64,000 nt of DNA from Yuukianura sp. NJ FZ-2021 (lineage: Eukaryota). The stretch is taken from positions 4,216,001 to 4,280,000 of the forward strand of contig CM102286.1 of the NCBI GenBank assembly GCA_046563655.1, written 5' to 3'. The notes under the pieces are model-generated. The model ran no database searches and was not told the origin of the DNA. It was given only the letters and a program-made list of their open reading frames with translations. Made by a program: the position numbers and the translations under genes. Position 1 is the first letter of the stretch, and every line of letters begins with the position of its first letter. Positions 1 to 64,000 of the stretch are shown one piece after another.

Positions 1-528
1 AAGGAAAAAGAAACTTATAAACTACACGTTTGAGGAAAATCCAAGCAGTAGTGGAGCAATCTGAAATAATTTATAAACTAATTTCCTAAAGTGAGAAAGT
101 GATCGACTTTGGTAGAGGAAAAAAAATTGTCTCTCGCATGCGAAAATTTATCAATGTCAAACATGCCTTTAGTGGAAAACGCATCGCGAATTCCACGCGT
201 GCGCGGAAGTCACTTATTTTTAGGTAATTTGAAACGTAATTTGAGGGCTCCAGTGATGCGTTCACGGTTTTAAATTTCCAGCACTTTTTTTTTGAAAACT
301 GATTCATTAAAAGAAATAACCTGTTGTTGCTGAATTTATGTTCTGTCTGACGTTTCTCCTCAAATATTTTTTGTTAAGTTAGTAGCTTCGATTAGCGAAA
401 ATGTTGTGAAAATTGGACTCCTGTGGAGTAGCACGATCAAATTAGGTTGATTGGATGTACAGTTTTGTACTTCTGTTTGGAAAAGACGTGTTAGTAATTT
501 GTCTCTGTTCTGTTTGGTTCTGTTTCAG

Positions 529-3500
529 ATTTGCCTGAAGGCGGGAAAGTTCAGATTGAAGGGAAAGTGAAGGCACGCTACGAAGTGGGAGATGAGCTCA
601 ACTTCACTTGTTCAGCTGGGAAATCCTTTCCGCCAGTAAAACTCTCTTGGTACATCAACGACCTCACGGTAAATTGCTTTCCCTTCACTCCAAAACTCTT
701 CTGAATTCGGACAGATTCTACAGTTAGTCTCGGCTACTTCCAAAAGCCCAGTAGCCAAGCCCATCTCAATAAAATGAAATTTCTCACTGTCCATCCGATA
801 ACCACTTTAAGACTTTTCACTTCTGCTTTCACCCATTCACCAAAGCCCTTCTAAGATATTGGCCCCGAGAACTCCCAAACACTTTCTCCACTCTGCCCAA
901 ATTGCCATCTTCATTCCGACGCATTCCATCCCCACTGAATTTCTCCTCTCTCCCGCCCAATCCAATGAAATATTCAATTCTAACTTCCTAATCCCTGAAC
1001 TGTGTCCAGAAGGCGAACGAAGACTCCTCCTTTTTGAAAATCCGCTCCAAAGAGCCCTTATTTACTTCTGAGCTTGAGTCTGAATGACCCCAAGGACTAT
1101 GTGTGAATGGCCCAGGACTCTCGTTTCCTCAAATGAAAATGTTTAGGACCAAGCAGACCTTTCACCCGGCAAGCACGTAGGTTCAAAGGGAATCCTCTTC
1201 AGGCAGACTCTGAAGCAGTTTCAGTATGCTGAGTTAAGCCTTTTTTCAAAAAGATATTAATCTCGCCGTCTTTCTCTTACGGGAATGTCTTTCCATTTTT
1301 CCCTTCTAGGCATAGCGAAGCTAATTTGTCATTTTCAAAAAAGTGCGTGGTGAAAGTTCAAAATTCTGAGAGCAAAACACTTGAGTCTTGGTTTTTGTAA
1401 ATTGCACAACCACTTACTTCGGTGTGCAAAAAAATCGAAAAATATACTTTTCAAAATTTTGTTTCGCCAACATACCTTTGTTGTTTAACATTGTTTACAA
1501 ATGCAAAAGTTTTGCAATTTAGTCAAATTTTGTTTTGCAATATTTATTGATCCAGTTGTAGGCAAAAACTTACCACTCTTATAGCAAATTGCGAAAAAAT
1601 TTCAAAATTCAGATAGTCTTGTTATTTTTGTGAGTGATGACAGAAAGGCTTTCGAAATTTTTCTTTTGGATTTTCTAAGCATTTTTTAAAGAAATGTCAA
1701 CTTTCCCCAACTTTGGACTCACTTTCTCCGTCTCTGTTTTTGTATGTTTAAGAATACTGTGATGTCTTTATTTGATACTCCAATGTTTACTTTGAGACAG
1801 TTTAAAGGATCTCTCTTATGAAGACGTTAGTTATACATTCATAGAGATCTTTGCGTCTGGTACTTCTTTAGTTTCAACTTTTTAGTCCAGACTTCAAACT
1901 TTGAATTTCGAATGAAAGTTTCTGTTTAAACAAGCCCGTTGAATCAATAGGAAAAACCTTCCTTGAACTCTTCAACTTCACTTTCACTTTTCTCTGTCAC
2001 TTCCTTCTCTACGAACGTTTTGTCTATCAAAGGCACACAGCGTTTGACATAACACAGACTATTGCATAAAGTGATACACGGAAAAACCCAAGCCTTCCGT
2101 TGGAGCGGAACCACTGAATCAAATTCAGTTTGCTCTCACCAAAGTGCCATTTTATTTTTTCATGATAACTCTGTATACTTCTTCTTTCTCAGCGAATAGG
2201 CTTCCTAGAAAGAAAATCGGACAATTTTCCATGTTTAAGTTACCTTGTTGACAATCTACATCAAAAACGCTCGTTATGGAACCACAATTTTGTTTTTGGT
2301 CAAAGGTTAGGTTGTGCATTCTGCCTCTAAAAGGCTTGAATAAGTCATGATTTCATAGAACTTCTTTTTCTCGGAAGTCTCAAAATTGACTAACGACAAG
2401 GAAGTTTGCTTGGCCTATTTTCCAAGTCATCGGACCTAGAAATCATAATGATTTTGCATATTTATCATCATCATGACCTAAATCCCTTGAGGGCCCATTG
2501 AAGTTTCTTAATACCGAAATACTGAAATCCACTTTTACTTTTAACTTTCACTTTTTTCTCAACTTTTACTTTCTCCACAATTCCTGAGTGGCACTTTGAT
2601 TATGAATTCCTTCTCGTGTTACCTTTCCTTTGCAGTTAACTTTAGGCGGGAAAAGCAGTTGATATTCTTGAAAGAAAAGTGAAAGTGGAAAGAGGAGGAT
2701 CACGAGGAAGAATAATGGAATATGATATGATGATATTAAAGATATTACAAAGGATTGTGGAAATACAAGGGGGACTGGAGGAGAAAAGTAATATATCATT
2801 AGAAACTTTTCTCGAGGCTTTGGAACTGACTTTCAGAACTTTTTAAGTGAAGAATACTCAACTTGTGTCGTAGGGAAATCCACCTCTCTTCCCCTCATTC
2901 AAAATTATCCTAAATTTGAGTCTCGTAATCTCTCGTTTTCAAATTTTGCACAAAAAAGTTTTGCAAGGTTGGGAATTGATTGAATTGTTTGTAGGTTGTA
3001 AAGAAAATTCTACCTGGTAAAATTTTTAAAGTCAGAATTTAAATTTTGTGACAGAATTTTTTTGTGGTGGGAGGTTCAATTTAAGATTTCAACTTTCTCC
3101 GAAGTTTTAATTAAGGTGAAAGTAATGGAAAAAAATATTTTTTATACTAATTCTACGACATAGACTGCTACCTGTTCTGTGTTTTCAAAATACAACTTTC
3201 ACTTTTGCCTTCTAGACGCTAGGAAAGCAGACTTGCCAAAAAAGAATTCATGACAAAAAAGGCGGAAAAAGTTAAAACTGAAATTCATCTTTCTAAACCT
3301 GTCATCAGAGCAAAGGCGTTGCTTTCCGTACATTAGCAATGCAGATCATATGCATATCACCTCCAAAATCACTTAGGCCTTTCCTTCGCTTTCACACTTT
3401 TTCTCTCGAGACACACTTTTTTACTTTTTTCAAAAATTCTGAACATTTGAAAATACAAAAACTTAAAAATGAAATCGTGGGATACTGGGCAGACAGGTAA

Positions 3501-4557
3501 AAGCTGAAAGTTGCCTGAGCGCTTTCTCCTTTGCTTTTCAAATAAAGTCGACTTCAAAACTTTTTTCACTGAATTTTTTTTTCAAAATTTTTTGTCAAGT
3601 CAGGAAAAATTCTGGCATGGAACATGGAAAATAGAATGCCAATAAACTTTACTTTCTCATACTACTATCTTCTTACTCAGTTTAAATCTGACTCAATTTA
3701 CGTCCCCTGCCATCCTACATCTTCCTCTTCTTCTTAGTTTCCGCATAAGTTTCTTATCGATTCTGAACCAAACAAATCATGGGATATTCCATCTAAAGCT
3801 CAGAGGAGACAAGTTTAGGTCCGATTTAAAGCCTCACTAAATCCGAGAAGCTGGAAATATTTGATTATTATTTAAATTAATTCTAAAGGGCCAACATTAG
3901 TGTCTACATTTGTTAGAATTTATGATTTGAGAAACCAATTTTTTAAAACGACCATTTTTTGAAACATAGAGGACACTATGCTACATATTGTAAAGTTAAG
4001 GAAAGTTTCAAATTGAATTTTCTGAAAAAGTGAATTGTTAATTTTCAGGTTCCACCTGAGCAGGTGATTGACCTGAGTCCACGACCCACAGGACACCACT
4101 TGACCCCTGCAATTTCCCAACTTAAAGTACGACTGGAGCCAGAACATTTTACTGAAGAAGGAGAAACTAAAGTTGTTTGCAAAGCCAATTCCTGGTTACC
4201 CATTACGACTTCGGCCAATTCCTGGGTGGAGGAAGATGAAAAGACAATTTCCAGTTCCAGGACAAATACAGACGTCTTCAGATCAAATATGAACGACTTC
4301 AGCGTTTCTCCAGTACTTTTATTTGATGAACATGCCTCACTCACAAGTAAGTTCAAAAATTAAATTACACTTTTTATACATTTTTCTCTCAATTAGATTT
4401 GAAATTGGATTGGTTGAATTTTTGTTCAAAGTTTCATTGGCAATTTCTATTTTGTGTTTCAGTAAAAGGCGGAGCAAATATATTTAGTTGTGGAATTCCT
4501 TTGTTACTACTAGCTCTAACTACACAATTTGTATCAACGTATTTTTGGTTCTGCTGA
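529..4557 (+). CDS. Beat (beaten path)-like immunoglobulin-superfamily protein, 3' part only (exons 529-668, 4049-4346, 4463-4557); 5' end lies upstream of the window
   Basis: Three phase-compatible GT-AG exons translate to DLPEGGKVQIEGKVKARYEVGDELNFTCSAGKSFPPVKLSWYINDLT / VPPEQ...LKVRLEPEHFTEEGETKVVCKA... / IKGGANIFSCGIPLLLLALTTQFVSTYFWFC*. The C-x4-S-x-P...L-x-W-Y-I-N pattern resembles the second Ig domain of Beat proteins; the hydrophobic C-terminus suggests a GPI or TM anchor. Confidence 0.75.
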
Positions 4558-7500
4558 TGTGCTGACAATTCTTGTCATCAGGGTTAGCTTTATGGCGTTA
4601 GTAAAAATGCATATGGTAGCTTTCGTTAAAAATTAGTATTGATGGACAGGAATTTACATTGAGAACAAATATCCATTTATTTTTTGAATTTTTTTTTCAA
4701 AAGTGATATATTCTGAATCGTTGAAGTTTTGTTTCATTCCTTATATCAATTCTAACCTTTAAATTTAAAAAAATTACTTTAAAATCTATACGTATACGGT
4801 ACTAATAATGTTCAATTTAGTCAAAATTTTCAAAATAAATGCAAAAGAATTTAGCTTTTCTTTTTTCCAGTGAAAGGAGTTAGTTATAAAGCGGTGCTCC
4901 CAACAAAATTAAGAGTTTAGAATACATTATAATTGTGGTTAATTCAAAATTATTGTTACTATTAAGCTATTACAACAAAATTATTATAAATTAATGTAGT
5001 TAAGTAAATTAGAATTAAATTTTAATTTGTGCAACATATCACTCTGTTAATTTTTAATGGAGCATCGTCTGTAATGGAGCGTCGCCTAGTATGATACTGC
5101 GCTAACGAGTGCAGCAGGAACACTCGTGCAATTCGATGCTACACTTTACTTCAATTGATGAACTATGTAATTTACGACAAGTAATTTTAAGGTGTGAAAG
5201 ACAAGTTTTGAATGTAATGAAAAAAATAAAATATCTACATGCGCCCAACCACCGTGAATTAAAATTTTGGTGTTTTCAATTCAGTTTTAGGCTCCTGCAT
5301 TTGTTTGCGTTTTCTACTTGCGTTTTCAAACAGTACAAAGGTGGAAACAGGTTTCCAAAGGCGCAGCAGGAGATAACCAAAGAAACGCGGGAAAAGGTGT
5401 TAATTATTTAAGTGCTTTGAAGATATACGATTTGGCTTCTTTTGGTAAGAGAGAACGCGATGATTAATTTACAGTTCAAAAGAAATCCAAAACGAAGCTA
5501 CTCTTAAAACTTAATTAGACAACCTGTTTGTAATATAAAAGTAAACCATAGCGTTTCAAAATACAAACGAATATCTTTCTACCAAGTGCTAAATCCAACA
5601 GATATTGCATTTCTGTAGTATCAGTGAAATACAAAACAATAACTTAGACGTATTGTTTTGAATCCACCTACCCTTTGCACCACCGCCATGAAAAATAATC
5701 AGCTCATGAGTCTAACTTTTTCCCTTAGGGTGAAAGCTGATACTGGTTCATTTTTTGTAGAAAACATACGAGATTGAATTCAGTTAAGCCTTCGCTGGTG
5801 TATAGTATTCCGTTTCATACATTTCTCGCTCTGTCAAGCTTTTTTTTTGGGCTTGAACAGGATAAACGGATCGGATCAGTTTCAATACCGGTGCATACTT
5901 GATGGCTAGCAATTTTGAAAAATATAGTTTTCTTTTGTGCAAATACAATTACTGTAGATGAAATGCGCATGATTATGTACAGTTCATCAAATTTCGAAAT
6001 TTTGGCTTCCAAATTATATCAATGTTGCAACATAAAAATGATATGAGTTTCACAAAATGGAAAGACAAATACTATTATTTGTCTCTAAAACATAGCATTA
6101 GTTCGGAAGCTCACCGAGTTATGAACAATACATTTTTTAAAAGTATTCAAATTTTGAAAATTGGTGAAATTATAAAAATAGAATATGGCAGTTCTAGAGA
6201 AAATTGTCAAATGATATTATTCTAGTATGTACTAATACTCGATTCTTCAAATAAGTGAAAGATTATGGTAACTACTCTGTGTGTAGAACAGAAATTTTCA
6301 AAAACTGGTTTCTGTTTTCAAGAAAACATACGTAGTGTAAGTTTGAATTTTTCATGACATTAGGAGGACGCTCGTAAAATGAATTAAGAATGAAAGTAAA
6401 ATTTTCTGATTTTGAGAAATCAGAAAAAGTGAAAACTGAACTTTCTCTTTTTTTGAAGAAAGTGAACGTTCATAATTAAGATTTTATTGTGAAAGGTTGG
6501 ATTTAGCCTCTTGCCACTTCTGAAGTCAATTTCGGCTAGTTGACTATTAGGCGAACGCCTACTTGCCTCCTCCAAAGAAAGTTTTTTTTTCGCTGAAGTT
6601 GAATTCTCTGCGGGTGGGTTTCGTTCTGGTTGTGGAGGATGATGATGATTCAACGTCTCCTAGGATGGGAATAAGGGACTTTCTCCATCAGAAGAGCAGA
6701 AGAAGGTGAGAAGCCAAATGTCATTCATTCCTGCTCGTGGAATAAAAACTCAAAGTGTGAACTTCGTTGATCTACCCGCCTCTTCTTCCATGAAGTTCAA
6801 ATTGTGGCGGGACGAGAAACTCATCATCTTAATGGACTCGGTGCCTTGATGGCAAACGGGGCCTACGTTGCTCAGAAAAAACCAAAAGAAAGAAGGCTGA
6901 TAAATGCTTTTTCTTCCACGGAGAGCTTGTGGAACTGTGGTAGACTTAAGGAAGAAAGGTTCTGGAGCACCGCAGGGATTCAACCAGTTTTCTCACTTGA
7001 GGGACTGGGAAAAGACGTACCCAGACACTTCTGGACGGCAAACAATGTACCAGTATTCTGAAAGATGATGAGTTATGCAAGAGTATGTTCATAGACGGTC
7101 ACTTCAATCTACCTAGGTTACATTTTTTTAGTTCCCGCACGCCTGTATTGGCCCTGTCTATAAGTGACCGTCCACAAAAGTCCTAGAACCGGGAAAGCGA
7201 GAGGCTATGCGGAAGTGATAGGGAAAAAGAAACCTGTTACTTAAGATGAGATCTTCCACTTTCCCTTCCCACTTTTCTTACGCACTGCTCTTAAGGACGA
7301 GGACTTTTTTTTAAATAATCCTTCCCGCTCGAGCCTATACGAAACCAAAAATCCTCAGGAGTTGTTGTCAGGAGATGTCAAAAAATATTTTAAATCCTCC
7401 TGCTACTTTTTGGAAAAGGAGAAATTAATTAACTAATGAAAACTGACTTACAGATCACAGCATAAAATGAGGGAGAGGGAGGTTAGCATGGAACTTCAGG

Positions 7501-8082
7501 AGTACAAAGACTTTCACCCTCTGCATTCTTCCTTTCACCCCTAGAGTTTTTCGACCGATGAAACTCTTGTTTCGTGTCATGCAAACTATCGGGCCACAAT
7601 TTAATTTTGATAATCCCATTGGCTGTTCTACTCAAAAATACTGCGAAGATAATGGTTACTTTTATTGACTGAATATTTGTACAAAATTAAAAGGAAATGT
7701 GAGAGGCTATAAGATAGAAACTCAAAGAAAAGCGGCAGCAAAATGAGATAAACTAGTATGATTATTTATCTTGTTAAATAATTGTAATGATTCTCAATTT
7801 AATTCGTTTCGTTTGTATTTAAGACGTCTACATTAGCTACTGACAAAATTTCCATTAACTTATTTCTTAATGTATAGTACTGAAAGTGATATCTTTTATT
7901 ACCCAAAAAAGAAAGTTTTTACGGAATGTAGATTTTGTATTGTTTAGTTTTCAATTTTTTTTGCATTGTTTCTAATTGTCGATGCCCTACTGCGGTGTGT
8001 TTAATTTAAACTGCACGGACAGTTGCATCTTGTTTCAATTGCACCTGCTTAGCCCGACGCTCCAAGAAATAAACATAAGTAA

Positions 8083-8644
8083 ATGGAGTTGAAGTTTTAC
8101 GTCGTCTTTCTTTTGCTGGGATTGGAAGGTAACATAGAACTATGTATCGTATGTAAATATTAAATTTTACATACGATAAGTAAATATTAAATGCACCTGG
8201 TAGAGGTGCATCAGGAATGCAATCAAATGTTAGTAAACTTAAAATTAATCACTGTCATGTTCATACGACTATTCTAACAGTTTCTTACTGAATTTTTTTA
8301 AATAGAGAGCTGGACGTCCGGCTGACGGGGCGGACAAAGGACCGCAACCTCCAAGTAAATCGCAAGGGCCGGGCCCAGTACAAACGCCGAGCGGAGTTAC
8401 TTGTCCGAAGGAACCGAAAGATGAAAAGTTTCGAGTATCGAAATCTGGTTGTCACAATGGATACTGCTGGACAGTGTGTCATGGGGTGTTGGGCATAAAT
8501 GCTGGTGACCGGGAATGGTGCTACACGACTATGGGCTCTTCGCAAGACTACGGATATGTCGGTTGTAGTTCTGATGCCGAGTGTTGTACATATTGGAGCT
8601 GTGCTGGATCTATAAATAAATTTAATTTACGAAAATATAGTTAG
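8083..8644 (+). pseudogene. Tha p 2-like cysteine-rich secreted protein, copy 1 (internally deleted, probably decaying)
   Basis: Signal exon 8083-8128 (MELKFYVVFLLLGLE) is near-identical to that of copy 2. Exon 2 and most of exon 3 are missing (only a remnant GRGASGMQSN at ~8199-8228). Last exon 8306-8644 reads ...SGCHNGYCWTVCHGVLGINAGDREWCYTTMGSSQDYGYVGCSSDAECCTYWSCAGSINKFNLRKYS*, lacking the final Cys. Confidence 0.7.
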
Positions 8645-8977
8645 TGAATCCTAATTTAATTGGTTCCACAAGGATTTAAAACCTTTACAATTACATAGAT
8701 ATTGTTAAAACTTTGATTGACTTAACTTAAATGCAGTGAAAGTGAGATCTTTATTACCCAAATAAAGTTTTTCACATAAACATTCGTAACGAGTAACTTC
8801 ATTGTTCATGTTCAGTTTTTGAAATTTTTTCCATTGTTTCTACTTATACTACGGTGATTGATTATAATATACTACGGTGGTACTATGCTTAATTTAAACT
8901 AAACAGTTGCATATTCGCGCTTATATCAATTGCACGCGCTTTGCTTAACCCGACGCTCCAAGAAATAAATATAAGTA

Positions 8978-9692
8978 ATGGATTTAAAGTTTCTCGTCGT
9001 CTTTCTTTTGCTGGGATTGGAAGGTAATAATATCAAGATTATGTATCCTATCCCTATGTAAATATTAAATTTTTTTCAGTTATCTTCATTAACAATGTTA
9101 AGGTATTCCCGTGTAACCAATTTCTAAGACCAGTATTTCAATTGTAGAGTTAATTTCTGCGCAGGAGAACGACGATTACGAGCATAGCTTCCAAAGTATG
9201 GTTTCAAAACACCGTGCTAAGCGCACTACGTGCGATTGTACGTGCGCGTCCGGGGCAGCCGGTAGAGGTGTATCAGGAATGCAAACAAATGTTAGTCAAC
9301 TGAAGATTAATCACTGTAATGTTGGCATTACTACGCTAACAATTTCTTACTGACATTTGTAATAGAGAGCAGCTCGTCCTTTGTCCCCGTCTGACGGATC
9401 GGACAAAGGACCTATGCCTCCGGGTGGACATCAAGGGCCAGGCCCAGTTAAAACCCCAAGCGGAGATATTTGTCCAAAGGAGCCGGGAGACTTAAATAAA
9501 CATATACTGAAATCTGGTTGTTACAGTGGTTACTGCTGGACCGGATGTTTTGGGCTGTTGGGGACAAGGCCAAATCCTACTGAATGGTGCTACACGACTA
9601 AAGGACCTACGCAAGACCACGCGTATGTCGGTTGTACTTCTGATAACGAGTGTTGCACATACTGGAATTGTGCCGGACCATGTACTTTATAA
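8978..9692 (+). CDS. Secreted Tha p 2-like cysteine-rich precursor, copy 2 (exons 8978-9023, 9080-9102, 9165-9290, 9366-9692; ~173 aa)
   Basis: Signal peptide MDLKFLVVFLLLGLEVIFI, then RAKR-TTCDCTC, a Gly/Pro linker, and the domain GCYSGYCWTGC...EWCYTTKGPTQDHAYVGCTSDNECCTYWNCAGPCTL. This matches the recalled GC-x2-GYCW-x2-C...WCYTT...SQ...YV-x-C...W-x-C-x-GPC signature of the processionary-moth allergen Tha p 2. Exon phases are consistent. Confidence 0.8.
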
Positions 9693-10460
9693 AATTAAAC
9701 TAAACTAGTATGCACAGCCTGAATAATTTTGACTAAAATGGCTTTAAATAATTTGAATACTTTATAAAACTGTAACAATATGAAACTAATTGTTATGAAA
9801 CTAATGTTCACATTTTAAAGTGTATTGACATGAAAGATTGTAAATAAATTTTTTCGACAAAATCGTACAAACTTTCACCGTCACAATTCTTCCTTTCGAT
9901 CATGTTCTATAGATGCAATAACTCACTTTTTTCGAAAACTTACGAAAACTTTTGTACCAATCCTATTTGCTCTACATAGCGGAAGGTCCAGTTTTAGCAC
10001 AAACAAACAATTTCTTTTAAACAGGAGCTATGCCATAACGTGTTAAGAAAAATAAACAAAAATTCGCTTTAAACAACCTTGATCCTGTCGGTGTAAATGT
10101 ACATAAAACATGAGCACTATACAAAAACCAAAGGAAAGCCTGCAGCAGCAGCATATTCATTTCTTTTTCTAAAATATTAGAGAAACGAGGCCTTACTACA
10201 GGCTACTGCTTAGAAATCCGTTGAGGTTATTTTAGTGAAGCGAAACTGTTCCGCATTACAGAACTGTTAATTATTGTAGAATTTTTTTTTCAAAAAGTCC
10301 TTGAAAATTGAATTATGTAATTGTTTTATTTCTAAACTTTTTCTATTGTTTTGTGATATTGATATTTTATGTATTGAATTTCAACTAGCCCAGTTGCATC
10401 AAATCGCTTGTTACGCTGACTCTTTGATCCGCTGCAGTCGGAACTGTATAAAAATTAGGA

Positions 10461-11602
10461 ATGCAGTTCAAATTCCTCGTAATCGCTCTTCTACTTGGAG
10501 TGCAAAGTACGAAACATTAGTATCTTTTGGGCTAATTTATAATTTTGTTCATAATTCATGATTTTAATTACATTGAAAATCTTGCATTTGTAATTTTAAT
10601 TGCAGTGTCACTTACTGTCGAGGTAAATAATGGAAATGAAGATGGCGTCATAAGTGTGGTCGCTCCGAAGAGCCGAACTAAGCGGACCACCAATTGTGAT
10701 TGTGTGTGTGGCGCTGGTGAAGACATGGGCCAAGCAGAGGGAAGAAGTATTGTCGCTTCGAAAAGCCGAACTAAACGCACCACCACTTGTAATTGTACCT
10801 GCGGCGCTGGTTCAGACGAGGGCTCAGCAAGGGGCCGTGCCGCTGGTGTAGGCAATGGCAAAGCAAAAGGCAAAGGAACTGTTAGTAAATTGACATTAAC
10901 ATAACCAAACCAAACCAAAATTAAACTTCGCCTGAGCCAAGGTTGTTTAAATCGAAATTTTCTTTTATCTTAACAGGTTATACCATAACTACCTTTTTTC
11001 AAATTTTCAAATTTTTTGAAACGCACATCTGACGCGGCTCCGTTGCGTTAGCAATTCGAAATCAAAACTTTGGCTCAGTCACGCGAAAATTAAAAAATTT
11101 TAAAAGATTATTGTGAAAATAAACAAAATTGGTCCAAAATTCGTCCAGAAGTTGTTGTTTTTTTTTTTGTGTTTTTTTTTAAATCGGAGTTATGGCATAA
11201 CCTATTAGCACATTTGTATAACTGGGCGCTTTAGCAACCTTGACGTGCAAAGAATTATTACGACTACGCTACAACAATGTTTTTTTGATTTTTTTTTAGA
11301 GTGGTGTTGGTCCGGTGAAAGGGGTGCACGGACCTCCAATTCAAGGCAAATCCAAAGGAGATCTGAAAGGAAAGTCAATTTGGGGAGACGGGCCAAAGAT
11401 TTGCCCGTTTGACCCAGAATATGACCCGTATAATGACAAAGGTTCCGGTTGTCACGAGGGCTATTGTTGGTCACAGTGTCATTCGCCCAGTGAATGGTGC
11501 TACACGACGGCAGGAAGGTCACAAGATTTCGGCTATGTTGCTTGTACTACAGAAGACGACTGCTGTGAACAATGGAAGTGTGCTGGAGCATGTACAATAT
11601 AA
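10461..11602 (+). CDS. Secreted Tha p 2-like cysteine-rich precursor, copy 3 (exons 10461-10506, 10606-10880, 11300-11602; ~207 aa)
   Basis: The 46-nt signal exon (MQFKFLVIALLLGVQ) has the same length and phase as in copies 1 and 2. It has two RTKR-TT-x-CxCxC-GAG modules and a C-terminal GCHEGYCWSQC...EWCYTTAGRSQDFGYVACTTEDDCCEQWKCAGACTI. Confidence 0.8.
10975..11203. mobile_element. Small MITE-like insertion in an intron of Tha p 2-like copy 3
   Basis: 16-bp terminal inverted repeats AGGTTATACCATAACT (10975-10990) and AGTTATGGCATAACCT (11188-11203), 15/16 complementary. It explains why this intron is much longer than the equivalent ~75-nt intron of copy 2. Confidence 0.5.
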
Positions 11603-13168
11603 AATTCCAAAAATTATCACAGCCCAAATTTTCTAAACAAATTTTGGAATTTCAAACAACATTGCATGTAAAGACTTGTCTAAATAAAAAAAAATTGGTG
11701 AACACTTTCTGTAAAAGTTTTCACCATTTCTACGTCGACTCTCCCAGTGATGCGCTGCGCTTGCGACTGACCTTGTTTGCTTTGTTTCGTGTCATGCAAA
11801 CTATATTGGATTCGAATTTAATTTTCCTAATCCTCTTTTCTCTTCGTAAGGTTTGGCTCTTCTGGTCAAGATTATTAATGGTAGTGGATTTTAGTACGCG
11901 TGGATTTAGCAGATGAGGAAAACGGAAAGGCGGGAGAAAACGAAAAACCGAAAAGCCTAATAATTCCCTCCCTCCTAATAGACTCATTTCTCTGACTCAA
12001 TTTGGCCGAAGGAATGAAGAATAATATTTGGTTGGGTTCATCTCATGACAAAGTGGAGAGGCCTGTTCTCATCATCAATTTATTAAGATTGATTGAATTG
12101 GGCTTAGTTGTTGGCCGTTGGCTGTCACTGGAACTACTACAGGAGTTAGGCTAGGTTAGGTTAAGCTAACTTTTGTGGAGCAGAGGAGAAAGGAGAAAGT
12201 TGTAAAGGGTGTGGGAGGGTAAAGGGGAGATGGTAGGGGGTTAGATGTGAAGTAATTGCTGTCATGCCAAGGTCCCTCCCCTTACCCGCCAACGTCATTT
12301 TCAAATGACTCAGGAGGTCACTAGGGACTCCTAGCGTAATTGCTACTTTTCCTTTTCAGACGTTAGGCGGGAAGACGTAGCGGGGCGTCCGGAAGGGATG
12401 GATCTGGAATCAACAATGATCGCGGTCAAATCACTTGACTTTTGTCCAAAATATGGTGCAAGGGTCACGCCAAGAGGGAATTGCTTTCACCGTACAAATA
12501 ATGCGGGAAAACGTTTTCTCGTCTGGTGAAAGTGTTTGAATTTTTTCTTACTTTAAAGTTGCAATTTTTTTTGAACACTCTGAGGTAATCAACAAGAAAG
12601 AATGTAAAACTGCACATTTAACAAAAAATACTAATTATACATGTAGGTTTAGGTATTAATTTAGAATTTTATTTTATTTTATTTAAAAATTTTTTTTTTT
12701 CATATTTAATTTAAATATATTTGAATTTCGCGCTCAATTTTTGTTTTCTTCCATCCACCGTCCAGTAGTGTCCCATTCCAATGCATATTCCATATTCCAT
12801 ATATATATTCCATAGTGATTTCAGTGGATATCCAGTGGTAGTGGCAGTTAAGCCACTGGATGTTTAAAATCCAACCATTGGTAATAAATTTTTAAAAAAC
12901 TTCAAACCTATGCTTAAGCTATAGACGGAATTCCGCTTTCCTTCCCTCGAACTAATCATTGAAGAAGCACTTTATATTGTATTAAACTAATAGAATCAAT
13001 AAAAATTAATAAATTTATACACCAGAAAACGGTTCCATTTTGGATTTTTAATATTTCTACTCCACACATTCCATATCAACTCACAAGCGCTTCATTTCCA
13101 ACTTATTCATCCAAAGAACGTGACAGATTGATTTCAAACTATTGAGGAAACATTCCCGCTTTTTCAAA

Positions 13169-15812
13169 ATGTCAGCAAAGTTTTTGGTTTTTGTAAATTT
13201 GGTTACCGTAGTAACCTCGCGAGCCAAACCTTTGACAATCGACTACAACATCTACCTTACACCGTACGAGGCCAACTGTCACTCACTTATTATTGTGACG
13301 CACTTTGCCTATGTTGACCTTGTGCCGTTGACCTCTCCAGTGGAACTACGTATACAATCTGTAGGTAAAGTTCTGCCCGCAAATATGTTTTCGAAGGGAT
13401 GCCCAATAACATCTCGTACAATTCAGGACCTCATTAATCACCGAATTGGATTTCTATGGCGGATTTTGACAAAACGTACTTGTCTTGCACTTTTTGTAGA
13501 CTACTCATCACCAGTCATAATGCATAAACAGATCTCGGAAAGATTAATGCTCGATCTGCATCACTTCTGGAATGTTCGCAACGCACTTCATACAGTTTAC
13601 AAAACTGAAAAAAAGGAAGTTTGGGTGGAAAAAGGTACGAAAAGGGCAGATTCCAACTATTTTATTACATTTGCAGCATCGATATACTTGAACGTAGTCG
13701 GAAGTTCTCGGATTTCTGGTAAATTTGAAGAAAGGTTTTATGACGTTGTATATAAGAGGAATTGCATTTTAGGCTGCCCAGAAATATTACTTTGGAGATG
13801 CGTACCCATGTTTACACAAATTTATTTTCATGACGTTGATATACCAAATCAATTCAAATCTGTATCATGCATTTTTCCAGTGTCATTTAGCAAGGTTCGA
13901 AGAAGATTAACGACAAGCCAATGGCAACAAGCCTTGGTTTTGACTAAGAAACCCATTAGAGAATTTTCGCTGCAAGAATTGGCACAAATTTCGCTCGTCA
14001 ACAGAAATCAATGCGGAAATTTCAAGTTCCAAATTCTTAGCTTCGCTCCGGTAGGCCGCAAAAACATATTTCTTCTGAGTGAAACCAAGAATGAAGTGGA
14101 CATGATTGGCGACATAGCCGAAACTGGAATAGACGCAGACAAAAACTCGGACCTGCGCATGCTCATGCATGGAAAATTGCTGTTTGGTTCCATTTCAAAC
14201 ATAACGGTTAACATGCACTTTGCTCTTGACGACACTAATAAAAAAAACTATTATATCTACAAGAAATATAAATACTTCAGACCCACCTTCAGCATCCAAG
14301 GTAATGTCCACCAATCGTTTGGGTCAAATCAGCATTATTTTCCCACGGAAACCGTGGCATACACTTTCTTTGCCTGTCATCTAGCAGTGCATGGCAGGTC
14401 ATTTAATTCATACGTTAAGCCTCTTGAGTTCGAAGCTTGGATTGTCATGACCTTGACCTTGACCTTGGTCATTCCATTCTCATTTTACTTTTTACTCAAA
14501 AGAGACAACCAACTACCGTTCTTCATCTACGCATTCGTTATGGAGCAGGGTCCGAACCTGCGTGCAGCCACTCAGGATCTGCCCATGTTCAAACTGCTCG
14601 TCATGTCACTGTCACTAATCACGATCATTCTGGGCAATGGCTACAGGAGTGTCGTCACAACGGAACTTTTAGCGCCAAAACTCGTTTCGCGCGTGGAGAC
14701 TTTCGATGACATCAGAGGCTTGAGCGGAAAAGCATATAGAATGTATTACAATTGGATTGACCCCAATATCCACCTTGGCCTTTGTTACAACGCAAGGAAT
14801 TACTCTGAATGTGCTGTTGCTCTACTCCATCACGGTCAAGCACAACCTGTCAGAAGAATCACAACTTTTGACCATCATGAGATGATTAAACTTAACGAAA
14901 GCGGTGGCAACTTCACAGAAAAGTTGTCAAAGGCATTTTTTTGGTACAAAACCTTAAAAGAACTGCCAAGGACTACGGAATTCCGATGGACGCAAGAACA
15001 ATGTGAAGCTCATGTTTACTTTAGCACAGGTAAGCCACTAACATATTTAGGAAGTTTGAATTATAAATTATAGAAACTAAGAAAATTATTGTCACCCCAA
15101 CTACCAGTTTTGTAACGGCTACGGGGATTGGTCGATTTTAAACCTATAGCGTCACTTTCCTAATTTTTATCAAGTAAAGAAATTGCCTGTATAAACAAGC
15201 CTAAAAGTTTGAAAGGTGGCGTCACCGATTGCCGTAAACTCTATAATTTTTATAATTTGCCTACAATGCAAGCATAACATTTTAAGTTCATTTCTAAAAA
15301 CGAAACTAAGTTGTTGACTAAATGTAGAGGAAGACGTGAAACAGCATATCTTGATTTCTCGAGCTCAACAACAGCAAAACGGCGGGAATTCTGAACTGGA
15401 ATTTTACCTGGGAAAGGAAAAGAAATTTCAAATCGACAGAGGAATGTACGTTGAAAATTTGCACTACCTCGGTGAATATGGATTCCGAAGACTAGGTGGA
15501 ACTTTGCAGTCTGGAATTTTGGACTATTTGAATTCGCGATTTGAGCAGGAAAAAGAACGGGTTTTTGCCGCGAGATTGAACCAAACGCGCTACTGGCCAA
15601 AACCCAAAAAACTTGGACTTAACATACACATCCAGACTCTGTTTCTCTCGAAAATCACTTTACTTTCAGCCGCTCTTTTCCTCTTTCTCATTGAAATTCG
15701 AACACTTCTTGTGTCTATCTTAAAAAAATTGTGTCACTGTTTTCATAATTTAAAAAATTTCGTCAGAAAGCATTTCAATTTCTGCAAATTATTTCGAAAA
15801 GCATTCCGTTGA
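13169..15812 (+). CDS. Divergent ionotropic receptor (IR)-like chemoreceptor (exons 13169-15029, 15328-15812)
   Basis: N-terminal signal, pre-M1 YVKPLEFEAWIV followed by a TM, M3-like IILGNGYRSVVTTELLAP..ETFDDI, S2/M4-like LQSGILDYL...KLGLNIHIQTLF followed by a TM. A phase-1 GT-AG intron joins the two ORFs in frame. Confidence 0.7.
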
Positions 15813-17105
15813 ATTCAGACACCTCCTAAACACCCATTTGAATGTTTTAAATATTCTACTCCACCTCAGCTCTGACTCATCAATAATGAAATACATTGAA
15901 TTCAGCGAATCAATAATATCGTAGAAATTTCTGCACAACAAAAAAGTTCCACCATCAATTTTGAATATTTAACCAACAAATATCATAACATTGTACTAAC
16001 GACATTTCAAAATTAGCAAACTCTCACTCACTGAACGAGAAAATGTGGTTCCAAATGTTAACTTTTTTTGTCTTTATAAAAATCTTTATATGTTCCAGTA
16101 AACTGGATATCTCCCTACTCGACATTTCATCCACGGATAGCCGGAAAAAAATGGACGAAACTAATATATCCAAAGGGACAGAGCTTTGCCCTACCGTTTG
16201 ATGCCCCATGTGCACCCTGTACAAAAGTTGTTCCTATGGACCTCGGGAACTACTGGTTAAATTTTCAGCCAAATCGTGCGGGTCTGTTTAAAATTTGTTT
16301 TAACCATTAATATTTGGAAATGTTAGCCTGTTGCATGTATAATCCTGAATAATAGCCTGAAAGCCATTTTGGAATTGTCAAACTAATTTCTGTTACTAGG
16401 TTTCAGAAAATTTATGAGAGAAGTTTTTTTTTTCGCAACGTACGACATGATACTTTTGTTTTATTCCAAATACGGACTGTCAAATTTCAACTGCCTAGAA
16501 GCGGTTGAAGTTGAAACTGTAACTGTAACTTGATCTTCCTTTTATTTCATTCTTTTTGCAGAACTTTTTTTCTAGATTCAAGTGTGAAATTACATCTTCG
16601 TTATTCTCTATTGCTACGCTCGAGTTTCACAAGTAGAATTTAAACAAAAGTTTTGCTGGAGGAACTTTGGAAAAGGACAGGGACAGTCTATAAACGTTGT
16701 TTCGTCCCTTCTGAGTTCTGTTTTATTCAACATTTGTTCCTGGTTCAATTCCATTACATTTTTGTTCTTTTCGAATGTGAGAATTTTAGCATGCCGTGAA
16801 TGTGTTCTGGTGCCAAAGTTAAGCTTTAGAAGCTAAGCATATTGCTTTCTCCAGTATGAACAGAGGGCATAGGATCACTTGCGTCGTCGTCCCTCCAGAA
16901 CACTGTCGTATTAAAAAGTAAGAATCCAATTTCCTTTTTTCTGTTGCAAACAGGCTCAAGAAATATTTGTACAATTCCCTTATACATTTATTTCTCCCTC
17001 GTCCCCTCGTATGCAGACAGCGTAGAATCAATTTTAAATTAACTTTTTAAAATCATTTCCGCTTTCTTCTCTCTTATTTTAAATTGTGTCTGCAGCAGCA
17101 CCAAG

Positions 17106-20100
17106 ATGCTATTGGTTCTGAGCATCATTTTCGTAACTACTGGCGTAAGTAGCCTTACGCCTGGCCAAGTATCACCACTTCTTAAAACTTGGAACAAAAA
17201 CACGAATTTGGACACTCTGAGCAATTGGGTGGGATTTGAAGAGATCTGCTCCAAGAACATTCTCTCCTTCCCAATGGACATGGATCGAACGGTTATTTCG
17301 ATTCCACCGAATTCTACTATTTCAGCGAAACAAATTATTTTACCACGGAATGGTCACTTGGTATTCCGAGAAGGGAGCACGGCATGGTTCAACTCCCCTT
17401 CGGAGACTTGTCAAGGCGCCGGTGAGTCATTTCTCCCACACTTTTTGACTTGGAAGAATTATGAGGTTGACCTATTGCTCAAGTGCACGGAAAGTCAGAG
17501 CTTAACTTTTGAAAAAAAAAACGAAATTCAACAGTCACATACAACTGACCTCTTTTTTCTCCCCAAAGAGAATCAAACTATTAATCACTTGACCTCAGCG
17601 TGAGATCTAATTGATTGCATTTCAAAAAAAAATTGAAACAAAACATAAAAAAAAAGTTAAGCCAAAATAAGGTATAAAAAAACAAGGGAAACTTTTCCTA
17701 GAATAAAATTTTTTGAAAGATTGTGGCGAATTTGTAAAATTTGAATTTCTTGCATGGAGTTTTAAATAAAAAAAAAACGCTAAATTTTGAAATTTCAGTT
17801 TTTGCCGCGGCTTGCAACTTTCACCCTCATTTCTTTTAAGTTTTAGGTTTATGTTGTCATAAAATTTTCATAAAAGTGAAACGCACTGAGAGTGATGTCG
17901 TGCTCCAACGTCCTAATTTTTTGTTCAATTTTTTTCAGAGCTGAAGTTTCTTCATACTTCCCGCGGCGACTGGTTTGACTTTGGTAATTGGGACGGTAGG
18001 GGTGACAGCCTGTTGAACTCTGGTGGCGTAATTCCTCATGTGGAGCGTGTGCCTTGTCAATACGACTCTGTCCAATTTCCCGCTGAAAGTTCCTACCATT
18101 TGCTCATTTCTTCGGACGTGGTCGTTGCCAAGTTTTTCCTGGGGGAAGAGGTATGTATGTGTCTCATGCTTTCACTGCACGATCCTTCAACTTTCACTTC
18201 AGTCCTCATCGGTATTCTTGAGACACTTTGGGGAAGGCTGGCCTCCGTCGTCAAAAAAGTGTCTGTGCAGAATGACCCTTAACTGGCCCTTTGTAGGCTC
18301 TAATTAAATTCAATGGAAAGTTTATGCACTTAAAATCAAAGACAAACAACTACTTCTTTGGAAAGAGTGGCTAAACTTTTGGCAAAAGAGAAACAAAACT
18401 TTTTGAAAAGAACATATTTATTTGCAGAACTCCTTATTTTCAAAGTTTGGAAATAAAATTGTATTTGCAAATTCTTGTTGCGTAGGAACTCAACTACACG
18501 GCAGTTGCTTTTCTTATGAGCACTCCACTTGGAATAATTCAATTCCGAAAACCAACTGGAACGCAATTCAGTATTGTTGAAAGCAACTGGAGTGACAGCG
18601 ATGACTTCATTTGCAAAAACTATCAATCTCCAATTCGTGAAAAAGTAAGTCGTGAAAAGAGAAAAGTAGAGCAAAAATTTCAGTCTCTATTCAAAATATT
18701 TCAAAACATTTGTCATATTTCTCACTTTGAGCGCAGCAAGCGCGGCAAACGTTTAATTGTGCACAAAAACGTTTTCAAACGCTAGAAAAAATGAAATTTC
18801 ATCGACTACTGCTTTAGGTTTGCAGTTTTGCACGCTGCGTCAACGTTGATGACAAATGTGAAAATCCCGTTATTCCCCACGGTTTCTGCTGTCCCATTTG
18901 TGGTGAGTCAAGCGCTTTCTTTTTTGATTCTAAAAATATTTTTTGCAAGTCCATCATATTGGTCCATGAGTGATGATTTGTCAATTTGAGGTTACCATCT
19001 TAAAATTGAGCATAACGGTGCATTGGTCCTGAAACCTGTCAAGGAGCGTGCCAAAGCCAAAATGGATTCACTCGGCCTGAACAGTTCCAACACTCAGGCG
19101 TACTTTGGTCGCTACGGACGGAAACTTGCTCACATCGTATTCATTCCATGGATGAACAAGACGAAGGACGTGGCTAAACTCGTCGATGAGATTCGGATCT
19201 TCCTCAAAGCGGGTAACAAGGAGTCGTCTTCCACATGATATTGGCCAAGTATCTGTCGAATTCTAGAACTTACAAAGTAGAGAAGCGTTAGGTTTCTGCT
19301 GTGCCCAGGCTTGAATTTCTCGCCACCATCGCTTCAGAATTATGATCGAACACCGCTTTAGAATTCCAAGTTGGAACAAGCAGGGAGACAATGGGGATAT
19401 AAATGCTGTCTTTTTCAATCCATTTGTTTCAATTTTGCAACATACGCACACCTTGAACTTACGAGCTCCAGTTGCCAAATAGCGGCCTCAATTTGGAGAT
19501 TTATGGTAAAACATAAAGTTTAGCAAGGAAAAGCTTACATTACAAAAGGTCAAGTGTTTCTTAACGCTTCAAACTTATAACGCTCCTGCGGGTTAAACGC
19601 ATCATCATAATGCATAATTATTCCAGGGCTCTCTGAGAAGTTTTATGGTAATTTGAAGTCATTTGGAAAACAATAGCTAGAAGTGTGTCACTGGACTAAA
19701 ACTTTTTATAACTTTGCTGTCAATAACTTGTTGATGCTAAAATTAATATGACTAATTACAACAGTTTTACTTTTCATCATACTCAGAACAAAGCTCATTT
19801 CTTAAAAAAAAATAAATGTGATTAAATATAAGTTTAAAAAGCAAAAAGTAATTTAGAAGTTATGAGGAAATACTTGTTTGACAAATCTCAAGTACCAGAA
19901 AAACCGCAAGGACTAATTTATAAGATTCTCAGGAGCTGTACTTATCGATCATGCGAAACATCTCCATCAAGCGGTAACTTACGAAATGGACTACTTTTAA
20001 CAAAGAAAAAATGTTTTGCATGAAAGGCTAGCCATAGGCTTTAGGTTTTTATTTAGGTTTTCAAACCCTGGCACAATACTTTTGAGTTAATCTTTTGCAT

Positions 20101-20852
20101 TTGAGTACGCTAAAAAAAACTTTCTTTTTTTTCAAATTCAGATCCATCAGTAACAACGACAACAGTTGTAAAATCGTGGGATGATGCAAGTAGCAGCAGT
20201 CTTCAAGCGGGAGGAGGAAATGCTGGAGAAATAACACTAATCGTATTCTTCATTTTGATTCTCATTGGAATCACAGCGTTCCTCGTCTTTCTCTGGACCA
20301 AACACGGGTAAAATATTTGTTTTTAAAGAAGTCAAATAAGTTTAAATAAGACAAATGATTCTTAAAGTGATTTTGTTTCAGCGGATTCCCCACGATTACA
20401 GTAAATTCCATTTTGTCCCGCCTTCCGCCACTTCCGCGTATGGGTGGGGATGGCACTAGTCCAAGACCTTCGTTTTCATTTGCAAGGTTTTCAAATGAAA
20501 GAATATCGAATATAAACATTGGAGCAACTATCTCTGGCGACATTCAACGGACGGAAGAAGTTGATTCAGAAACAAAACCAATTGAACTCGTCGCTCCATC
20601 GGACGGAGACCATGTCGCTAGCATGGGATTTACAAATGCCACTTACGATCTTATTGACGTAGGCGACAGCCCTGGGGCAATACCATCAACGTCAGTAATT
20701 CCAGAAGAGGATGAACATATCTATGACTTGGTTGAGGTTTGTGTATCATGTTTTATTTTCTAATTGTGCGCTAAACTTTGAATTTTGTAATATCGTTTTT
20801 ATAGATACATCCTGATTCGTCCGCTATACTCCAAGGAAAAATGGAAGAATGA
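17106..20852 (+). CDS. amn: Protein amnionless homolog (multi-exon type I membrane protein)
   Basis: Signal peptide, KTWNKNTNLDTLSNW, IILPRNGHLVF, DWFDFGNW...IPHVERVPCQYDSVQFP, LSTPLGIIQF, Cys-rich CENPVIPHGFCCPICG, TM ITLIVFFILILIGITAFLVFLW, and a cytoplasmic FTNATY endocytic-like motif. Last exon is 20805-20852. Confidence 0.85.
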
Positions 20853-21207
20853 TCACGTCGCAAATTTGAGTCATGCTGATCTGCATTTGTACTCGATTAA
20901 AATTTCCGAAACTGCAAATACAAATCAATAGTTAGTGTTACAATCGAAACTTTTCGATTCGTTAAGCAAAAATTTAGTTTAGTACTTTATAGTTACCTCT
21001 GCTTTCGAAAAAAAAACTAATGGCAAAATTCGAAGAGTCAAGTGGACAAACCCAAAACCTAGTGAAAAAAATCTTACAACGCCCCAGAACCAAACTACCT
21101 ACTGACGATATTCTAAGTTTTCAAAGTAAAACAAATTTTGTTTTAGAAACTAATTAAATCCTTCGCTATAATTCATATAATTCATTGCATTTTTTATTTC
21201 TTGTTGA

Positions 21208-22451
21208 TTAACCCACGCCGGGAATGCCGTTTTGCTGGTTTGGGCTGGTCGCCGCAGTAGCTCCTTGTTGCAGCCCACTACCAACTACAGGAATACTGCC
21301 AGCACCCTGCTGAATTTGTTGGTTACCATTGATTCCACTAGATCCAGGATTCTTTTTGCATTCCGGAGGTGGAGCATCTAGTGCTACACAGGAACGCCCA
21401 GTGCCAGGAAATGCCCCCTCGACACAGTAGAGTCCAGGACAACAGTCACAGTTACAGGCTTGAGCAGAACCCATACACTATGATTTTATTCAATTGTTTG
21501 ACATTTGACAAATTGAAATTGAACTGAAATAGACATTGAAAGTGGCGATCAAGTTTTTACACGCTTAGTGTCTAGTACCTTACCCCATTTGGTTTTTGCG
21601 GCTGCTCGTTGGCTGGCTTTTCCGGCAAAGGTTGTTTGGCCGGTTTTTGGGGTTTACCTGCCGGTTTCTGTGGCTTACCCTCCGGCTTCTGGGGTTTAGC
21701 TCCCGGTTTCTGTGGCTTACCGGCAGGTTGCGGCTTGCCTGCTGGTTTCTGGGGTTTCGAATTTGTGGGTTTTCCATTGTTGGGTTTCTGGGGTTTGTTA
21801 GGCTTTTGTGGCTTACTTGGTTTTTGGGGTTTCGAATTTGAGGGTTTACCGCCGTCAACTACCTGCGCTGGCTTGCTGGGTTTCTGAGGTTTTCCGTTCG
21901 GCTTTGGTTTTCGTTCCTCCGTTTCCGACTCGGTCATTTCCGATTCGTCACTTCGGAACAGCGATACATAAGGACTTCGATGTTTTCCGGATGGCTTGTG
22001 CTTATGGTTTTTTCGCTTTGGTTTCTTGGGTTTCCTGTACTTGGCAGGTTTGCGGTGTTTCTTGCCTCGCGGTGGCTTGACAGTGGTGTTGCTAGGTGCT
22101 GCCGTAACAGCTGTAGTTGCAGCTTCTGTAGTCGCAACGCTCGCCGCTGTCGTCGACTCAAGAAGTCCTTTACATCGTTCTTGGTAAGACTTGCAAAGAT
22201 CTGTAAAGACATAAATACTATTATTTTTCACCACTTTTCAAATACTAGCCGATCAGCTGAAACATAACATACTTACCGCTGGATGGATCGCTTTTACATG
22301 GGCTTTCGGCCGTCGCATCACATGCTAAAGCGGTTGAAGCTGTAGTCACATCCGATAGGGTGCCGCCAACTTCCTCCGAAGATGAACCAACTAAACAACA
22401 TCCCAGAACTGCCAATGCCGCCGCCAACAGTATTACGCTAGACCGCGCCAT
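21208..22451 (-). CDS. Secreted protein: 4-Cys module + Thr/Ala and basic linkers + KPQKP repeats + C-terminal knottin-like 8-Cys domain (exons 22451-22277, 22200-21584, 21477-21208; ~353 aa)
   Basis: Signal MARSSVILLAAALAVLGCCLVG; three exons join in frame via GT-AG introns; last exon CMGSAQACNCDCCPGLYCVEGAFPGTGRSCVALDAPPPEC. Confidence 0.8.
21584..21910 (-). repeat. Coding tandem repeat of (G/N/S)KPQKP units
   Basis: About a dozen KPQKP-type units are visible in the translation of ORF 21572..22234. Confidence 0.9.
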
Positions 22452-23009
22452 GTCAAATCTCAAAATTTGCCCGCAACTCTGCCACCTCTTCGCCTTTAGA
22501 TTTGACTGATTTCCTGAAACGGCTTTCACGGCTTATTTAACTTACGTCGGTAACACTGAACAAGACCATTAGAATTATTCATCTTTACTAATAATCCATG
22601 TTATATGGAATTGGGTCGTGCTACATATTGCGTAACCCATGTTAATTGTTAATTTAATTATTTAGTAGCAGACAAATTAATTAAATATTTATGGAACATT
22701 ATTGATTGATTTCATTTAGTCACTTCGATTTTAGCTTGATTGTGGATAGAATTAATTAATTGAGGCCACTGACTGGGTGAATTGCTCAACTTATCTCAAA
22801 ATGATTAAATCAAGTACTCCGGCAAGGCAAAGTGCCTATATTCACACCAAACTGTTGAATTTATAAACTTCGAAGCTGCTTTTACTAACATTTTGTCTTA
22901 CGTTTGTTGATATTAAAGTTATGTTGAATTTTAAATTTTAAGAGTTAGATTTTTGAGAGAATGCTTTAACATGAATAGCATTTTGTTGAATTTGTTGTAC
23001 TGGTTGGGT

Positions 23010-24693
23010 TCAAATCTGTTCTGTGGGGTTATCTGGTTTCACTAGGTGGACACTTATGTTGTCCGCGTCAGCAGATGCCACCACTTCGTAGCTGTATCTA
23101 CGACTTTCGCCATTCTTTTCAAATGATATTACAATTTTTCCAATTCCGTCTTGACCTGTAACACTTTGTGAGGCTTCGCCGTGAGCCCGGACATCTAACT
23201 GTTCCGAATTCTGGTTCACATTGTTCAGTGCATTTTCATCTACAGTAGAAATTGGCAATTGGGGCGACAGAATTTCCTCTATTTCACTAAAAATTAATTA
23301 ATGAACTTCATTCTCCTCTAATTATAATTTTTAGGCCTTAGTTATATCGTAAAGTAATATTTACGCAGATTTGGACTCGTTCTGTGCCTCCATCTCGGTT
23401 TCCGCTGGTGATTTATGTTCTTCACGACGAAAAGTTTCGTTAAGAAGGATGAGTACGATGCCAAGAGCGAAGTCCAGTGCCACGGCAGCGATTAGTAAAC
23501 CCATCGTGAAGAGTCCGAATTGGAACAATTTGTTCAATTCAATGTCGTAACAGCCCTGTGTCCGTTTCTCCAACCTGTCGCCAACACTGTAGAAGCAAGA
23601 CCGAAGTCCCGGTGCTTCAAGAGGCCAATCTTGGTATCCATCCACACCACAGCAACGACTCTGGAAAATTTTAAGGAAACTGCTAATATAACACACCAAA
23701 AGTTAAAGATATTAGCTGTTCGTAGTTAAGTTTATGTGTAACGCACAAAGGTTTGTGTAGTTGTCCAAATCCGATGAAGAAAACGCATGTCAGGTTGAAA
23801 AGCAATAGAGATGAGCATTTGTCCACGGAGTTTAGACTTTGAATGTTTCCACAACGCGTAAGAGACTGCAACCAGCAGCATATTGACAAACATTTGAATG
23901 TACAGGAATAGCCTAACCTAAAACAAGATTTTGTGAAAATTAGATTCATGTTTTGTTTTTGAAAGGATCTTGAGACTATGTACCCATTCCAAGTACATCT
24001 CCTTCCCGGAAAACAGAAAAATTAGAATCGTGCTTGTAACGACTGCGGAAATGACAATGTTGATCAGTGGTATGATTGGCACGGAGGCGGTGTCTGATGG
24101 AAGATCATAAATGCAGCCTAATGGAAGCAGAAGTGACCGCCACCCAAAAGTGTGTGGTATTTGATCCATTTTCACAATCACAAGAATTGATCCACCGATT
24201 TGCGTCTAGGAGAAAAGTGATTTAGAAATAAAAATTACCTAAATCTCAAACAAGTAAAATCTACGACAAACTTACGAAATACAAAGTTAGGAATGACCAA
24301 CTCAATGCCCAAAGTAGAATGTCCCGGGTCGAAAAATCTCGGCGAACTGTTGGTTCAATCTTGACTTGAACTTTGTCTGACTCTTCAACTAAACATTCTT
24401 GAGACAGTCCTGAACCAGGATCTTCGTAGATCGTCGGCAGCGAGGTATTGGTTTTCGGTTTCCGGAAATCATGGCGGCTTGATTCGGCAGAACCAACCAA
24501 CTAAAATTCATAACATTGTGATTGTGATACTTAGTTGTCAAATATCGTTAACATTTGTGAGATCGACGATAACGTTTGGTGATGTTGAACACCTTACCAT
24601 ATGCCCAGGATACAAGTTGATACAGCCCTTCTTGGGCGCCGAAACCGATTGGGAACTCCCCGGTCTTACGCAATCTCCAGAAACCATTTCCAT
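23010..24693 (-). CDS. Divergent tetraspanin-like protein with long N- and C-terminal tails (multi-exon)
   Basis: Hydrophobic segments (ILLWALSWSFLTLYF; IIPLINIVISAVVTSTILIFLF), large-loop QSRCCGVDGYQDW...RSC...GC, and final TM LFQFGLFTMGLLIAAVALDFALGIVLILL. A phase-2 splice from 23365 to 23286 joins the terminal ORF in frame. The start at 24693 is tentative. Confidence 0.7.
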
Positions 24694-25638
24694 TTTATCC
24701 TTCAAAGCTGCTCGCGTATTTGCGATGTTAAAACTGACTTTACGAATTACGATTGGACAAATGTCGGTCTAAAAAACGCTCGCTGTTAGAGATCCTTTGT
24801 CCTTTATGCAACGCGTGCGTAACCCAAGAACTCAACCCGCCGGCCCGCCACGAACAAATCAAAAATATTAAATTGTGAGAATAAACAAACGGTCTCGCGT
24901 TTTCAGACAGACATTAGCATTGACCAAATCGAAGTGATCATGAAAAATTCGTACAAGTTTTACATCGCATGCGCATGTATGGATCAAAATTTTTTCACAT
25001 GAGATTGTTGATTATTGTTTAACAGTATGTATAACTGTGAGTTGCAACTTGCAAATGACAACTTGTATTGCATTGCATTTAAATTTGCCCAATTGAATGT
25101 ATAATTTATTTATGACCAGCATACTGCGCATGCTTGCTGGACGTTCGCCCAACGCCCGTTCCGGTTCAATCGTCCGTCCTAGAATTTGAAAACTTTATTG
25201 AACGAAGCGCTGCGTAGCACAATAGGAGAATAGGACTTGTTTGTGATTTTTACAGAAAAGAAATAAGAAGTGAAAGAAGACAGTTTATTTAAAATTTCAG
25301 TGTCTCGTCTCGTCCCATTAAGGAGACAGAAGTTTGAATGATGCCTTTGGCAAAACCCGCACAAATTCAAATCACAGAGCAAATACTGCGCCTCTCCTAA
25401 ACAGTTCCTTCCTTTACACTACACACTATAGGATATACCGATTCTTTATACTGTTGTAAAACAGAATTAAAATCACTTCGTTGAAACATTTTTGTTTCAA
25501 TTAACTTCGGTCGTTGGGTCGGTTCATCTCACCTTCGCTGCAAATTATTGTTAACTGTTTAACTTAATTTTCGTTTCATTAGATCGGAATAATCAGTTTC
25601 AGTTTTTGCAGTAACAGTAGAGAAAGAGACAGCTGAGG

Positions 25639-28255
25639 ATGGCTTCGCTTTCAAGGTAAGTTAAGAATAAGTCAAATGTAGTTAGTTTTATTTAGTATTT
25701 TATTTTTTTAAGCGGGCAAATAAGGGCGGACTACTGTTATCGTTATTTTTCTAGAATTCTTCCCGTACCAACCAACTATATTCGCGACAGAGAAGATGAG
25801 AAGCAATTGGAAAGAAAGTCCACAGCCGTTGTTGCTGTACATCGAGAATCGAAAGCACCACCATACGGAAAACGGAAAGGATGGATCCCAAGAAACGTAG
25901 AGGTACAATTACTTTTACATTAATTAAGAGTTTTTTTTTCTGTACTAACTGATAATGCGTTTGTATTTTAGGATTTCGGCGATGGGGGATCGTTTCCGGA
26001 AATTCCGGTTGCACAGTTTCCACTAGGAATGGGAAAACCAAACGCCGAAGGAAAGAAGACTACCTCAAACGCAGTTGCAGTCCAGCTGGACGCGGAAGGG
26101 AAAGTTAAGTACGATATCCTGGCGCGACAAGGTCACTCTAAGGATAAAGTCGTTTACTCCAAATACACTGACCTTCTTCCTAAGGAGATGAGCAGTGAGG
26201 ACGATCCAGTAAGACTTGATAAACGTTATGAGCCAAGAACCAGACCTTAGATGTTAATTATCGGAACTAAATTCTTATCAAAACGTTTTCAGGAACTTCA
26301 AAAACCAGACGAGGAAGCTATCAAAGAAATCACTGAAAAAACAAGACTGGCGCTTGAGAGGCTGACCCAAAGCAAAGTGCAGGCTGCCATGCCTGTAAGA
26401 TGTGCCGACAAAAAGGTAATCGGTTATCAAGTATTATTGGTTTCGTTGGTAGTTTAATTGTGTTGGTGTTGTTTCATTTGTCATTCCAGGCGGAGGCACA
26501 GTTTATCCGGTACACTCCTTCCCAGCAAGGTGCAAACTTTAATTCGGGAGCTCAACAGCGTGTTATTCGGCTAGTGGAAGTTCAAAAGGATCCAATGTCG
26601 CCGCCTCGCTTCAAGTAAGTTAGGGGCAACATTAAGCCAAGTTGCACAATGTGTGAGAACCTTCTAAGTTTACTATTTTTTTGCAGAATAAATACGAAGA
26701 TTCCAAGAGGACCCCCGTCTCCACCCGCTCCTGTATTGCATTCTCCAACTCGCAAGGTACTGTTCTGATAATTGCGTTAATCTTTGTTTAAAAATGATTT
26801 GCGTCGCTACGAGTTTTTTTCCAAACCAAAGGTTACCGCAAAAGAGCAAAAGGAATGGAAAATTCCGCCGTGTATATCTAACTGGAAGAACGCTAAGGGA
26901 TACACCATTCCTTTGGATAAGCGACTTGCTGCCGATGGGCGAGGACTTCAACAAGTGCATATCAACGAAAACTTTGCTAAGTTAGCTGAAGCCCTTTATA
27001 TTGCTGATAGAAAAGCAAGAGAAGCTGTAGAAATGAGAGCTCAGCTGGAAAAGAAATTGGCTCAAAAAGAGAAGGAGAAGAAGGAGGAGCATTTGAGACA
27101 GCTTGCTGCAAAAGCAAGAGAGGAACGAGCTGGAATTCGGTATCAAGCAAACGCAGGTAATTTTAATTTACCGTGTAACCAACAATCTCGTTCAATTATA
27201 GTTATATGGTTTCATTTCTATTTGATTGAGCAGATAAGGACGAGGATGCCAGAGAGAGGGAACAACTTCGACACGAAAGGCATAAGGAGAGACAACGAGA
27301 TCGAAATATTGCTCGCGCTGCTCCTGATAAACGGAATCGACTCGAACGTGAGCGGGAGAGAGACATCAGTGAGCAAATAGCCCTGGGACTTCCTGCTAAA
27401 ACGATCGGCGGTGGAGAAACACAATTTGACTCCAGATTATTCAATCAGTCTCGCGGAATGGACACCGGGTTTGGAGACGATGAAACATACAATGTTTATG
27501 ACAAGTAAGATTACGGTTACGGAAATACTTGGAACCAATTAAGTTTAAGTTTCGGTACTTCCTTACCTGAAGTCCCAGTCTGGACTGGCGGGACCTCGCA
27601 CAGACTGGGTGGAATGGCTCACCAACCAAGATTGCAGTGTTGCTGGATATCCACTTTTTGACGTGGATATCCAGTGGATAATACATTTCGTCCGGTTTTA
27701 TCTGGAGGAAATGGCTGGATAAAATGGATAGAAATGCATACTTCCGGATACTTCCACCTATTTTAATGTAGGTGGAAGAAATATTTTATCCATTCAGCAA
27801 CACTGCAATAATATCATCTTGAGGTGAAACCTCGCTACTATTGCCTGATCTTTTAGGCCATGGAGACAAGGAGGTGACTTGGCTCAGCAGTTGTACCGTC
27901 CGAAGAAGGGAGGTGACAATGATATCTATGGAGAAGATTTAGAAACTGCTATAAAGACAAACAGGTAACATTTAACTGAAGCAATCAAGACCATACAATT
28001 CTTAATCAAAATTTGTTTTTATTATATCAAAGATTTATCCCGGACAAGGAATTCAGTGGAACTTCGAGAACAGCAGGCTCATCTCGTTCAGGGCCAGTTC
28101 AATTTGAAGCCAACGCTCCAGAGGAAGAGGATCCATTTGGTTTGGATCAGTTCTTGCAACAAGCCAAGAAGTCCGGGAAAAGAGGAGCGGAAGAGAAAAG
28201 TGGTAAAAGTAGCTCTAGCAGCAGTAGCCACGATAAGAGACGTCGACGAGATTGA
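25639..28255 (+). CDS. SNW1: SNW domain-containing protein 1 (SKIP / Bx42 / Prp45 spliceosome factor), multi-exon
   Basis: DFGDGGSFPEIPVAQFPLGMG, QFIRYTPSQQG, IPRGPPSPPAPVLHSP, WKIPPCISNWKNAKGYTIPLDKRLAADGRGLQ, and GPVQFE...DPFGLDQFL. Confidence 0.97.
27635..27805. mobile_element. MITE-like insertion in a SNW1 intron
   Basis: Terminal inverted repeats CAGTGTTGCTG ... CAGCAACACTG (extendable to 15 bp with ATTG/CAAT) around ~150 bp rich in TGGATA/TATCCA motifs. This intron (~350 nt) is far longer than most other SNW1 introns. No clear TSD. Confidence 0.55.
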
Positions 28256-28779
28256 ATTGACCGAGCACTTTGTCTGCATTCCTTTCTTCCTATTGCCTTG
28301 TTTCATTTTTACTACACTTCACATTAGTGACGACGAAGAGGAATAACCACACTGTTTACTGAGAATCAAATGGTTTTAGTTTGTCCATAACTTAGATGCA
28401 GGGCCCCGTACGATTGATTAAGGATTACACAATTTCCATATAAACTAAACTGCTGATTTATTTCTAATTTCTGATGTCCATAGTTTAAACTAAAACGTTA
28501 TATTAAATTTTAAAGTCCAACATGTTGCATTGCATTGCAGGTATTGATTACCCTATTGACTTCATGCTTGGTAACTGTTAGTTAATTGCAGGAATTTGGC
28601 AATTTTCTAAAAAAAAAAAATACTTGGAGATTACTATGAATTGCCGATTAGTAATCGGCTAAATGAAAAGCGACAGACAGCAAACGAGTTTTAAGATTCA
28701 AGACTGAAATGTACGACAACGAAGGCTATGCCGAACGTGGTTATTTCCTGCTGCATTGATATTGTTAAACCTGTAAGGA

Positions 28780-30111
28780 TTACACAATTGAACACTGTTG
28801 ACCCAGGGCTGCGTTAGGCTGCATGAAGGCATCGGCTTCTTCTTCACCGACAAGTTCCTTAGGAGGAGGTCCTGCTGTTTGAACCTAATTAATCACAAGA
28901 AATCGAATTAATACAATTGCCATATTAATCCTAGGAGGTGATCTTTCTATGTAAAGAAAGACAAAATCAAATGAAACCTGACCTTGAGCATCAAGTCTGC
29001 GATTTGCTCAAATTGGTTCTGTTTTGTTTCTTCAGAGTCGTCAGGCTTTTCCTTCGCATATAACTCACAGATCTTTTTCATATTGTCGTACTGCGTGTTG
29101 TACTTGTCAAAGTCTGCTCCAGAAATCTTTTCACGGTTATCCGCTAGCCAGTCTGGATACTGAAAGAAAACATAATGTCACTCGAGACTTTGCTTTATTA
29201 GATGAAACATTTGAGTACTTTTGGCTTGGAATTTTACCCTATCAACGATATCCGAAAGTACTGGCTGTAGTAACTCCTTCGAAAGCAACTTCTGCATCAT
29301 GTTGGACATGAATGGAAGGAAATCATCCATGTCCTTTTCGCTCGGTTCTCCCATTCCAAGGGTTCCCATCAACTTTGACAGTTCATCATCATTGAAAGAC
29401 GTCGGATTTGTATTCTGCAAGTATTTTCATCAACAATGTGCGAGTACCACTACTATTTTCAACTCTATTCTTTATAAAAGCATCAGGCACTTACGTTCAG
29501 TAGTTCAGGATTCACTGCTAATCCCTTGATAGCTTCGTTAAGCGTGGCTTCGAGACTAGGATCGCTGGTACCTAGCAGTGCGGCCTTGGTAGCGGCTTCT
29601 ACGACTTTGTGGATGTCACTCGTCATAGAGGATGGTCCAGAAGCAGTAAAGGTCGAAGTTAAACCTGTTAAAAACAATAGGAATATCAGACACGACGATT
29701 TCCGCTGGGTAACTATCGTTTTACTTTGGACTTGGATGTTTGCGGCCCCAGCCTCCGCATATTCTCGCATCTTTCTCTCAAACTGCACAGTAGCTTCTTT
29801 AATAAATTCTTCAGACCAAACTTGACTCATATCTTCGACCTTCATAGCAGTGTCAGGAATCGATTCCTTCTGTCTAGGAGCTGGAAGTGGTTTATCAAAA
29901 TCGCTTAGTGCATCTGCAAAAAAAAATAGAACCATGCTTTAATCAAATGTAAACGCATCATCAATTTGAAATATTTCTAATGATTACCATTTAACAAAGC
30001 GTCCAATTCTTCGTCCCCAACAAGGTCCTGCGAATTGTTCCCAGCTTCGTCAATATTATTCTCGCTGCCAGTGTCACGAACACACTGCTTACTTCCGCCT
30101 TGTTCAGCCAT
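28780..30111 (-). CDS. PEX19: Peroxisomal biogenesis factor 19 (multi-exon)
   Basis: N-terminal DEELDALLNDALSDFDK, MSNMMQKLLSKELLQPVLSDIVDRYPDWLADN, QTAGPPPKELVGE, and a C-terminal CaaX box CSIV* (stop at 28780-28782). Confidence 0.93.
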
Positions 30112-30662
30112 TTTCAAAAATTAGTGACTTGGACTTCGCTTACAACCCGTGTTCGTCGATAGTCAATACAGTGCCCTATTGAATGTCACCGTTGTCCAAG
30201 AGGAAACGGCGAAATGCTGATTGATTTGTTTTAGAAAATTGTTCTGTTCAAACAACTTTCTGGCAACACGAAATCGGAAGCGGAACTCTAAAAAACGGTT
30301 CGCTCCGTGGAATTTGAACATAAGACCGTTACAAAAGACCGTGTAGAAGCATAGTGCAAAACAACAGCTGATGTGGGGAATGGGGATGACGAATACCAAA
30401 AGTCTCGTCGATATCGAGACACTTGTTTTGTCATTCTAATTTCTAAGTCTAATTGATTTGCTCTTCGTTAACGTGCTAATTATTCAGATTCAATCTACGT
30501 TTTTAAATAGGTGTTCGTTATCCCAATCAGTTGAAACCATCGTGGTCGCCTCATTCCTACGGTTTCCTTGTCTTGACGAATTTAATTTGCTCCATTGCTT
30601 CTGCGTGGCCTGACCTAGTAACTTAACCTCTTCCACCAATCAATCTACTCTCTGTTCCGGCA

Positions 30663-31123
30663 ATGGACTTGGGGCGTGTCAACAATGCAAGGAAACTGTA
30701 CTTATGTCGCTGGTATTTTTGGGGTAATGTTTAACAGCATATCGCATAAGCCAAATGTTTAATTTTTGGAGGTGTCGTCAAATAAACGGTTTGTTTGTAC
30801 GACAGGTGGATTTTGTCTGCTTCCATTTCTGTGGGCAATCAATGCTGTTTGGTTCTTCAGAGAAGCATTCCTGAAGCCACCTTACGAAGAACAAAAACAG
30901 ATCAAAAGATGTAAGAAAGCAGCCGTAATTTTTAGTTGAATTCTTTTTGGAAAACACACAGTGAACAAATTCTTATGCTGTAGATGTGATTCATTCTGGA
31001 GTAGGCGCAATCGTGTTCCTTGTCGGTCTCATTGCTTGGATTACAGTGTTTCAATTAAATCGTGCTGGTTGGGGTGAAACTGGAGACTACCTGTCTTTTG
31101 TCATTCCCGTTGGTCGAGCCTAG
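30663..31123 (+). CDS. PSENEN: Gamma-secretase subunit PEN-2 (3 exons; missed by the ORF track)
   Basis: Spliced translation [63 protein letters not shown]...WITVFQLNRAGWGETGDYLSFVIPVGRA*, including the conserved DYLSF motif. Confidence 0.96.
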
Positions 31124-31585
31124 ACGTTTTTCGTGTCATCCTTAACAATCGCTCCGAACACCAATACTGTCCATCTTGTTAACCGTTCTTGTAAAATCAC
31201 AGTTAATTTTTTTAATTTATTAATTATAAATGGAGATTAATAAACGTTAATTTGAACTTTGTCATCCTTGTCGCAGGGGCATTGTAAGTCTTCATCCATC
31301 CAAGACCGGGGAAAATCAAATTTGTCCGTGTTTACATTTATTGCCGCAACAGAACCAGGGTCACCGATTATTTCTAAACTTACACATTGACTGATGGTAG
31401 TGTGAATGTGAATCAACCAATAGCGTAAGTAGGTTTAGTTTATTAGATAATTCCTTGGGAGTTCAGCACCAACCACTACCACACTACCCATACGTAAGTT
31501 TCATCGTATCCACTTTCAACATTATAGACGAAGTACTGAAATAGCTTTGTTTCTTTCCAGTTACCATCCAAAGAATCTCTCCTCG

Positions 31586-32297
31586 ATGAAATTTCCAGAA
31601 GGCTTTCAAATTGTCGGAGAAGTTCTAACGTTAATCCCATACAAACCATCGCATGTTCCCAAGTATCATGCTTGGATGGGGGATGAAGACATTTTGCGTC
31701 TCACCGGAAGTGATAGACTGTCACTCGAAGAGGAGTACGAAATGCAGCAAGAGTGGGAGCGCGATGACCAAAGTTTGTAACATACAATTTGTTTTCTGAA
31801 GTAACTTTGTGCCAGTACAACAATTTACAACAAATCCTGATGCTACTATTTAAATTCCTTTCTAGAATGTACTTTTATCATTTTGGACAATGAGAAATTC
31901 GCTTCATCCGGAGAAGACGAATTGTCGGCCATTGTTGGCGACACAAACTTATTTTTCCAAGATGAGTCATCTGCCGAAATAGAAGTTATGATTGCTGAAA
32001 AATGGGCACGGCGTCGAGGATTAGCGCGAGAAGCATTGCAGTTAATGATGAAATACGGTAAGCCTATACCTATTTTGAATTCAAAACGCACTTCTTCCTG
32101 TCCAGCCCAAATTTAGTTACTAATTACTTCAAAAACGTTTTGTAGGCAAAGAAAACCTGGGGAAAACTAAATTCATTGCGAAAATCAAACAAGACAATTT
32201 GCCAAGTATTGAGATGTTTACCAAATTAGGCTTTGAAAAAGTTTCCGAATCCAAAGTCTTTAATGAATTTACATTTCAGTTAAATCTCATAAAGTAA
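31586..32297 (+). CDS. NAT9: N-acetyltransferase 9-like GNAT (3 exons)
   Basis: LIPYKPSHVPKYHAWM...[32 protein letters not shown]...IVGDTNLF...AEIEVMIAEKWARRRGLAREAL...FIAKIKQDNLPSIEMFTKLGFEKVSESKVFNEFTF. Confidence 0.93.
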
Positions 32298-32886
32298 GTT
32301 TCAGTTGGATGGTAAGATAAACGCTTAAAACAGTTTATAAATATTTTTCACAACATTACTGATTCTTGTGCTTTGGCTTCGCAAAATACTATCACAGACA
32401 ACGCTTACTTTGCATAACAGTAAACCCCTACAAATACAAAAGGGACTCTAATAATTTTCTAAAGACGAAGCCAGAGAGATTGGTCTTTGTACACACAGAA
32501 ACATGCACTTGAAATCTAACAGATATTTCGGTAATTGAGGAGAGATTATACTCAGAAAAAAATTCATGTTTGAGCAAAATTGTTAGTAATGCTTCAAATG
32601 GCGGGGAATTGTCTGGATCTGGAATTCTGGAAAAGGTAGTCTTGAATATGTAGTAGTCAAAGTCATGCTCCGGCTTGTTTTCCATTCCAAGCTTGTGTCC
32701 CTCCAAATAAGCCTACTTTTAGAAGTCTTCCATTTTCATCACTTAAACCATAGAAGTCTTCCAGCATAACTATATTAAGCTCCTTAGGAAAGTACATCCA
32801 GTGACGGTTTCATTCTTATCCAGTTGCAATCAAATATACCAGAATTTAATAAAAGTTCATTTCCGCTTGGATTCAGTTATAAAAAT

Positions 32887-35800
32887 TTAGTATCTTCCGT
32901 TTCTTTGTCTTCGCTCCTGAAATACACGCTTCACCTCGTGTATTACGAGACGAATTAAGAACTGCAATTGAAATACGACAAGTTTAAAGTCAATTCGTTG
33001 AGCTTTTGTAAGAAATAACACTGACAACTGAAGAATATTAACTTACAATTAATGCTAAAACGTCACTGATCATCAACATGTAAAAAACGTATTGCCATCC
33101 GAAGGCAGACAATGGTCCAGCTAACAGCGGTCCAACAGCAGCGCCTGAAATGAATTGGCATTGGCAATGCAAAATTTCTAGGTTCATATTATTCATTACT
33201 GCTTTAAGATGGCGCTTACCAATAGACCCAGTGCCATCAATAATTGCTACGACTGTTGCTAAGGCACGAGCGTTTCCCATCAAGCAAGGATGCGTTCCAA
33301 GCTCAGTGGAAATGGAAGTGGTAATGAGGCAATAGGGACCTGTTTTAGTAACAATGTTTTATTAAGTAATTAAAACTATAACAAGAATTGAAAACCTAAT
33401 ATGCATCAACTGTGCAACTTACCGTTGACTAGTAAGCCGACAATTACCAGTAGTACCATATTGGCCCATAATGACTCCGCCCCATAGCTCTGGTAAACTA
33501 ACATCTATTCGAGTATAAGAAAATGATTGAATGAACATTGAAACTCAAGATTATTCACATTATTAAGTATCGTCAGATACTTATAGGGATCGTAATGTCC
33601 GTCTGTCCGTCTGTCTGTCCGTCTGTCCGTCTGTCTGTCCGTCCGTCTGTATACTAGCTACAATATCTCTGGAACCGCTGGACCGATTTTCAATCTGTTT
33701 TTACAGATGAACTTGACATTGTCCAGGGATGATTAATCGGTGTCCAGCTTGACCGGAAGTTGTCCAGGTTCGGGTCAAAGGTCAAGGTCAAATACATTTT
33801 TGACGGAAATCGGGAAAGTCACCCTTATAAAAGTTGTCAGTCTCATCGAGACGAACAACTTTTGTATAGGTGACCTTGACCTCTGACCCGGGGCTCTGGA
33901 GATACAGGCCTTAGAAGTTGCATTATGGCGTGGCTCATGCAATTCGCGTCTATAACTCCAGAACCACTGGACCGATTTTCAATCTGTCTTCGCAGTTGCG
34001 GTTCACATGTACCTGGGGTGTATAAACAGTGTTCAGCTTGACCGGAAGTTGTCCAGGTCCGGGCCAAAGGTCAAGGTCAAGTACTCTATTGACGGATATC
34101 GAAAAAATGACCTCTACAAAAGTTGTGTATCTCATTGTGCTGAACAACTTTTGTAAAGATGACCTTGAGCTTTGATCTACGTTTCCAGAGATACAGACGA
34201 TGGAAGTTGCAAAATGGCGTCCCTCGTCCTAGTCGGGGAAGCATGACCTACTTTATGTTTTCTTCCGAGTCTGGCTGTCTGTCTGTCTGTCCCGTCTGCC
34301 TGTCTGCACAATAATGTCAAAGGTCACGCTCACGGTTATGCTTTCTTTACAATACGGAAACGGATGGACCGACGCGGAAATGGTTTCCGGGGATGGATGT
34401 TTGACGACGCGAGGACTAAAATTCCGAATGTTCTTTGACCTCAAGTGACCTCTAACCATATCAGAGGTCTAGTCACCAATATCCTGCGCGGGAACTTTCT
34501 ATAACTGATCTGACGATACTTATTTACATCGTCTTTGCAAGAAGTTTATTATTCTGAAGTGTTTACATAGCAAGAGTAAATATTTGCTTACCATTGGAAT
34601 GGCTATACCCAGCATTCCAGCACAACAGGAAGCATTCATTCCGGATATGTCTGAAATTGCCCCCGCAATAGTGCCACCAAAAATTCCACCAAAATCAAAC
34701 ATCGTCGATAAATTAGCAGCTTGTTGAGCCGAGAAATTGGCTAATAAAACATAAATCATAAATCAAATATAACAATTGCACTGAACACAACATTTAATAG
34801 ATATAACTTACTACCTCCTTATGTAAAAATACTGCATTTCAAAACCCCACCCTTATACTTACTTGAATTTTGAATGTATCTTGGTAACCAGTAAAGGAAT
34901 GTGTAGCTGACAAGCTTGGCGAAGAAAAGGCACAATGAATATTCAATCACGCCCTATAAGAATTCACATGTCAGTAAAACTTCACTTTCCGAGATACCAA
35001 AATTGAAGATTCGAAGTATAACTTACCGGAATTTTTAAAGCTGCGAAGAATCCTACCGCTTTGATTTTGATTTCCTCGGGCGGAGAAACGATTTCACCCA
35101 AGTGTGAAGTATCGTACGGAAGGTAGGAACTAATTAGCGGCGTGTCGTCAGTTATGTGGTAGTTAGACTGAGAAAAGGTTTTCGACAAAGCTTTTTTATA
35201 CGTTAAGAATATTTGTACTGGTAGTCTCGTATTTTTAGGTGACTAACCTCGGACGAGTCATCTAAGTCCTCACTATCACTGTTGAATCCTGATGTACCGT
35301 GAGAATTTTGGCGGCGAGGTGATGGAACGGAACGGACATCTCTCGCAGACGGCATTGACTGATATGTTCTCCTACTTGACTACGAAAACAAAGTACAATA
35401 TGATATTACTAAATATCAGTAACGCTCGTTTTCGACGTAATTCTGCCGAATATGAAACTGTCGAACCTGCGGTACTGGTTCATTGGATTTTCCATCGTAG
35501 TCAGGAACTGTACATCCGACGTGCTGTGGCTTGGGTACAAGGAATAGGAATACAAAGAACCCTGCTAATCCGATCACCACTCCGGGAACCATGAAGGAGA
35601 GTCCCCAGTTGTACTCCACAAAGGCTCCAGCAATTACAGATCCAAGTATGTTTCCCAATGACGTATGAGAATTCCATAATCCGAAAATCGTTCCTCGTTT
35701 CCCTTTGCCAAACCAATTCGCTACCACCGTCACAACTCCGGGCCACCCTGTTGTCTGAAATAAGCCTGCCATCACCTGAAATGGATTGAAAAATATTTTT

Positions 35801-36621
35801 AGTTCGTCATCTTCCCTGAACCAATCAAGCAAATAATGGTTTGGCGAATAAGTGTAATGCTAACCTGGGCAAATATGAAAAATCCAAGGTTATGAATATT
35901 TTGAAAGTAGCCTAAGCCGAATAGATAAGTGAAGAACCCGGACATGAGCATTCCAAGCGCCAAGAAATAACGCAGATTCACCCTTTCAGCGACGAATCCA
36001 CTACAATACAGACAAAAGAAGAATTAGCAACGAGTTATGTCGAACTGAAGAACTCTGGCAAGGTTCACTTCAAATTTACCTGAAAAACATTCCAATTGCA
36101 TAGGCAAATAAGAATGAAAAGTCCAGTGTTCCAAGTAATGTCTCCGAGTCATCCCCATCTACAGGAAAACACGAAATGAGAAAACGAGGATTAAAAAGAT
36201 GAATAATCAACAATATCAATTATCAAAGCAAAACTAAAGTCTTACCAAAGGGTGCCCAGTTACACCAATTACTTCCCTTGTCTTCCATTCCTGGTGGAGG
36301 TATCAGAGTTGAGCAATTTCGATTTAGGACATTCTTCACAATACTAATGGGTTTCCGTGTCATATGATAGCATGTGTAACTAATAAAGGTGATGAACAGC
36401 ACGGAAAATCGGTACCTGAAATCAACCGTATTAGTTAGTAACGTCAAAATGTTCTTTGCAATTGATGACAACAACATTTTCACCTAATCTTCATTTCAAT
36501 CTTACCAAAAATCTCGTGATGCTTGAGACGGTTTGATAGAACACCAGTCTGAAATCTTCCGAATCAGTCGTACACCCCATGCAATGTCCCGGCGGGTTCG
36601 CATCACTGTGGCCCCTGCCAT
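32887..36621 (-). CDS. SLC37A2: SLC37 family sugar-phosphate/Pi exchanger (SLC37A2-like MFS transporter), multi-exon
   Basis: YTCYHMTRKPISIVKNVL, QTTGWPGVVTVVANWFGKGKRGTIFGLWNSHTSLGNILGS, FFAKLVSYTFLYWLP, NGPYCLITTSISTELGTHP, ALATVVAIIDGTGSIGAAVGPLLAG. The start could be 36621 or 36792. Confidence 0.93.
33564..34522. mobile_element. Non-autonomous HINE/DINE-1-like or MITE element with GTCY microsatellites and a duplicated ~290-bp core, in an SLC37A intron
   Basis: Terminal inverted repeats TAAGTATCGTCAGAT / ATCTGACGATACTTA. (GTCC/GTCT)n tracts at ~33597-33650 and ~34270-34305. Two diverged tandem core copies (~33660-33945 and ~33950-34230) share GAACC.CTGGACCGATTTTCAATCTG and CAGCTTGACCGGAAGTTGTCCAGGT. 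Confidence 0.75.
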
Positions 36622-36858
36622 TCTGACAATGACAGAAGGAGACCTTGACCTCGGCACTTCTGGTTGCTGACTTTGATTATAAAAGTTGTATGGACCGTCT
36701 CCTGAAATATCGTTGTTGACAGACCCAGCGGAAGACACTGACGAATTCACCTCCGCGTTTGCGGTTCTATAAGGTCCACGATTTCTCTGCATTGTGTTTT
36801 GTTTAAGAGTTGTATTGTTCCATTTATCAGTTGGTGATTAAAATGCCCTTAACACTTA

Positions 36859-37589
36859 GGGTGCACGCCATTGCATCAATTGAATTGTGTCAACGACAAT
36901 TGTATCAATTGAATTGTATCAATTTGAATTGCATCAACGGCTAATTGTATCAACGAGCCAATTGTATCAACTGGAGAATTGTGTCAACTGGCGAATTGTA
37001 TCAACTATGAAATTGTATCAACTGGGCAATTGTATCAACTGGGAAATTGTGTCAACGGGTAAATCATGCTTCAAATTTTTATTTAGTAAAACAGACGCCA
37101 TTAATTTTTTTTTTCTAGTCAACTAACTTAATACTCAAACTTTGTTCTATAAAAGAAAACTATGTTTAATTTGGTTTTTTTTTGGTTAGGTTTCTAATAT
37201 TAAGGTAAAGATTTTTAGGTTACAATTTAGTTTTGATTTAGTTTCAGTGCTTTCAAGTGGTTGAGGTATTAGACTGTGCTAATGCAGCGTAAAATTTTTG
37301 TTTTATTTTATAGAAAAATGTTTGAGTTTGACCAGAAGAAAAATTAATGAAGTCTGTTTTACTAAATAAAAATTTGAAGCATAATTTACCCGTTGACACA
37401 ATTTCCCAGTTGATACAATTGCCCAGTTGATACAATTTCATAGTTGATACAATTCGCCAGTTGACACAATTCTCCTGTTGATACAATTGGCTCGTTGATA
37501 CAATTAGCCGTTGATGCAATTCAAATTGATACAATTCAATTGCTACAATTGTCGTTGACACAATTCAGTTGATGCAATGGCATGGAACC
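36859..37589. mobile_element. Foldback-type non-autonomous DNA transposon with long modular inverted arms
   Basis: Roughly 290-bp inverted arms built partly from ~18-bp AATTGTATCAAC-type subrepeats flank an AT-rich spacer. Direct repeat AACACTTA(G) at 36851-36858 and 37590-37597 is consistent with an 8-9 bp target-site duplication. Confidence 0.88.
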
Positions 37590-39640
37590 AACACTTAGGG
37601 GTAATATGAACCGCCCCACTCGACAAGAAGAGAGACGATCACACAAGCTTCTTATCCTTCTGCAAATGATAAAAATAAAATCACGAGTTTAGTTTAGTTT
37701 TAGTTGATGTATTGATGTGGTTTCAGTGGTGGTTGTTTCTTACACTGGCTAATACTTATTATTCATTATGTGTACTTAGTACATAGCGCAACGCAGCAAA
37801 ATCTGGCCACAAAGTGACCTTTACTCTGTCCCAACCCAATATTATCAGATATTAACTCCAATTGATCCGCTTTTCTAGGATAAATTTGGCAGTCGGCAGT
37901 AACGACAATTGTGGCAATAAAATCCATAAGTACGTCATAAATGGCGACAAAAGGATTTAACTTATCTTAACTTAGGTTTAATATAACTTCAACTTCACAA
38001 GTGCCATGTTGTTACTTCGTTGGGGACATGGGAGTGGGACTGGGAGATTTAGTGGAAGGATACGAAAACGGACTAATCTGAGTCATACTCATAATTAACC
38101 ACTTATCGGCGATGGGGTTTACTGATTATTACATAGGCATTCTACTGCACATCTATCAAGATCAAGCATTCAAAGACATTAACCTCACAAACAAACAATA
38201 CATCACAATGGTAACATCCTCAAACGAAACCTGTTGGTGAACAATCAGAAGAATCGCAAAACTGGTTTGATTTGATTAAAAGTTCAGTTTCCGGATCCGA
38301 ACTCCGGACTAAACCGTAAAACCGTTTGGAATTTGAAATTCCAATATTCTCCCTTTATCAATAGAAAAAACTTGAAATTGAATCATGGTGATTGATTATT
38401 AATAAACAATGTTTCGGAAACATAGTTATCCGTCAAATTATCCTCAAGATAATTAATATTCGATTACCGTGTGTTATGAAAGCGTTGTCTGCTCGTAAAT
38501 ACGAACAGTATCCCTCAACAGTCGCAGTCCCGTCCCCCAGACGCAGATATGGAGAGAAGGAATGAAATCAGCTGTTTTCTGCAGCAGTACCAATGGGAAG
38601 AACAAATGGAAGATTGTATTCTGGCAGATGATTCATTGCGGAAACAAAGGAATGATAAGTCCGGGTATTGACGGATGGATGACAGATCAGTTCTGAAATG
38701 ACCTCCGCCTATCCTACCCAGAATGAAACAGATGATCTACCGACCGGTGGAAACTGCGGACTGGTTGTACGGAAAGAGGACGAGGAGAAGACGAAGAGAG
38801 ATGATGATTAAAAGGAAAGGAAGATGAAGTTAATCTTTCAAGGTCACGGAAGTTCCGCAACGAAATCTCACCAACATACTTTCACCATTCAAATTTCATA
38901 GTTTGGTCACGTGATTTTTACTTTCACCAAAAGTTTCGCATTTTGGATTTACATAATTTACGCCATCACGCTTTCATCTGTGGCATTGTGCGGTGACTCA
39001 TCGTTTGTTTCTTCGATACTTTTAGTAGACAATTTGAGTGAAGGTCATGTTCAGGGTCAAAGTTAAAATAAAACTAACCTATTTTAGACGTTGAGAATTG
39101 GGAAGAGACCTACAACACAGCGTAATGTTAGTACCTACTGAAATTTATCAAGTTGCAAAAGATGCATTTTAGGTGTACTGATTTCAAGACATTTCTGCAA
39201 CAATGTTTCTGAAACGTGAGAGTTTTGTTATTTCCAAGTTGCAACTGTAACGTTAAAGATCCCAATCCAAATCCAATAAAGATTTTCGAATTATTCCCAT
39301 TTCCCAGTCGAAAATTTGCTGAAAGGTTGATTTTGTGCTGATTCAGGTTAAAGAAACTTTATAAATTCTAATTTACCATTGTTTAAAGTATTTCAATCGA
39401 CGCCAAAATAGTTCATCTACCTCGAACGCCAACAACCTTTGTCCTTTGTCGATTGACCTCTTTACTGACAGTTTTCCTTGATTCTATCCCATAACAATTG
39501 TGAATATTTGAGAATACTAATGAAATTCGGGCAGAATTTTTTGTTATTTAAGCATTTTAGTTCAATGACGAGCAAGCAGTAGATTTCACAACTTTAACTA
39601 TAAAGCAAGAGCTAAAGAAGTCAAAATAAAATATAACAAT

Positions 39641-40295
39641 ATGTCTCCATTAGTCGTTTTTCTATTGTTGCCGTTCTGTGGAATCGTACTGTCCGGCCCA
39701 CTTAAAAATCCTGGAATGGTGGTGGACGTTATTGCACCACCAGATCATCAGATTGCCCCCGAGGACGATGATAAGGACGCAGAAGCAATTCCAGCACATG
39801 GAGCTGACAGCAATACCAATACTGATGAAACTGATGAGGACTTTGTCATTCCGCGACCCCAACCTGGACGAGATGACATTTCAGATGAGGAAAACGAAGA
39901 TCCAGCTCCAGCAATTGAAAGATTGAAGATCGAGGGCATTGACTTCGGAAATGAGCGGGTCGTTCGTGACGTACAGGGTGGCTATGACGATGGTGACGAC
40001 GACACCGTGGTGGTCAATGCAGCTTCATGTGACGACCTTCGGAAAGCTTGCAATGGTAATGTCTTTTCAAGTTGTGTAACTCTTTTTTCACTATGCAATT
40101 CGGACTAAATTCGTTAGAGCTTCAATGTTTTTTGCGACTACAATTCAATTTGTGCGCTTATTCTGTTTTGACAAACTTTTGTGACCCGCTCTTGATTTAG
40201 ACAAGCATGACTTTGCGAGCTGCCACGCTTACAACGAGAACTGCAACGGTGACGAGGGCGATGAATCCCAAGTTGGAAGCCTCATCGATTGGTAA
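39641..40295 (+). CDS. Orphan secreted acidic protein with a C-terminal 4-Cys module (exons 39641-40055, 40201-40295; ~169 aa)
   Basis: Signal MSPLVVFLLLPFCGIVLSG, Asp/Glu-rich body, RVVR motif. A phase-1 intron gives SCDDLRKACNDKHDFASCHAYNENCNGDEGDESQVGSLIDW*. Confidence 0.72.
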
Positions 40296-41457
40296 ATCAA
40301 GAATAAAAATAACGAATACCGACACATCATAGTCATAATAACCATACGCAAATTTTTAATTTACTACAAGTTGAACTGGTTTAAACTTAAAAAAAAATTG
40401 GAACAATATTTATAACTTTCCTTTCAATGTCAATGAACGACCAAATGCTAAAAAAATAATAAATTGGTGCTGGATTGAATGTGATGAGTTGAGTCACTGA
40501 CGCTACTATAACTATATGTTACAACTCTCAAGGAACTTTTTTCCATTGACCTTTGACCTTGACTAGAATATCACTTGGAGACATTGATCTTGTGACCTAA
40601 TTTGCTAATCTGAAAATATGCAGTAATAAGTAATAAGCAAGCCGCCTTTGATGCTTTTACTGCAATAACTTTTTTCCAGTCGCTCTTGATTCAGCAAACG
40701 CGTCCAACGGAGAATACTCTCATGTTTTTAGCACTGGTTCATTTAAAAGTCATTTGAACAGAGTCATATTAAATTTCCATGGTTAATTATAACTTACGAA
40801 CAAATACAAGACAACGTACATATTCACATGCATTTTAAAGATTAGAAGTGTGTTTAATATCTAATATGTAAGCTATCTCAGCTTCGCAGCTTTGACATTT
40901 CGTTCGCAGTACTTAATTCTTATATTTTTACAGAGTATGTGAAACAAAATGGGTCATGGGTGTCAATTTTGGGGGTCACATCAACACAAATCTACTAATT
41001 CCAATGCCTTATTCTTAGTTAGTTTTAGTTCCCAACTGCAACTTCAGGGTAATCTCCAACATAAAATATGACGCCAATATTCTCTTTATTGCAGTGTCTG
41101 TCAAAAATTATTTCATGCTTTCGCCCGACGATTCACAGGAAACATAGTAAAAGATGCAGGTCAAAATGACAACGTTTGGCGAACAAAGCATCGTTTATTT
41201 ATTTTTAGTGTTGGAATTAACGGAAATAGGTCCTGTTCAATGGGTTTTGACAGTCCTATAACTGAACTGTGCACTCCCAGTCATAATAAACTTATGGACA
41301 AACTAGTAATAGAAAAAGGGTATGTTAAACTAGTCGGTCGTATTAGGCTATAAAGCAATTTTAATAGCGACTTTGTTCAACGTCCATTTCAATGTTTGGA
41401 TTTTAACATAAATACAACTGTGTTTAACGCGGGATCAAAGCTGAACTGAAAGTCGAC

Positions 41458-42970
41458 ATGAAGATCATTGGAACCACGTTATTGTTTACGAAAGTGGTAA
41501 ACATAATATTTCCAGTTACAGTTTTCTGTCTTCCTTGCGTTTTTGGTATGGATACAAATTGAGATTTAGTTGGATTAGGACTAATTTGTCAATCTTGCGG
41601 CAGGAAGCGTATATCATCGAGAGCCTCCCGAGCTACGTTACGGCCTTCCACGGAGAATGGATTCACCAAGAAGCCATTTTAACTATGGTGACAGGCCTTC
41701 AAATTTAAGACGTTGGGCACAACGCCCGATTCTTCGAACACCTCCTATTTTTCAATATGGCGGTGTATTTGAACCTCCTGCTTACAGTCACGAAAGTGAC
41801 CAGACGGGCGAATATCCGCAGAATCCATACCCTCTTCGCGGCAGCTTTAATCCTAGCAATCAAGCGCCATATTTCCCTCCACAGTTTTTTGAAAATCCGC
41901 CCCCATTTGTTCCAAAATCTGCTTTGCAATTTCAACAACCCCCTTTTTCGCATAATTTAAAAACACCTCCACCAACATTTTCAACGCCAAATCTTGACGC
42001 TGAGAACTTCTACCGCCAAAAACGTCTGTCCGCTACTACAGAACAAGAAAATGTAACCAATAAACCAAGCGAGCCAATAGATCCAATTCAAACTCCACTC
42101 AAAAATTGTTTATCACATCAATGTAAACAAAGCAATGAAAACTCCAAGCTCTGTCAAGTTCACTGCGCACTTAAATCAATTCCAAAATCCCATCCCCTGA
42201 ACCCATCAATTTTCAAAATGGCCAAGGTCATCAATTTGGCAATTCGAGCAATTTGTGATCCGGTTCAAACAAGTTTAGATTTAGGCTGGAAGTATTTTGT
42301 AGAAAATTCAAAACCAGTACATTCTTTTGTCCACTGGCAAAAGAAGATGGGCATCAATCTGAAACAAATAGTTTATACTGACTTGCGCAAAATGGCGGAC
42401 ACGCTCTTGGTACAGGTAATCAAACATGCGCAGACTCCGTTGTCAGTTTTTAAAGACCTTTATGAAGACTCAGGAAATAAAACTTCCCGCAGCGAAACAA
42501 AAATTTCGGAAAGTGTCAACATTGGCTGTTTGGCCGTAAACGTCCAAAACTATGCTAATAAATTTGTTGACATTTTGACAAGAAACCCCTCGATGATTGA
42601 CGTTCTTTTAGCGGGAAGTTCCTTTGTTGTGAATGTTGGCAAATATATTCCTGGTTCACATCAAAAAATGTTCAGAACAATGGCTCTAGCAAATGAACTT
42701 TTTATAAATTCAAGTTGTGGCATTTTGTACTGGTGAGCGGAATTAAACGTTTCATTGAACTTTCAAAATCCGAGTTAAAGTGATGTTAAACTTTAGTTTG
42801 AAATTTTCCAGGGTTGGCGTCCATGGAGCTACATGTGACCAAATCGCTGAAAGTGAAATTCTTATTAAAAAGAAAACAACACAACCTAAAAGAGGATTCG
42901 AATCTTGTCCTTCCATTGAGCGCGAAATTAAAATTTATATCGACTAATAACTAAAAGTAGCATTCTTTAA
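41458..42970 (+). CDS. Uncharacterised, probably secreted protein with a Pro/Phe/Gln-rich N-terminal region and a Cys-containing C-terminal domain (exons 41458-41545, 41604-42732, 42811-42970)
   Basis: The 359-aa ORF is extended in frame by a hydrophobic first exon (MKIIGTTLLFTKVVNIIFPVTVFCLPCVFG) and by a terminal exon, both via canonical GT-AG introns. Confidence 0.65.
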
Positions 42971-43326
42971 AAACTCAGAAACGATGAAAACAACGCATTC
43001 CTGGGTCAAGTTTTAACGCGAAAACATAATTTAATAATTAGTATTTTTAACAATTTAGTACAACCATTTTGGTACTTCACAAGCTGAAATCCCATGATAC
43101 GAATTGTAATAAAACCTGTATGATTGTATTAAAAATGGCGGAAAACTTTTGGTTACTGGGAATGAGTTAATTATTTATGAAAATCTCACAATCAGTTAAA
43201 ATTTAGGAATTTGTCTGAGTTCGTAACAAATTCAGTCTAAAAAACATAAGCCTTTCATAAATGTAAACGGTATTGTCGTCTCTGTGAAATCAAATAAAGC
43301 AGTTTTTTTTTTCAAAATGTAACTAT

Positions 43327-44543
43327 TTAGACTTCCTTGATGCAAATTCCGTATGGACGAATGCTCTTTTCGTTTCGGGTGATCCAGTAATCTCCAATAC
43401 CCCCGAGTTCTGCAGAAGGTATAACCCAAGTGTCATCAGAGTTCACCCGATTTTGAAACACAGTGACGTAGTTTTTGCCGCCAAACTTGAATGGCGTTGC
43501 ATAGCGTTCAGCCACATCAATATCCGGAGTACTGTAAACTCCATGACCAAACTCAAATCGCTTTCCTTTGCTAAATAAGTATCCATCTTCAGCGATTGAT
43601 CTCAAGTTGTGACGACCCGTTCCGTGATAGGACACTAAAAATTACACAAAATTAACTGACAGGTAGTAAAATGGCGACTGCAATGTCATTTCACTGCTTT
43701 TAACTGACTAACCTGGCCACTCTCCTTCGGCTGAGTCAGTGACAATCTCCCTGTTGATCCCGAGCCAAACTGGAGAAATAAATACAGTATCCGTAAGATT
43801 TTTTCAAATTTTTCAAAATTTGAAAAACTCTGAAAGAAGACATTTATTTTGTGAGTTAACGTACCATTGTCGTCGTAACGGTCCAGTACTTTGAGGGCGA
43901 TCCGCGTCCAACCACAAGGTCTGCGATACCTATGTTTCCCACGAGAATACTCCAATGTGTCCTTCACATTTGTGAAGTCGTAGTCAAATTGCTGATCTCG
44001 TAGATTTGGTGACAGGTGAAATGCCGCTGGTTCGCCACCACCTCCTCTAACACTCAAAACGAGCTCAATCGTAGAGGTCGCTGTAACACCGCAGTCTTTC
44101 AAGGTGCGGTAATCTTGCAACTGCATGCCGGAGAATAATAATCTCTGCTCCGTTGGCGGAATTCCTTCCTTGCTCTGCACCTTCACCTTTACGTCCGCAA
44201 CCGTGTCAGTTTCATTGAAGTCCAGAATTATTGTTTTCCCTGTTCTCAACATCTTAATGAAAATGGGGTCACCCTGGCCAAGCTCCGCTTTGTTGGGGAC
44301 GCAACGAACTTCGCCTTTCATTAGTTGAGTAGAAAACAAAGACGATAGGTCAACCGTATCACCATATTGAAGTAAATGTCCTGGAACCGACGTTGGATTA
44401 GCATTAGCAGCCTGTTCTTTGGTGGCGGTGATCTTTGCTTTAGTAATTGCGGACAATGCGGCAGCCAAAAAATCATCGGAGACCCTTTTTAAATCCTGTT
44501 TTTGTTTTTGGGTGGTCTTAACCTTAGATGCGTACACCAGCAT
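43327..44543 (-). CDS. Ubiquitin-like domain fused to an ADP-ribosyltransferase (PARP/NEURL4/Gig2-like)-fold domain (exons 44543-43865, 43769-43713, 43634-43327; ~347 aa)
   Basis: Ub-like IFIKMLRTGKTIILD...DTVADVKVKVQSKEGIPPTEQRLLFSGMQLQDYRTLKDCGV...ELVLSVRGG, followed by FDYDFT...YRRPCGWTRIALKV...WLG...GEWPVSYHGT...FGHGVYSTPDIDVAERYA...VFQNRVN...DYW...IRPYGICIK. Two phase-1 introns join the frames. Confidence 0.85.
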
Positions 44544-47500
44544 CCTGTGCAAATTTTTAAAAAATCGAAAAATTAGATCTTACTAAAACACAAGAGAACT
44601 TGTTTAGTCCATTTACTACTGGTTATGCATTAGGTTAGAGTGGAAAGGTTAAATATCAATTCCAAAATTACAAATCTAAAAAAAACTTACGTAACAAGTA
44701 TCAATGGAATGATTCAGTCAATTATGAAGTTTGTATTTTGGCAGCGAGAATTTGTATTTCTCTCTCGAAGGCGTTTAACAAACTGGATGGATTTAAAAAT
44801 AAATATGGTGGTGGACGTTTATTTCGCTTGGACTATATGACGCTGCGTCTAAGAATACTGACTCAGCACTATTCACACCAGAAATTTAATACGGCTAAAA
44901 CCAGCTCTAAACAAAAATGAACAATGATTTCTGACAAATTGCGATACGAACTACTTGTGCAATGGCGTCTCAATTTATATGCACCAAGGGATCGAAAAAA
45001 GCGAATTTTTATGACACTCCGTTCTATTTGGGCAATTCGGGAATCAGATTTCATTTGATTTAAACCGAGACGTAAATTGAAAGGCCGCGCTTTATCAGAA
45101 AATTTCATCAGCGCATTCGATTTCGAAGTGCTTCTGAACAAAAATTAATTTCCAGAGGAAGCTTACGGCGAAATAGATTTTTTGTAGTTTGAGTCGTAGC
45201 TGTATTTTAAATTTTGTTTGTTTTAATTTCGTACCTCTCTATGAACACATGTATTAATTAACTTAATTAATTAAATTCAGTTATTAAGGAAATTTCAAGA
45301 TGTCCAAAATTCGGATTTTCTTCAAGAAAAATCACACGTTAAGTTGCTCATATAGTCGGCGGGGGCCTTAAGAGCACTTAGAGGACCCCTAATATTTTGT
45401 CCTAAAAACAGTTTAGAATTTTATTAAAACTTACATTTCCCTATGTACTACTTAGCAGGCAACTTGTTTTTTATTGTCAAACCTGCACTGCCTATACCTA
45501 CAGCACGGAAATCAACTTTTTGTTCAAAAAGAAAAACTCAAAGACATCTTTGAAAAAAGAAGTCTTTCATTTCCTTTTGTACCGCTAACAAAAGCTATTT
45601 ATTTTGTTCACCTCCTATCTGCCCTTTCTTGTCAGTCTAAAAATCTAGAAACTTACATTTTTTGGACCTGAAAGACTAGAATACACATGTCCTAATAATT
45701 TATTCCTTGCTCTTGTGTCCAGTGGGAAGACACGAATTGAGTAAGAGTCAGAGAATTGATTGACCCTTTGCTTTCTCCCAGTTGACAAACTGATGCTCAC
45801 ATGAATTATTTAGACAATTGATTACACACGCATTTTTCAAAGTCCAGGTTCTTCAGAGATAGAAGATAAGTACAGCAGAAGAAGAAAGTTTGCTCTCGCT
45901 CAATTGAAAAGAAAGCATTTTCCATGGAGGTTGAACGTGGAATTCTTGGTGGAAGAAAAAGTCTGCTAAATCATTTCTAACGACACAATTATGGTTCCTA
46001 TAGATCATCGTCAGGCGGGATTGAACTGCAGAAGTACGTGGTATCGTGCCTAACCTGTCAAAATTTGTTCGAAGTTGAAGTAGGTCACGTTGGGATGGAT
46101 GAAACTTTAAAACCTTTTGTTAATAGCAATAAGAGATAAAACTGCGGAAGTAAAGAAATGCAGGAAGGATAAATATTTTCTGTGTCTGTTAGGTCTAGGT
46201 GGTTCAACAGGTATAGATTCAACTAATATCTTTGTGGATGCATGAAAAGTTTGTAGATACAAGTTAAACTTAAAAAAAAAATAGTGCATATAGATGAGGA
46301 TGGCAGATTTATTTTAAAGGTCTGAATACTAAATATTTAGGATGCATTGGAACACAAAATCAAGAAATGTTAGGTTAGATTCTAAAGTCGCGATTAAATC
46401 AGAAGAAGATCCCACCAGAGAGGAAAATTCTGAATCCGGTTTTTAAAACAAATATTTGTAAGCTACAACTGCTATTTTAGATTTCTAGATAAACAGTCAG
46501 TCTAGCTTTTGTTAAACAACTTTAAAACAAAGTATCATCAACTGAAAGATTTGGTACATGTGAAACAGTTTTGCTACTGTTTTGGCTCATTTGGACTTTA
46601 TACATAAAATTCTAAAGTTCCAAAAATCCTAAAGCTCTAAAATGCACATTGAAAAAAAAAAGTACTGGTTAAAAATAGTGGGTTTCGTTTGAGTGATTCG
46701 CTTTGGCGTTTAACCCTTTTGAACAACACGGTTTCACATAGAGGTTGATGACAAATGCCGTTTAATTAAAGAAGGAAAATACTTTCTTTGGACCAGGGAA
46801 TCTAGGTAGTTTTACGGGTTTGCTTTCATCCACGTTTGTTGCGTTTCAATATGTACCATTTTTACATAAAATTGTAAAACGTTTGCTTCTATAAGTCCCG
46901 TGAATTACGGTGCTTATTACACGGGAATCCACTTTTGTTCTCTCATCGGTCTCCTTTTCGTTACATACTCTTTCTTGTGCTAAAGGAAGAAGGAACCTGT
47001 TGATTAGAAGAAAATAGACGCGAAGAAGATGAGTAAGAAGTGGGAGGGCTGTGAAAGTTTTTAGCCTCGCAATTTTTTGAACCAAAATTATTATAGCATT
47101 TTAACTGATGCCATAATTTACAGAAACAAGTTTAGTTTACTTAATGATTTAGATCTGGGGAAATTTGAAACTCAAGGTTGACATGTTGCTTAGACGCCTT
47201 GAAAAATGAAAAAAAAAAATGACACTCCAAAGGAGACAAGTGCAGATCAGTAATAGTGGCATAAAGTTCTTTAGTAATCTCATCGCTGAATGACTCTCTG
47301 TTTTGGTTTAGGCCTGAAGTATTTTAAATCTACATTTTGTTATTTATTAAATTTCGTGAAGTCTAAATAATCCGCCGACGAATTGAGAAGCTGGCATTAA
47401 AAACACATTTGTTTGTAATAAAAGCAATGAAATTATCAAGCCGGATCAACGATTTAAAAAAAATTGAAAAATGTATAGGTGAACTGAACACTTTTCAGGT

Positions 47501-47827
47501 TAAATTCCTTCAGTCAAAACCCAAATTATAGGTTGCGGTTGCCAATTTGCTGAAAGAATCTCCTCAAACTTAATCCCAATCCCACCTGATGCAACAGTTT
47601 TGCCAACATTTCGTCAGCGATAAACTGAATCAACTCAACATGCCGGCTTTCTTTTCAACTATACTTGTCATTCTCCTGTCAGTTCGCTTTTAGACACTGC
47701 ATCAGAATAAAGCATTTTCAATTCCACTACTTTTGTAAGCACTTACAAAAAATTTGCATCGTTTAATTTCAAAATTGCAAAAATTTTTGCTTTGGACATT
47801 TGAGAATTTTTTTCTCAGCAACCGAAA

Positions 47828-48644
47828 ATGGCGGTCGTATCAATACCAATTGGAAATTTGGTGGGACGAAGTTTGGAATGCGCAGAAGCAGAGGAGAATC
47901 CGAGCATCTTCAATTCTACTTGCCTCGAGTTGAGTATTACGTCGGGTTCCATGCGCATGTCGAAGGCCTGGAGTTGCAAACATTGTACCAAGCGGGGTCA
48001 TCTACAGCGATCAGCGATTTTCGAGGCCTCATTGTGGCAATTTAGAGCCGGCTCTTTTGAAGAGGTCATCGCTCTACTTTAAGAAAGTCCGCCGAGGGCC
48101 CATGGACCCTTTGTGGCCGCATGTCATCTCAGCATTTGAAGGGACTATTGCTCCTCTCTACGGTTCCCAGGTTAAGCAATACAAGAAAATATCTGCTGGT
48201 GATCGCTCCTGTCTGCTACTTTTTTCAAGAAACAGTTCTGAAAAATTACAAAATCTTTCTCCACTTTCACCGGAATTTCCTCAAATTTCACCACAATTTT
48301 CTCAAATTGAATCAAGCAAGTCTAATCCAATGGGAATCCTCGTCTTCAAAAACAAACCGACAGATGAATTCGCGTGGTTAAACATTCCCGCGAGTTTTGA
48401 AATCAAAAGCCTCTTTCTTCTTAATCCTTCAACGAATTCTGGAAAAGGGCTCGGTTCTGTGCTGCTAGCAAAAGCAATCTCAAAAGGTCAAAGGTCAGGA
48501 GCCAGTTCCATCCATGTAACAGTTTCTGCCGTTGTACCTACCAGTCTCATCTTTTTTCTTAAACACGGATTTAGAATAATACATAGCTGGAATGGAAAGT
48601 ATCAGGCGGGAGTAACGGAGTACTTACTTGCAAGAAAAATTTAA
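47828..48644 (+). CDS. GNAT-family acetyltransferase of bacterial type (domain in uninterrupted ORF 48057-48644; 5' end uncertain)
   Basis: FEIKSLFLLNPSTNSGKGLGSVLL (acetyl-CoA-binding G-x-G-x-G motif A), IHVTVSAVVPTSLIFFLKHGF (motif B), and SWNGKYQAGVTEYLL. A possible intron 47929-48007 (GTTGAG...CTACAG) would link the ATG at 47828 in frame. Confidence 0.75.
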
Positions 48645-49115
48645 TTAAAATCAATCCAGGTCAAGTAGTAGTTTTTAATTTCAAAAAAAGAATTTAATTT
48701 AATTTGTTTAAGAAAGAAATCACAATAAAAGCTTTCTATCTTGGTGTGGTCCTGTGGAGCTAAAAGAATTCAAAGACTAGTCGTCGAATGTCTATGTCCA
48801 TTTCTCGCAACAATGGAACATTAGGAACTACAAAATAGATCTTAGATATATCTTTAGATATATCAATTGAAATTTTTACCCATTAACAAAATACGGTGTT
48901 ATGTTGGTCATTGTGTAACTAACTACGCAAGTTATTTTACAAATTCCCGAATAATTTATTCAGAAGAGCGACCAACTATTAGTGTTTGCGCTACTCGACT
49001 ACTTTCTCTAAAATAACTTACCTACTAAGATTTACTAAAGCGGTGTTCCCACCGTATTTTTCACACGTTACGCCACCATCGGTAGCGCGCCTTTGGAGCA
49101 TTTTTATTTTTTCAT

Positions 49116-50502
49116 TTACTTTTCCTTTTTCGAAGAAATGTCGAACTGCACAAGTACAACTGTGTAGGTAATGATGGACGCAAGAATCTAAAAAACGCGG
49201 ACATGTAAATTTTATTCTAAGAAAAACATGTAACTGGACTTACAGCAGTAAGGGTTGATCTACCCAGCCCAAAGTACCCATACGGCGAAATTTTGAAATT
49301 CATGTTCATAACGTATGTTCGCAAATTTAGGACTTCCGTTGTCGCATCCAAGTCATCATGCTCCACTGACACAGTCAGTATAGTCCTCCTCAGCAGTTTC
49401 AACTAATTTTAAAAGAAATTTAAAGAAAAAACCAATTTTATTGGGTTAGCTTTTAAAAAAAAGATTTGAATCAAGAAATCTAAGGTTTACAAACACGACG
49501 CACGCTGTTTTGAAGTAATTCGGAGCCATTGGCAAGTATAATCATTCTAATCCAGATTGAGATGTATCTCGCCATCATTCCTATTAGATAGTCATTGATC
49601 CCGCGAAACGGAATGAAGCCTTCGCATAACTGAAATGTAATGAAACAAAGGAACACCGTTCCGTAGACAACTTGACCAAAAATGATTAGTTGTACAGCCG
49701 ATTCTAGGCTCAAAAATAAATTATCCAGCGCTTTGACATGCTCAAAAAAGTTGGCCTTTTTTTCGTAACAGCGTAATTCGCGGAGGACCATTTCGGCAGC
49801 CGTTGATGGGAAAATCCAACGTGCTTTGGTCGAACCAAGCTCTTCCCGTATTCTTTGTGCAATTACTTTAGCTCTGTGAGCGACTATTTGCATAAATACG
49901 TGGATAATGAACTGAAGAAGCGTAGCCGAAGACCCTAAAAACGCTTGATGCGCCCACGAAAGAATACATACAAGCGAAGGAGTAAGTATTTGCATCGGAA
50001 ACCAGACGATTTTTGATTGATTTTGTAGCCCATATTGTGCAAACTCTTGAATTCTCTGAACGTCGAATCTCCAACTAAACACCCAAGCAGTGAGCACTGC
50101 AAGTTGATCGAACCCACACGAAATGCTACTACTTGTGTACCGCCCTGCCGTGAGTCGCTCAAAAGTTTGAAGTACGCGCCAAGCTTTGATGAAAGTTGGA
50201 ACAGATATAACCCAGAAAATTACAAGAGAGTAGCCAAAAAAAACTGAAGCTACTCTCATGGTTGCTGACGTTTGGTGCTGAAATTCTTGTTCTTGCGTAA
50301 ATGCGTCGTGAAAATACGCAATAGCAATGCTGATTCCGAGTGCAGCGGCAAATACTTGGAATGATATTGACAGAACACACCAAATCCCAGCAAGCGTGAA
50401 CCATTTCAAGGAAATTTGACCTTCGGGGTTCACGTAAATCGGAAATTGGCCTATTATGCGAATGATGTTAAACATCACACGTAGGGCAGAAATATCTTTC
50501 AT
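49116..50502 (-). CDS. Gustatory receptor (7tm chemosensory family), copy A
   Basis: Long first exon with several TMs (IIRIIGQFPI), second exon ...KISPYGYFGLGRSTLTA, last exon ILASIITYTVVLVQFD containing the GR TM7 motif TYhhhhhQF. Confidence 0.88.
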
Positions 50503-51430
50503 GGTTAATTACCAAGAAAAAATGAAACTATTATCATAATAGTAAAGGATAAAAGTAAATTCCTCTTGTATGTTCAAAATATTTAAAAACGCCAAGATTT
50601 GCCTAACACCAGAAAATCCCGAAAATGAATAGCACTAGAAAGTCATTTGTGAACAAATTTTAAGTTTTCTAAAATTTCGATACAACGTATACATTATGTT
50701 CAACATTTTCTACCATTTCCACACCTACTAATCAACGAATTGCAACTGACAAAGGTTCAAGTTTTGTAAGCAAATATGTACTGTAAACATCTACAAAAAA
50801 TATAGTCAACAAAGAATACCCAATTTAATTTGTAAAATTGAAGATTCTTTAATATTCACATTCGATTTATAGATTCGATTAGTTGAGTGTTACGCGTCAC
50901 CAGGGATGGAAACGTTAGCACATGGACCGAAACACTGCTATTCTGTAAAGCATGTCGTACACAAGTAGCAAACCATAACGTTGATTGCTATCTGGCAGTA
51001 ATATGAAGTTAATAATTATTAATTATTAATAAGTTATCTCACAAATTAGTCTACTTAAGTGCTTTTAACGCCTAATTGGCCTATTCAATTTTGGAATAAA
51101 CTGGAGAGCGCAAGAATTTCAGTGGAATTCAATGCTTTTGTTTACAAAAAAATGCATCACGGTTGATATTAGATGCGGGTGAATTTTTTATTTTGGTACG
51201 GCTTTCTGTGTACAGTTTCACTGCAAATATTTCACAAATTAGTGCCAGTTCACAACAAATTTTTGCTCATAGTCACATTCTGACTTCTGTACAAATTCTA
51301 ATAGTCTAATAGGCTTCGCTAGATTGCCAACTGGTTAACTATGTGAGATATATCTGCGCACATCCATAGCACGCAAACATAAAGTTGTTAACCTCGAATC
51401 GCTTCCGACAGCTAATTCCAACTTCAATTC

Positions 51431-52837
51431 TCAGCCAGAAGAAATATCAAACTGGACAAGGACAATTGTGTATGTAATGATTGATGACAGAATCTGCACA
51501 ATTGCAATTATATGGGATATGAGATATTATGTTATACGTTTATACATTAATTGTGTAATATTTTGAAATTTTCTAACACTTACCGCAGTAATAGTTGATC
51601 TTTCCATCGTAAAGTATCCATACGGCGAAATTTTGAAACTCATGTTCATAACGTACGCACGCAAGTTTAAAATTTGCGCTGTCCCATCCGAGTCATCACG
51701 CTCAACCGACACCGATAGTACCGTGCGCCTCAACAACTTCAACTAATTAAGGACAGTTTTATTAGGTTACTGCTGTTTTGGCTAGCCTGGCGTTAGCCTA
51801 GAATTACAAATAATCGTATTCACTATAAAACATACGCTGCTTTGAAGTCGTTCGGCACCGTTCGTAAATATTATCATCCTGACACAAATTACGACGAATC
51901 TTGCCACCAATCCGAGGTGATACTCGTTGAATCCGCGAAACGGCATGAGGCTTCCGCATATAAGAAATGAAAGGATCGACAGGAATAGTGTTCCAAAGAC
52001 GGTTTGACCAAAAACAAGCAATTGTATTGCTGACAGGAGGCTCAGGAATAACTTGTCCAGTGCCTTGACATGCTCAAAAAGTTCGCGCTTTTTGTTATTG
52101 CAGCGCAATTCGCGAGCTACTACTGCTACGGCAGCAGTGTTTGCTTTGAAGTGCCAGCACATTTTGCTTGAGTCCAGGTCGCGGACCCTATTTGCGATTG
52201 CTTTAGCTCTATGTGCGATGATGTACACGAGCAATTGAATAATGAACTGTGTAAGTATAGACGACGTGGTCATAAAAGCCACATGACCCAATGAAATGAT
52301 CTGTGCAAGCGTAGCCGAAAATAATGGCGCCGGAATCCAAGCGAATTCTGTAGGATGTACGAGCACATGCTGTGCAAATGCTTGAACTCTCTGAATTTCA
52401 AATCTCCAGCTAAGTAGCCACACAATGCTCAAAGTAAGTTGGTCACCCTCGCACCAAAAGCTGCTACTTCCATACTTCCCAGAAGTCAACTGCTCAAAAT
52501 GATGAAGTTCTCGCCATACTTTCATGAACTTGGGAGCAGAGATTAGCCAAAAAGAAAGAAGTATGTATGAAATAGAAATGGAAAGTACACGCATGACTGC
52601 TGCCGTTTTTTGCTCGAAATCCTTTCCTTGGACAAAATTGTCCCGAAAGTAAAGGATACCAAAGGCAAACGCCATTACGGCAGCAAACAGATGAACAGGT
52701 ATACATAAAATACACCAAATCCCAGTGACCGTTAACCATTTCATGGAAATTTGACCCTGGGAGGTCACGTAAATCGGAAATTGGCCTATTATGCGAAAAC
52801 AGTTAAATAAAATTCTTAGGTTCAAGATATCCTTCAT
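51431..52837 (-). CDS. Gustatory receptor (7tm chemosensory family), copy B, tandem paralog of copy A
   Basis: Same exon layout; RIIGQFPIYV, EHVKALD.LFLSL, KISPYGYFTMERSTITA, ILSSIITYTIVLVQFD. Confidence 0.88.
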
Positions 52838-55800
52838 GATTAAAAGAAAGAGGATAAAACAAATATGGTTTCAAAGTTTAAGTTTCGACAGTGTTAGAAA
52901 GAATTCGTCAAATTCTTAGCGGTGCGCAAAGTAGTAAACGCTGACTCGAAAAAAAGAAATTATTGTAATTTTTTAGAAAATTGTTTGAACCCGCACTTAT
53001 TCCCGCTTGAAATGCAAAAAGCAAAATGAAACTAGAACTGTGAGCCAATAAACTTAATTTTTTTCCAAACCTTAGAAATAATTTGGTCAAAATCCACTCC
53101 AAGTTTCACACCTCCTAAGAAAGGTGAATGGAAAAGGTAAATTCTTGTAAAGAAACAAACACTTTTTGCAAAGTGAAAAAAAGAAGGAATTGTACAACAA
53201 CAAAAAAACACTTTAATTTGCAAACATTGCATTATCCAGGATTCAGATGGATAAATTAATTGAATATTCCAAAACGAAGTATACGCTGCAACGCTTGAGT
53301 TGAATTAAAGGCTGGCAACTTTCAATTATTATGAATTTCAATGGACATTTAAAACGGAGCAAATCCGAGTAGCAAATGATTAGAAAAGCAATCAATTGCT
53401 AAAAAGCTAACTTTTCGAAAAAAAAAAAAGAACAAGGAATTTCATGATATATTTGAAAATACGTGTGCATTTACATTGTTTAGAATTTTGAAGAAACGTT
53501 TTCTTAGAAAAAGGATAGGCTCTTCTATGCTACTAATTCGTTCATGTTTGTTTGACCACTCGAGCCCCCCTCTCTGGGTTTCTTGGAATGCTTATCCTTT
53601 CCGCCCTTTGTTCCAATTTTAAAAATGTACATTGTTTTAACAACCAGGTAAAATTTTTGAAATTCGAAACTTTTTACCTGCTTATTAGCACCTTTTTCTT
53701 GCTATAAAATCCCCAGTTTTTAAATTTTTCGGCAGTCAGTCTCGCACTGACCGAAGGCCTCTTCAAATGGTCTCTCATCGACTGCTATTCAGCAAGAACA
53801 TGAAAATGTTCCGCAGTTGTTAATTGTCAATAACACTGGGAATTATTTTCATGTTTGACGCTTATGGAACTTCAACACTCTTCTACAACTGCACTAAATT
53901 TAGTAACTACTTGCGCCGGTAGTCATGGGCCACCTTGTCACCGGGTCCTTAGTTGCTAACATTTTTGCAAAAAATCTTCATAAGGTCATTACCAACAAAA
54001 CCACATTTACAACCATTCATTCATACTTTCTGCAGCAGGACTTGAAAATATTCCGCAGTAGTTAGATGAAATTTACACTGGGAAACATCTGCGTTCTATG
54101 AACAATTCCAGCATTTAAATGGTCTAAGTCTAATAATAGTCTAAACGGGAAAATGATTCCATGTTTAACGAGAAACCGCTGTGCTTGATCTGGATTATTT
54201 GTTGCTGAAGATAGAACAAAGAAAGAGAAAGTACAACATCCGCCTGCCTTCTGTTCCGTGGTAATTGATTTGTCATTTGTTTTCTCTGGTTCTTGTTAAA
54301 CAATTCATTAGCACTTTAACTGAACCCACCTTTGTTTTCTGTTTCGATGTTTTGTAATAGTAAGTATGAAACTTTCAAAAGTGAAAAAAATTTTACGAAC
54401 ATTTCAGTTAAGTAATGTAGAATACAAACAGCTCAAACATCCATGGCCGCTGTGATATGAAAAACAGAATGTGATTTCAAATTACATTCCAGAGTCAGAG
54501 TCCGACTAAGCTCTCAACTTCAAGCTTCCATTTCTTTTTTTAAGTTTCAACTGATAAACATAAAGTTGTGAAAGTTTTTTGCCATTTGTATGTCAGAGTT
54601 GCTTGGATGTTTGGCAAGACAGTTGACAGCTAAATTCGGAAGATGTACAAAAATATTACAAGTGTTTCTGGAAGTATATGAATAAGTGGCTCTCCTCTGT
54701 AGAAGGAGACTGATGTTTACATTTGACCACATATATCACTCAACGTCATCAATCAAGCTCAGATGGAAGTAACAACTTCAAACGAACACGAAGTTATTCA
54801 CTTCTATTAATAATTCACAATGTTCTTAGAACTTAAGCATTCCGTGGGAACGGACGCTTCTTTCAAACCGAGTTTTCTGTAAGACAGACTCCAAGTCAGC
54901 GCTAACTTGCAATTTACCACACCCGAAGTTTTTTACATAAACAGTTCCTATTTGATTTCGGGACTCGAAAGTGTCATTTCTTCAAAATGTAACTACCAAT
55001 GCAAGTGTTTTTCTGATACTTTGCCAAAACTTATGATTTTCCGTAGTTCATATTAGTTTCAAGTTGTAAGTTGCGGATTGTTATAATAAATTTTGGTTTT
55101 TGGCTATTAGTTTAATCCAAGCTAATTTTTTGATATGTAAACATCATTAACAGCGACAGAAAAATCCGAAGTGCTGCAGCTACTTCTTGTCACTCTCACT
55201 GAAAAGATAAAACTTCAGGTTTTGAAAAGGCTCAAAATTCCTTATGATTTACGGCTTTATAAATAAAAAATATTCTGAAACTGCTTCTGCTCATTCTTAT
55301 TTTTGGTTAACTTTAACTAGTCACGTCAAACATTACATCTTTCGCCGCAAGTGCTTTACGTGTACAATTCTTATAGCAAAAAAAAATCACAATGTAGGAA
55401 CATTTTAGAACATTTTTGAAGTTTGTGAGCATCATGCAATGTAAAATGTTAATTTTCAAAGCTTACCTTGACATTTTATAACCATTATTTCCTGAATTCC
55501 GCAACACAAACAGGATCCACGTAATGAAAACGAAATCGATATATGGTACATGATAGCAGAAATTACTTTTCTAATATAATACTTTATTATAAATAAAAAA
55601 TCAACTACAAGGATAGAATTTTTTGCCTTCAAATGTTGCAATTGCTTGGTACTCGCAGGGCACTAATGTATTTAGCAACCACCCGTCGAGGCATCGTTAG
55701 CTAATGGTACAACTAAGGCTAAAGTAATGAAATAAGGGCTCAATGTTGGATGTTAAAAACGAAGGCATGTTGAGATTCCCGCTGAGAAGAAAATGGCTAA

Positions 55801-58800
55801 TTTATCTTCCTGTCCTTTCTAATTGTTTTCTGTCCACCTTCACCTCCATTCAATTTAAGTCACGAACAAATAAATGATACATCATTTATTTACATATAAA
55901 ATACTGTCGTTTACTTTACATCAAAGAACGATCTCTGTTATTCTAGAATGAAGTGCGTCGGCACGAACACAATTCTTAAATTTCCTCGTTTCTAAGTTCA
56001 AGGTGAAAGCAAACGTATTCTTGGAAATTCTTTCACTGCTGATTCCAAATGACGACTTCACAAATGTATTCAAACAAAGCATTTAATTGTAGATGCATCT
56101 ATGTAAGTTGCATCGAACTGCTCCTCTTCCCATTACCAGTTACGGAAGTAAGTGAAGTTCCAGGAAGTACAGATTTTGAAGTTTGACGGGAGTCAGCGTT
56201 CTCCACTTACATTTTCATCTTGGTTTTCGTAATGGATTAGACGGGGCAGAGGGAACATTTTATTATTTTTGGATTGATTTATGTAGACATTTCTTTTTGG
56301 ATCATCCCTAGCTTCTTTCCCATTAGTTACGGAGGGAAGATGATGATGGGCAAATGGACTCCACTGCTACTGGGCTGCACTTCGGCTGTTCCATCGTGTG
56401 GTTGAAGTGACTGGAATGGATGTAAAATGTTGATGGAGGCGAATTAGCATGGAAATTAATCCCAGAAAGTTGGGAGAAAGTTGAAGGAAGGGGTGTGAAA
56501 AGAAAGTGGATATTCATGCACGGTTTGTATAGTTTGCACAACGAAGTTGAAAAGAAAACAAACAAAAAGATTTCAAGTTTAATTAGTGACAGTAACATCT
56601 CAAATGGCCGAATTCCTTGACGCGAGTTCATGCATTTTTGTCAGACTTTTCAGAATTGCATTGAAATTCTACTAATCACAGCACATCAAAGTCAGATACT
56701 GTCACTTAATGATTAAAGTCAATTAATGAATTGTCTAATTTAATTTTCTACTTTTTCATACTTGTGATGAGGTTCCGTCATGGTTGTGGATTTAGAGTGA
56801 AAGCGAGGATAAAATATATTCAATGGAATTTACTTTCTCCTTTTCATCACCCAAGATTAGCCTCTATCTCATCACCATCAGATCTCCCTTCGCTGGGAAG
56901 CAAGTTGACATTCAAAGGACCCATCTAACCAGAAATTTCATCAAGTCTTCTTAGAATAGAAAATCTCGTTTGAATTTCGTAGGCAATTCAAGCAAAATTA
57001 AAATTAAAAAGACAGGAAGCAAAGATGCGTCACTTCAAAGCTAGTAAGGGCAAAGAAAGTTCAATGACTCACATATTTTCAACTTACGGACATGATCTAC
57101 TCTAAGAGGGTTCAGCAGAGACTTCATTATTTGACGCTTCCATGCTAGTAGTAGCTCATCCGGAGTGCAGTGGAACAAAAATTGAAATCCGGGCGAAGCG
57201 TAGCTTGTTTCCGGTGAGACAAATTCCTTTGTAAATTTGAGTCGCAGGGAGTGTGGCAATTTGTGGTGACACTAATTGGACTGGAAGTATGTTAAGTGGG
57301 TGCAGGGAGACCTAAGGTTAGGCGACGGAGCACAATTGGCACAAATCTGTTCCTGACAGCTTTAGGATCTCTACACAAAGCGAATACAATGGAGCAGAAA
57401 GTGCGGGAGAAAGTTACAGATTCGAAATCTTGAGATTTCTGATGTGCTAGAAAGAGAGAGTAAAGGCGGAGGAAGCTAAAAGTGCGAGAAATCAATAGCT
57501 GTTTGAATTTAATCATTTCCCTTCGCACCGCCTTCCCTGCGATTTTCGCTTTCCTTCTGTAAAATTCAACAACAGTGTAGATATGTAATGGTTCATTCTA
57601 AAAAATTTGTTGATTTGTTTTTGACTAATGATAATCAACTAAAGCAAACTCAAGTTATTTCCTGGAATAAATTAAACTTAAAATCTTAAAAAAATGCGAT
57701 TGATTTGTAGTCAAAATGTTAGCATTTTTCGTCAGAAATATAATTCTCCAATAGTGTCATTAGTAAACAAACTTCAGTTCAACTAAAAATTGACATTTTT
57801 GTTTTTATACCAAATGTAACGTACGATTATTAGCGTATATCCAGAGTTACTGTTCTACTTTGCCTACAAACCTAGTTTTACTCTCCTGAATAATAAATGA
57901 ATTACCAAAAGATGATTTAAAGTAACGCCCACTTTGTGAAAAACTTATAAGAAAGTCAGTAAGGCTTTCCACTGCAAAAAAGAGCGAAAGCAAGGAACTT
58001 TCTTCGCTTTTCCCTTCGGAGAGAGAGCACTTGGGTTCAAGGGCCTGGGAAAATAGTTTGTGAAATAATAGGCCTCCTAGCTTTCCTTCTGCAGCCACCA
58101 CGGATGACGCCACTTTCACTGTTCACTCTTGGAACTTCGACGCTCCTTCTTAGTTAGTTACTCCCTCCACTACCAAACGTTAGCCAAAGACACCCTCTCC
58201 CGCTCTCTGCCAAACGCATTCCGCACCCTATCCTCAGTCTGGTTTTCAACTTCCCACACGGAAGAACTCAAACAGTTTGGCTATTGTTGTCATCCGCTTA
58301 AACACAATAGAGCTAAATTTGTTAAAATAACATTTATCGTATACTAACATTTGCATAAGCTGTCCAGCCTCTAAAGTTGTAACTGACTGAGCTAGAGCGG
58401 ATTCGCTTTCTGAATTGTTTCGGTAGCAGTAACAAAAATCTTTAAAAAAGTGCAAAGCAAAACCGGTTTCTAGAAAAGAAAGTTTTTCTTTTTCTGCGAA
58501 CATGGAAAATTGTGAAAGTTCGTGAGATTACTAGCAGACTTTTTAAATTGCATGAGCAATTGTGACTAAATTTTGACTCAAAGAACGCCCAGTTTTCTTA
58601 AAGCAACTTCAAGGGAACGTCTGAATACGAGTGAATTGAAAATCCAATCTCGTCGCCAGTGTCTCTTATGCATCGACACTAGAAATTATTCAAATGGTTC
58701 CAAATTTTCCAAAAACCAATTTACGCAGTTGACTTGATTCACCGTTGTAATAGTTAACAGCAACGGACTGAGCTATCAAACGCAGCAGGCTCGGAAATTC

Positions 58801-59023
58801 AAAGTCCTGTCCATTAGAAGATCCACTTTCACAACCCAAGTGATTTACGGTTCTCATTTACCCAACTAAACAAATACTCTTCTGAGACCTCTTCCTTTTT
58901 CTCGTCTCCAAGAACTTCCAATTTGCAAAGAAAACAAGACAGGCAAGATTTACTGTCCGAATTCAAACTTCCCGCGTAAACCGATTGGAAACCACCCGCC
59001 AAACAGAGTCATCCATCATCAAC

Positions 59024-59117
59024 ATGGCCCCGCACTTCCGTCACTCAAATCTCCACGTCACCAAGCACACGGCTCTGGTCGTTCTCTGCATCTGGGTTGC
59101 GGGAAACTTCAAATCAG
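59024..59117 (+). CDS. Probable first coding (signal-peptide-like) exon of a large gene continuing beyond the window
   Basis: CAACATGG start context, MAPHFRHSNLHVTKHTALVVLCIWVAGNFKS, then a strong phase-1 donor CAG|GTAAGA. No downstream exon was recognised. Confidence 0.4.
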
Positions 59118-62100
59118 GTAAGAATGTCACTCTGCTAAACGACTAACAATTAACGAAGGAGTTACTTCTAAGGACATTTTAAATTGAAAACAGAGTGGTT
59201 GGAACAGAGTGAACTCAAAACCTAGTTTTACAAAGTTCTAGTTGTGGAAGTTGGAGTGAAAGCAGGGAAAGTCAACGCATGAGAAATGATAATTAAGTCT
59301 GAGGAAGAAAGTTCCAAAGTCAAACCATGGTGGTGGTGGTTGATTTTATTGAAGAGCTCGGCTAACGGCTACTCTCTCCTCTGAAATTGCAATTCTGTTT
59401 CAGTTCCTTAAAAGTTTTCTTCTTTATACTCACAGCAGCAACTGTAAAACGGTTTCAATCACAGCCGAATTCTTTTCTCTTGTGATTTAGAAAGTGCTTT
59501 CACTTCAATATTTCTTTTCTACTTTAAGTGACTTAATTTAAAAAGTTTCTGAAGTTGAAATTCTCAACAATTTTATTCTTTATCGCTTAGCAGCTGGCGG
59601 CGACTTTAAACGATTTTGACAAAAGCAGAAAAAAATTCTTGTCATAAAAAACAAACTTTTTCTCGATTACTGGAAATCACTCGTCAGAGAAGCAGAAAAA
59701 TTGGATAATAAAACATAGTCCATAGTCACAAAAAAAAAGTTTTTTTCATGAAACTGAAAAAATTTTGAACATTAGAAGATTTTGAACCTCCAGAAAGCTC
59801 CAACTTAAATCAAGTTATCTTTTGAAAACAAATTCTTCTTGCTAGTCCAAGTAAAATAGGTAAATCCAGCAAAAAAAATACATTGACAGCGTTTTTCTTT
59901 TTGAAATGTATAACAATGCTACCTTTAAGGCAGCATTATTTTTCAAAATGTCCCTTTGCAACAGTTGAATTGTGAGCGTGTTACTTTTTCTTTTGTTTGG
60001 CTACGCCCTTACTTCTCGGAAATTTTTTTTGACGTTGAGACAAGGATTACAAGGGGTGTGAACTTAAACAAATTGATATGAAGAATTTCCAATTGAAGGA
60101 TTCTTGTAATCCAATTTGTACTAAAAAGTTCAGAAATGGAACTGAGATTAAGGCATCTAAGGTACGACAAATAAAATCTTCAAACCTTGTTACACCTTTT
60201 GTTCGAATAATTTTATTCAGTAGTGGGATTTCAGAGTAACTAGCATTTATATAAGCCTAATTGGAACAATTTGAGTGGAAATACAGCCTTAGTCATGAAG
60301 ATGATGAAGTGTTTATAGTCGATTGGCTTTCAAAAGATTCTATTCCAATGTCACCTACGGAATCCACAAAAAAATTTACCTTCTGAACACAACACATTCA
60401 GAAACTACTTTGACTGTATTATTTCTGCTCGTCCAACGCATTTTACAGAAAAGTTGAGAAAAAAAAGTTATGAGAAACAAACCGAAGTTTTGCTGTATTT
60501 ATTTCCTAACATTACAAAATCCGCCCTTTTTAACATCAACTTTCGGGAATTTTGAAATTCATAAAAATAGTAATACATAAAACATATGTGTATTGTTCAA
60601 ACTGAGCCTACATTGAAATTCAGGTTTTTAAGTTCTTAAGTGTCCAGTTCCAGAATACTTTTAAGTTTCACCCCACGTGAGTACATGAAGGGTGACGTTA
60701 GAAACCACACGAGGCGACGCAGCGGGGCGACACAAGCCCATTTGTACCTCAAAGGACCCCGACTCAAGGGCCCACCACAGCACGACAAGTCATAACCGTA
60801 AATATACAACGAAACACACTTTTCTCCAGTACCACCTTCAAAAAAGATGCATTCGAAAAATTACTGTTTGAAATTACCACACGTTCCTTCATTTTCGAAA
60901 AAATGAATACGCGCTGTAGAGAATAAAAGTTTTTCGAACTCTTTACTGGCCAAGCAGGTCTTCCAATGGTAAATGCATGCCTTTTTTGTTTGATTCGGCG
61001 TTCTGCATTAATTACCCACACCCTGTCTGCTCAGCATGCAACATCCCCTTCTGAGCTGAAGGTGTGAACTTTGACATGACAAATGATTTGTAAAAAATTT
61101 GAAAAAAAGAGTACACCCATTATGATAAAAATAATTCAGAATTTTTCATATTTCCTAAACGTTTGCCTTTTTGTCACACTTTACTTTTGAATAGAGACTT
61201 TTGAATAGAATACTTGGTGGTTCCATTTTTACAAAAACATTTAAAAAGTATATTTTGTTGAACTTGGCTGCAATATGTTTTCCTTCAAAAATTTTTGGAG
61301 GTGCGTTTTCAGACATAACCATTTTGAATGTTACAGGGGCTTTGTTTTTAACAATGAACAATTTGCTTGTAATTAACCTTTTGCTTGCAAATGATGTACA
61401 CCAAGTCCACCTTTTCTACAGAGAGGAAATTTCAGACCGAAATCGAAAACCCAAGAACAATGAAACCGAAAAAATGTTTATCAGATACATGTTTTCCAAA
61501 AAGTCACAATTTTCAATAGAAAGTAGGCGCAACTAGACACTACCTAAACAGAAAGATTTTGGAGGCAGACGGGCTTGTTAAGCAGGTCCATTTCAATAAG
61601 AATGTACTTAAGAAATTGCTATTGAAAACAAGTCACGGTCTTCCAGGCCAATGGACATCAAATTCAAACCTCCCACTTCAACACACCTCCTCATCAAGGA
61701 AACAAAAGAACAACGAAATAGGCAGCATGATTCAGAGGTTCGAAAATCATCACGATTTCATTAAAAATTGGCATTTTAGCGTCGATGTTTTCAGCTCACG
61801 ATTTCCTACAAAAGCAATTTGTCCAAAACAGTCATTTCCTTTTACCAAAAGTGTTTCGTGAAAAGGAAGCAAAAGGTGTCCAATTTTAATTCACGTTTTG
61901 TCAAAACAACATAAATTCAGCGTAATTTTAGTTTGGTGAGAACAAGACAGTAAACCAATATGAACTTAAATTTACTTTTTCTTTTTTGAAAAATCACAAC
62001 AAACGTGAAGGTGGTTCTTGTTAAGCTTTAGTGCAAAAACGTTTGTCCCATTAAAAAGAGTAATTGGAGTTCCAAGGGAAAAAGACATAAAAATCTTTAC

Positions 62101-64000
62101 CACAAAAACCAAAATTAAACTGGCACTTTCAAATTCGGTTTTGTTGAAAATTCCCAAGTCTAAGAAAAAAGATTTTTGAATTCCACTGCTTTTCCGTGGC
62201 ATGCCATCATAAATTTCTGTGTGTTCAGGTTCTAACCCCCATTTGAAATTCAAAGTCAGTGCCGTTACTTTTTTCCTCTCTTGGAAGTTTGAGTACTTTC
62301 TCCAACTTTCACACGTTTGAGAACCTTCTCATAGAGTTGGCAATTGGAAAACGACAAGGTTTGCCTCCAACTTCTAATGTTTCACGCAGTTACCTTATCC
62401 AAACTATGGATCTTACGACTCTTCTACCACGCATTTAGAATTCTTTAATAGGATTTCAAATTTAAACTTTTGCTGACTCTACATTCCTAACCTTTCTAAA
62501 TGCTCTCAAGCCGCGCCGAGGAGTTAAATTCCTCTAAACGGTCCAAAAAATTATTCCTTCTCCGAAAAATTTTCAGATGCTTAACATTAGATGAAATAAA
62601 TATTGAACACTTTGAGCAAGCAAGACGCCGCATTTTTGCGCCGTGAGTGCTGAATGTACAGCGTTAATTCAAATAGTGAATATAAATATTAATTTTTATC
62701 TCAAAGTCAGTAAAATCACAGGTTTTTTGAAAAGTTTGCATTAAATCCTCTGAAATGGATACTTTTAAGAACATAACCGGCTTAATGATTTTCAACTACT
62801 AAGGTTTTCAGGTTTTTTAGAAGTAGCAGTACAAGTTACGCCCATCTAATTTCAAACTAGCCAAGTAGGCATGAAAAGTCCATAAGAATCTATTACAATT
62901 CCTCTGCCGCAATCCAACTATTTCAGTAGAAAACCCGCTTTAGAGCTTCTGCGCTTACAAAAGCAAACCGATTTCCATAAAACAACAATAATGAGCAACA
63001 ATTGCTCACTTTTGTTGAAAAAATTGGGTTTTAAACTTTAGTTGTTTCTTGATTCAAATGCATTAGGAAAAAGTGCAATTGCTAGAAAGATAAGCTGACT
63101 TTTTTCTCAAGGAAGATCCAATTATTCTAAAAGTAGTTCATTAGACAATGTTTTTGACATGAATAAGTATGAAGAGCGGCAAGTGACAAAAGTCACTAGT
63201 GGTAGTTATGGCGGGTAGGAATCCAATTTTGGCCGTCTAAGAAATATGTTGGGTCTCTGGAGGCTCATTTTTGGTTTGGATGGCCATTCATTAGAGGCGG
63301 GTTAACTGGGGGAAGTTGACTCGTCAGTGAAGTGGAGAAGGGGGCCCTTCGGAAACGTAATTTGACGCAACGGTTTCTCTCTTCTTCACTTTTTTGACAA
63401 ATTGGAAGTTCTCAAAGGAACGGAAGAGTCACGACTTTCCTATTAAATCTAATGCCTCCTCCACCACTAGTAATAGCACAAATTTTTCATTTCTTTTCTC
63501 CAAGTCTTTTCCCATTATCTCACCTTACTCCCAAACCAATTTTCCCCAGCAGCGTTCCACTTCTTATACAGTAGTTGGTGAAATGATAAACTAGTCGGTC
63601 CATTCTCCTACTTTTAGCCCTCATTCTTTAGTCATATTGACGCAGCAAGTCGATTGCCTCGAGGACTTGTAGTAGCTAAAAAGTCATTAAAATTCTTCAT
63701 TTTCAAAAACACATACTTTTTTAAATTTAGACAAAACTCAATATTTGATTTCTGCACTGGAAACCAAAAATGTTAATTTAGAGTTCATGCGTTCTAGAGG
63801 ATATGCAATGTTTATGTGAAGTTTATTTAAGGTATCGCGCTTTTTAAAATAGTTGTTTTTTAAAATGAAATTTACAATAGAAACCGCAAAGCCAAAGAAA
63901 TGGGTTTGAAATTGGCAACGTAAATACGTTCTCTGACATGGTTTATGGCATTAAACAACGGAAGGGATTCGCGGAAAATTCAAGATACGCTCCACTAACA

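Follow-up and report, generated by a model that had tools for sequence, protein, structure and literature searches.

The window, by which we mean the whole 64,000-nucleotide stretch of contig CM102286.1 of Yuukianura sp. NJ FZ-2021 analysed here, carries on its minus strand a gene whose predicted product joins an N-terminal helical module (N-module), a ubiquitin domain and a predicted ADP-ribosyltransferase (ART) domain in one polypeptide. The flanking genes in the window, Amnionless and SNW1, are animal genes, and a tblastn search of the 64-kb window with the spliced protein detected no further copy. The closest ordinary matches of the SNW domain encoded in the window are from arthropods, at 94-98% (stick insect, cockroach and bugs; the springtail Orchesella at 94%). 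The gene comprises the following features:

44543..43327, minus strand: whole gene, 3 exons, ATG at 44543, TAA at 43329-43327
43865..44543, minus strand: coding exon 1, 226 codons plus 1 nt, encoding the N-module, the ubiquitin domain and the first third of the ART domain; collinear with relatives
44316..44471, minus strand: N-terminal helical module, aa 25-76, FLAAALSAITK...LSSLFSTQLMKG; motif columns conserved in 141 relatives
44040..44264, minus strand: ubiquitin domain (Pfam PF00240), aa 94-168, ending LVLSVRGG, then GG; aligned with ubiquitin units and family members
43330..43997, minus strand: whole predicted PARP-like ART domain, aa 183-347, interrupted by two introns; from profile, motif and structure comparisons
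43770..43864, minus strand: intron 1, 95 nt, GTACGT...CCAG, phase 1, GC 0.26
43713..43769, minus strand: coding exon 2, 57 nt, VWLGINREIVTDSAEGEWP, with the conserved W228, L229, G230 and W244
43635..43712, minus strand: intron 2, 78 nt, GTTAGT...TTAG, phase 1, GC 0.33
43327..43634, minus strand: coding exon 3 and stop, ART core with H249 (SYHGT), Y279 (GVYSTP), Y290 (RYA), QNR 306-308, D327 (GDYW) and RPYG 338-341

The first-pass annotation, made from the letters alone, had described an intron-containing gene, and the gene model predicted here bears this out: the two introns, of 95 and 78 nt, are both of the GT..AG type, the spliced frame is open over 1044 nt (347 aa), and full-length relatives run collinearly across both exon junctions (e.g., ..DKYENNIWLG..NEWPVSYHGT.. 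in the relative P0043). W228, W244 and H249, which flank the junctions, are each present in 141/141 relatives, and two database proteins, P0023 and P0033, diverge into unrelated sequence exactly at the intron 2 point (..EWPG..). The window protein retains 42/42 of the columns that are at least 90% conserved among the 141 relatives and 70/76 of those that are at least 75% conserved, and this family-wide conservation rules out a chance ORF or a pseudogene. Judged by its sequence, the predicted gene is intact and under selective maintenance.

Pfam ubiquitin (PF00240) matches aa 94-165 with an E-value of 2.5e-23 (82.1 bits, where the cut-off is 25.4), and the last strand is followed by a C-terminal Gly-Gly (LVLSVRGG, aa 161-168); the ubiquitin-like domain with intact di-Gly that had been placed at about 44264-44040 was thereby recovered at the same coordinates. 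Its supposed N-terminal position was not, since the domain is internal: of the 93 residues ahead of it, some 50 make up a conserved helical module. The domain is ~55% identical to ubiquitin and falls outside ubiquitin proper, as defined by an LRLRGG tail together with Lys48: the tail reads LSVRGG, differing at two positions, and a Met stands at the Lys48 position. In most relatives LRLRGG is intact, and the two di-Gly residues are kept in 110/141 and 112/141 of them, mostly inside this motif. The ubiquitin domain of the P0043 model superposes on ubiquitin with a Z score of 16 and an rmsd of 0.5-2 A.

Many proteins from elsewhere share 50-58% identity with the domain that follows the ubiquitin. 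Exon 3 of the window alone gave sub-threshold Pfam matches to DUF3990 (0.0048), PARP (0.067) and ART-PolyVal (0.12), and a profile of the ART domain only (8 sequences) matched PARP13 (4.4e-4), PARP16 (0.015) and PARP10 (0.019) among PDB sequences; with the whole-family profile, ubiquitin swamps the PDB matches, including those to the eL40 and eS31 fusions. Pfam PARP was matched by 69/141 relatives at E <= 0.01. The gathering score of this family (PF00644) is 26.7 bits, which places exon 3 of the window, a part of the domain that scores 13.1, outside the narrow PARP family; full-length P0043 reaches 18.4, and the only four relatives seen above the score were P0087 (27.9), P0236 (29.2), P0355 (30.1) and P0253 (28.3). 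In an atlas search, PARP accounted for 25/30 named look-alike clusters, and when the ubiquitin and PARP clusters were left out the search returned no usable match.

The structure models are those of relatives 39-58% identical to the window protein, not of the window protein itself. Fold searches with full-length P0043 listed ubiquitin rows only, and because that list was saturated with ubiquitin a second, ubiquitin-less model (P0190, pLDDT 79) was used, for which PARP-type domains took the best 17 of 50 VIA rows (Z 5.6-7.4, 112-156 residues aligned): PARP16 (Z 7.4, rmsd 4.7, 149 aa), PARP4 (7.4), PARP10 (7.2), PARP13 (7.2) and, at the lower end, TASOR (5.6), with other ART toxins ranking next (Z 3-4). 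Foldseek with the same model likewise placed PARPs in its top rows, with E-values of at least 1.7e-3 and TM scores of 0.2-0.33. Middling structural scores of this kind (Z < 8) persuade only because they agree with one another and are backed by the sequence profiles. Read in this way, the C-terminal domain is predicted to be a PARP-type ART fold of the H-Y-[EDQ] (diphtheria toxin/PARP) clade, and we have little doubt that the window protein is a member of the ART-fold family; the diphtheria-toxin/PARP-like domain postulated by the first-pass annotation was thus upheld by the HMM and structure checks, the latter on the model of a relative.

The motifs listed in the first-pass annotation (YHGT, GVYSTP, YA, IRPYG and GDYW) are all found in the window protein, whose predicted catalytic residues are H249, Y279 and D327. 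Among the 141 relatives, the NAD+ motifs retain the His in 141, the Tyr in 139 and the second Tyr in 127. The third catalytic position, which we take to be the one given by the motif order and by the layout of PARP1, is E in 96 relatives, D in 30, N in 4 and Q in 3. An Asp in place of the catalytic Glu had been noticed at the outset, with the suggestion that activity might be mono-ADP-ribosylation or absent; the Asp is there (D327), but it is no defect of this copy, because 30/141 relatives carry Asp and it is thus a normal variant. A catalytically dead pseudo-enzyme that only binds, as in PARP13 or TASOR, might be suspected from the replacement of the usual Glu, from the inactive PARP13 as the top PDB sequence match and from TASOR among the structural matches, yet we consider it improbable: the His and both Tyr of the NAD+ site are kept throughout the family, Asp recurs in it, the window protein has lost none of the 42 near-invariant columns, and the definition of the H-Y-[EDQ] clade (PMC7955679) permits D or Q. 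A link to ADP-ribose is also seen in the relatives P0253 and P0293, to which WWE domains are appended.

The family comprises 2655 representatives at E <= 0.001, and the top 150 sequences matched by the profile were close members without exception. As far as sequences tell, this is a very large eukaryotic family of patchy distribution in which the order N-module, ubiquitin, ART is the usual build. It is best known from fungi living in root symbiosis, from rotifers, from slime moulds and from cnidarians, and it carries invariant motifs of its own (FDYDFT, RPCGW, WLG, EWPVSYHGT, QNRV and RPYG). Some members bear tandem ubiquitins ahead of the ART domain, four in P0321 and five in P0348. The claim that this architecture lies outside the standard insect PARP set agrees with the matches listed, among which no named insect protein has it. 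Metagenome contigs yielded 79 loci, the best with ~49% overall identity to the window protein (the scan pattern spans the intron 2 site, so the loci are uninformative on intron conservation), while 16 pattern matches on viral contigs included no relative. The gene is a new member of a family already described computationally; in the literature searched, no experimental work on its ubiquitin-ART fusions came to light, and an earlier description may exist in a 2012 Mol Biosyst paper. In 2012, de Souza and Aravind reportedly predicted a NEURL4-type ART domain, and their paper is said to mention ubiquitin fusions in the NEURL4-type ART family.

Several known systems resemble the window protein in part. 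ART activity of NEURL4 is reported by Cardamone et al. 2022 (PMC8932523), and the NEURL4-type ART is described, in that paper and in a second one (PMC8932523, PMC7955679), as a divergent eukaryotic H-Y-E[D-Q] ART that is missed by Pfam; by these published descriptions it is similar to the window family, which is also a divergent H-Y-[EDQ] ART. In the second paper the seed of the NEURL4-ART set was taken from a short protein, at residues 102-275 (PMC7955679), the position expected for an ART domain behind an N-terminal ubiquitin; NEURL4 itself, however, has six neuralized repeats and no ubiquitin. The Gig2 proteins of fishes and amphibians, as described in PMC3617106, are small, show very weak similarity to the PARP signature and have undergone lineage-specific expansions, traits that recall the window family, but they have a C-terminal domain of their own, lack ubiquitin and are reported there only from non-amniote vertebrates. 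Mono-ART PARPs (PARP16, PARP10, PARP13/ZAP and PARP4), which give the best profile and structural matches, have three motifs in common with the window family (H-x-T, G-x-Y and Y-A), and in both the fifth strand bears an acidic residue; however, they are only 8-19% identical to it, the window protein and most relatives score below the Pfam PARP gathering score, and the window protein has Asp for Glu. In polyubiquitin, ubiquitin-eL40 and ubiquitin-eS31, as in the window protein, a ubiquitin ending in RGG is directly followed by another polypeptide, and the relatives with four to five tandem ubiquitins before the ART domain extend the likeness to these precursors, whereas the ubiquitin of the window protein is internal and divergent, and its cleavage is a prediction.

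Ubiquitin fusions are known to be cut after GG in the products of ubiquitin-ribosomal-protein and polyubiquitin genes. We regard it as somewhat probable that the three-part protein (N-module, ubiquitin with RGG, and H-Y-[E/D/Q] ART) acts as a ubiquitin-fusion precursor that is processed by deubiquitinases and has ART activity. The ubiquitin unit would make it such a precursor, with deubiquitinases cutting after Gly168, and the ART domain, whose fold and motifs are assigned by comparison, would use its His and two Tyr residues to bind NAD+ and would transfer single ADP-ribose units, so that the gene might couple ubiquitin signalling with ADP-ribosylation. Because the ubiquitin lies behind the N-module, a cut would yield not free ubiquitin and ART but two other pieces: an N-module-ubiquitin whose exposed di-Gly might allow its conjugation, and the ART domain on its own. 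The stress or antiviral role that the first-pass annotation proposed for the protein is a conjectural one. For cleavage at the di-Gly itself we see the chances as about even; the retention of the di-Gly in ~110/141 sequences and the tandem ubiquitins of some relatives favour cutting by a deubiquitinase. Compared with what is usual in the family, the ubiquitin tail of the arthropod copy is degraded (LSVRGG, with Met at Lys48). A cut would still be plausible, but efficient activation by E1 and the formation of chains are probably less to be expected here than for the fungal members.

Alternatively, the ubiquitin may be a permanent internal domain that is never cut and that, lying between an N-terminal helical lid and the ART core, has an interaction or regulatory function. 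The enzyme would then work as one chain that, e.g., docks on ubiquitin receptors or regulates its own active site. The N-module is pertinent here, as it is found in ~130/141 relatives (L26 in 103/141, A29 in 98/141 and S31 in 99/141) and is modelled at high confidence both with ubiquitin (P0043, residues 1-50, pLDDT 75-94) and without it (P0190, residues 1-30, pLDDT 78-90), the latter relative consisting of N-module and ART only. In the P0190 model the structural alignments with PARP16, PARP4 and PARP1 begin at model residue 1; thus, as modelled, the N-module seems to be structurally part of the ART domain, which suggests that it stands in for the helical domain packing on PARP catalytic cores, and a cut at the GG would therefore divide what is structurally a single whole. 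The altered tail of the window protein and its Met at the Lys48 position point the same way. Built-in ubiquitin-like domains, however, usually lose the di-Gly, which this family keeps in 110-112/141 members, most of them with the full LRLRGG, and the relatives with tandem ubiquitins resemble precursors; a permanent internal domain is consequently the less probable arrangement, although one to be reckoned with. Quite speculatively, the cleavable precursor and the origin discussed below could be combined: a deubiquitinase cut after Gly168 would create a two-piece enzyme, in which the lid-ubiquitin is conjugated to targets and the affinity of the lid brings the ART core to them, or in which the cut lifts an inhibition of the core, the whole being a fungal-type conflict or stress module gained from the arbuscular-mycorrhizal fungi living around the arthropod.

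The gene may have come to the arthropod by vertical descent or by transfer from Glomeromycota-like fungi, and either origin fits the tree. Fungal contamination of the assembly was ruled out, because animal genes (Amnionless and SNW1) share the window. That an intron-bearing gene was passed on horizontally by a Glomeromycota-like fungus, or by some other eukaryote of the soil, and later adapted to the host is suggested by the exon 3 search, in which the 45 named matches among the 120 listed comprised 31 Glomeromycota, 8 bdelloid rotifers, 3 Dictyostelium and 3 Hydra but no arthropod, and by the tree, in which the path lengths to Rhizophagus, Gigaspora and Paraglomus are shortest, and in which forcing the window protein into a group with a Glomeromycota clade of 12 rows slightly raised the likelihood over that of the unconstrained tree (+1.9, p-AU 0.572). 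In addition, P0033, one of the two proteins that break off at the position of intron 2 of the window, is near-identical to P0043 of Rhizophagus. The window protein nevertheless forms a long, unplaced branch (0.75-0.83) in no strongly supported clade, and its grouping with the rotifer and Hydra copies was not rejected (lnL -10.0, p-AU 0.203). The top identity is just 50-58%, so there is no recent donor among the sampled sequences. Also against transfer are the GC3 of 0.47, compared with 0.34-0.46 for the ORFs nearby, the short, AT-rich introns, which are unremarkable, and the animal genes on the flanks. The spread over Amoebozoa, fungi and animals and the shared intron position fit ancient descent with many losses equally well, and we therefore put transfer forward only tentatively.

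Cross-talk between ubiquitination and ADP-ribosylation is known from WWE-domain ligases, from PARP9/DTX3L and from the SidE enzymes of Legionella. Here ubiquitin and a predicted ADP-ribosyltransferase are joined in one polypeptide, in a family that counts thousands of members. With this gene the genome gains an ART type that is missing from the usual insect PARP list, and the gene is a candidate for transfer from another eukaryote into an animal, here an arthropod of the soil. A cleavable ubiquitin-ART fusion, if true, would be a simple and testable route by which an ADP-ribosyltransferase may be released or targeted.

The gene is read on the minus strand as three exons (44543..43865, 43769..43713 and 43634..43327), which join into a 1044-nt CDS encoding 347 aa. 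Its signals and the neighbouring host exons are:

44543, minus strand, start codon ATG, preceded by an in-frame stop
43864..43770, minus strand, intron 1, 95 nt, canonical ends, AT-rich, phase 1
43712..43635, minus strand, intron 2, 78 nt, canonical ends, AT-rich, phase 1
43329-43327, minus strand, stop codon TAA, from direct reading
17043-17603, plus strand, Amnionless exon (Pfam PF14828)
26781-27380, plus strand, SNW/SKIP exon (Pfam PF02731)
35416-35859, minus strand, MFS transporter exon

The intron-containing gene called in the first-pass annotation holds, and its model is supported beyond the splice motifs, because full-length relatives from other organisms are collinear with it across both exon junctions in the protein alignment, and the junction-flanking residues are among the most conserved of the family (W228, W244 and H249, each in 141/141 aligned relatives). 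Upstream of the ATG (44583-44700 and about 44970-44985, minus strand) lie a GTAAGT donor-like and a TTTTAG acceptor-like site, which suggest a 5'UTR intron, and farther up a TATAAA-like box. The window is animal DNA, since it contains the Amnionless, SNW/SKIP and MFS transporter exons; the best ordinary matches of the SNW exon are arthropods (94-98%). The GC content of the gene is 0.466 and its GC3 (0.47) slightly exceeds that of neighbouring ORFs (0.34-0.46), and its AT-rich introns resemble the surrounding DNA. Two tandem paralogous long ORFs of multi-pass membrane appearance (49480-50508 and 51782-52870, both minus strand; 342 and 362 aa), neither of which matches Pfam at E <= 0.01, may be a lineage-specific receptor pair. 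Another ORF (21572-22237, minus strand) is of low complexity, abundant in KPQKP-type repeats and secreted or structural in appearance.

The ubiquitin-like domain proposed at 44264-44040 corresponds exactly to residues 94-168, and residues 94-165 match Pfam ubiquitin (E 2.5e-23), confirming a ubiquitin domain with di-Gly. Its C-terminus reads LVLSVRGG, then GG. Aligned with ubiquitin units from the search and with relatives, for which LVLRLRGG(G) is the norm, it differs in two residues of the tail, and Met stands where ubiquitin has Lys48. GG is retained in 110-112 of the 141 relatives, most of which have the whole LRLRGG tail.

The C-terminal domain spans about 165 residues downstream of the di-Gly and carries the invariant or near-invariant motifs FDYDFT, RPCGW, WLG, EWPVSYHGT, GxYSTP, YA, QNRV, (E/D)YW and RPYG. 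The window protein retains 42/42 columns that are at least 90% conserved and 70/76 that are at least 75% conserved among the 141 relatives, and is therefore an intact, constrained family member rather than a decaying copy. Exon 3 alone gave sub-threshold matches, all to ADP-ribosyltransferase (ART) families (DUF3990 0.0048, PARP 0.067, ART-PolyVal 0.12), and PARP16 at about 0.9 among PDB sequences. An ART-only profile (A2), built from eight ubiquitin-less relatives, matched PDB sequences of PARP13/ZAP (4.4e-4), PARP16 (0.015) and PARP10 (0.019), with weak matches to exotoxin A and cholix toxin as well. When the 141 relatives were scanned singly, ubiquitin was found in 129, Pfam PARP at E <= 0.01 in 69 (four relatives score above its gathering score) and DUF3990 in 21. 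In a protein-language-model atlas the ART part of P0043, a full-length Rhizophagus relative, fell among PARP clusters (25/30 named matches, score 0.96).

Structure models were made of two relatives, standing in for the spliced window protein. The P0043 model (87-row alignment) reached pLDDT 84, and its fold searches were saturated by ubiquitin matches. The model of P0190, which has the N-terminal module and ART but lacks ubiquitin (141-row alignment; pLDDT 79, pTM 0.77), was compared with about 48,000 PDB representatives, and the best 17 of 50 rows were all PARP-type domains, including PARP16 (Z 7.4, rmsd 4.7, 149 aligned), PARP4 (Z 7.4), PARP10 and PARP13 (Z 7.2), PARP1 and PARP3 (Z 7.1), RCD1, tankyrases, PARP2, PARP15 and TASOR (Z 5.6); below them, at Z 3-4, came further ARTs, among them diphtheria toxin, cholix toxin, exotoxin A, Arr and pertussis toxin. 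The best Foldseek rows were PARP3, PARP16, PARP4, PARP10, PARP12 and PARP13 (TM 0.2-0.33, none at E <= 0.001). Each of these scores is middling taken alone; because sequence profiles, language-model features and two structural aligners agree, an ART fold of the PARP/diphtheria-toxin clade is the clear reading of the domain. The main structural proposal, a di-Gly ubiquitin followed by an ART fold, is supported by Pfam, profiles and models of relatives.

Among the predicted catalytic positions, His is present in 141/141 relatives, the first Tyr in 139/141 and the second in 127/141; at the third position E prevails (96 relatives), ahead of D (30), N (4) and Q (3). The Asp noticed at the expected Glu position is indeed present (D327), but as D occurs in 30/141 relatives it is an ordinary family state and would not by itself argue for inactivity; the H-Y-[EDQ] clade definition admits D there (PMC7955679). 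Since the Glu of PARPs is tied to chain elongation in PMC8932523, mono-ADP-ribosylation would be the safer guess.

A module absent from the first-pass annotation precedes the ubiquitin (FLAAALSAITK and about 40 more residues; consensus LLxAALSAxxG) and is present in about 130 of the 141 relatives. Its blocks are modelled with high confidence, at pLDDT 94, 93, 84 and 88 with ubiquitin and 88, 90 and 78 without, which complicates the cleavage idea. The PARP16, PARP4 and PARP1 rows align from residue 1 of the P0190 model, a hint that the module sits where PARP catalytic cores have a helical domain packed against them. In that case ubiquitin would interrupt a single structural unit, and the cleaved enzyme would consist of two pieces. 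P0190 itself is either a natural ubiquitin-less form or a gene model that skips an exon.

The family is large: at E <= 0.001 the ART-only profile recovered 2655 cluster representatives among the 1.84 billion searched, of which 1437 lie at <= 1e-10 and 468 at <= 1e-30, and ubiquitin was present in 17 of 18 long representatives scanned. Variants include Ub-ART-WWE (P0253, P0293), four to five tandem ubiquitins with ART (P0321, P0348), as well as a Ub-ART with three kinase-domain matches after it and a WW-Ub-ART (P0238/P0258). WWE domains are tied to ADP-ribosylation and ubiquitination in a PARP survey (PMC4245714), so this context agrees with the ART reading. Among described kinds, the NEURL4-type ART comes nearest by its description. 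According to PMC8932523, this H-Y-E[D-Q] domain, which Pfam does not cover, was a prediction of 2012, and ADP-ribosylation of mitochondrial proteins by it was reported afterwards. In PMC7955679 the NEURL4-ART set was seeded from a short protein (residues 102-275), a position that fits the ubiquitin-ART architecture, and the passages covered of the broad PARP survey list many PARP-ubiquitin-system links, but not a Ub-ART fusion (PMC4245714). The literature searched, the 2012 paper and a 2015 review lying outside its reach, held no experimental work on the fusion, and the family is one noticed computationally, without experimental characterisation there. Ubiquitin fusions of the NEURL4-type ART had reportedly already been noted in the 2012 paper.

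Named organisms among the 120 exon 3 matches listed were Glomeromycota (31), bdelloid rotifers (8), Dictyostelium (3) and Hydra (3); exon 1 added the ascomycetes Cenococcum, Hyaloscypha and Elaphomyces and the coral Acropora. Neither list named an arthropod, the window protein had no entry in the protein database searched, and a scan of viral contigs yielded no relative. Many of 79 metagenome loci, the closest at about 49% to the window protein, encode residues 22-347 in one uninterrupted frame and are intron-less genes or transcripts; the scan pattern spans the intron-2 site, so they say nothing on intron conservation. The gene is a divergent, apparently lone arthropod member of the family. 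It forms a long branch (0.83 in a 147-row FastTree; 0.75 in a 52-row IQ-TREE under a mixture model), grouping only with other long unnamed rows and in no strongly supported clade of either tree; the former left out five named proteins (three >450 aa, namely 814, 696 and 767 aa, and two that cover the ART incompletely), and the latter used hand-chosen representatives without P0190. The gene may have come by horizontal transfer from a Glomeromycota-like donor, and a tree constrained to join the protein to a 12-row Glomeromycota clade scored 1.9 log-likelihood units above the unconstrained one (p-AU 0.572). Ancient descent followed by many losses fits just as well; constraining the protein to group with rotifer and Hydra copies cost 10.0 units and was not rejected (p-AU 0.203). 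In P0023 (unnamed) and P0033 (near-identical to P0043) unrelated sequence directly follows ..EWPG, as expected from phase-1 intron read-through at the intron-2 position, which suggests that intron 2 is an old shared intron.

Comparison shows the protein to be under strong constraint and to join a di-Gly ubiquitin fold to an ART fold whose NAD+-site triad is intact, and the domain contexts of relatives link the family both with the reading of ADP-ribose (WWE) and with polyubiquitin-like precursors. Built-in ubiquitin-like domains usually lose the GG or LRLRGG tail, and in natural ubiquitin fusions deubiquitinases cut after GG. Conjugation and chain building would be less likely for the window copy than for its fungal relatives, because its tail is altered and the Lys48 position is lost. 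The cleavage-activation idea is reasonable by analogy: deubiquitinases would cut after Gly168, a step supported by the GG and LRLRGG kept across most relatives, and would leave the N-terminal module with ubiquitin and a free ART.
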